A stretch of DNA of 57,613 bases, counting the filler, from Asterionella formosa (taxonomy: Eukaryota), in the NCBI GenBank assembly GCA_002256025.1. It is 4 parts of 4 records of this genome, joined end to end, with 100 filler letters (N's around TTAATTAATTAA, not from the genome) between each part and the next. Parts side by side here need not be neighbours in the genome. Positions count along the whole stretch, not along the records: positions 28,881 to 43,200 come from NKIB01006051.1; 3 more parts are not named here. The stretch is one strand, 5' to 3'. A program made the translations under genes and the position numbers. Numbering within the stretch: position 1 is the first letter of the stretch; each line of letters opens with the position of its first letter. The notes under the pieces were generated by a model, which did no database searches, was not told the origin of the DNA, and was given only the letters and a program-made list of their open reading frames with translations. Shown piece by piece: positions 1 to 57,613 of the stretch.

Positions 1-295
1 GGGGGGGTAATCTTGGTTTGTAGTACGTGTAGTACCTACATGAATCGAGGCAAGTATCAAGATTATGAAAGTTGAAACGATCAAACATAGATAGAATGAA
101 GAATGGACTTAGTTTGTTAGGATAATAGTTCCACAAGCATGCGAATCCTTGTCGGTCGTACCAGATTGGAAACAAATCCAAATGGCGCCCCTCCCACCCA
201 ACGTCCCAGTTCCCCTCTCGCTCGATTCGATAAAACATTTTCTACCAATATACGCCTTCATAAAAACATTCAGGTAGGTCTTGAGAATAAATCAC

Positions 296-788
296 TCATC
301 GTTTCTTTTGTCCCGAAATATATAAGACTTAACATCGAAAGAGGGCCGTGTGAAAAATACGGACCTGTAATGTGCCAATTTGCAACTTTTCCAATGTGGA
401 AACATCAGACGTACCATTATTTCCTCGAATAAAGCAATCTCCATATTTTGCCTTGAGTTGACCATCGACATATTCTTCTGTTTGTTCCATGGCAATATTC
501 ATATATCCATCCAAACATGCCAAGACACCTGCATTTTGCATTCAAGAATGTTGTTTGGTGTGAGTATGCAAAACGTATCTAACGCGGTTTATAACTCTCT
601 CTATAGAGTGGTACCTGGTACCTGGTAGCATATTTACCTCGGTACTCTGTTCCAGAATTGAGTTTAACTCGAACAGGTCGTCCCAAGACAGATTTCAAAA
701 AGTCCGATGGAGATCGTTTGCTCTTTGTTGCTGGAACAGCGGATGTTGTTGTTTCCTCCACCGGCAACGGCTCGAGTGTCGGTTCCAT
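296..788 (-). CDS. LSM6: U6 snRNA-associated Sm-like protein LSm6; 3 exons (788-638, 528-415, 327-296)
   Basis: Spliced translation ...SPSDFLKSVLGRPVRVKLNSGTEYR|GVLACLDGYMNIAMEQTEEYVDGQLKAKYGDCFIRGNN|VLYISGQKKR*. GT-AG introns at 637-529 and 414-328 keep the frame; Sm1/Sm2 motifs are typical of LSm6. Confidence 0.92.
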
Positions 789-1789
789 GATTTGAGCCTT
801 CAGCTTCTCGTTTCTTGTTGATGTTATGGTGTTATGGCTTATCTTTCTTGATGGCTTCTATGCTGCTGAGATGTGTTTGTGAACGATTGTCTTGCTCCGC
901 CGATATTCACCGATGTGATGCACAATATGAATACAGCATACCGGAACAAATGATAACAGGCAGACAGGGACGAAGGACAGTACGGTCCCGGGTACCGGTT
1001 GTCTAGTTTGAGCATGGGAATGCAGGCTGCAGCACATCTCCCTTCGACAGCAGTTTTCAAACATAGTAACGTTGTATCTAACTGGTACTTAAACTATCGG
1101 GAAATCAAAGCTAAACTTCTCATGTAGCTCAAGCTGTGTTGAAGCGACTGTCGTGATGACACGGAAGAAAGTGTGCAGTAAACACCAGTTTGTATCCCTT
1201 GTATCCTAAATAAAATCAAGCATCTGATTATACTTACCAAATTTCATTTTGGTCTTGAACCATTGACAACCACCTCAACAAGAATGATGGTGATGATGAA
1301 ATAGAAGGAAGCTACCTTTACTATAGCAAGTACCACCAGGGTAGTCCAATTGATAACTGGAATGATAGCATATATAGTGGAAACATTTTGTGAATAAATG
1401 CATGGTAAAAAATGCATGTGGAATTGTACACTTGTATCATACTACATATGCATCAATCATAGTTAGCTATGGCACAATATGATTGCTTGTCTGAGGGGGG
1501 TTCTTATAATTTCACATTGGGTATCACTTCATTCAAATCGTGTATCAGCAATGGATTCTCAATTTGAACTGAAAACGCACTATTCCCCACACAAAATTGT
1601 ATCAATAATATGCATCATGATGTATCACAGTGTTACAAGGATCTTCAATGGTGACAGGCCAGCAACAAACATGTGCATTTTCCTACAGACAATTTTGATG
1701 GTCAACCACCAACAGTGTATGAACCATAGCATAATTCTTTGGTAATATATACTCATAATTCATATTTATTAAGTTAATCATGTTGTCAC

Positions 1790-2730
1790 CTCTGTTTGTT
1801 ATTGCCAACAGTCATGATGTTGCTGTTGAAACAGATGATGACAACAGTCTTCTGGATTTCCTCTTCCTCTGTCATGTAGCTGAGCAAGAAGACTCATAAA
1901 CAAGAAGGCGCAAATGGCACCATGAGAGAATGTCATGGCAATCACATGTCGAAAATCTCAGTCATGAGCTTGCTTTGAGAAGGCACACAGAAAATCTCAC
2001 AGAGCGTTTACAAAGCTTCTTTCAATGCTGGAAAAACAGATTAAATACAATTATTCCAAGTGTGGCACAGCTGAGCAGATAATTCCAGAAATTGTGTTAG
2101 CAATTGCTTGGTTTGCGATGGTTGGCTGGTGACAATTATATTGACATTCGACATGCTTACGGTTGTAGCATTGCGTCAATTGATCGATGTCGTGATCTTT
2201 TCATTGTACTCGTCAATTGTGAAGGGTTAAAGTTCATTTTTCCAGAGGAAAGAGAGGAATTAATTAAACTAGCCTATGACTTTCAGGGTAAAAGCTCCAA
2301 AGGCTATGTAAAAGGATGTGATGGTGCCATGGATGGCTTCCTAGCCACTATCAACCAACCCACTTTAGTGGACGGTGGCAACAATGCTGGTGCATTCTTT
2401 TGGGTCATTACATCATGACTTATGGAATCAATGTTCAGGATAATGAGTCACGATTTATCTTCTTTGGTGTGGTTGCTCCTGAGAAGTGCAGTGATCAAGT
2501 AGCTTTTGAGAGAACTTCCATTCTAGACTGAGTTGCAGCATTCTTTACAGGCTTTTATCTTATTGGCGATGCAGCATTCACATTGTCTGATGTCGCTCAT
2601 GTTGGTTCCCTCTGTTGGCACACAACATGATGATCCCGCACAGGATGCATAAAGGAACTTCTTTCTTTCACAGCTGAGAATAAGAATAGAAATAGGATTT
2701 GGTCTTCTTCAGACTAATTTCCTCAAAAGA
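1790..2730 (+). mobile_element. Degenerate PIF/Harbinger (DDE_Tnp_4-like) transposase relic
   Basis: Fragments LRWLAGDNYIDIRHAYG, GCDGAMDG, YGINVQ, FFGVVAP..CSD, YLIGDAAF and LRIRIEIGFG spread over several frames with stops. Confidence 0.75.
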
Positions 2731-3870
2731 AAACAAAAAAGCCTGAATATTCTTGCATCCAGTTGAGCAATGGTCAGTGGCTGACCAAGCTGGACCAACA
2801 ACACAACCAAAACAAACTATTATAGTTGGCGCAATAAAATTAGTGTGATTCTGGTGTGTTTGCAGTTATTTTATCAGTGATAATGGATGTGAAACACAGT
2901 AATCAATGGCTGTATCAGTGATATAACCGTGATCACAACTAAATTGGGCCCTTCTTAAATATATTATTTTTCGTCAGGGATCACTTTATTTGAAATTTTT
3001 TGAAAATGTATTGGCAATGATGGTAACGCGATTTGAACTGAATTTTCTCCGTTCTCAACATAAAATTGTTCCTCTGATTTGTATCACAGTATCATAGTGT
3101 AACAAGAGCCATCAACTGCAACAGGCCAACAACGAACATATCAATATATGAGTAGGAATATGAATATACTAATTTCTTCAACAGAGACTACTGGTATTAG
3201 GGTTATGGTTAGCTGGGATTGGATTAAATTTTTGCATGTCATGAAAAGTTGGTGATATTGATTCATGGCAATACTTGGAGTGATGGAGAGGCATTTGTGT
3301 GAGGAAGTGTTGGAAATAAAGCTTTTTAAGTTAACAAACTTGAAATGTAGCTAGGAGGAATTTTGCTGGCTTCAAACAACAGACTGGTGGATTGGGATGT
3401 TGAAACATTACCCAAGGTTTGCTCATTTATAGGAACATTTATATGGGATTTTGAATTAAGCAAAATGAGAAAAAATTTAAACTGGTATGGATATCAAACC
3501 CATCACAGTTGCATACAAATGCAATCATCAGAAGCTGCCATATGATCCTCACTAGACAATACAATATAGATCTACTTGAGTCTTTGTGATCACAATTACT
3601 GATTGGCCTTTGTTACCACCAGGTTTCATGTCCACATATATTTGGAATTGGTGCTGTCAATATCTGAAATTATTGATCTTATTCCAAATATGAATCAATC
3701 ATGGAATGGACACGCACCATTTGTTGTCCTCACGTGTCTTGAGAGCATGCATGGAGCAGGCCCTCAAAGTCACTCACTCATTGTTCACTCATCATTTTTG
3801 TCGCACCATGGTAAGGGAGCTTAATTAATCAATGTTGGAATACAATACTTTGACATTTAATTTTCATTCT

Positions 3871-4626
3871 TTATTTGGAACGAATCTTCTGCCTTGACGA
3901 GGAACTGCCACCAAATCCAGCACCGCCTACTAAAGTATGCGTTTTGCTTACGCGACGGTTTGTAGTATCGTCCTTCTCCTTTTTCGGCAACAACACCTTA
4001 CTCAACAACAATTGTCCTAACGTACCTGCATTCTCTGCCAGACGATGAGTATCTATTCCTGCGAAGGAGTCTTGTGACTCATACCCTTGACGTTTATAAA
4101 ATTGGAGAGCAGCGATGTTTTCTTGCTCGACATGCAAAAATAGTTCCGAAGAACCAAGATCCACGGCAGTATCTTCCACTGCCATCATGAGTGCTTTTCC
4201 TATTCCCATACGACGATGTTCCCTGCAAGTGACAACATCTGTAACGTACAACGGCAACTGATGTCGTTGTGACATCTCGACGACATTGTCGAATTCTAAT
4301 GGGCTCAGTTCAGCAGCCCCGACTGCCATCCCGTTAAGCCTTGCCATGAATACTGTAGCTCCGATGCGCTCCTGAATTATTTGTGCAGTGGCTTGAGCAA
4401 AGGCAGACCTGGAGGTAGTCGCCGTCGTAGTAGCAATCCACTCGTTGTAACGGAGGTTTGCCAAATCGATCACATCACGATGAGTTGTGACTGGAGTCAC
4501 TTGAATGTTTTTGCAACTAGAAGTCGTCGGTGTTGCTATTGGGGTTTTCAGAGCTTGTACCACTGAATCATGGTTCCAACAACAGCACAACAAGGCGACG
4601 CGCAGCGAAATTGTTCGCAGCGTCAT
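3871..4626 (-). CDS. GNAT-family N-acetyltransferase with N-terminal signal peptide (possibly plastid-targeted)
   Basis: Acetyl-CoA binding motif VVTCREHRRMGIGKALM and LHVEQENIAALQFYKRQGY. Likely start MTLRTISLRVALLCCC (ATG 4626) followed by a S/T-rich segment. Confidence 0.85.
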   Translation of the reverse strand: MTLRTISLRVALLCCCWNHDSVVQALKTPIATPTTSSCKNIQVTPVTTHRDVIDLANLRYNEWIATTTATTSRSAFAQATAQIIQERIGATVFMARLNGMAVGAAELSPLEFDNVVEMSQRHQLPLYVTDVVTCREHRRMGIGKALMMAVEDTAVDLGSSELFLHVEQENIAALQFYKRQGYESQDSFAGIDTHRLAENAGTLGQLLLSKVLLPKKEKDDTTNRRVSKTHTLVGGAGFGGSSSSRQKIRSK

Positions 4627-5120
4627 CCTGGAAGAGGTCGAATAGAGCTGAAGTATTATTTTATTTCCAGGACTTGCTTGTGATGGTGCAGGAATCGGAC
4701 GAACACATAGTAATAGCGAGAATGGCTGTGCTTGAAAAAAAAAGGCTTTTCTTATCATCTGTACCAGCAAGTTGCAGTCAAATATTGGATAAAGAAAGCT
4801 AAATAATTAGCTTCAACACGATTAACTTAACTTCCAGGTACTGGTAGATGAGATACCGGTAGCTATTCTTAAAAGTAATACCGGTTGGCCAGGCATATAT
4901 TAGTCTATCATTACTATGTATTTATTACATTATTTTTTATACACGAAAATAAAAATTATTTTATCAATACACATATTCATACCGGAAAGAACAAGCACTG
5001 ATTATCAACAGGAAGCAAGTAATGACATAAAGCAATGACAGCAACATCACGGCAACCGGACCTCTTCCCACTTGTAATTCAATCTGCCGGGGCCCGAGAC
5101 AAGAGTGACCTCTTCCGAGG

Positions 5121-7048
5121 ATGAACGCCAGCAATCAACGAATATCGCATCAAGCAGCGCATTCCAAGTTTGGAAGAAATTCCATATGCACTACAACCAA
5201 AGTCATTCTGTACTCGATGCTGCTAAGTGGGTCTTCCTTCTATGCGGGTCTCTTTTTGGGAATGCATCACTCCTTTCAAAATCTCCCATATAGCGATTTG
5301 GATGGTACGTGTGGTGCGGCAACTAACGGCACGCAGATCGTTGTCTCGAAAGAAGCGGCGCGTACTATTGCACAGAGTTGACTCGTGTTCTGTCCGTCAA
5401 CTTATACACCCACTTTCCAATTGGTTTCGCTTATAGGCGCATCATCTTATTCATCTTCAGGGAAAAGAGTTCAGCGCTTTCCGGATTCCATGAATACCTT
5501 GTTTCAAGGTATGGCACGAGTCAATCGAGACGAGTTTGCCAAACGATTAGATATTGGTATACCGTTGGACCAAACCAAAGAAGGAAATCAAGACGTGCTG
5601 TTGCTCTATAGTCCCATGGCTGGGGCCAATGCTAGTAGATACCAGCAATATTTTCAAGGCAATGACATTCCGTTATTGCCAGTGGACGATGCAACACTCA
5701 ATTGTGATACTGTTAAAATCATATTGACAGAACCGCAGAAAACGAGGCAGTGCTTGGCAATTATGGGACAATGGGAAAGTTATCATGTACATAAATTTAT
5801 GCGATTGCCACCGGATGAAATCAGAACAGGTATCAATCATAATTTACCATTGAGGAGTGTGTCGAGGATGCACAGCAGCAACAAGGGTATGACTCAATAT
5901 GCACCACGCCCACTTGCTGTGCAGCGGTACGATTCGATGTTGGTTGAATACTTGCAGGGACTCAAATCGGTACTAGCCAAGCTATCACCGATTGCATCCA
6001 AGGTGGCCAAGAATAATACGATTGTCGTGCTGGTATGCAATCATGGACAAAGTGAATTGTTGGTCAATTTCATCTGCACGAACAAGGCGAGAGGGTTGGA
6101 TTTGGGTCAAGTACTAGTCTTTGCCACCGATACAAAAACAAGAGATCTAGTGGAAGGCTTGGGTGTGACCGCCTTTTATGACGAAAAAGTGAGTGCCCGA
6201 AGTTGGATCCTAACAAGGATTCGTGGAAAGAAAAGCATTTAATTTTATTGCTGATTTCCATTTCCTCCTTTTTATTCCAGACGTTTGAAAAGATGCCAGA
6301 TCAAGCAGCGCGCAGATATGGAGATCTTAGGTTTCAAGGCATGATGCTTGCCAAGGTATTTTGTGTCCACATGATTTCGCAACTTGGGTACAATCTACTA
6401 TTTCAAGATGTGGATGTAGTATGGTATCGCAATCCCGTTGAATACTTTTTGGACAAGGAAAATCCGCTGTACGATTTTGACATGTACTTTCAAGACGACG
6501 GTGCTCATTCTGTCCGATATGCTCCATTTTCACCAAATACTGGCTTTTACTTTGTTCGACACAATACTCGGACGCAGTATTTTTTTAGCAACTTTGTCAG
6601 AACGGCAGATCAGATCATGCAATCTGGATCGCATCAATCAGCCTTGTCGGCGGCATTGAACGAGCACGTTAGCTACAGAGGCCTCCGAGTCAAAATCCTT
6701 CCAAGAGACGAAGATGAATTTCCAGGTGGGTATCATTTCCATCGTGGCAAAATGTATATGAAGGACATGCTGCAAGGCCGAAGAAAACCTTATGTATTTC
6801 ACATGAGTTGGACACTGAACAAGGAAAATAAACGAAAATTCTTTCAGCAGATAGGGGATTGGTATGTCCAGGACAAGTGCATTGAAGGGAGTATTGAAAC
6901 CATCTTCGCTGAAGGTGAGGTTGGGGATTTGACAACGACATGTTGTTCTGCCGAGCCCTTGTTGAAGTGCCATTTTCGAGACAAGCCAAGTAAGATTCCC
7001 TGTAGAAAGAGTCCAATGATGGACAAGGGTCGTCGTTCGTTTTGGTAA
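5121..7048 (+). CDS. Nucleotide-diphospho-sugar transferase (GT77-like), type II membrane protein; 3 exons (5121-5304 or 5361, 5437-6188, 6281-7048)
   Basis: N-terminal TM segment; LFQDVDVVW DxD motif; NTGFYFVR, HQSAL and FHMSWT motifs. Intron 6189-6280 (GTGAGT..TTCCAG) joins FYDEK|TFEK in frame. The first donor is ambiguous between two phase-1 GT sites. Confidence 0.85.
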
Positions 7049-7346
7049 TGATAAACATGTTCTTTGAAAACCGAGTAATTTGTGCTGAACTGAGAAATTT
7101 TTTCTTCGAAACATAAAAAAGGCAAGGGATTGCTGTGCATAGTCCGAGTGCGATCACTGCGAGCGAAGACATGGGAGTACAAAATACCATGAGCGACACA
7201 GGTAAATGGAAGAATTGTGTCGCCTGCTAGAGCAGGAGCTGACAATTTGAACTGAGTGATCCAACGCTAACGTGAATAAATTTCAAAATGCATTGTTGAT
7301 ATTATTATCCATGTAAAAGCTAATTTGTACTAGCAAAACCAAGTGT

Positions 7347-8351
7347 TCACTTGGTCATCAACCGATAGTCCCCATTCAACGTTCGTTGTCTCAACTCAGG
7401 ATCTAGTTTCCATGCATTCGACTCGACACCATTCAATTTGTAAATGGTATGTTCCATTAAGCGCCAAATTCCAGAATTGTCTAGGGCATCATTACAGATA
7501 CCCGAAATGATACAATAGTTGCCTTCATATGGTGCCATGTGATGAAGCGCATGTGGTCTCCGATCAATGGTGATACCCTTTCTCTGCAGCCAATTGACCC
7601 ATCCTGGACATTCTCCCTTGGTCATGTGAGACCATTTATGAAATTCTTGACTTAGGATTTCAAGGGTGCAAAAGAATGTCATGAATAATGTTACTATCGG
7701 ATTCGAGATGGCATTGATGACAGCCATGGGAAGAACCCCAAATGGAATACATAGTTTGTAGACATTGTTACAAAGGCCCCTTTCAGTAATTGTCCAAGGG
7801 GCGGAATGATGTCCTTGAAAGGCGGCAATGATGCTTCCCATAATGGGAGTCCGACCATTTCCGTAGTTGTCAACACTCCAATGCAATACACCAGACCCAA
7901 AGTCTGCTAGGACAAAACTTGACACCAACAAAACAACGGCTTGCAGTGCAGTGAAAACTGCATTCCCCCCATTCATCAAATACATATTATGAAGCGCATT
8001 AGTAGCAAACAAGAAATGTCCCAGAAATGTGCCAGATACCATGGCAATTTGCCACCACTTGGTTTCGAGAGAATCCCCTGCCACTACCAAGTTGGCGACC
8101 TTGCCCTTGGGGCGCTCCAAACCAGATCCTTGCAAGCCAAAAACGAAGCCATCATCTAGATAGGTCTTTGTCGTTGTCAGTTCCGTTACCGTTGCAACCA
8201 TGCTGGTGCTGTCTACATTGGCAACTGGAGTTGAGAACGAGCGACTCCAACTTGATGAGGACGGTGCTGCTCTCGCAGGCAGTCGAGGCGCATGGAAGGA
8301 CAAGACATAAGGAGTTGCCAGCAAGATGGAAATGGATACGATATGCTTCAT
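7347..8351 (-). CDS. FAD4: FAD4/TMEM189-type lipid desaturase, probably plastid-targeted
   Basis: His motifs HWSVDNYG, FQGHH, QEFHKWSH, HALHH and YCIISG. Signal peptide ending VLS-FHAP resembles the diatom ASAFAP cleavage motif and is followed by a S/R-rich transit-like peptide. Confidence 0.85.
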   Translation of the reverse strand: MKHIVSISILLATPYVLSFHAPRLPARAAPSSSSWSRSFSTPVANVDSTSMVATVTELTTTKTYLDDGFVFGLQGSGLERPKGKVANLVVAGDSLETKWWQIAMVSGTFLGHFLFATNALHNMYLMNGGNAVFTALQAVVLLVSSFVLADFGSGVLHWSVDNYGNGRTPIMGSIIAAFQGHHSAPWTITERGLCNNVYKLCIPFGVLPMAVINAISNPIVTLFMTFFCTLEILSQEFHKWSHMTKGECPGWVNWLQRKGITIDRRPHALHHMAPYEGNYCIISGICNDALDNSGIWRLMEHTIYKLNGVESNAWKLDPELRQRTLNGDYRLMTK

Positions 8352-10521
8352 GGTACTAACGTTCCTTTCTTCCTTAGCGGGTTAGCAAGGGTTATTAATG
8401 AATGATGTTTAGCGGTACTTTCGTTGTTCAAGAATTTGTTCTTTGGAGACCTTCGTGCTTTGACATTTAGGTATGTTGTACATAGTAAAAGTTGACTGAC
8501 AACGCGATATATACAACTCATACGTCGTGGTATTGACGATGGGCTGGAGGTACGTGGTGACGATCATGAGGATGACGGGCGAACAATACGAAGGCTGAGT
8601 CAGTGAAAACCCGGAAAATCTGGAAGTTATTTGGGGGTGGGGTTGTCCTGATGGATTATTGTACCTACCGGTATTTTCACTGAGATGTGAAGATTTTGAC
8701 TAAACAAATATTGACATCAGATCCTAAGACACGAAGTCCATCCAGATTCATCCGAAACAAACAACTGAAACTACTTCGAAGTCATAAAGGATTACATGAA
8801 AAGTACCTGCACAACCACATTGGAATGTACTTCTAGTTGCTCTACTAGTACTAGCTAGCTAGTGAGCTAAATGGTAATGTACAGTTGTGAAACTGCTTCA
8901 ATCAAGTCCATCATCCTCTGTTGCCTATTACTACAACTAAAGATGAAGATGACACTACTGATGAGCTCTTTATAGACGCACAATTCAGAACAACGATGAT
9001 ACAAACACTCATTTCGGCAGTTACTATGTTCCCTTTTTAAATGCAGTTACTGTGGATGAATGGGATATCAAGTTGACAACGCAAACAGCGAACTCACCTG
9101 AAATGAACATAAATGATCTTAGCTTCTTTCAGGCGCTTCAAAGTGCACAGTGGGATTCAGTGGAGGAGGCTAATCATGATATGGACGGGCTGGCTGGTTG
9201 AGTCAGTTACAGCAGCATGTGAGTCATTTGAACCGATGAAATTGAATTTTTCATTTCTTACTTTATAGGGAGTTCTTGATGAGGTGATTTAGAGGCAGGA
9301 TGACAACAATTATGACATTCTGCATATTGGGAAAGCAGCACTAGCTAGAATACAAGGAATACTAACAGAGCAACTAGAAGCACATGAGGAGGCAATTGAA
9401 TTGACAAGGATTTTCTTAGACGAGGACTTAGATGAAGAAAAAATATGGAGTAGGGGATGGTGGAAATGTTGGTTGGAATATTGATTCGTGGGACAGGAGT
9501 TTTCGTTTCTGGCACTGTATGACTGCATTAGATTCCAAAAATTCCTCTGTCCTCCTTTTTGTACCATTAATTATATAGTGCACATCCAATATCCATATAT
9601 CTACTTTGTATTTCAACATAAGCTAATTTATAATAAAATGAAATAAGCTTGTTATGATTTAAAATTTATGATCTATAGTATCCATACATACAGCCACATA
9701 AATTCAATGATTTGCTACTGTATTAGTTATATTTCAACTAGATTAACTATCAACTACCGGTAGTTCAGCTTCAACCTTGACTTCATGTAGACAAAAGTAG
9801 CCACTCTATATCCTCGAATATTTGTGTGTGGCTTTGCCAAATCAGAAGGATTTTGTAGTACTAGCTCCAAAACCATAGTAATCAAGAAGCCCACATGGTT
9901 GAGAGTCCTACCCGAATTCACAGAAATGTACCTGGAATGGTATCCCACAACACACTATGTTTATGGAGCTTTTGCGCTCTCTCCATCTTGACTTGAATAG
10001 CATATTCATCTTCACCAATGATCTCATAATCAATATATGCTAACACAAAACAGGACCTTACTGCCAACAGTTACTGCACTTCCACATGGGTAGCACCAGT
10101 GGAACTTGCGTGTTCTGCCTTTGTTGCATGCACCTTGCCCAAGAATCTCTCCATCCGGTTCCCTTCCGACAAACCACATCATCGACAACTTTCGTGGTGC
10201 CTGGCAGATTGTTGCCTCTAGTCATATCGTTTTTATAGATTCCAGGAGTCAGTCAACTCTCATTTGTACATGTATTTACAGTATTCGCTTATACTATAAA
10301 TTGTATTTTTATATATTCATGTGGTTTCGAGTAATTTATGATTCAACATGTTAGTGTTTATACGGGTATTCATGTAAGCTAATTTTAATACCCTATGTCT
10401 CCTAAACCAACAATAGCGACAATGATACAGGGATTCTATTCGAGAATCGAGCGATGTGATGTTCATGCTGTGCCACAAAAAGTCAGTTTCTTGGGATTAA
10501 CTCTTCTTCGATCCGCACATC

Positions 10522-12567
10522 ATGTCATCTGCTGGTCAGAGCTCTCATCGCGGCAGAAGCAAACCTTTGCACAGTAGCAATGGCCATAATTCAACAACAC
10601 ATCACGGACACAATGTATCAGTTACAACCACAATAATATTTTGCATCCTTTCCTTTTTCACTGGGTCTCTCGTTTCTATGCACATGGCGGTTTCCAATTT
10701 AGCGTCCAGTGACAACGATAACATCAACCCCACAGAAGAATACAAACAGCGTCAACGTCAACAGCAACGTGACGAACAAGACAGCCGAAACTATGACGTT
10801 GAGCCAGAACAATACGAACCTCCATCCTCCTATCGAGCTCGTTTCCCACTAAGCATGTCCCAATATCTAAATGGAATGGCACGGATTACAAAGCAATCTT
10901 TCATGGACGCCTTTGATTTGGGGGTTCCTTGGGATCCACCCAAGGACGGACAAGAAGATGTGTTATTACTGTACAATAGACAACGATCACTTCCTAGTAA
11001 CAAGGACAGAGCTGCTATTGAAGGTGAAGGGCCAATACCACTCCTTTCCAATGTTTCAGATGCCATGATCAATTGCGATTTTCTAAATATTGTATTAAAT
11101 GACAATGGTGGAAGGAAACAATGTGTTGCTATTGTTCCGCAATACGAGTCATTTCACATACAGAAATGGATGAGAGTTGGTCCCAAAGGGGCCATGGATT
11201 CCACCAAGGAGCTGAGAATGGTATCACGTGGATATCAAGCCAATGGACGGGAACAATTCAGACCACCAGAAACTAAACTAAACATACACGGAAACTATGG
11301 ACCATGTTGGGGCCGTATTTACAGCACATTGATGAGGTAATGGATAAACTGAGACCCTTGGCAGATGGATGTGCCAAGTCAGGAAGGAAGGATCAACCAC
11401 CAACAGTTATTGTGATGGTATGCAATATGGGACAGAGTATGTTGTTGATGAATTTCGCATGTGCTGCTATGGCACGAGGATTAGATTTGAAGCAAGTATT
11501 AGTATTTGCCACAGATTCAGAAACAAAGGAATTGGCAGAAGCATTGGGATTGACAGCCTTTTATGATGAAATTGTACGTTTATTTTTGGTTTGTTTGTTT
11601 ATTTATTTCTTGTTCTTAGAAATTGGTTTTGGGAAACTTCATTACAGTTTGTTCTGAAAGTTATGTAATAGCTGATGATCAATTTAATTTCTCCCCATGG
11701 CTCACCTTTGGACCTTTCTGGATTCTCTCACTGGCTCAGAACTTTGCAGCCATCCCATCCCAAGCTGCAAAAAGATATGGTGATCGTCAGTTTGTTGCCA
11801 TGATGTTGGCAAAAGTCATTTGTGTGCAATTGATATCCATGATGGGGTACAATTTATTGTTTCAAGATGTAGACATGGTTTGGTACAAACATCCACTCAA
11901 GTTCTTTGAAAATCCTGAAGCTGGAGACTTTGACGTTTACTTCCAAGATGATGGGGCGCATACACAACGGTATGCACCCTATTCAGCCAACAGTGGTTTT
12001 TATTATGTAAGGCACAATGCACGGTCTCAATTCTTTTTGACGGCATTGTTGCATGCTGGTGATGTGATCATTCGAACCGATTCACATCAACAGGCACTCA
12101 TTGCACTTTTGGCAGAACATGCGTCCCTATATGGACTCAAAGTCAAGGTTTTGTCCAGAGACATGGATGAATTCCCAGGAGGATACCATTTCCACCAAAA
12201 GAGTGGCAAGTATATGCATGCCTTTTTTAATGGCAACATTCAACCCTATCTATTCCATATGAGTTGGACACTCAACAAGGACAACAAGATATTATTTTTG
12301 AAGCAAATGGGTGATTGGTGGGTTGCTGACTTTTGTGTGGGGAAGACAAAAAATCGGATTACAAGTGAGCCAACTGTGAACACGTTGTGCTGTTTAGCAG
12401 AGCCAGCGATTTCCTGTCATTTTCGAGACAAGCCTTCAAAAATTCCTTGTAATGATTCACCATCCATTGACAAAAACAAGCCTTCATGGTGGACCAAGTT
12501 TGACAGCGATAACCATGGGACCCTGGATAAATTGATTGCTTCAATATCACATGGTGAGCCCAATTAA
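10522..12567 (+). pseudogene. Second GT77-like glycosyltransferase paralog with one frameshift (or an assembly error); intron 11574-11739
   Basis: Colinear with 5121-7048 (DVLLLY, QYESFHIQKWMR, VLVFATD, LFQDVDMVW, FHMSWT) and shares the intron position FYDEI|NFA. Frame broken by a duplicated AAACT at 11270-11279. Confidence 0.8.
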
Positions 12568-12954
12568 TGGAGCTGAAGCTTTCAATTACTGAGAACTCAG
12601 ATACCAATGGTGGGAGATTGCTTACTTTGAGATGACCAGGCAAGAGTTCTCATGTGCCAACCCTGACCCAGTATCATACGCAATTTTGCTTTTCCTAAAT
12701 TCTATAACAATGTCACATGACACAAACTGTAGCCACTCAAAGTAATTCAATTTCAAATGAAATGAGGCAAGTTGTAGAATATTTTGCATGCAAGTGCTAT
12801 TGCTCCAGACAATAGCTTGTCGTTGCCATTACTTACAGGATGAATTTAAAAAGATCTCAGCTAGCAACATATAGACTAAGTGAGTCAATGAATAATGAAA
12901 ACATTACAAATCATCCAGATAATATTGCAAAAAATCATTTATACATAACTTGGA

Positions 12955-13463
12955 TTGAACAAACAAAATGACAAAGTCAAATGTTTTAAACACATCATAC
13001 CGGTAATACTTTCTAAGGATGTGTTGTATCCATTTGCAATTCTGATGTCTGCCAATATCGCCATCCTGACTGCTTGGACTGTGATGGATCCACCTCAGTG
13101 GACGAGAGATGAAATTGCCAACTATTATGATAACTTTGATAGATCATCGGACTCAGTTTGCATTTCGTATAGGAACTGGCAGCGCAAATTATTTTAGATA
13201 TTGGGGGAGTCAATGTTGTTGCGCTAATGTCGGCCAACTATCAGTCCTAGTACATTGCTCGAAATTATCCATCGGCTTATAATGAAATATACTATATTAC
13301 TTAGTTTATTGGCTTTTTGTTGGAAGCACTCTTGTTGGACATTCCAGTCTTCTACCTGTTGAGGGAAAGGCCTGCTCCCAAGTTCTTGGTCAAGTCAATC
13401 TTCTTTACAGTGATATGCCTGTCGATCCTTCTCATTCTGATTCTCCCCAAGTGCTTGGCTTGA
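12955..13463 (+). pseudogene. Fragment of a class C (GABA-B-like, 7tm_3) GPCR-type membrane protein
   Basis: ILTAWTVMDPPQWTR and ARNYPSAYNE motifs plus hydrophobic helices, interrupted by frameshifts and stops; no intact 5' part seen. Confidence 0.55.
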
Positions 13464-13633
13464 AACGAAAAGGGAATGATGGATCCCTAATGTAAAGTTT
13501 CCAACCACATTTCATAGTTTCCCTCCATGAGCTTGGGACCTCCCACAAATGAACTTATTCAGGGAAACGAAAACTCGCCTGGTTCATCGGCACATATCAG
13601 TAGACTCCCGTAAAAAATACATTCTGGGAATCC

Positions 13634-14120
13634 ATGATGGCCTTTTGGGGACAAGATAAAATAGGACTCTATTTGGAATTGAACATGGAGGATTTTGCGC
13701 ATGTTATGCTTCAAGATTATCATGATATTTTTGGAAAGTATCCAAGAGACGCATCAATCTCAGCATTATTTCCAGGAATCATTCTCAGGAATAATCCAGA
13801 CAAAGTAACTCTCCACAAAGAATATCATTCTAGCTATGGTCGGTAAATTGTAGTATTTTGTGAAAAAAAGTTGGACTAGTATGCGAAAATGAATGTCGGG
13901 ACCATTCCCAACATTTAGAGAGTCCAAGAGGGGTCATTGGCAAATGTTTCTTCAAAGGCCCAGCTCCTTGATTGTAAAATTTTTCTTGATTTCATTTTTG
14001 AACGATTTAATATAATTTGGCTTGCCATAAATTGCACAATCATCAACATGTGTAGCAATTATTAGGATAAGTGCATTGTTTTCTTCCTTGATGGAGAATG
14101 CACGCTGATACTAGACTTGT
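13634..14120. mobile_element. Rearranged Ty1/Copia reverse transcriptase relic
   Basis: Minus strand ~14100-13941 reads IIATHVDDCAIYGKP..FTIKELG..KKHL. Plus strand ~13640-13945 reads WGQDKIGLYLELNMEDF..HKEYH..SQHLESP, the RT part that normally follows. Confidence 0.65.
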
Positions 14121-14351
14121 TTGACTATACCAATCTATCCAGCAAATGTTGCGACTGTTTGCAATCTCTCTCGTCTAAGGGTTAGACATTCGATAAATGT
14201 CTCCAGTATGATTATGAGAATAACCAACCATCCCATATTTAATGGCCTTTTCTTCATTTTTTCTTAGCACCTATTTTCACCCATCCAAGCCAGCCAAACT
14301 GCATTAAATGATCGTAAATCATTAGAAACGTATTATAAAACTTCTCATCTG

Positions 14352-14451
14352 NNNNNNNNNNNNNNNNNNNNNNNNNNNNNNNNNNNNNNNNNNNNTTAAT
14401 TAATTAANNNNNNNNNNNNNNNNNNNNNNNNNNNNNNNNNNNNNNNNNNNN
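14352..14451. other. Artificial contig linker (N-TTAATTAATTAA-N)
   Basis: 100-bp N run with a central six-frame-stop 12-mer at 14396-14407; identical structure at the two other joins. Confidence 0.95.
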
Positions 14452-15045
14452 TAATTCGCGTAGATTTCTTGCATGGTTTGAGGACTGGTTTGGTATCATT
14501 ATGTACCGGTAGTCAGGAAGGAAAAGCACATGTTTGTAGCCAGCCCGTAACCGTTGAATTTTCGTGATACTTTTTGGTGATACAAATTCATTTTTATTTT
14601 TGTGGAGAATGGATTTTTTCGGTTTAAATCGAGTATCCGTTACATGATACTTTTTCAAAAAAAATGATACCAAATCGAAAATGATAAGAACGACCCTAAG
14701 CAATATTTTATTTTTTGCCTACATACTAGAGTGGGTCTCAAATTCAGGAACCTTTTTATTACTCGTCTACCGGTACATATATTATTATAAAATCCGTATT
14801 ATAGAGCATCTCCACCGCATCGACCAAATACCAAAGCTAATTGCTGTTGAAAATATCAATACACGTCACTTGGTCAAGAATTTTTTTATCAATATTCGAA
14901 TTTTTCATGTTTTTTCCCACCGCATCGACCAAATCCTAGAATAGTCAAATCTCGCGCCGAAACTTTTAGCGAATAGATATAGAGTTATATTGTCTTTATA
15001 TGTCTATCGTTGAAATAGCAGTGGTACATAAACACAAATTAAACA

Positions 15046-16325
15046 ATGAGCAATGACACTGACTCATCTGATGATGATTGCCACTACCATTTCCGCAAGA
15101 TGCATTGTCAACAAAGAAGAGAGAATGATGAAAAGAAAATACAAAATAGGGGAGGAGGTTCCAAGGTTGGCAAGGCCACTAACATGAATCGCTTTCGCGC
15201 AGAGTACGATAAGCTGTTGAAGGACGACTATTTAGGCGAGAATCCAATCTACTCTCATGCACATTTCAGGAGGCGCTTCCGGATGCGTCGCTCCTTATTT
15301 GAAAAGATTCTTGAAGGTTTGGTTGAGGCGAATCCATACTTTGAGCGAACAGAAGAAAGATGCCTTGGGTCTGGTCGGTTTTTCGCCGCATCAAAAGTTA
15401 ACCTCAGCACTTCGAATGTTGGCTTATGGAACTTTGGCGGATCAGCTGGATGACCTCACAAGAATGGCTGAATCGACTCCACTCCACAACCTAAAAGTGT
15501 TTTGTAACTCAATAATCAGCAGGTATGGACAAAAATATTTGAGAGCTCCTACAAAGGATGACATGGAAATGGTTTTACGTCTACATGAAGCAAAGTGTTG
15601 GCCGGGACTTCTTGGTTCATTGGATGTGATGCAGTGGCTGGGAATGGAAGAATTGTCCCAAGGCACACAGAGGAGCTTTTCAAGGAAAAGATGGAGTGGC
15701 TACTGTTGCTTTGGAAGTTGCAGTTGATTGTAGACTTTGGTTCTGGCATGCATGGTTTGGAATGCCAGGTGCTAACAACGATCTCAATATTTTGGATCGT
15801 TCTTCGTTTTTCCGGGACAGCTGGAAGGACTCCTGCCGTCAACTTCACAATCAACAACAAAGAACACAATCTAGGTCACTATTTGGTTGATGGTATCTAT
15901 CCAGACTGGCACATTTTGTCAAAACAACTTCGGAACCACAAGTTGCAAAGCGTGCACATTTTTCAATGGTTCAAGAGGCCCAACGCAAGGACGTAATGCG
16001 AGCATTTGGTGTGCTACAAGCAAGGTGGAGTATCCTGGCGCTTCCGTGCAAACTTTGGTCAGTGGGTGCAATGAATCATGTCATCATTGCATGTATCATA
16101 CTACACAACATGATTATAGAAGATGAGTGGGATACAAAAGACACAAACAAATATTTATTTGATAATATTCAGGATGGCTTTTTGGTTGACAATGTGAATC
16201 ACAACAATGTGCATACCTTTCTAGATTTCAAAGCAATTCGAATGAACTACATCAATAAAAGTGAGCACTATCAATTGCGAAATGATTTGATTGATCATCT
16301 GTGGACTCGAAATGAGGATAAATAA
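15046..16325 (+). pseudogene. Harbinger transposase (Plant_tran-like), frameshifted
   Basis: FRRRFRMRRSLF, QKLTSALRMLAYG, GLLGSLD, WFWHAWFGMPGANNDLNIL, YLVDGIYP, RKDVMRAFGVLQARW, CIILHNMIIEDE and LRNDLIDHLW across at least four frameshifts. Confidence 0.9.
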
Positions 16326-16430
16326 AATATAGTAATTTATTTATATTAAATTAAACAATCTATTGACTCTTATAATGTAAATCGGAAACAATTAAATGAT
16401 ACTAGCAGGGCAATTAATAACCAAATTAGT

Positions 16431-17241
16431 TTAAAACTCTAGTTGCTTAGTTTCTAGAATTGATTCATCATCATCAGTAGATGCTGATGGAGAAGTTGAA
16501 ACATCTACTTCAGCAGAACTGCTAAATTCTTCTAAATCTTTTTTGGCCTTTTTGGCTGCCGGTTTCCCAATCACAGCATCTATCTCCTCCATTGCTTCTT
16601 GTGCCTTCATGGCAAACCACCTTTTTGCTTCTGCTGATTCTTTATTCATTGAAAATATCTTGAATAGAAACTTGTCACTTTGAGTTTTCACCTTTCTTTC
16701 AAGCATCATAACATGCTTCTGCTCAATGACAAGCTGAGCATTTGCAACATGCTTTTCATTCTTGGCGGCTTTTACCCCTATGGGATGCAACTCATACTTC
16801 AAATCATCGAGCTTCAATTTTGAATGATCCTGAACATAACTACAACCACCCTTCCACTTCGGGGCTTCCTTTAAAATATACCAACACCCTTCGAAAATAA
16901 TTCTTTGCCTAGCCTTTTCCCTTTTCCTTCCAATTTAAATAGCTTCATAGCTTCTCAAATGTATTTATCCTCCGTCCATCCCGATTTTGGAACACTTGTC
17001 ACCTATGCAAAAAGGCTGCAGAACTTTGTGACGTCTTAATTTATCATTCCCCATCGAGCCATGCATGCTGTTGACGTCCGCTCCTTGCCATTCGGGATGA
17101 GACCTACATAGATCTCAAACACCCGGCCCCAAACTTGCTTGCCTTCTGACCAGTCCCAGTGATTGAGTCTTCATTTGCTGCAACCCAGGACTGAGCAAGC
17201 ACTTCATCCTCTTCCTTCTCCCATGTAACACCTGAACCCAT
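16431..17241 (-). pseudogene. Harbinger accessory Myb/SANT-like (NAM-associated) protein, disrupted
   Basis: MGSGVTWEKEEDEVLAQSWV..DSITGTGQK, then W..LKEAPKW and PIGVKAAK motifs; lies inside the TIRs opposite the transposase. Confidence 0.8.
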
Positions 17242-17747
17242 ACTGACAACAAGGTTGAATAAATTATGCATATATTTATGAGTTGCCACCAAGCACATAC
17301 GCTGATGGTTGTATTATTGCTAGTCTACATGAAGATTGTACCGAAAATGTATTGCAACGATTTATGCACTCACTAAACCATAAACGTTAGGTTGCCGGCG
17401 CAAGCCACAATCTAAACCAATAGAAATGCTTCTTTTATTTGGCTACTTTCGAAGGCTAATCGACCAAATACCTGATATTTGGTCAATAAGGGAACACAAC
17501 ACATCATGACGTGTAATGATTCCTAACTGCAATTGGGTTGGTATTTGGTCGATGCGGCGGAGATGCTCTTAGCTAATAAAAATAACAATAATAAGCACAT
17601 GTACCTACCGGTAGTAATATGAAATGATCATCTGAAAAACGATTCATGATTTGACAATCATACGCACTTGCATCCAACTTGCTTCATACCCTCATTGTTC
17701 ATTTGTTGTACGCATGTTCTGACGACATAATTTCGATCTCCAAGACT

Positions 17748-18689
17748 ATGAAGCGAATACTGATAACTGGAGTGTCCGGCTACCTTGGTCAGCATCTCCT
17801 CCACAAGCTCCTCATCAGTAGTACATCGGATAGCGAGAACTATGTAATCCATGCGTTGTACAGGAAACTAGAAGGCTTTGAGGAAAGTGTGAGGCACGCA
17901 ATCAAGTGTCCCAAGGCCAAGGTTTATTTTGCTACTTTTGACATAACTAATGCAGCCTCCATTTCGGATTATGTCCAACGCCATGGTACCTTTCATATTT
18001 GCATACATCTCGCGGCTCTTTCGTCGCCTGCGATATGTGAAGGAGATATTGATCAGGCAAGGGCATTGAACGTGCCAACACATTTGTTCCAAGCACTGGG
18101 CGAAACACCTATAGTAGCTCTATCCACAGACCAAGTCTATGATGGACACACACCTATCTACAACGAACTTGATGCACCTAATCCGATGAATGTATACGGC
18201 AAAACCAAGGTCGAAATGGAGCAGCATCTGTTACTTACGTACCCCAAAGTTGTCTGCCTGCGATCCAGCATTATTCTGGGGAAGCTGGCTCCGTTCGGGA
18301 AAGCTCATTCAACCTTTCTTCACTTTTGTGCCTCACAGGCAACCATGGAAACTTCGTTTTACACGGATGAAATACGGAACGTAATCGCTGTCAACGATGT
18401 TGTTGCAGTTCTAGAATGGTTCTGTGAGAATGGCATCACTGAACAAACCCGTGGTGTATACAATATGGGTGGGAAGACAAGGGCAAGTCGATTTGACATG
18501 GCACAGATTACAGCATCTGAATGTGGACACTCATCTGAACTTGTTGCTCCAGCCAGAAAAGCAGACCAATCAAAAGGAGACGTACCATCTCCTTTGGACA
18601 TTAGCATGAACAGCACGAAGTTGGAGAATCTTGTTGGCCTTGAGTTTCAAGGTCTGGATGAAATTGTAAGAGCTACATTTGCTTCGTGA
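17748..18689 (+). CDS. RmlD-like / MAT2B-like extended SDR (dTDP-4-dehydrorhamnose reductase family)
   Basis: Rossmann motif ILITGVSGYLG, plus HLAALS, LSTDQVYDG and catalytic PMNVYGKTK; ATG at 17748. Confidence 0.88.
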   Translation: MKRILITGVSGYLGQHLLHKLLISSTSDSENYVIHALYRKLEGFEESVRHAIKCPKAKVYFATFDITNAASISDYVQRHGTFHICIHLAALSSPAICEGDIDQARALNVPTHLFQALGETPIVALSTDQVYDGHTPIYNELDAPNPMNVYGKTKVEMEQHLLLTYPKVVCLRSSIILGKLAPFGKAHSTFLHFCASQATMETSFYTDEIRNVIAVNDVVAVLEWFCENGITEQTRGVYNMGGKTRASRFDMAQITASECGHSSELVAPARKADQSKGDVPSPLDISMNSTKLENLVGLEFQGLDEIVRATFAS

Positions 18690-18959
18690 ATGAAATAGAG
18701 GAGACTATCCTCGATGGTAATACATGGCAATAATATGTGGAGTTTTGTATTGATATAGCCAGTTTGTAGTGCAGATCCTACCGTAATTGCACAAACTTCG
18801 CCTCGACGCACTGGAGCCAGGAGCCATAGTCTTCATTTGCTTAAAAGTAATTTAAGAAGACAATCTTGCTAGAGTTATCGTTTGTCCACACAACCCCCCC
18901 CCCTCCCCCAAATGCCGATTCTTTCTTCTTTCATTGTCAATCAATTCCTTGTTGGTAAC

Positions 18960-21447
18960 TTGCATTGGGCTATCTCTTTGATTTGTTGGGCTTGATAATA
19001 ACATTTCATAATACAAATTCCTCGCTCACATACTTCTATCGGAGGCATAATGAATGGTTTCTTGAAACATTCATGATTCTAATGTTCATATGACAGCAAA
19101 TTCGCTTAGGAACTATGTCAACAAAGTTTCTCTCACTTTCAGTACACAAAGAGATTTGATTTGATCCATATCTTTGGGCAAATATGCCAGATCATTGTGA
19201 TTCAGGTTGAAGAACCTTAGATTGGGCAATAGGTTAGGGTTTGGAGGAATGACAATTTCCATTACTTTGATACTTTCCATATTGAGTTCTTCTTCGAGAG
19301 CCAAAAGTCCTTCGAGCATAGACTGTTTTGACAGTGGTAAAGAAATTTGCAAATCGAGGAGAATTTTTAGTTGAAAAATATCCTTCACTAATTCCTATAA
19401 TTGGCATGCTCTGATAAAATTTATAAAAAATATTATATCATGTGTGTACTATAGCACAAATTATTTTGGCGATTCGCTCTGATAATCGAGATATTTGAGA
19501 TTATGTATCTGACATCAAATATAAATTTAACTTAAATTTATGACAGTTAAAGTTTCATAGCGATGCATGCTCTTATGTGCTATGTCGCCTCTTGTTCACT
19601 GTATACATGAGTTCCATAATTTCACCAGTGGTGGTCACTGACCATGTCGGCTTACCTCTCATCTCCTGATGATGACGATGATGCCATGAGGCGACAAAAC
19701 ACTTGAAACTCAGGCACAATTATGCAATCCAAGTGACACAGCAAGATCCTGTCAGGAGGCAAGACTTGTTGACAATCTAGCGAAATTGAAGCTAACAAAA
19801 TAATGAATAGAATAATAAATGCACTTAGTTTCTTCATTTCGCTTTTATTTTCAGCAACCAGTGCAGACATTGCACATGAATTGATAGTGCGACCACTCAA
19901 ATTTTATTGCGTGTGGATTGTGAGCAAGAAGACATGATCACAACAAAAATGGAAGCAAACAATTGATGAACATCTTAATATACCTTTAGGATGATTGATG
20001 TGTATATGCATTTGCATACTGATACCTATTTTGGTGAGAGCAAGCCATTTTCGGTATGAGCAAGCAAGTCTTGAAATCTTATGGGAAATCATATGTAGTC
20101 ATTCATGCCTGGACATCCACTTATATTATACACTGTTATTTACAACTGTATAACATTTGTGTTTCTGTTGATAAAATTTGGTGACTTTGGTTTGCACCTG
20201 AGGGGCGAACTGGAGTTACCAAATTTACAAATTTTTGGTTTATGGGTACAACGATTTGAGTTATAATGCACATGATATAATTTTTTAATACCAGAGCGCG
20301 CCCAAAGTAGAAATACCCATCACACACTATAATTCAAAATGTTACAAAGAAACACGACAAATGACAACATATCTCATCTAGAAATTCTGTGAGACGATTT
20401 TGAGACAAATTTAGCCTCTTCAAATGGGGCAGCAACCTTTTTTCTGGGAAAGGCATCTTATCACAATTAATCAAATCAAGATTCTTTAACTTTGGGAATG
20501 AAATCACCAACGAATCAAGAATGGTCGCGACTCTGTTATTTCCAGCCAATGATAGCTCATGCGACAAATTTCCTAATGGTTTGTCCACCAAGTCTTCAAT
20601 GGGAAGGTGAGCATAGGCCAAACTCAAATTCTCGAGGAGAAGTTTCTTTTTGAAAGGGAAGCTTACCATTTCACACTGGTCCAAGCTGGACATCATGATT
20701 CTGGATGATTTTGAGTTATCCCAAGGGACGTGTTATTCATCTGAAAATGGGAACGCAAAGGGGATATCCCATACAGAACAATTATTGTTTGCCATTGAAC
20801 CAAATAATTTTTACTAGAGTGTTGGGTGCAAGTCAACGAGCCTATCCTCTGAGTATTGGGCGGAGAAACAGGGAACAGTTGTATACCTTTCGTCCAATAA
20901 ATGTATGGTTGACAAACAAGAGAGAAATAGAAAAAAGTGAGTTGGAGGACAAAAATTAGTTCATTTTCATGACCTCTTCTACGTTGCACTAACCTCTAGT
21001 TTTTCAGCAGCATTTGATGTAGTAATTACTGGCGTCCTCCAAAACGACGCATAAGAGTCTTGTTGACAATGATTACTGCTAGTATTAGTTCGTCCATCAT
21101 TCTAACGATCCTCCTCTGGTGCCATCACTGTAAGATGCTCGACAACAACAGAAGGCTTAATATTACGTAATAGTCAGCCATTTGTACCTCTTGATTGGAA
21201 ATAGGTGTCAAACTACTTTTAACAGCATTGTTGGTAGCCGAAAAGGATGAGTTTGCCTTGATGCCCTAGCAACACTGTCAACCTTGCTGTTAGATGTTGT
21301 CGTCATTTCTCTTTCTAGCTCCATGCCCAAGAAAGCATATCAATAAATTTCTAATTCACCATGTCGTCCATATAAGAGAAAATTCTTGCTTGCTTGCTTT
21401 CTATTATTAATCTTTGTTTTGGTTTCATTGTTTCCAATCGCCATCAT
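18960..21447 (-). pseudogene. Degenerate leucine-rich-repeat protein gene, split by a ~0.9-kb unrelated segment (~19400-20330)
   Basis: LRR units LKNLDLINC, LKRLNLSQNRLTEF, LEELNMESI, LRFFNLNHNDLAYLP and a NPFIMPPIEVCERG cap, with stops and frameshifts. Confidence 0.6.
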
Positions 21448-21480
21448 AACTTCAAACCAACCTGATACATCAATACAATA

Positions 21481-21791
21481 AAAGTATAGTATGTTTTATA
21501 GCCTATTAGTACTCCCCTATTTCTAGGCAATTCTTTAGTTGTGCTACCTGCCACCAATCACTTTTGCATCGCGAAAGGTGATCGTCTTAGCCGCAGCGTT
21601 AGCAGGGGAAACTCCGACCGCCTAGGAAGGCAGCACAGACTGCTTGTATGGGGGCAACCCATTGTTTCTTGCACACCAGGCAAGACGATACGGGACAGTA
21701 AGGACTGTGGGTGTCGAAACCAACAATTGCGGGAATCGAACCTGAAAACCTCAGATCAAAGGCAACTTACTAAACCACTAAGCCATTCCCT
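21481..21791 (-). mobile_element. tRNA-derived SINE-like element (body type B) with 18-bp TSD
   Basis: Minus-strand head GGGAATGGCTTAGTGG (A box) ... GGTTCGATTCC (B box). Flanking direct repeat TGATACA(T/A)CAATACAATA at 21463-21480 and 21792-21809. Confidence 0.8.
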
Positions 21792-22148
21792 TGATACAAC
21801 AATACAATACATCGTGGTTTGGTGATTAAATACTTATGTAGTTCGCATTGTGCACTCTAGCATTCCAAAGACCGAATTCTCTGGGAGCATCAACACATCA
21901 CAAAAGGTAGGTTTCATTTTCCTTCATCCGACTTCAACAGATAAATTACAGCATCATCATTGTGTGTTTTTTAAAGAACAAATGCATATTATATTGACAG
22001 AGTATTTATAGAAACAGAATATTGATTTAAGAGAGTCATCGTCAAAATTCATGTTGCATACATGGGCATTCATACACTGGGTGTGGTATCCGATGCAGGG
22101 CACATGCATTAGTATGTGGTAAGTGCATGAGGGATTGCGGAGGTGAGA

Positions 22149-22519
22149 TCTTAAAAGCTTCATACTCCTTCCCACGTGCGGGTATCTCCTTACGTAGAAC
22201 TTGCTAGTACTTATACCTATTATTTCTAGAAGCCCTTCTTGCTAGTTTTCGCTGTTCACCTTTCTCAATCGATTCTCATTGTTTCTTATTTTATTAAGAT
22301 TAGTCTAAAAACTTAGTCTCAATCCCAGTCATGACACTTTGAGAACCTCTTCTTCGTGTTCCCTTGTTGTTGATGCAAACATTCTTTTGATTAATCTGAA
22401 ACATCAATCTTGTAAGCCATTTTCTGACATGGGAATGCTCCATTTGATTCATTGTACTATAAGCGAGTCAACAAGAATTCTCGTGACTCATAATAGCCAC
22501 TGATACTCAACTTTTTGCA
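22149..22519 (-). mobile_element. Diverged solo LTR of the Copia family found at 29511 and 30952
   Basis: Colinear similarity along its length to 29511-29895 (e.g. GAGAACCT.TTCTTCGTGTTCCCTT, GACATGGGAA, GTGACTCAT.ATAGCCA); no internal sequence and no clear TSD. Confidence 0.8.
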
Positions 22520-25500
22520 CGTCGAGGAAAAGGGAAAGAAACATACTAGCTTCGGTAGGTGCATTGATGATACAAATTCGGGTACCAGGTATACAAGGCA
22601 GGTGCGAACGAAAACAATTTTGCACAGAACTGTCCGAAAATGCACAAACCGTCAGTCAGGGGAATTCATGACATTGCAAACAATGCGAATTTGCTAGTCG
22701 CGTAAAGAGCATACAGTGCATTGTTACATGTCTATATTTAACCTCGAAATGACCTGCTCAAGATTTCATAGATATATGAACCACAACAATTAGCATGTAC
22801 ATGATAGTCAGTACTGAATAACCATGCGTTGAGGTATTTTCTTGCATTTTGAGATGCTGCGCCCTCTCCGAGATTTCTATCGCTCAAGTTTTCGCTTCCA
22901 TTTGGGTCGTAGATAGAAATAATTATCTAGCAAAAGTTATTAAGCTAGTCAGTGCGGACTCAGTGATATCTCGTGTTGTTTGTATCCTCAAAATTGAGAA
23001 AACGACGACGGAAACAAGAAATTCTAGCGGCGATTTGTCAATTTTGGCGCAAAAATTCATTATTGAACGATTACCTCGTCTATGTTAGGCTAGATACATG
23101 TACGAAATAGCCATATTTTATTTTCGTGGAGATATGCAGTCCAATAATTTCGTTGCGGTCAAGACGAAGTTGCTCTCATCGTCCCCCTACTACAGGAGTA
23201 GAAATCAAAATTACTTGTTATTCAGCTATGTGAAATATATTTTATATGCCTGTATAGATATTTGAATAATTTGAACTGGTACTGGTAGTCCTACGTATGG
23301 ATATGAAACCATGCAGAGGTTAAGATGCACAACATACCACCAGTACTGGTACCAGTACTACTATTACCTGGGACTCTCTGTCCTTAGAGCTGTACCTGGT
23401 ATAGACCATCTTCACAAACTGTAGAAACATAAGAACAACATGCATGTCATGAGCATTGTCAAAGCAGCGTACCGGTATTACTGAACTGGGTAACAACATT
23501 TAGGTATGACATGATAATTATAATGCAGCAAGTACCAGTATGATGTCATGAAACTCCTCCCCCCCGCCCGAAGGGCCATCGTCAGTTACAATTTCTTTTC
23601 AACATTTTATGCATGTGGCCAAGAGGAGCATGATTATACCATTTGAAGGGAGCAACTTTTTCATTCATTTGTTGCATCATGTATTTCACACAGACAACAT
23701 CATCCTTCTTGAGAGAAGAATTGAAAGGAACTTTCCAAATACTTTGTACAATCTCTTCCAATCCTTGCAGATTGCGACGAGGCATCACTGTAACCTTTTT
23801 CTTATCAAAGGATAATTGATGCCGGATAAATTTGTCATTAGATGCTGCTGTACTTTTGAGCATAGATAAGGGTATGAATCTTAAGAGCAGCCTTGTCCAA
23901 TCCTTGTTTGCTATATCCAGACCATAAATTTTGGTCAGCACATCTATAGTCCTCTTTTTGAGTGCAAATAGTTGTAGCGTAAACCGATGGAGACTTTTCC
24001 AATGATCCATGTATTTTTGACCAACTTATTTGAAGAGGAAGCTCCTTATTCTTGGTATGAATGCGCATTTTGTTACTGATCTGTTTTGCTAACAACAACT
24101 CGATTCGATTTTCTGCAGCCAATGTGCCATACAACACTCCCACCATGACCACTGGGGACGTAATAGTGTACTAGTAGGTACTATCAGTTGCTGCGCGCTG
24201 GTACAGTAAAGCTCCTTGCTGGACTTGTTCTTGCTCCACTGAATCGATTGTTTGATTGCACACATCACAGCATGCTTCAGGGCCAGCAACCAGCATGAGA
24301 TGAGGAGGAGAGAGACATTGATAAGTTGCATTTCAGTTTTACCGGACACTTCGACATTTAGTATGTAGGTGAAATATGAACAGGCTAAATACAATGAATT
24401 CTACACACGAGGTTACCACAGGACGGAATCCAGAATCCGTTTGTAAGCCATACTTGTTATTGTCGAAATACGGCAACAAATTGTATAAACACAATGCCAT
24501 GTGTGAAATCGTGCATGAATTTGTACGGTTCACCCGGTATACATAGTACGCTCAATGCACCATGTGACTACCGGTAGTATTTTGAGTTACTAGCAAACAG
24601 TACCTAGTATGTCATGCTATTTCGAGGAGGTGTTTGCTATGATCTCACATTTGGCCTGCTAAGATTTAAGTGGGAACAAAAAGTACAAACTTTACTGTTT
24701 TGATTTGCTAGGTAATTAAGTCATCGTGAAGAGCAACTTGTATGAACAGGACCAGCATTGTTATGTTTTGAGTTGTTGGAGAAGAACTAGCTATACTGGT
24801 CACAATGAAGAAGAATTCTTCACATGGTCTGGAAGTAAACAAGCAAAAACTAATTTGGAGTTGGCTCACAGATTATGTAAACCATCAATTCTACTTGAGT
24901 CCAGCTTTGTTTGACAAAGTATCGCCATGACAAAAAATAATAATTCAAATGGAAAGGGAAATTCAATTTGGATCCAGTGAGCATTCAATCGAAAACAAAC
25001 AGTTCGGTCAGGTTTGTGTCGACTCATTCGAAAAGTGCATACATAATGTTTCTTGTACAGGATAATCTGCCCTTTCATTATATGATGAAGACTAGTGATG
25101 ATTCCTATGGAAAGCAAAATTCGATTTGGGTCTACTCAGAGTTGAACCAAATCAAAATATTAGGTCTGTGTCGACTACTGGTAGCTAGGTTGAAGCAGTT
25201 GGCATTACCTTCTACCGGCAGTGCCAGCACCGGTACCTTGAGTATACATATACCGGTAGATAAATGTGTGTAGGAGTCCCTATTAGGGACCAGGGTACAT
25301 TCTCCGAGTGCTGGTACACTGCATACGGTAGGCGAACAGTGTCCGTTCTGATGAGTCAAAGAGCGCGCCCAAATTGTTCATGGGCAACAAATTCCACCCA
25401 TAACCTATTTTGTCAGCCCTTCGTCATCAACAAAGAAGCAAATGATACAATAAATACACCGTAATATTGGTACCAGGGTTGTTACCAGGGTGGGTACCAT

Positions 25501-25710
25501 ACCGGTACACTATTACCGGTAGGTCTACCGGTACCTGGACCAGGGTACATAAATGTCATCCAAGTAGTCTACGGTACATAACTCGGTACATTATTTTTGT
25601 GTATCTTTTCTCGTCCATCCTTTTCTCCGGCGCAGGATCCTTGTTGCCCCCTCACCTGCTGCCACTCCACTCCACTTCACTCCTCTCATACTATCATCAT
25701 CGTCGTCAAT

Positions 25711-27706
25711 ATGTTTGGAGGAAGCCGCAAAAACAACAACAGCAGCAGCAACAATTCGTTGTCGGCGTCTGTCATGTCGCCTGAAGGACCTCCATCAAGC
25801 AACAGCAACAAGAACAGTGTCACTGGGTTTGATCCAGAAGGATTAGAACGTGCTGCCAAGGCGGCGCGAGATTTGGACAATTCCAAAAATGCTTCCGCTG
25901 CTATTGAATTGATTAAAGTACAAGAATTGACCAAACAGGTGTGTGTCTGTGTGTCTGTGTAGGTTTGGTTTGGTTTGTCCTAAATCTTACTCACTTTTTA
26001 ACTATTGATGCTCTCACTAACTATTGATGCTCTCTCTCACTCACTCTCTCACGTCACCTGTAGCATGAATCAGCTGCCAAACGCGCCGAAATGGACGCCT
26101 ACACTCAACAAGTCCGCTCACAAAACATTGAAGCCGAGGCCAATGAGGCGCGCAAGACTTTGGACGCACAGACACAACATGAACGGCATCGGGCGGAGTA
26201 CCGTGATGAACTGGAACGTAAGCGGCAAGTGGATATGTTGAATGCACAAAAGTACATGCAAGAAGAGCAATTGCGCAAACAAGAAGAAATGGTGGCACGA
26301 CAAGAAGCCATGAGGCGCAAGACGGCAGAGTTGGAAGCGGAACTGAAAACAAAGACTGCGTTGGCACAAGCACAAGCGGAAGCGGAAGGGAGGATTCGTC
26401 AAGAGCGGATCAATCATGACTTGATTTTAGAAAAAGTTAGATTGGAAGCCGTGGAACAAAGAGATACAGTGCTAAAGGCGATTGCGGATGGGGGGAAACT
26501 GATTGGAGAAGGGTTGGCGTCGTATTTGGACGATAAGGACAAGTTGCGCAATACAGCCTTGACCGTTACTGGAATTGCTGTGGGAATATACGCGGCACGA
26601 ACATCCATTGGGATTGTTGGACGCTTTGTTGAAGCAAGACTTGGGAAGCCGTCCTTGGTGCGAGAAACGTCGAGATTGTCAGCGGGACATATCGTTAGGC
26701 ACCCATTGTCATCGGTACAGCGATTGTTGGGAGTAGGGGTGAAAGAGCAAGACGCTCTCAAAGGAATCGTCTTGGAAGGATCCCTGGACGATCAATTGCG
26801 CAAGATTGCTACCAGTACAGCCAACACGAAAAAGAATCGTGCACCCTTTAGACATTTGTTGCTTCATGGTGAGTGTTGCAAATCATTGCATTTTGCTTTC
26901 TGTAAATCTGAACTTCTTGCTGTTTATGCTTGAACTTTCTTATGCGATGGACTTGCCTCTTAACTTTTGTGCTTCATTCCTTTTCCATCTCGTTTCATCA
27001 AGGCCCACCTGGAACTGGAAAGACCATGTTTGCAAAGGGATTGGCTCAGCACTCTGGATTGGAATTTGCCATTTTAACGGGTGGTGACATTGCACCTCTG
27101 GGGAGAGATGCCGTGACAGAATTGCACAAACTCTTTGATTGGGCCAAAACATCGCGAAAGGGACTTTTGCTGTTTGTCGATGAAGCGGATGCGTTCTTGC
27201 AATCAAGAGAAACGGCCAAAATGAGTGAAGATCAACGAAATGCCCTAAATGCATTCTTGTACCGAACGGGAACTGAGAGCGATCAATTCATGATGGTATA
27301 TGCATCCAATCAACCATATCAGTTTGATGAAGCAGTCATGGATCGTATTGATGAAATGGTACCGTTTGATTTGCCAGGGCCACAAGAACGAAGAAAAATG
27401 ATTGCCATGTACATTGACAAGTACTTGTTGAATCCACCAAATCGTTGGGCTAAAACTGTGACAACAGAAGGGATTGGAGATGCTGAAATTGATCAAGTTG
27501 TAGCCGAGACGGAGGGATTTTCAGGACGTGCCATTTCGAAAATGGCCATTGCGTGGCAAGCAGCGGCGTACGGAACGGAGGGTGCTACTTTGGACAAGGC
27601 GGCTTTTTTCAAGACTTTGGAGCAGCATAAACAGAGCATTGAGCAAAAGGATGTTTGGCTTGATCAGGCACGGAAGCGAGCTTACCTGTTGACCACGGAC
27701 AGATAG
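25711..27706 (+). CDS. ATAD3: ATPase family AAA domain-containing protein 3; 3 exons (25711-25938, 26064-26868, 27003-27706)
   Basis: GFDPEGLERAAKAAR N-terminal motif, coiled coil, LGKPSLVRETSR, Walker A GPPGTGKT rebuilt across the intron, Walker B LLFVDEADAFL and DRIDE. GT-AG introns keep the frame. Confidence 0.95.
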
Positions 27707-28141
27707 ATTTTAAGAATGAACCAAAAGGAGTAACACACTAATCGAGTCTGGAAACCGTACCAATAGATCAATGCATCTCAAGTGAAAAATCATGTTTACA
27801 AAGAAAATCTCAAATTTTATCTATATACAGCTAACGCTTTGTTCGATGGGAATGATGTTGTGACAAGGATTCATATCTCCAAACTAAAGTATGCATTGAA
27901 TTGGTATAGAAATGAAAGGTGATGCCATTACGCCAAAACCAATAATGACTTTTCGAAACAAAAATTACTTTTGAATTATTCAGATCATGATGAATGCGGG
28001 CCAGATCGCCATATCTCAAAATAAAACACAAAAATTACAGGAAAATCATTAGTACACCCAAATATGCGAATGGGTACAAGGTTTTGTAGGCGAACACAAG
28101 TTGTAAAGGCTGCTGTGGTGAGAACAGCGGAGTAATTGCAC

Positions 28142-28780
28142 TCAGTGGTTATCAATGCCAACAGTGGACCAATCGTATTCTGATTGTTCATCTGGCAATG
28201 AATCGAGTTGTTCAATGTTACCCTTCAAGTCGTGACTGTCGTCTTCGGAATCATAACTAACTTGCTGATTTGCCATTTCGGGGCCAACGCTTTCAGTCCT
28301 TACATCGTCAATATCTCCTTTTCCGTTGCTCCGTAGCAGCCATCTAAACTCATCAGTGAACAAAACTGGTGTCGGTTGAATCTTATCAATAATCTCCTCC
28401 ACACTTTCAATTTGCATTGTGCACGCCGACACGTCGTCAAGCTTAGTAGGTTCGGCCAATGCATCCTCGCGGGTTACACAATCACGTGAATATTGTGCCG
28501 CAGCCGTCATGACAAGGGTATTGAGAAAGGCCAAAACGAAGGCAGATGCAATCAAAACATAGGTTCCATTCTCAATGCTTGCTCGGACTTTAAAGCATTG
28601 AGCATCTTCTATCGCAATGATTCCAAAAAAGGCCAAAGCAGAAAGAGTTGACGTCAGCGAGTCACAATAGCTTTCGATGAGAAACGCACTAATGGATCCC
28701 AATTGCCAAGCCGACACCATGACAGCAATAACAAACACTTCAATGTATTGCCATGCTTGACAAATCTCAGTCAATGTGAC
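28142..28780 (-). CDS. C-terminal part of a PqiA-like multi-pass membrane protein, 5' end cut by the gap
   Basis: Open frame from the gap; AWQYIEVFVIAVMVSAWQLG resembles the PqiA W..(L/I)(D/E)VF motif; further TM helix and acidic tail. Confidence 0.55.
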   Translation of the reverse strand, partial: VTLTEICQAWQYIEVFVIAVMVSAWQLGSISAFLIESYCDSLTSTLSALAFFGIIAIEDAQCFKVRASIENGTYVLIASAFVLAFLNTLVMTAAAQYSRDCVTREDALAEPTKLDDVSACTMQIESVEEIIDKIQPTPVLFTDEFRWLLRSNGKGDIDDVRTESVGPEMANQQVSYDSEDDSHDLKGNIEQLDSLPDEQSEYDWSTVGIDNH

Positions 28781-28880
28781 NNNNNNNNNNNNNNNNNNNN
28801 NNNNNNNNNNNNNNNNNNNNNNNNTTAATTAATTAANNNNNNNNNNNNNNNNNNNNNNNNNNNNNNNNNNNNNNNNNNNN
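28781..28880. other. Artificial contig linker
   Basis: N run with TTAATTAATTAA at 28825-28836. Confidence 0.95.
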
Positions 28881-29895
28881 AGCGTGTTGCGCGCCAGGCC
28901 GAACCTTCCTACTACCAAACTCTTGTAGCTTTCAGGTAGGTTGTTGATCATGTGTGCCACATAGGCACCATCCAAAACGGCGGAGCTTGTATTGCCCAAT
29001 CGTTCCAAGATACGATCCAACTCCACATACCAGCTGTCGGGGTTCTCGTTTTCCCCTAGAGTGCACTTCGTCCATTGGTGGGACAAGGCAATGACATTTG
29101 CCATGTTGCCTGACTCATACGTAGAAATGAGCTTGTCCCATGCTTCTTTAGCATTGCCGTTAGGAAACTCGGCACTTCTTGCATTATTTACATGTCCGAA
29201 TGGCCCGCTCTGGCATGCCATTATCAGACTTGCGTAAGCAACTGTGTTGCTCCTTCGGATGCGTCTCTCGTCAGCATCCGACAACACGATTGTATCACCC
29301 TTTAGGTCTTTCTCTCCTCTTGGTAGTTCGTCATTGTTAAGTATTCCTTGAAAGTTGCTTCTTGTAGCACGCGTATGCGAGAAACTTCGCTTTCCACATG
29401 TGCCATTTAGCATCTTGCCCATTGAATGTTGGCAACCTCATTGACGTGTCTTCGTCACTTCCCATCATTCCTGAGTAGCCTGTGCCCTTCAAAGCTACCG
29501 CTTTAAAGCGTGTTAAAGGTCTTGTACTCCTTCCCATCTGACGGGTTCCTCTTACGTAGGTCTTAACTGTTGTACCACTAGTATTGTTATCTTCTTTCTG
29601 CTGATAGCCTTCGTGCTAGTTCTCGCTATTGACCTTCTCACTCTGTCAATCCTCATCCTCTTTTTTTAAATTATAAGCTTAAACTAAAACTAAGTTTCAA
29701 TCCCATTCATTACACTTCGAGAACCTGTTCTTCGTGTTCCCTTTTCGTTGATGTAAACCTTCTTCTGATTGATCTAAGACATCAATCTCGTTAGCAAGCT
29801 TCTTGACATGGGAACGCATCGTTTGACTCATTGGACTATAGTCGAGTCCACAGTCCCTGTGACTCATTATAGCCATTGATGCTATATTCTTGACA
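28881..29895 (-). mobile_element. Copia 5' end: LTR (29511-29895) plus gag, cut by the contig end
   Basis: 385-bp LTR with TGTCA...TAACA termini on the minus strand. gag MMGSDEDTSMRLPTFNGQDAKWHMWKAKFLAYA...AKEAWDKL...ENPDSW...LPESY with one frameshift. Confidence 0.88.
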
Positions 29896-30043
29896 TACTT
29901 TGTACTTTCATCAAGTTTAGATTGTTGTCTTACATAACTATTTTTAGTTGGAAGGTAGAGTAAAATAACGGTGGCTTACAGTTTTTAAGTTGTACCCGGT
30001 AGCAGAACCATTATTGGTTGATCATCTATGACGAGCGAACAGA

Positions 30044-30582
30044 ATGTTTTCATTCCTGTTTTGCCTCCATAGTACTGCAAACAACTTGGCAACACCGACG
30101 TTGTCAACCCACCAAGAAAAGGTTTCTGTTTGGGACAACGTTCTGACTGAGCCAGCTCGAAATGCGCTTCATGGGGTGGCCAAGGCATCTGGACTCGGAC
30201 ATCACGTCTTTCAACGGTCAATTGGAGCTTCCAACTTGATAGAACAAACGCTGGACGTGATTCTCACGGAAATTGGGGATCCGACAAGGCAATTTGTCGA
30301 GTATTGGTCCAGACAGGAATGGCGACATATAGGAGCACATGCCGATGTAGACGAGAATTTGGCCAAAGAGCAAGATCGAGCAAATGGAGGACTAGCAACG
30401 GAAGCCTTCCGCTATCCTGACAAGGGGCATGTTCTTTACCTATAGATTGGAACTGATGTTCGGGGTCCCACCTGGCTGTGTATTTACTAATCAAACAACT
30501 GGTGGTGAACTCTCGAGGGGAGATGTGGAACTGGTGACTGTTCCCGCGGTTGGAGGGAGACTGTTAAGATTTGAAGGGAATT
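30044..30582 (+). pseudogene. Truncated 2OG-Fe(II) oxygenase-like host gene fragment
   Basis: VEYWSRQEWRHIGAHADVDE (HxD), HVLYL, in-frame TAG at 30443-30445, GPT and VPAVGGRLLRFEG, then an abrupt junction to Copia gag before the expected distal His. Confidence 0.65.
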
Positions 30583-31331
30583 TCCCATGCTTCTTTAGCA
30601 TTGCGTTAGGAAACTCGGCACTTCTTGCATTATTTATGTGTCCGAATGGACCACTCTGTCATGCCATTATCAAACTTGCGTAAGCAACTGTGTTTCTCCT
30701 TCCGATGTGTCTCTTGTCAGCATCCGACAACACAATCATATCACCCTTTAGGTCTTTCTCTCCTCTTGGTTGTTCGGCACCGTTAAGTATTCCTTGAAAG
30801 TTCTTGTAGTACGCGTATGCGAGAAACTTCGCTTTCCACATGTGCCATTTAGCATCTGGCCCATCAAACGTCGGCAACCTCATTGACGTGTCTTTGTCAC
30901 TTCCCATCATTCCTGAGTAGCCTGTGGCCTTTAAAGCTACGCTTTAAAGCATGTTAAAAGGTATCGTACTCCTTCCCTTCTGACGGGTTACCTCTTATGT
31001 AGGACTTACCTGTTGTATCACTAGTATTGTTATCTTCTTTCTGCTGCTAGCCTTCGTGCTAGTTTTCGCTATTGACCTTACTCTGTCAATTCTCACTGTT
31101 TCTTAATTATAAACTTTAACTAAAACTAAGTTTCAATCCCATTCATCACACTTCGAGAACCTGTTCTTCGTGTTCCCTTTTCGTTGATGTAAACCTTCTT
31201 CTGATTGATCTAAGACATCAATCTCGTTAGCAAGCTTCTTGACATGGGAACGCACCATTTGACTCATTGGACTAAAGTCGAGTCCACAGTCCTTGTGACT
31301 CATTATAGCCATCAATGCTATATTCTTGACA
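30583..31331 (-). mobile_element. Second truncated copy of the same Copia: LTR (30952-31331) plus 5' gag
   Basis: Highly similar to ~29137-29895; gag MMGSDKDTSMRLPTFDGPDAKWHMWKAKFLAYAY; ends at the oxygenase junction. Confidence 0.88.
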
Positions 31332-31974
31332 TCCTTGACCTCCGGTAGATACCTGGTAGGAGTACGAGGTACCTGGTACCTGGTACATAGTCATATCGTC
31401 ATATCTATTGAATATCTGTTACAGCAATTCCCGCTCCAACTATCGTCTTGCCATTTGGGTACTTCTAAGTAATTTTTAGGCTCTAAGTAATTTTTATTTA
31501 AGGGCAATATGGGGCACATCGAATTTTTCGGCAATAAAATCGCCGATTTTAGCATGACAACCAGAATAACGGTAGTAATATGCATAGTGAAGGTACAACA
31601 AGCGTAAAACACACGAGAATGATTGTAACATGCAACATCAATGAAAATTGAACATGATGTTTGGAGCAACCAAAGTATGAAATGCGATGTAATAAGTAGC
31701 ATCAAATGAGAAATAGAAGAAAGAAAATTTGGGTTAGAAATGAAATAAAAAATAAGAGTTCCAATGGAGACATATGCATTGTGAATCATTGTAGTACTTA
31801 CACAGGCAACATTGACTTTCCATCACCATACAATCGAAGACCGAAAGAAGAAGAAAAAAAGCTCAACCCAATGTAGACCTGCATCGTTATTTAGCATCAA
31901 TGGTCTGGTTGCTGCAACCATAGAGCGGGAATTACTCGCAGGCAAGTAGCCGCCGAGAAGGGTATTGTTGAGGA

Positions 31975-34900
31975 GATTTGCTGCTGCGGTCACAGCTTCC
32001 CCCTCCATGTCTGTTGGCAGCTTGTTTAACATCCGTTCAATAAAATCCTTCATTGACACCATGACTTTTCCTGGTGTAGTAAAATCAAGAATCATGCCTA
32101 GGTATTCATGATCTTTTCCACGGGTCTTTGTAAGGGGTGCCTCAATGCCAAATTCCGCCTCCAACTGCTTGATTACCTTCTTGGTAACCACATTTGGCTT
32201 GACATGAGATATCTTTAGATCATCCACATGCCATAATATTGTGCGTTGGGCCCATCAAATGTTTTGTTCATTACACACCAATCGTATGAATTCACCTCAA
32301 ATCCCCATTGTTTCAACTTTGTTGTAAGTTTCTTCCAAAAGAACAGCGCTGCCTTGAGAGTTCTGTACAATGCTTTCTTTAGTTCCACATATAAGACCTG
32401 CTTACCCCCTTGCATCTGCACTTGTTTGCGGTATAGTTTGGGTTCTATTTGCACAAGGAGTTTGGCCATTTTGCCTTCCAACTTCATGTGAACAACATCC
32501 TCCATATCCGCCTGCATGAATGCCCATGGTATGTCAATTGTGGCAACATCACGACCTTCCATTGCATCGATTACACAAGATAGCAGTCCTGATTCGATAC
32601 CGGTAGCCACAGTTGGTGAACTTGCCTCTTCCTGGTTTGTATATGCTCTCTGCTTTCGGCCGTTGGCACATCCCTGTCCCTTTATGACACCATTCCGTTT
32701 TTGTTTTAGGAACATTAAATATTGCAGAGCGCCTTGTCTTTCCTCACTTGTCATCTCTTTGGCGTTTACTGGCTCTAGGACCTTTCTGTCATGGAGCTGT
32801 TGTAGTTCCTTTAGTACTGCATCAATTACTGCATCACCGAGGAACTTAATCCCTTTTTTCATATTATGCTTTGTCATCACTGTATTTTCAAGAGTTGTAT
32901 GCATGTGACTATAGTCCCGAGGTTGTCTGGGTTGTAGTTCATATCCACTGCTTCGGGTCCCATATTTTGCATCCATTTCCTCGTCTAGCGACATGTTTTG
33001 TTGCTCCTCTTCATTGGCCACATCATTAATATTATCTTCAACATTTTCGCCCTCGATTTCGTTGTTATTCTCAATTGCGTTTTCTAGATTTTCCTTCTCA
33101 ATTTCGGCATTATCGTCAATTTCGTATCGTATATTTTCCTCCTCGATTTCGGCATTATCGTCAATTTCGTATCCTGTGAGGTGTTCTTCATCATACACTC
33201 CTGCGATGGGAGCATCAGGGATGTTCTCCGCATTGGAAGTTAGATAATAGTCATCATTGTATTTATTTATACTGGAATTGGCATCCTCATCAGGGTAATA
33301 GGACTCGTCATCACTATCATCATCATCAGGGTTGGTGAGAGAAGCACCATCACGATCAGTGAACATCAGCTCATGGGTGCCATTGCCGGTATTGCGACGA
33401 GCTAGGACATGCACTCGATCAATTACTTCTGCCGGCATAGGCAATGCGGTCCAATGATTCCGATTTAGAACTCGACCACTAGTGAGGCTGTAAAAATAGT
33501 AACCGCCTTGCTCGTTTCCTGTTGGTTGTAGTGCAATTGCCCCTGTAGTTCTGGTGGCCATGGAGTTGTCATGCTTTTCATGCACTTGCACATATGTACC
33601 GAACTCAAGTTTGCAGTGCTTATTGTAATCGATTAGTGTTCCAATCACAATGGCACAAGGGCTTAGTTTAGGAGATAATTAGGAGATATTCCATCTTCTG
33701 CTGGGAAAGCAACTGTTAAGCCAGAACACACTGTAATAGACCCAATTTCAGTTATCATCCTTGCTGGAATTCGCCGAAACGGCAATGTGTTAAATACACA
33801 ACGTGCGCGCTCTTTGATGGTACAAATGTATCTTTCCACTTCTGGAACATGTTCATAATTGGAAACAGTATTGAGATTGATTTATATTTCTGCCAGGTCA
33901 CCTCTGAGTGATTCAAATTGTCCATCCAGCATTAACAATGTTGAGATCTTAAATCCCCTCTTCATATAGAGGCTTTTCACTTGCTAACTTGCCCTTAGTA
34001 TTGTCTTGCTTTGTTGATTTTGCAGCATTTCTGCTGTCCCAAATTTGACATGATGGGACATGGTCACAAAGAAAGATATTTTTTTCACAAACATGATGTC
34101 ACCTCCCAAGATGATATTTTTATAGTGATTCATTATGCTGGCTGGGATGTAATTGAATTGATTTGGTTTTCCCTTTTACTAGTGATCCCACATCAGGACC
34201 AAATATATCCTCTGCCATCATGATGTCCCTTTGCGTCACTGGGCAGTTTGGTAGTAAATTGTTTTCCACAATTTTAGTGAATGTACGAGTACTTGGCCTT
34301 CCTATGATCTTTTGTAATTGACGAGCTAATACTGCACAAGAGTAGTCACGGTTGGTGTAGTTAGAACGGTTATTGTATACTGTATTAACCAGTGTGACCT
34401 CTTTAGTGCTGGTCATCTTGCTGTCCATGAAGTATAGACCACGATCTGATTGTTTAAACACTCTCATGGTTCCGTCTGGTTTATAAATGATGAACTAATT
34501 TCCATCCTTGCTATCATATTTAATGTGGTACCCACGTTCCTGCATTTTTGCCAAGGACAAGATGTTGGCAATCCCATTTGGATGGTACCACACTGTCCCA
34601 TATCCTGGCAAGTCACCAACAAAGTTAGTGCTTGTAACACCTGCATTGCAGTGAATATCCATGTGTTTTTCACCTTTTCTGATATTCCTGAGTAGATTTG
34701 CATTATAGAAGACATCAACAGTAGACTGATTGTCTAACAAGATCCAGCTCTTTGTGATTTTTCCGCTCTCATCTAGCTTCAATGATACTTCCTTGGTGTG
34801 CTGTAGGAATTGGAAGTGCTCCTCATGTTTAAACTCTCCATTATACCTGCCGTCAAAAGCATGGAGCCAGTTTGATGCTCCTGACGCGGCTCCTGACGCT

Positions 34901-36346
34901 CCTCTTCGCATTTGTAAGCAAAATGTCCCTGTTTGCCACATTTGTGGCATGTGATGTGTGCCAATTTATTTCGTCCAGATTTAGTGTGTCCACTGTTTGC
35001 AAGTGAAATATCTTGTTTTCCATGTTCACCATCTACATTGGTGAACGATACTCCATTGTTGACCAGTCCACTTGTACGTATGAGATTGCGGGGGTCTTGT
35101 TTCCAATTAGTAGTAAGCAGATTATAGGCTGCAGTGATGGATGTTGGGTAATTATTTTGGCCTTGGAGATAGTCATTCTCCAAGTTCTTGAGCAGGCGAC
35201 CAAACGTAGCCTTATCTGAACCAAGCATGAAGGCAACAGCCAAATAGCGGTTATGGGCCTCCTTCTCAATTTCCATTTGTTGCATGGTTTTGGCGTTTGC
35301 TGGATCAGCAGTGCCCCTCTCCATCATTATGGCTCTTTCGATTCCTGGTTGATGACCCACCATTCCTCCTGTATGCCCAATGACATCTATCATGTTTTGG
35401 AACTGTTCAAGATAAGCCTGGGTTGTCATATACTTTCCTTGAACCGTCATGCAGAAACACTGAGTCGATTCATACAGTGAATGTGGAAGATACTTTTGAC
35501 TCTGAAAGTTGATAGCAGTGTTTTTGATTGCTTTGAGCAATGCAAGACCATCACCATTGGTCGACATCTCCTCAAAATTGTGCAAGGCCTCCATTTTTTG
35601 CCTCATAATGTCTGTGCATTAGCCCGAGACTAGTAAATAGAGGGTCTTAATTTTCTCGCTTATGTAGGTTTTTCGCTTAACATATTAATTTACCTGCTTT
35701 TCCCAAATGCGCTCCTGAGTCCTGGATGCGCCTGCTGGTGGGTCATGAGGCTCAGCAATGTTTGGCACCTGAAGGTTTTCTACTGCCAATCAGATGTCGC
35801 CGCCATACTTGTAGGTCCACCCCACAAACTCAGCCACCTCCTTTGTTGTCTTGATAAACAAGTCTGCCTGTCTTGCATCTGAGCAATCCTAGACATGACC
35901 TTTCAGCTCATCGCATTTCCCTTCAAACTTGGGCTGCCGTGGAACAGCAGTCTTCTGGTTTCCGTACATGGTAGCTTCTTGCCACCAACACTTTCCTTCT
36001 TGTCTTTTGGTGTGGCATCACCACCGCCACCATCATTGGCTGCTGTATTGCCACCTCCCATTGTATTCGCCTCTTTCTTTACTAATTATGTTCAATCCAC
36101 AAGTTCGGACTGTATTCTATTGTGTCTGTAAGGCAACAATGGACAGAAGACAGTCTACATGGGAGGCTTTATCGATGTAAACCTGGTAATTAGTAAAGAA
36201 TGGGAAGAACTCATGTTAACTTTGTATATATAGTACCTACTTATCTGTCCACGTAACCTTCACTGTTGACGTGGCTTCTTTCTTTTTCTTTCCTTGTACT
36301 TTGACCTACTCACCGTCTGTATCTTGTACGTCCATATTTCCTAACA
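31975..36346 (-). mobile_element. Degenerate diatom-type Ty1/Copia retrotransposon (gag-PR-INT-RT), 3' truncated; candidate 5' LTR 36214-36346
   Basis: gag with zinc knuckle [14 protein letters not shown], protease WILLDNQST, integrase-region AEDIFGPD and FGTYVQVHE, RT DVATIDIP..LKKALY..HVDDLKISH. Many stops and frameshifts; no RNase H; TGTTA..TAACA-bounded segment upstream. Confidence 0.9.
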
Positions 36347-36890
36347 CGTACTCCCTTGAAATTTTGGCAGTCCATTTTCCTTAAGTAGACGGCAGTCCAT
36401 AGGGGGGCAATAGATGTCAGTAATCCATTTCCCTTAAATAAACGGCAGTCCATTTCGACAGGCAAATCTAGGGGCTATTGAAAATATTGAAGGTAGTTTG
36501 GTAGCCAAAAAACGGTTGAATATGAAATATTCAAAATATGCTTTGTATGATGGGCAATTGCAGGATTGAGTAATCCAAAAACTGTACTTATGAAATATAC
36601 AATATATGTTTTAAAGGGAGGGCAATTGGCTAGTTCGCATCCAACATACAAACTATTTAAAGCAGGTTTTCAATGTTAACAGAAAGGGCAATATAGTGGC
36701 GAAAAGCGCGCCGATAGCTAGTTTGTGAATTGCCTAGTCAAGACCCTACTCGGGTCTGCCTACTACCCTGGTACCAGGTAATACCTGGTACTTCAATTGA
36801 ACTACCGTATTCGTACCATTGGCTTTTTTCTTCTCGTTCCACCACCGCAGTCAACAGTCGCACTCCTCGCTCCGTGAATAGACTACAAGG

Positions 36891-38088
36891 ATGGGAACTT
36901 CTAGCTCATCACAGCGAGGAAAGGATGATATTGAGAAGTTTGATGGCATTGAAACGCTGGGATATCGCGTGTTGGGGGTTCAACCAAACTCGCCAGCCAG
37001 CAAGGCCGGACTCGTCAGTTTTCTTGACTTTTTAGTAGGTGCTGATCAAAAGATGTTGCTCGGCAGTGGAGAGAATCTGGAGGAGGGAGACGAATACGAT
37101 GATGTGGATCTGCCGGCCATGTTGCGCGACCATCTAAACATGCCACTCGAGTTGCGTAAGTTTGGCGGAACTTTGGGCGACGCTCGTTGGTGAACAATTG
37201 TAGCGCGTTCTGCGAGTCATTCTAACACTCGCTGCGTCTATCGTCACAGTGGTGTACAATATCAAGTCCCAAGAATCGCGATTGGTCACGTTGATCCCTT
37301 CCAGCTCTTGGGGTGGAGCTGGATTGCTCGGAGTTACCATTCGGTTGGACGACTATGGAGGCGCCGATGAACGCCTTATTCGAGTTCTCACCGTGGAGCA
37401 CAACTCTCCTGCCGCCATTGCGGGACTTTTGCCAGAAAAGGACTATCTGTTGGGAACTACGACTGAATCTTTTGAAGATACGTCCTCTCTATCTGATACA
37501 TTGCATCGTAACATCGACAAGGTTTGTGAAATTTATGTCTACAACACAGACAGTGATGTCGTTAGAGTTGTAGCGTTGATGCCCACTTGGAGCTGGGGCG
37601 GAGGAGGGCTCCTGGGCGCGGAAGTGGGAACAGGCTATTTGCACCGGTTGCCGCTGTCAGCTAGAAAAACTTCGGGAACCAGCATTGAAAGGAAAGTGAG
37701 GTGGGTTGGCGTGAAACCGACTTCACCAACCTCAACTCACGCGGAAAGCGGAACTCTTGAGGTGGAACCTCAATTAGAAATGGAAACTACCGAAGAGGGT
37801 ACAGCATCCCATGCGACGCCTCAAGAAGTTGCGGATCACGGTGAATCCACCAGGGAAGCAAAATGCACGGGAAGTGGCGGTTCCAGACAAGTGGCCCCAC
37901 TGCAAGAATCTGAACATAGCCCAGAGAACAGAATTAGTGGATATAAGAATCCCGCAAGTGCAGCTGATGTATTTTCCAATCCACCACCTAAGCAAGACAA
38001 CAAAAGAAGTTTCTCGTACACCTCTTCGGACGCTGCCAAGCAAGCCTTTACATCCCCTTACTACTCCGTACCAGCTCCATCTCTTTAA
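36891..38088 (+). CDS. GORASP: Golgi reassembly-stacking protein (GRASP55/65 family); 2 exons (36891-37155, 37250-38088)
   Basis: Myristoylation-type start MGTSSS; tandem PDZ-like GRASP domain (GYRVLGVQPNSPASKAGL, WGGAGLLGVTIR, WGGGGLLGAEVGTGYLHRLP); S/P-rich tail; intron 37156-37249. Confidence 0.93.
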
Positions 38089-39461
38089 TTCATTTCGAAA
38101 AGGATAAAAATAAATAAAACTTTTATTACGCTTTGATCATGGATTCGGGAAAGTGTGAAGTTTTGTTCCCTTTCTTGCGTGAAATGGTGAGATACGAGAT
38201 ACAAGGCTCTGTTGCATGATTTAAATAAACACAACTCTCGCACGTTCAGTTTAGCGATTAACTCTCAAGTGACGTGCTGTTGTCAACTTACTACACAACG
38301 ACAAGAAAATTCATGTTCAAGGTATCTCCCGTTCCAAGACAAGTCAAATTCCCTCCATGCCCACTCAATGCCTCTATGGCATGGATACGTCAACATTCAC
38401 CGACTTGATAGCTCATAATGTCTCAAAGTGATGATGAACGAACAATCTTCTTCGTCTAATAAGTCCTCCACTGTCGGTGGGACATGTTCGGCAACTGTAT
38501 GTATTGGTTCCAGAATACAGCCAATCGTTTCCGGGGGTAACGGTGCCTAACTGACGAGGCCCGTGGAGCGTATCGTCCACGCCCTCACCGTATTCGCCTC
38601 CTGCAATAACGAGGGATCTTGCATTGATGAACACATTGTTAAGGACCGAGGTGGGAGCAACATTAGAAAATACAACAATTGTGCCAACGGTGGGGAAATC
38701 AAAGTAGATGATCCCGTCCTGGCCCAAGCGGAGCTTATTTATGCTCTTCTGGTCGGTGAATACAGGCATATCAAGGTGAAGCGTATCATCGTGAAAGAAG
38801 GCAGCTGCCCATTTGGTACACGCTGCATGTTCAACTAACTTGATACCTAGTACCTGGTACCAGGGGTACCTTGAATATCCTCTTCTGAGCAGTCCGGCAG
38901 GGGAGGGATCGAGTCGTGACCCAACTATCATGTCTTAGCCCCGTCTTACGGTGCCCGAATTACGAAGATTGAGTCGCCCGGATACCTGTCCCCCGCCCCC
39001 GATTACGAAGATTAATCTTCGTTCGCCCGAATATTTCGAGGGTCATCCCCGATATTGACCCAATCTTCGTATTTTCTTGAACAATCTTCGTTTCCCGAAG
39101 ATTGATCTTCGGGCAAACGAAGATTGTCTCCACCAATCAGAATGGCGGAAACAATATATAATCGTCATCAGTTCAGTTCTACTGGACAAAGTACTAGGAT
39201 TCTGTGTACCTTTACCGGACAATTGTCCGGTATTTGAGAAAATGACCGAACTGTTGTTCATCAAGACGAACACGGTGAAGCTAGTGATTTTCGGTTGAAG
39301 TTTAGTGAAGACCAATTTTGAGCAGGAACTTCGCAACCTTTTGCATGGTTTTTATCAGATTATTGCAGTAGAGAATCATTATGGTTAGGAGAGATTTGTG
39401 AGGGTAAGGACCCCATGAACAATCAACATATCACCTCCTTTGTACTTAGTTCATTGAGTTA

Positions 39462-39694
39462 AATGTTAATTAAATTTTTGTAGTATGTTAAAGCTATCCA
39501 ATAATTGCAGTTGTGCCTGCTTAAATGGTAACAATTAGTACCAGTTTTATTCATCCGTATGGTACAACAGTACCTGTCTCTTCGTCAGCCTCACCCCCAG
39601 AACCCTAGGGACTACATAAAAGAAAAACAGGTGGAGAATGCAGGAATCAAACCCGCTACCTTATGAGGTGTGCTAACCAATTAAGCCATTCCCC
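39462..39694 (-). mobile_element. tRNA-derived SINE-like element (body type A) with 19-bp TSD
   Basis: Minus-strand head GGGGAATGGCTTAATTGGTTAGCAC...GGTTTGATTCC; homologous along its length to 54375-54604. Direct repeat TACTT(A/G)GTTCATTGAGTTA at 39443-39461 and 39695-39713. Confidence 0.85.
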
Positions 39695-39715
39695 TACTTG
39701 GTTCATTGAGTTAGG

Positions 39716-40330
39716 AACTGGTGATGGCATTTGGGGTAACCTATTCCTGGCCTTTACTTGGAATTTGATTTGCAGGGTCAATAGCACAAGCCAAATCTGC
39801 TTGTCACATATGGAGTGGACTGATGATGCTCTGCGTAAATAATTTGCAAAAACTAAGACAGATCAGAAAGGGACTCAATCAAAATATTCCAGACATATTT
39901 ATGCAAATCCAATTGAGTGGGTAGTATATCCTATATTTTATCTTGGTGTATAGTAGGGAAGATTTAATAATGTTGCTAAAGGAAATAGTTGCTTATTCCC
40001 TGGTCACAATCAATTTAAGAGATTTTCATCTATTTTAAAGCAGAAGCCAAGAAAGCACAGCTATTTGAATAAGGTACTATTGAATCAAACAACATCAGCA
40101 TGCACAGTATAAGGAAGGGGGCTGCTACTTACATTAGTGCCTGCCCAGGGGGAACTTCATCAGGTTCTATCAGTGTAAATGGTGGGTGGTCAATAGGCAG
40201 AGTCAAGGACATTGATGTCCAGTGGTATGAGCATTTGTGGGGAGTCCTTATGTGGTCTACCCATGTTACTTGCATGATTCTCTTCCTGTCCCCCTATGTT
40301 TTTAAAATCTGAAACTTATGGTAATAAAAC
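39716..40330 (+). mobile_element. Crypton-like tyrosine recombinase relic
   Basis: WNLICRVNS, FAKTKTDQKG, RHIYANP, LFPG, HSIRKGAAT and GGWSIGRVKD correspond to the R..K..HxxR..W catalytic motifs; many stops. Confidence 0.75.
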
Positions 40331-40686
40331 CAAAGCTGCAGTGTTTCCAATGATGCTCCTAGTATGTATGTACCAGTTGATGTACTACCCAGTATATCAG
40401 CATGTGGATGCAGGAGGTACCTGGTACCTCCTGGGAATGTATTTGCACAGGGCGGTATTTGTTGTAGTCACGTGATCATTTTCGTATTCTATCGCCTATT
40501 ACATGCTAGAGTGATAGTAACAGCCAAAGTAAAAAGTTGGTAGATGCTACGTATCTGTAGCTCTCACGCAGTAAAAGTTGCTAGAAAAATGTTTCTACAA
40601 TTTGTTTGTTTTACTTTGTTTGCTAATAATTTTTTATATAAAAAAAATGTGAGCTTAATCATGTAAATGTAAATTTGAATGTATAA

Positions 40687-43200
40687 TGTTGAAACTTCCA
40701 AGCTCATGCATGTTTCAAAATAGAGGTGATCTTCGGAGGCGAGGTTCGTTTGTGTTCCCAACTTGAACTGACAATTCACTACATCCTCTTCCTAAATACA
40801 CATTTGTCTTAATCTTGGCCTGTCTCAACTTAGGCCAGATGCTGTTTGATCGAAGACCGCTTACAGAATGATCATGTTATTCATAACCAGATCATATCTA
40901 GTTTGCTTCTTTAATGTTCCTTGATTTTGCGGAAATATCTGTAATTGTCTAGTCAATCATTTATTGATTTGGCCTCTAGGTCTGATCGTCTTCTAGAGTC
41001 CATTTAAAAGGTTAGAGAGAACTTCTCCTGAAAGTTCCTCTCTCAACTGTGGCATTTTACACCCGATATTTAACCATGTGTTCTTGAATCAATCATTTAG
41101 TGGCTTGTGGTACATGTTCCTAATCAGGTCACTAGAGACGAAAATATATTGACACTCTCGTAACCTGATCTGGAATCAGGAATCTCTATGTGTTTCAACT
41201 GTCCCTCTCAGCAAAAGCATGTTGCTACCATCCACATAGTAACTTGCGTATTGCTGTAAATTTCTCTGCTACTAAACCCTTTGTGAAAATTTCCCCAAGT
41301 TGTTTTGTAGTTTCAATCTTTAAGATTTCAATATCACCTGATGACACGTACTCTCTAAACCAATGACATGCCACTGCAATATGTTTTGTTCATGGCGTCA
41401 TTTTTGCCATTGTCGCTTGAGACAAACATGCACTATTGTCTTTGTATATCTTTGAATGTGACCGTACTATGAACCGCTCAGTAATCTTTAGAGCTTCAGA
41501 CGCCTCCTTACAAATTTGTCTATGGAATTAGGTCCCGACAACTTGCTGACAAGGCCTGGTACTCAGCTTCCATAGTAGATAGGGCTATAGTGGTCTGTAG
41601 TTTGGATACCCATAGTAGAGGACATCCAGCTAACATTATGACGTACCCTGTCCTTGACTTAGCACAAACAGGATCATGTGAATCTTCACTACCATATAAT
41701 CCTGCAAAGTCTGAATCCACATAGCAATCAATTGCGAATTCCTTGGATGGTGTAAATACGATCCCTTCGGTTGCTGTTCCTTTTAGATACCGACAAATTT
41801 TCTTAATTGCCCCTTCATGTGATACTTTAGGACAATGTGAAAATCGCGCACACTGGTGAACTGCAAATGCTATGTCTGGTCGAGAATTAGAAGCCAAGTA
41901 CAATAACATGCCTACTATTGACCTGTAGTTCCATTGTTCTTCTGCAGGCCAGGTTCACCATTGACATCAGCACCTAAAGTTTCCTTAATTGCTGGAGTTG
42001 TTGTATGCCTGCAGTCTTGCATCTTGGTAGCCTCTAGTACTCTCTTTATTAATCCTTCCTGAGTTAGTTTCAGAGAACCATTTACATTTTTATCAATTTG
42101 AATACCTAGAAAGGCTGAAAGGTTGTCTTCTCTTGTTTACTCTAATGTAGTACCAAGATCGTCAATCACTGACTCAATCTTAGCACCATATTTCCAAATC
42201 AGTATACCATCATCTACATAGTTCAGGTACACCATATCTTTGTGTATAAAGAAACATGGATCCAGCTTAGACTGCTGAAACCCGCGTTCCTCTAGGCTTT
42301 CCTTAAGTTTAAGGAACCATGCCCGTGGAGCTTGTTTTGTACCAATTAAGCGATTTATTTAGCTTTAGGAGCATGTCGCGCCCGTGCTTGTCACCAAAAT
42401 CTTTTGGTAACTCCACGTACACTTCTTCTTCAATCTCTGGTTGACAAAATGCATTACTATAGTCGATTTGTCGTGTCTCAAGTCCTAACACAATTGACAT
42501 TACCAGTAAGCATCGCACCGTGGACCATTGTACTACTGGTGCATATGTCTCGAAATAATCAACACCTTCTACTTGTTTGTCACCACGGACACAGAAGCGT
42601 GCTTTGCATTTTCGAAGACAACCATCAGGAAACCTCTTCCTCTTGAACGCCCATGTTCCCGGTAGGACATTTTTGTTCGGAATGGATGCTCGTGGCATAA
42701 TAGTCCATGTATCTTTTGCCATTAGAGCATTTATTTCTACTACCATCGCTTCCTTAAATGATTCAGAATCGATGCTTGCCATTGCCTCATGATAACGAGG
42801 AGAATCTGGGTCAGAAAATAGGGTCGGTACATTCCATATATCCGGTCACAGGATCGGTCATTAGTGACGACAAGTAAGACAGGACCTACTTCGATTGGCT
42901 CAAACAATAATCCTGTTCACTTAGACTAGATAGAAAAGTATGTGCAAGATATCCATCTTGTCAACTTAGACCAGGAATGAACCGTTGCGGTGCTCTGTTA
43001 GTTCTGGTACTACGTCGCTGTGGAAGAGACATTTCTGGTTGTTGAGGTTGCTCAATTTGTTCTTGTCCCACTCCTGCTGTTTCTTGTGGAATCATTCCTA
43101 CAGCATCTTGTACCATATTCCTAGTGGGAGGTAGCCTATGCAGCCACTTACTTGTATCCACCGCATCCATCCGTGCTGGTACACTCTGCAATACTTCGGG
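40687..43200 (-). mobile_element. Copia 3' half: RT, RNase H, PPT and 3' LTR (~40687-41200)
   Basis: KARFCVRGDKQVEGVDYFETYAPVV, YVDD, RPDIAFAVHQCARF, YVDSDFAG, SRTGY..ALSTMEAEY and KHIA. PPT GAGAGGGAC precedes an LTR with GTTGAAAC...GTTTCAACA inverted ends. Confidence 0.9.
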
Positions 43201-43300
43201 NNNNNNNNNNNNNNNNNNNNNNNNNNNNNNNNNNNNNNNNNNNNTTAATTAATTAANNNNNNNNNNNNNNNNNNNNNNNNNNNNNNNNNNNNNNNNNNNN
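43201..43300. other. Artificial contig linker
   Basis: N run with TTAATTAATTAA at 43245-43256. Confidence 0.95.
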
Positions 43301-43589
43301 AGGGTTGGGTGCCTTGATAGGCAGCACACCTAGAGGCATGCTCCCCTTACCCTCACCCTTGAAATTCCTATTACCATTCCCAATCCCAATGTCTCTCCTT
43401 TTCCCTTCCCGCACTCCCCTACTTGATGCAGGTAGCCATTGTCTGTGACATGCTCCTGTGACCCAAGATTCTAACACTCACCCAAACAGATAATAGGTGT
43501 GCTTCTTGTGAACACTCCGTGGAGTCTGAATTTGAGGTAAACATTGAATGGAAAGTATTTCACCAAAATGACACTTTCACAAATATTTT

Positions 43590-45218
43590 TCAATGTGTCA
43601 TATTTTTATACCAGGCTTCACCAAATTTCAAACATGATCCACAGCAATTGCAGTCTACATTACAATCCAATTGAGCCTCAATAGTTGTACTGGCACAGAG
43701 TGAGTCGGAAAGTAATGACGTAAATCGGTTTCCAAACAGAACCAGCGATAAGCTCTTGTTGTTGTTGAATTCTGGGATTGTCCCAGTCAGGGCATTGTTG
43801 CTCACATCAAGGACTTGTATTGAAATGCAATGACCCAGTGATTCTGGTAGAGTCCCATTGATATTGTTTTCACAAATTCTCAAAGTTTCAAGATTTTTTA
43901 GTTGACCAACAGACGAGGGCAATATACCAGTCAGTAAATTGTTCTCCAAATTTATGATTCGTAATTTTGTCAAGCCACCAAAGAGTTCACTTGGTAAGGT
44001 ACCATTTAAGCGATTGTCATTTAATGCAAGGACTTCTAAATGTTCAAGATTTTCTAATTCAGTTGGAATAATTCCGGAAAGAAGGGATGCAGAAATGTCC
44101 AAAAGTGTGAGAGACAGTGCTGCTCCAATTTCTGATGGAATTGTGCCCTGGATCAGTGTTTCATCACATTGCAAAGCCTGTAATTTTAGCAAGGCTCCAA
44201 ATTCAGTGGGAATATTCCCATTGATGGATGTTCCAGATATAGCCAGGACTGACAAGTTCGTCAGGAGGCCTATAGAGGTTGGTAGCGACCCAGTTAAACG
44301 CCGATTTTCATTGAGACGTATTGTCTCTAAAGCACTGAGCAAATTCAAGTCAACAATCAGTTTCCCTTGAAGGCCATTTCCTACCAAGTTGAGATTCACA
44401 AAATCCCCATTTTCATTGCACCGAGAGGTAGAATTGTCTGATGAGTGCCAATCAGTACACTCGTCCTTATTAGTGATCCAGTGTTGACTGTGGCTCCATT
44501 TGCTTCCTCCGAGACTGTAATAGAGGCAGGCAAGTGCAAATCGTTGTACTTTTCTTTTTATGCTGTACCCTTCATTGTCAGTCCCACTGATCCAGTGCAT
44601 GGCCCTTGCTTGGGGCGAGTCGGCTTTTTCCAGATCCGATATGTCTGAAAGCAACGGCAGTATTGATTTCACAACGGCGTTGTTGTTAAAGTTGAATGGA
44701 ATAGTTGTGGAGTCTGGTGGCGCCACCGTGTGGGGTCTATGGTCCTCGCCTTCCGCCATTTCAATCCCAACAAACAAGGCAACCGTCACGGAAAAAACGA
44801 TCAGTACAATGAAAAGGAATCCAGTGCGGAATCTTCTATCAAGCCACAGAATAGCCAGAGAACGTTTTGTGGTCAACTTTTCTGCGTCGATGACGGCTGG
44901 GGCCATTTTGACTTCAACAGCGTGAGGGACAGCACAAACTGTTCCATCCATCGTGGTCAAACCGTCTTCGTCATCCGCGCGGAAGTCTTGCGAAGCAGTG
45001 CGAGCGCTGCTTCTTGTGGAAAAGTCAAAGGAACTGGGGAAAGTAGCAAATGCCCCTGGGAAACTGGCAACGCCGTTGCTGGTTGGGTCGGAACGCCGGA
45101 GCTCTGGTGGCTTAATGGCAGCTGCAATTGCAGTTGCATCGTCCTCCTGATCCGACATGGCGGCGGGGCTGACGATTGATTCCTCGTCACTGGATTCCTT
45201 GCTTCGTTTCAATGACAT
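43590..45218 (-). CDS. Single-pass membrane LRR protein (diatom-type receptor-like family)
   Basis: Disordered N-terminus, one TM helix, cap SPQARAMHWI..QRFALACLYYSLGG..W..W..DEC.W, about 9 plant-type LRRs (LxGxIPxE) and a Cys-rich end. Likely ATG at 45218. Confidence 0.88.
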   Translation of the reverse strand: MSLKRSKESSDEESIVSPAAMSDQEDDATAIAAAIKPPELRRSDPTSNGVASFPGAFATFPSSFDFSTRSSARTASQDFRADDEDGLTTMDGTVCAVPHAVEVKMAPAVIDAEKLTTKRSLAILWLDRRFRTGFLFIVLIVFSVTVALFVGIEMAEGEDHRPHTVAPPDSTTIPFNFNNNAVVKSILPLLSDISDLEKADSPQARAMHWISGTDNEGYSIKRKVQRFALACLYYSLGGSKWSHSQHWITNKDECTDWHSSDNSTSRCNENGDFVNLNLVGNGLQGKLIVDLNLLSALETIRLNENRRLTGSLPTSIGLLTNLSVLAISGTSINGNIPTEFGALLKLQALQCDETLIQGTIPSEIGAALSLTLLDISASLLSGIIPTELENLEHLEVLALNDNRLNGTLPSELFGGLTKLRIINLENNLLTGILPSSVGQLKNLETLRICENNINGTLPESLGHCISIQVLDVSNNALTGTIPEFNNNKSLSLVLFGNRFTSLLSDSLCASTTIEAQLDCNVDCNCCGSCLKFGEAWYKNMTH

Positions 45219-45748
45219 CGTCGTTGTGGACGAAGCTGATCTTATTCTATTGCTGTCAATGTAATGACTGTACTGTATTCCTTTTAAATTATAATTTATG
45301 TTGGATGTCTCTGCATACATACAAAAAAAAGAACATGCAAACATCGCCGTATTCGCTTCAGTATGGCATAAACTCACGATGTGATAAACTCTAATAAATT
45401 GATTGATTTTGAGAATACTATGGTGTTTCGTACTCCCCAACAAGTTATCCGTACAGCTATTTAAATAATTCGATTAACAATTGTAAATGGATAACAAATA
45501 TACCGGTATATTCGTAATGGATGATGCATATACCTCACCTATTGTATATTTCTACATGATTGTTGATATGTTCCTGTCGTAGGCTCAAGGTACGTGGGTG
45601 GTACGTATGCACATGGAAATTTCCTTCTGCCTGTCGTGTATCCATCGTGCACAGACCTCTCGTTTTTTTCAAACGCACATCTAGAGAGATTCTAGTCGCG
45701 CGCTCTTCTGAGAATTTCGCGTTCTCCTTCTTGAAAAGCACCACACAC

Positions 45749-46376
45749 NNNNNNNNNNNNNNNNNNNNNNNNNNNNNNNNNNNNNNNNNNNNNNNNNNNN
45801 NNNNNNNNNNNNNNNNNNNNNNNNNNNNNNNNNNNNNNNNNNNNNNNNNNNNNNNNNNNNNNNNNNNNNNNNNNNNNNNNNNNNNNNNNNNNNNNNNNNN
45901 NNNNNNNNNNNNNNNNNNNNNNNNNNNNNNNNNNNNNNNNNNNNNNNNNNNNNNNNNNNNNNNNNNNNNNNNNNNNNNNNNNNNNNNNNNNNNNNNNNNN
46001 NNNNNNNNNNNNNNNNNNNNNNNNNNNNNNNNNNNNNNNNNNNNNNNNNNNNNNNNNNNNNNNNNNNNNNNNNNNNNNNNNNNNNNNNNNNNNNNNNNNN
46101 NNNNNNNNNNNNNNNNNNNNNNNNNNNNNNNNNNNNNNNNNNNNNNNNNNNNNNNNNNNNNNNNNNNNNNNNNNNNNNNNNNNNNNNNNNNNNNNNNNNN
46201 NNNNNNNNNNNNNNNNNNNNNNNNNNNNNNNNNNNNNNNNNNNNNNNNNNNNNNNNNNNNNNNNNNNNNNNNNNNNNNNNNNNNNNNNNNNNNNNNNNNN
46301 NNNNNNNNNNNNNNNNNNNNNNNNNNNNNNNNNNNNNNNNNNNNNNNNNNNNNNNNNNNNNNNNNNNNNNNNNNNN
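45749..46376. other. Assembly gap (N run)
   Basis: About 630 N with no linker. Confidence 0.98.
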
Positions 46377-49300
46377 GCTTTTAAATTTGTTTGTATAGTC
46401 ATGAGTGGAATGCTTTTGGGGAATCACTTTTCTCATGATAATCAAAAAGTTAAAACAATATCAGCAATTATGGCTGCCATTAGTAGGAGGAGTGACCCTG
46501 CCATACATGGTGTTTGGGTTGCCAGTTGATCAATTCAGAGAATATCTTCATAAAAAGAAAAGAACTACTCTATCGGTGACAACATACAATTTAATACTGC
46601 TAGTAGACTGATAAGGTATCTCAATAAGGTGTTTACAAATCAATCTTGAGGTCGAGATTTCTACAGACAGCCAAAAAGGTGATGATATTTCGATCTGAGT
46701 ATGAAACAAAAAAGGCAAAAGTAGGCAAATATTTTGTATATTCCAGGAAAGGCAGTATCAGCGGTTCGTTAGCTTTCTACATATTGGAATTTATCTGAAT
46801 GGGAAGAAAATGTGTTCCATTCAAGAGGCTGCTAAGAAAAGGAAGTTGGGGATGGTCAAAAATTTGTAATGGTCATGTGATGCCGTCATCTCGTGTTAGT
46901 AGTACTTCACCTCGACTATTATAGAAAGAATTTTCTCTATGTACTAGTTTTGATTCCAATAGTAAAATTACTATGACTAGTAGTCTAGTAGGAGAAGAAT
47001 TGAATCCAAGACAAAGGAGAAGGACTAATAAAGAAGAACGAGGAGAAGGAAAAGAAACAATTACGAAATTCACATCGTAACTTCACTTTTTATAGCGCCT
47101 TGAACTATTCAATTGCTAATAGAATTACCCGCATGGCGCTTCCTGGCGTTATCAGCCCTGGATGCTCATCAAATACTAAATTTACAATGCTGCAGTAGCA
47201 GGAGTGGCTGATGTTTAATCAGAATTAGCTAATGATTCATTGTACCAAATTAAAGACTTGGGACTGAGCAACGACATCCAGCTAGATGACTCATAATTTG
47301 AGTCATCATCCCCCTGCAACAATCATCCACTCCTCTCAGCAGCAACAACGACATCCAGCAACAAAAACAACATAATAAGACTCCCGGCCCGAAGCCAAGA
47401 AACCAACTCCCTACCAAAGGAATCCACCCTGAATGCAATCAGAAATAAAAAGAAATCCTCAGGCAAGCAAATAGCTCCAGCTCGAGATACCTCCAATTGA
47501 TTCATAATCTCAACCAACTTAACCAACAAGACATCACCAATCATCACAGGTGGAACACCAAAATGTCACTGAATTTTCACGAGAGGGAATCGAGCATGCT
47601 TGGGGTTGCGCAAAAAATTTTCCATTTTCAGAATGTCCTGAGGGGGAAAGGGGAAAGAGAACTTCAGGTGTATGTCAAGGGACAAAGTGTTAACAATCAA
47701 AAAGATATGATAGTTTCAAGAAGGCGAGCAAGAAAAGATTTGGAAAGATCTTTACAAACAATAACATGACAGGGTGGATGCCGGAGTTGACACAACACAC
47801 GAAGCGGACCCCATCAGCATTTAGAACCAGCTTGTCAAGCAATTCAAAACACAGACCACCACTTTGCCCTCGATATCGCTTGCAAGGCAGCACATGTCTA
47901 TGATCTGACATACTAGCGAACAATAAATCAACGAAGCAAACAAGAAGCAAAAAAACAAAATCAACAAACATGAACAACAAAAACAGATCGATGTTGCAAA
48001 CCTTTGCGGGTAAAATATATATATGTGATATTGAAAAAAATTGCGTCAATTTTATGTGCACATCACAAATTTTGATTATTAAATGCAAAAATCTCTGTAC
48101 TAAGGCCTATGTATCCTACTAAGAAGCTGATATTCAGCAGATTTCAACCAGCTATTTATTACGTTTTAAAGAGTAGTACATAGTAATCATCGGGTCAATA
48201 TTGATTTGCTTGATACCCCTAAAAATCAATGAACACGACAAAGCTAGTGACTCGCCTCAAATGACCAATGCCAGTAACTTTTAAGACCACTTTGGATCTA
48301 ATAACAACTTTAGAGGCAACAGGCCTGTCTATTTAGATTCATTGGAGACTATGTAGAATGACTGTTACAGTACTATACAGGTGAGTTTGCCTGTACAGAA
48401 ATAGGGACAGTATAGTGGGACCTGAAGTCGAAAATCTATCAAATCAAATCGCCTTTCTTGATGTTACAATGTAAAGGAGTAGTATTTTGCTAACAATGTA
48501 TCTCTTAATGAATTTGTAGATGTGATTATCATCACGTCTTGTGTGGGTTCTTCGAAGTGAGATCTTCCAGTACCATTGTGCTTTTTTGTTGTTGGTAGTT
48601 GTTTGCTGTTTGTAGTTTGTGAGCAGTTTTGTTTTTGAATTCGTATATGTCATTGCTGTTGTGGTCCATAATATTTTGTTGATGACTGGACTTGTAGTAT
48701 TTTTTTGTGAAAGAGGATAGGATAGCGAATGATGACGTGGACTAAGGAGGAGGAAGAGAGTAGGGTGAGTCAATTGACAAACCTGACAAACTCAATAAGA
48801 GTTTGGAAGGGGCATGTTAAAAAGAGTGATTATAGTAAAGTAAAAGTAAATAGATAACAATATAGAAGAACAGCAACACGGGTAGATACTATCATCAGTG
48901 TCTAACATACAGACATACATGATGGACATACTAGTGATTTATAACATCCCTTAAATCTCATGAAGAATGGTGATAGACGAGAGAAAGAAATCAGTAGTTC
49001 TTGTCAGAGCAGGGGTGGAGAGGAACCAAGTGAATGAACAAGGGCCCAATGAAGATGATCAATAAAAGCATATCCCATCATAGTCATGCAGTGTGCACGC
49101 AAAGTCGCAAAAGGTAATGCCTTCTTAGTTAAGTGATCAGCTAGATTCCAAGCAGATGAAACAGGGTGAAAGAATAGTACACAGGCATGACGGACATGTT
49201 CTTGGAGAGCCTGCGTTTTAGTGGCAATATGACAAACATTGCGAGTAAGTTTCCCTGCATGAGCAATAATTTGGGCAGCAGAATCATCTTCGCCTATGGG

Positions 49301-49566
49301 GACCGGGGTGTGATATGGCAGAGACATATTTTCCATATAGATGCGGAGCCATAAAACATGTTTAGACAACGTGGTATCAGCATCTAATTTAGCCTCAGTT
49401 ATATTGTAAGCTGTAGTACTTTGTTTTCGACAAAGAGTGATAATCAAAGTAACTTCTCCAGCGTAAGCAAGGCGATCGAAAACAGCACTACCAAAGTTGG
49501 CATCAGCGAAACTCTGAGTAGGTGGAGCCATGCATGGAGAAGGTGAGGCATCATGCCTCACCATTA

Positions 49567-49615
49567 ACTACCAATCAGGTTACCATGCATGATGCATGGT
49601 AACCTGATTGGTAGT
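49567..49615. repeat. Perfect 24-bp inverted repeat with 1-nt spacer
   Basis: ACTACCAATCAGGTTACCATGCAT-G-ATGCATGGTAACCTGATTGGTAGT. Confidence 0.95.
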
Positions 49616-50069
49616 GGTAATAGTATTAGTAGTGATCATAGGAAGATGCCAAAATTTTTGGTCCTTATCAAACTGTTGAGCCTCAACACTAATGACAGTT
49701 GTTTCCCCGAGCCAGGGAGCTCCTGCTTGACTGATATGAGAAACGGAAAGAATAGAACCAGCACGTGACAGCTTACGATTGAAACCTTATAGAATATCAG
49801 GATATCGTCGTAGATATTTGGCAAATTATAAGAGACCTGCAAAATGGAGCATCCCAGGAGCATTTTGATATTGCGCAAGGCGTTGTACCGCAGTTTGAAT
49901 GTCCAGACGCGTCCATTGACACAGATGTTGGAATTCACCAAGGAGAGTGCGATACTCAAAACCATATGACTTAATAGCGAGTTTCATTTCCACGTCTGAG
50001 TAGGGGACACAAGTTGCTAAAGCTTCTTCATGTTGAATGCCGGCGATAACTCTGAGAACCAACAAAAAT

Positions 50070-51040
50070 TGATCAAAGAAGAAGGCATCAGGATGTTTAA
50101 ATTTTATAAATTCTCAGTGCTGTAGAAACAAAAATTCAAAACCATGATCTTTCTCCACCAATTTGAGGCTGATTTTTTTTCAGCATAGTTTTCGATGTAC
50201 ACGAGATCAATGTCGTCATGGCCAATGTAGATATTCTCAGAACAAACATATATTGATCAAAGGAGGCATCAGGATGTGTAAATTTTGTAAATTATTGGTG
50301 CTTATGGACTGATCATCAGTGCTGTAAAAAAATTCAAAACCACGATCTTCCTCCACCAATTTAAGGCCGACTTCTAGTATTCGTTGTACACAAGATCAAT
50401 CCTGTCAAAGCGAATGTCAACATGCTCATAACAAACATATATTGATCAAAATAGGTATCAGGATGTGTAAATTTTGTAAATTCTCGGTGCTTGTGCTGGA
50501 CTGATCATCAATGCTGTGGCAAAAAAGTTCAAGACCATCTTTCTCCACCAATTTAAGGCTGATTTCTATTCAGCATAGTATTCGATGCACACGATATCAA
50601 TGCAGACATGTCCAATGTCGATATTCTCTGAACGAATATGTATTCATCAAAAGGGGGCATCAGGATGTGTAAATGTTCAGTGCTTGTGGACTGATATCAG
50701 TACTGTGGCAACAAAAATTCAAAGATATCTTCCTCCACTAATTTAAAGCCGATTCTATCCAGCATAGTATTAGATGTACAAGAGATCAATGCCGTCATGG
50801 CGAATGTCGATATTCTCAGAACGAACATATATTGTACAAAGGAGGGATCAGGATTTGAAAATTTTCGGTGCTTATGGACTGATCATCAATGCTGTAGAAA
50901 CAAAAATTCAAAACCATGATCTTTCTCCACCAATTTAAGGCCGATTTCTATCCAGCATAATATTCGATGTACACAAGATCAATCCTGTCAAATGCTCATA
51001 ACGAACATAGTATATTGATCAACGGAAGCATCAGGATGTG
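50070..51040. repeat. Tandem array A, ~180-200-bp unit, about 5 copies plus a partial
   Basis: ATCAGGAT anchor recurs near 50088, 50268, 50457, 50659, 50847 and 51030, with shared CTCCACCAATTTAAGG and GATCAAT blocks. Confidence 0.9.
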
Positions 51041-51469
51041 GAAATGGCGATTGTGGCACTTCTCATTTTCGATTTACTTCCATAGGATGTGCTAGTATGC
51101 CGTGATGATAGTTATTACATCAGCAGGGATGCACCAAAACTCAAAGCTATTATTCTCTATCAAATTGCATCCATCTACTAAATTGCTAAGAGTTTTATTG
51201 GTCAAATCAGTCATCATTTTGTTGTACAAAACATCATTTCGATTTGGTTACAACGGAATTTTTTGGGTCAAATCAGACATCTGTAAATATTTTGGAGTGT
51301 ATGGACTGGTGGTGTGCAGAAAAAGTGCGAAATATTGCAAAGAATAGAGGTTATGGAGTGATTGAATTCAATGAAGTCGATAGTCCTCATCTCCTTGGCC
51401 CTTGCCTTTACAACCAATTTTTTATTGCTACATCTATCATTATAGATGCTGTAATCTAGTCGATCGTAA

Positions 51470-52450
51470 AAGGAGAATGCCATTGTGGCACATCTCAATT
51501 TCGACTCACTATGGCAACATACAATGAATGATAAAATATGCAACACCTGTTTCTTAATGAATTTATGAATTCAATTGTTGTCAGCTAATCATCCTTTGAT
51601 TCTTTTCCTTTATTGACCTTGCAAGAGTTTTTGCTGTAGTCTATTTGTTGCCACTCCGAAAAGGAGACGGCCATTGCGGCTCATCTCAATTTTCTAGTGG
51701 TCACTATGGCGACATGCATTGAATGTTAAAATATGCAGCAGCTGTTTCTAAAAGAACAATTTACGAATTCAATCATTGACAACCAATCATCCTTTGGTTC
51801 TTTTTATACATTGTACTTGCTAGAGTTATCGCTGTAGACAATTCGTAGCCGCTCCAAAACAGAGAAGGCCGCCATTGCGGCACATATCAAATTTGACTCA
51901 CTATGGCGACATACAAGGCTAAAATATGCAACAGCTGTTTCTTGACGATTATACGAATTCAATCGTTGACAGCTGATCATCCTTTGCTTCTTTTTATATA
52001 TTGTACTTGCTAGAGTTATCGCTGTAGGCTATTTGTAGCCACTCCGAAAAGGAGACGGCCATTGCGGCACATCTAAATTTCGACTCACTACGGCAACATG
52101 CATTGAATGTTAAAATATGCAACATGATAGCTTTAACGTACTATAAGATTTGATTGATATTTTCGTTATTGCTGTAGACTAGTTGTAGCTGCTCCGAAAC
52201 GGAGAAGGCCATTGCGGTACAACGTCTCAACTTTGACTCACTAGTAGTACTATGGCGACATGCAGGGTTAAAATATGCAACAGCTGTTTCTTAACGAATT
52301 TACGAATTCAATCGTTGTCAGCTCCTCATCCTTTGCTTCTTTTCCTATATTGTACTTGCTAGAGTTATTGCTGTAGTCTTTTGTATCTGCTCCGAAGAGG
52401 AGAAGGCCATTGTGGCACATCTCTTTTCGACTCACTACGGAGACATGCAA
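51470..52450. repeat. Tandem array B, ~190-bp unit, about 5 copies plus a partial
   Basis: CATTG(C/T)GG anchor recurs near 51481, 51672, 51873, 52060, 52210 and 52408, with shared AAAATATGCA, GAATTCAAT and GTACTTGCTAGAGTTAT blocks. Confidence 0.9.
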
Positions 52451-53680
52451 TGCTCAATGATGCTTAACGAGGACCAACGGAGCTTTATTTCTAATCTGGT
52501 AGGCTATTACTGTAAACTCTACAATCAACAATGACTAAACAATATGTCTACAACAGAAACTAATACTACGTGTGCTGAATTCTACTGTGTAAATCTTCCT
52601 CTTGCATGTTTTATTATTTGCCAGTTGAGATCAAAGAAATATGTGGCTTCATAACCAAGTCGTTTGAGAGCATGGACACTAAGAGACCGACATCGGTAAT
52701 GCAACAGTGTTTTGCAACAAAATTTCAATTTCAACAGTCCGGTCCACAGAAATGAAGCATGGCAATAAGGTTCCAATATACCCAACTTGATCTATATCTC
52801 CAATTTTGGCTGTTTGGAAGACCACATTGGAACTGACCACATTGTGCAGCTCATTGCTCTTACAAGTTACATTGCCATTCGCCCCAGTATCCACATGTAT
52901 GAGAGATTCACCATCTCGTAAGAGGGCGGTATTTTCAAGGGAAGCTGTGATCAAGGTGGATGGAGAATGAGGTAGTGACAAAGGGGGGTGCAAGATGATC
53001 TCAGTGGAGTCATTAGATGAATGGGTAAGATCAAAAAATTTCATGTCATGCACATCTCTGATATGATTTACAAAAGCCACCATTCGATTTTATTGTCCAT
53101 GATTATCGCAGCTATAAAGATGAGGACCAGTGTCCAAAGGGAGTTGTGTATGGTCCTCCTGTGCAGCAGTCAAGTGAACTTCTTCAAGAAGGGATTCAAG
53201 AGGGGAAGAAATGATTTCATTGACATCCAGTGAATGGTTGTAGATAGCATGAACACTGAGTGGGTGAGGGGAAGGATTGGTGTATGGCTGATGAGTGCGG
53301 GGGAGGGGAAATATGTGTAGGACCATAAAAAGATGGTAGTATTCTGGACTGCCTGCTTTGCTTCTTTTGCTTTGATTAACAATTCTTTCCTGTTGTCATA
53401 TAGTCCATTGAGATGAAGCAGTGGTAGAAGGAGAGGTAGCTTGAATGTAGGAGTGATGATGGGAGCAGCAACGACAAATAAAATACATAGGGTCAGGTTT
53501 TGCTAATTCTAGGCCTACGGGGTCTACCTCATGTCCCCTCATTCAAGCAAATATTGGTGGTAATATTAAATTTGCTCAATAACCGGTATTGCATAGAATT
53601 TACTACTGGTATTTAATTGTTGCTTTAATTCCGACAAATGAAGACGAAATTGTTTCAGCCTAAAAATTACGAGGCTTTAT

Positions 53681-53830
53681 GTTTTGCCCATGACTTTTTG
53701 CTTTTGCTCTAACCTTATCGTTTTTGCTCTATCCCGAACTTTTTTGCTCAATTGCTAAATTTTTTGCTCACTACACGAAAATTTTGCTCATTGCTCCGAG
53801 CATTTGCTCATCGTTAAAAAAATTTGCTCA
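53681..53830. repeat. Phased array: TTTGCTC core every 20 bp with variable spacers
   Basis: GCTC starts at 53706, 53726, 53746, 53766, 53786, 53806 and 53826, with the variant GCCC at 53686. Confidence 0.9.
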
Positions 53831-54374
53831 CTGTAAGTTGGCTCGGTTTAGCAGTTATTATCTTTTCGTAATGGAGGTTATAATTTGAATTTGCTTAAGA
53901 AAAAACCATTGGCTAGCTAGAAAGTCAGTTGACTCCATCGGTCCATTATGGCTTCGATGCCCTGCAGGCGGGCTGAAACCAAAAAAGCGCACAGAAGGCG
54001 CAATTACCGCATCTTCCAGATACTCGTACACAGGTTTACTTGTAACGATCGATGCAACAAAAAATACTCAAGAATCAGAAGGATTGGCGACGAAAACAAA
54101 AACTAAAACAAAACCAAAACGCCGATCTTGATATGTTGCGAATGAAAGGAAGGCAAACTTAGAATGCCAAATAATACTCTTTTACTCAATACAATTGTCT
54201 ACTGCTGCTGTGTACTACTAGTGTAGTAGTTTATATCTATACATGATGGACATACTAGTGATTTATAAAAATTTGCGGGAAAGCAAGATAAATTTTCACT
54301 TTCCTATAAATAGTAAGAGGCAAGTGCATGATTCCATGTATATTGCATGGCACTCTTATAAACATCTTACCTAG

Positions 54375-54604
54375 GGGAATGGCTTAGTGGTTAGCACACT
54401 CACTGTGGTGGCGGGTTCGATTCCTGCATTCTCCACCTGTCTTTTTCATGTAGTCCCTAGGGTTCCGGGGGGTGCGACTGACGAAAATACAGGAGGTCCC
54501 ATTGTACAACCGTACGGACAAATTGTGTCCATTTATTTGGTGGGCCCGACTGCAATTATTGAATAGCTTTAATATACTAAAAAATTTAATTGAAATTTTT
54601 TATT
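54375..54604 (+). mobile_element. tRNA-derived SINE-like element (body type A) with ~14-bp TSD
   Basis: A box TGGCTTAGTGG and B box GGTTCGATTCC; body homologous to 39462-39694; flanks AACATCT(T/A)ACCTAG at 54361-54374 and 54605-54618. Confidence 0.82.
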
Positions 54605-55448
54605 AACATCTAACCTAGTATGAGGCAAGAATTTAACAGTTCCTGGCACCAGAACAAGCCGATCACCTATTTTGTCACTTCCATCAGGTCCTCTTTGAGG
54701 TGAGGTATGATAAAAGAGTCCTCTTCGAGGTATGATCAAAGAAGTAGAAATGTGAATAAATGAAGGCAGTCCCCAACATTGAACTAGGAGGAGTGAATGG
54801 AGCTGGATGGCTGAAAGGCAGAAAGGTCCGGAAAAACACGTTTCAAGCTAAATTTCTCGATTAAGTGAGCTTCTACAGGTACCGGTACATATTTTTTATT
54901 CATACGACCGCTCTATACCGGTACTCTCTTCATAGATACCTTGTACCATGCTTTGACTCTTTTGTTGAACCATGGGACATGAATGATACGAACGCAGAAT
55001 TTGTATTTTTATCAAATACCGGTAATTACCGGTATTTATCTCTCCATGCTGGTGTAGCTGATACTAAATGGCAAATGACGCACGTACAAATGATCTCCGG
55101 CCTCCTGAAATCAAAATGCGATCCTTCTCATTTTGTTCCATCACAGACGTACGTAGTGTGTCACCCTCATAAATATGAATTTCTTCTGAATATATCTATC
55201 ATGTCTTGTTCGGAGACGAAGTTTGTAGGCACAAAACGCTGGTTCCACAGTCCCTGGTAGCACTTCATAAAAATGATTTGAACGAGTCACAGAATAAAGC
55301 AGAGCACAACAGAAAGAATACTTTCATTGTAGCAGATTCCAATTTCACATCCTTTCATATATTTCTTTCCCAATCAACAACAACAACAACAACTCTAAGT
55401 AAAAGTTTGTTCATGCACACACACACACACACTCCAATAATCAGCACA

Positions 55449-56180
55449 ATGAGCCGTCCAGAAATACGAGAGAAGAAGAATATGAAGGTAGACAAGAATG
55501 AAAGAGAAGAGAAGCCAAAATCAACAATCACAAGCACCAGCAGCAATCAAGTTCCAAAACGAAAGCTCGTGGACTATACGAAACAACGACGCAATGATAT
55601 GGTCAGTACAAGCACAATGTTGGTTGCTGAGAAATTCACGAAAGTAACAACGGCTCAACAACAAGTTCCAAAACGAAAGCTCGTGGACTATACGAAGCAA
55701 CGATGCAATGATATGGTCAGTACGAGTACTATGGTGGTTGCTGAGAAATTCACGAAAGTACCGACGTATCAACAACCATCGAAGCTTTGGAAAGGAGGAG
55801 GACACTGTGATGCCGATGACAATATTGTCCATTTTCTTTTTCCGATACGTCGCCTCGATCGAACTCGTTGCATGTCAAGAGCCGAGCTCGTTGAAACATT
55901 TCATCGACGACGATCCAGTGTTGTTTCCAACAACAGTAGTATCGGTACGGCTGGTAGGGAGGAGGCAGATTCTCAAGAACATCCAGGTGGTAAAGCTAAT
56001 GGAACTGTGATGATGATGCGAAGGCGATCGTCGTCGTGTGGTGCTGGTGGTAGGGAATTCATTAGAGGAACCATGGGAAAACGTGTTAGTATAATTTCCT
56101 GTATTCTACGAGATTGCGACAAGTATGATGACAGCTTAGAATGGTCAACAACATCATGGAACGCTGCTGCTGATGAATAA
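55449..56180 (+). CDS. Hypothetical basic, low-complexity protein with an internal 38-aa duplication
   Basis: Open frame of 243 codons from ATG 55449 after CAA/CA-rich leader sequence; in-frame 114-bp tandem duplication; no recognisable domain. Confidence 0.5.
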   Translation: MSRPEIREKKNMKVDKNEREEKPKSTITSTSSNQVPKRKLVDYTKQRRNDMVSTSTMLVAEKFTKVTTAQQQVPKRKLVDYTKQRCNDMVSTSTMVVAEKFTKVPTYQQPSKLWKGGGHCDADDNIVHFLFPIRRLDRTRCMSRAELVETFHRRRSSVVSNNSSIGTAGREEADSQEHPGGKANGTVMMMRRRSSSCGAGGREFIRGTMGKRVSIISCILRDCDKYDDSLEWSTTSWNAAADE

Positions 56181-56372
56181 TCTAGGATACCTGTAGTTAA
56201 AGTGAATCAACTAAAGTTTATAATATTTTTCAAACAGTTGCATACATTATCAACAGGTAATGGGGAGAGCTATCAACCATACCCTTGAAGGAGGCTACCA
56301 GTACTCCCAATGGAAGTTGACTTTTTGCGTTTCTTGGGCATTGCTTAGCTCAAGTATTTCTTTGGACCATAG

Positions 56373-56520
56373 AGGGGTTGCTCAGTTGGTTAGCACGCCT
56401 TCATAGGTGGTGGGTTTGATTTCTGCATTCTCCACCTGTCTTTCTTTTTAATGTAGTTCCTAGGGTTTCAGGGGTGGGGCTACTAAATTAATGAGACAGA
56501 TTCCCATTGTACCATACAGA
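56373..56520 (+). mobile_element. Third, more diverged copy of the type A SINE head and 5' body; 3' extent uncertain (possibly to ~56885)
   Basis: GGGGTTGCTCAGTTGGTTAGCAC..GGTTTGATTTCTGCATTCTCCACCTGTC..ATGTAGTTCCTAGGGTT..CCCATTGTACCATAC matches the other two copies; no convincing TSD. Confidence 0.75.
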
Positions 56521-57613
56521 TGTTAGGATGATCCTGAATTGGTAATCATCAAGTACATACGTACATGAACATCAAGGCAGACTGTGCCAGGAACAAGCGC
56601 TGAACCTTCTAGCAAAAGAGTAGCCTTGGTTAAAACGCTTAAGGTTGCGGCCCTGGCTTAACCTTAGTTTGGAGAAGATGTTGCTAGGGTTGGAAAAAGT
56701 GCATGGAACAAGGAGTTTGCTTCCCATGATTTGAGTGTCCATTTGAATATTTGAATTAAATAGGAATCGGCGCCAAATTAATAAAGTTCTATTTTAAACA
56801 AACATGATATTTAAACATCTTTATTATATCTATGTTGCTGAATGTAGACATAATTTTGTTCAATGCCAAAAAACATACTAGTATATAAATCAGAAGTATT
56901 CCAACATGTATACTAATGGTTCGTGTTTATACGTTTATATTTAATCTACATTGCTGTATGTATTTCTCTTTCTCCATACCCAAAGGCATACCATACACAA
57001 AAATCAGTACTACTGGAGTACCAGGCATACGAATAGCACATAATCTTGGTTCATGATGGTGGAAAGGATGAAACTAGAAGTGATTTTACCTACCGGTATA
57101 CAGTACACCTAATACATGTGGTTCAAGTTTGGCTGGCGTGATTTTACAAGTCCGAAATACTTCAGACAGGAAGAGAGGAAAATAAAGTGGTTCTCGCGGA
57201 AAATGTTCTGGTTGACATGTATCAGTATGGTCATTGCGAGAAAGGAAATGGTCAGCATGAGTTTGTGTACTTGACAATGGAAGGAGGAGGAGTCAGCCAA
57301 GCCTGAGTTTCCAACTGGAAAGAATGCATCTTTGTGGGTGGATACATATGTTGCAAAGCGATTGAGTGGTGGGAGGAAGGATGACAATATAGTCATTGAT
57401 GAAATTTTCACAAAAGTGATGACACATTCTTCTGCCAATAAAATAAATACGACTTTGGTGAAAAGCCAAGGAAAAGTGACAATATAGCAGATGAATCTCG
57501 CTGTTCCATCTCACTTTATGATAGCAATCAACAGCATGTTTCTGGATTTGTTGATTGGTGGACCGCTGGCGATGCCTGTCTTCTTTTTGCACCAAGTGGC
57601 AAATCCAGCAATA

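Follow-up and report, generated by a model that had tools for sequence, protein, structure and literature searches.

The window, that is, the whole 57,613-nucleotide stretch of DNA that was analysed, contains three copies of a short repeated unit which is very probably an old, high-copy, tRNA-derived short interspersed element (SINE), mobilised through target-primed reverse transcription by a non-LTR retrotransposon enzyme. The unit has a clear anatomy, occurs many times between dispersed and mutually unrelated flanks, begins at a sharp 5' edge, is bounded by target-site duplications of 13-19 nt and has a precise empty site as its counterpart. Retroposition by target-primed reverse transcription was preferred because the tRNA-like head lies at the 5' end, the duplications vary in length, an empty site exists, the flanks are dispersed, and neither inverted nor long terminal repeats are present. 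An earlier note on this DNA had read the unit as a tRNA-derived SINE family, abundant in a diatom and with long, variable duplications, and each of these points was upheld; its derivation of the head from tRNA-Met was not. The features on which the description is based are as follows.

39462-39694, minus strand: full-length SINE copy c39, 233 bp, with head, body, 3' module and short AT-rich end (profile E 3.2e-76).
54375-54599, plus strand: full-length SINE copy c54, 225 bp (profile E 8.5e-62).
56373-56556, plus strand: SINE copy c56, without the 3' module (profile positions 2-176, E 5.4e-42).
39630-39694, minus strand: tRNA-like head of c39, with motifs resembling the A and B boxes and a shortened anticodon arm.
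39695-39713, no strand assigned: target-site duplication of c39, upstream copy, 19 nt, 18/19 identical to 39443-39461.
39443-39461, no strand assigned: target-site duplication of c39, downstream copy, 19 nt, pairing with 39695-39713.
54356-54374, no strand assigned: target-site duplication of c54, upstream copy, 19 nt, 17/19 identical to 54600-54618.
54600-54618, no strand assigned: target-site duplication of c54, downstream copy, 19 nt, pairing with 54356-54374.
52126-52165, plus strand: isolated SINE 3' module of about 40 nt, joined to an unrelated tandem-repeat unit of about 190 bp.

The presence of three copies of a non-coding unit of about 230 bp, as claimed previously, was confirmed by both blastn and profile search. 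In the blastn comparison, c39 (query 39462-39694, minus strand) was aligned with 54374-54597 (plus strand) at 77.2% identity over 241 columns and with 56380-56522 (plus strand) at 79.3% over 145 columns. A profile constructed from seven copies matched the window at 39463-39693, 54375-54597 and 56374-56556, with E values from 3e-76 to 5e-42, and a 24-mer from the B-box region, searched with up to 3 mismatches, gave three matches in the window against none in 100 shuffles. The copies are 225-249 bp in length and no ORF of at least 120 aa overlaps those in the window, which makes the unit short and non-coding. The most diverged copy is c56 (62-69% identity to the others, 68% to c54); it ends approximately 45 nt short of the 3' end, so that the tail is absent, and no recognisable direct repeat was found in its flanks. 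Target-primed reverse transcription does not yield copies cut at the 3' end, and for this reason a later deletion was assumed for c56. The sub-type represented by c54 is closer to the metagenome copy L001, and its head resembles that of the metagenome locus L002. Independent copies are 79-85% identical, and pairwise differences overall amount to roughly 15-38%; given this divergence, the family is old and decayed, and probably no longer active.

Copies outside the window were sought in several collections. A scan of metagenome contigs with a 21-letter B-box pattern returned five loci only (L001-L005), and four metagenome copies were counted beside the three of the window. L004 is complete and independent, with an identity of about 80-82%; L001, also independent, is truncated by the start of its contig. 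L003 represents the insertion of c39 itself (92% identity across 390 nt, of which 146 nt are flank), and L005 is a c39-type fragment that has its flank in common with L003. The flanks of c39, c54, c56, L001 and L004 are mutually unrelated. The remaining locus, L002:756-830, which is labelled marine metagenome, contains the head only, with 94.7% identity to c54 over 75 nt, beyond which the sequence is unrelated; either a truncated copy or a further family built on this head may account for it. A scan of prokaryote genomes with a 19-mer gave 6 loci that matched over only 19-22 nt and were rejected as chance, and a scan of viral contigs gave no matches.

Duplications were present in all three full-length copies for which both flanks were available, with lengths of 19, 19 and 13 nt, and are therefore variable in length. 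The 19-bp direct repeat with one mismatch noted earlier at c39 was verified at 39443-39461 and 39695-39713; its score of 18/19 was reached by none of 5000 shuffles of the downstream flank. In the metagenome copy of the same insertion (L003), the downstream duplication has, at the position where the two repeats of c39 differ, the letter found upstream of c39 in the window. The 19-nt repeat of c54 (17/19) was likewise never equalled in 5000 shuffles of the downstream flank, and the 13-nt repeat of L004 (11/13) was reached by 99 of 5000 shuffles.

Contigs from three DNA sequencing runs (X1, X5 and X11) and one RNA run (X6) were aligned to positions 38760-40400 at a likeness of at least 80%. Eleven X5 contigs leave the alignment at 39696, and their mutual agreement beyond this point is only 0.46, so the unit has a sharp 5' edge followed by unrelated flanks; in every copy seen, this edge is the first base of the tRNA-like head. 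A site without the unit was also present in two of these runs, and it is paralogous; the earlier note had proposed looking for such sites in other strains. In one contig each of X1 and X5, 39426 is followed by 17 other letters and then by 39695, and these contigs occur at single-copy depth (785 against 761 in X1; 38.8 against 34.5 in X5). The 17 junction letters, read by eye, match 39427-39442 at 12 of 16 positions. Both contigs keep a single copy of the 19-nt target, and their net loss is 251 nt; since 252 nt would be expected for the element plus one copy of the duplication, the empty site is precise. The joint in X1 is defined by only 26 letters on its shorter side. The empty site was considered a paralogue and not an allele, because the sequence on either side of c39 is itself repetitive (75-640 times the unique depth in X1, only 3-80 times in X5). 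The insertion target (39315-39461 and 39695-40400) is a repeat in its own right, with approximately 75-195 times the unique depth in X1, falling to about 3-34 times in X5 and X11.

The abundance claimed for the family was borne out in the three DNA runs. At position 39657, where c39 has a private letter, at least 117 (X1), 68 (X5) and 69 (X11) distinct contigs carry the letter of the family. Summed depth in the four bins of the SINE was 175,594-408,778 (X1), 1,876-7,312 (X5) and 507-1,838 (X11), and that of unique neighbouring bins was 761, 34.5 and about 11, respectively. The resulting ratios of 231-537 (X1), 54-212 (X5) and approximately 46-167 (X11) were used as orders of magnitude only, because they are sums over contigs and not copy numbers; the count of distinct contigs is the firmer measure. 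On this basis the family comprises on the order of 10^2 copies or more. Contigs of the RNA run also cover the unit, but since some of them run across its edges into the flanks they were not taken as a sign of a discrete SINE RNA; as assembled RNA contigs they are uninformative on start, end and strand, and may include DNA carry-over.

The tRNA-like part comprises the first 63-65 nt of the unit, at its 5' end. Against the Rfam tRNA model, the head of c39 scored 22.7 bits over model positions 1-71 (cut-off 29), and that of L003 scored 30.0 bits and thus exceeded the cut-off. A search of the window against Rfam as a whole gave no match at the gathering score. A cloverleaf fold was obtained for three of four heads, with the anticodon region reduced to a 4-bp stem and a 4-nt loop (12 nt in total); this arm is about 9 nt shorter than that of the Rfam model and that of a related head at 21.7 kb, and the spacing between A box and B box is about 9 nt below the spacing in tRNA genes. 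The two box motifs were assigned by eye against consensus sequences. The full cloverleaf of a functional tRNA, in which a 5-bp stem carries an anticodon loop of 7 nt, was not present. ARAGORN called no tRNA genes in the SINE heads at either its default or its 90% threshold. With the threshold lowered to 80% and 70%, three of seven heads were called, misregistered, as '???', Cys and Thr, and these three inconsistent identities were rejected as a guide to the source tRNA. In the profile alignment the letters of the mini-loop vary between copies. A tRNA-Met origin, suggested previously by reading CTCATAA as a 7-nt anticodon loop, is unsupported because the arm is short (4 bp and 4 nt), the loop letters vary and the ARAGORN identities are inconsistent. 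The tRNA-like head with polymerase III A and B boxes, which the same note had described, is real, with the qualification that c39 falls below the Rfam cut-off and that ARAGORN returns nothing at its stricter settings.

The head is followed by a pyrimidine-rich linker, in which a run of four to six T residues stands directly after the head in six of seven copies, L004 being the one without a T-run. The body of about 120 nt is unrelated to tRNA. It is succeeded by a conserved 3' module of about 40 nt and then by a few variable A/T bases, often again four to six T residues. The AT-rich tail reported for the two full copies was correct as to composition, and it is not poly(A). The ends of the unit read GGGG... 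and ...ATTTT without a terminal hairpin, and no terminal inverted repeats joining the two ends were found. The 3' module also occurs alone at 52126-52165, where a degenerate tail pattern matched with 0 mismatches (0 matches in 100 shuffles), the identity to the tail of L001 is 97% over 34 nt, and the profile E value is 4.3e-4. This isolated module lies inside tandem arrays with a period of about 190 bp (50051-51046 and 51468-52463), in which it takes the place of approximately 85 nt of one array unit, and it could represent the 3' terminus of a different retroposon family with the same tail.

Mobilisation would start with a master element from which an RNA copy is made, presumably by RNA polymerase III. 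An autonomous non-LTR retrotransposon would then supply the enzyme that reverse-transcribes this copy at a staggered nick in the chromosome. The part recognised by the partner enzyme would be the 3' module in place of a poly(A) tail, as is suggested by the recurrence of the module without the SINE at 52126-52165. The mobilisation by a LINE that had been put forward agrees with the duplications and the empty site, and neither a LINE nor a matching LINE 3' end was found. Among the 40 of 55 window ORFs of at least 120 aa that were scanned, no non-LTR reverse transcriptase or AP-endonuclease domain was detected, the only transposon-type domains being copia-type RVT_2, gag and Harbinger-like. The T-run behind the head and the shortened spacing of the boxes call for caution with regard to transcription from the unit's own promoter; a run of four to six T residues in this position would, in many eukaryotes, end polymerase III transcripts ahead of the body.

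The same two features are accommodated by an alternative in which the unit is a retroposon with a fossil head, its copies arising from polymerase II or read-through RNAs and only its 3' module being of importance for mobilisation. This alternative was judged unlikely. It would fit the T-runs directly after the head in six of seven copies, the shortened distance between A box and B box, the RNA contigs that cross the edges of the element, and the 3' module on an unrelated repeat at 52126-52165; however, read-through predicts ragged 5' ends, whereas the sharp and constant 5' edge fits an internal promoter with transcription starting at +1, and the T-runs, absent from L004, may have arisen later through C-to-T decay of the pyrimidine-rich linker. 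A reading of the units as tRNA genes or plain tRNA pseudogenes, for which the passing Rfam score of L003 (30.0 bits) might be cited, carries practically no weight: ARAGORN found no tRNA even at 90% thresholds, and the reading is refuted because a 160-nt non-tRNA body is repeated together with the head and because the anticodon arm is missing, being down to 12 nt.

The two remaining alternatives concern other classes of mobile element, and both were regarded as highly improbable. Harbinger-like ORFs in the window could be taken to favour a MITE, or else a Helitron-type element, with a chance tRNA-like piece, but there are no terminal inverted repeats, the duplications of 13, 19 and 19 nt do not have one fixed short length, and the GGGG... 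and ...ATTTT ends lack a terminal hairpin. Helitrons create no target duplication at all. This reading is thus largely refuted already. The same-orientation arrangement of c54 and c56, 1.8 kb apart, and the flanking sequence common to c39, L003 and L005 would be expected if the unit were the LTR of a small-RNA-derived, non-autonomous LTR retrotransposon. Against this, c54 has its own 19-nt duplication tight around the 225-bp unit, c54 and c56 are only 68% alike and not a near-identical pair, the flanks of c39, c54, c56, L001 and L004 are unrelated, and duplications of 13-19 nt are unlike those made by an integrase, which are 4-6 nt in length.

Besides the SINE described above, a second SINE-like element of 311 bp is located at 21481-21791 on the minus strand, with an 18-nt duplication (17/18; 21463-21480 and 21792-21809). 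Its head agrees with that of the SINE over the first 18 nt and in the B-box region but is longer by 9 nt where the anticodon arm lies, and its body is unrelated. No Rfam tRNA match to this element was obtained at E <= 10. A common tail, suggested by a similarity of the two 3' ends to the eye, was rejected, as 237-1067 of 2000 shuffles equalled the local alignment scores.

The probable diatom host proposed in the earlier note was supported by the lipid-desaturase ORF at 7347-8381, for which 498 relatives were retrieved at E <= 1e-20. All organism names among the 120 of these relatives that were listed are diatoms, including Seminavis, Stephanodiscus, Stephanocyclus, Ditylum, Skeletonema and a name starting with "Staur". 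A comparison with the Protein Atlas, in which Streptophyta was the commonest group, was uninformative as to taxonomy. The sequencing runs containing the region derive from lake, freshwater or algal samples. Judged from these comparisons, a freshwater diatom is the supported candidate for the host.

SINEs are routine in animals and plants, and to our knowledge non-LTR retroposition in diatoms has been thought marginal. A family of hundreds of copies, with clear anatomy, long duplications and an empty site, attests to a role of non-LTR retroposition in trans in shaping at least one diatom genome. The 3' module offers a handle for finding the responsible LINE, and SINE insertions could serve as markers for strains of a common lake diatom and be of use in the annotation of diatom genomes. 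Mechanistically the family is ordinary, and it does not change what is known of how SINEs work.

The class which the unit most closely recalls is that of tRNA-derived SINEs (SINE2) with a LINE-derived tail other than poly(A), whose 'stringent' partners in animals are elements such as RTE, L2 or CR1; background to the class is given in PMC7245038 and PMC5786205. Like these, the unit has a 5'-terminal tRNA-like head with A and B boxes, an unrelated body and a conserved 3' module, together with duplications of variable length, a high copy number and dispersed sites. Unlike SINE2 elements with stringent partners, it was found here with no partner LINE, and it has a T-run behind the head, a 12-nt anticodon mini hairpin and a diatom host. 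Elements of a candidate partner kind, RTE-like non-LTR retrotransposons, are on record in the marine diatom Thalassiosira pseudonana, as stated in the relevant passage of PMC2806351; none was seen in the window or the fetched loci.

Reports of SINEs in diatoms concern the same host group and class as the unit. Excerpts of the genome reports give 13 'putative SINE' with a total of 1,454 bp in Phaeodactylum tricornutum (PMC5859163) and automatic SINE annotations in Cyclotella cryptica (PMC7466962) and Skeletonema costatum (cited in PMC8147415), and the passage concerned in the last of these, a 2021 paper, places SINEs on record in only two further diatoms. Compared by description only, the passages of PMC5859163, PMC7466962 and PMC8147415 give counts or percentages, with no anatomy, duplications or empty sites. 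The earlier remark that SINEs are little described in diatoms held good in these passages, where they figure almost exclusively as entries in automatic repeat tables (for example in PMC5859163). A search of full-text literature yielded no diatom SINE family described in detail, only genome papers with repeat-class tables, whose supplementary tables may list families. When four fragments of the unit were used as text queries against papers, the only matches were 4 unrelated primers. Tentatively, and with more doubt than confidence, the unit may be proposed as the first diatom SINE family described at the sequence level, with hundreds of copies mobilised through the 3' module, and as one of several modular SINEs relying on one 'stringent' LINE, perhaps RTE-like. 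Such a modular set with one LINE, if true, would be indicated by the occurrence of the 3' module on another repeat (52126-52165) and of a common head in the element at 21481-21791.

Several other repeats and genes were observed in the window. Directly adjoining the host repeat of c39 at 39314/39315 is a very high-copy repeat (38925-39314) that is rich in short CGAAGAT...ATCTTCG palindromes and has a summed depth of 153,000-487,000 in X1, against 761 for unique sequence. At this same boundary, L003 together with four X5 and three X11 contigs continue with a different sequence on which they mutually agree. Copia-type remnants comprise a gag region at 28829-29437 and RVT_2 regions at 32215-33678 and 42309-42845, and a direct repeat of 767 bp is present at 29136-29900 and 30583-31336. 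Harbinger-like transposase ORFs (Plant_tran, DDE_Tnp_4), which are frameshifted, also occur in the window, and the remnant regions as a whole span 28829-33678, 42309-42845 and 15236-16325. Two paralogous ORFs for nucleotide-diphospho-sugar transferases, located 5 kb apart at 6182-7048 and 11620-12567, are approximately 65% identical at the DNA level.
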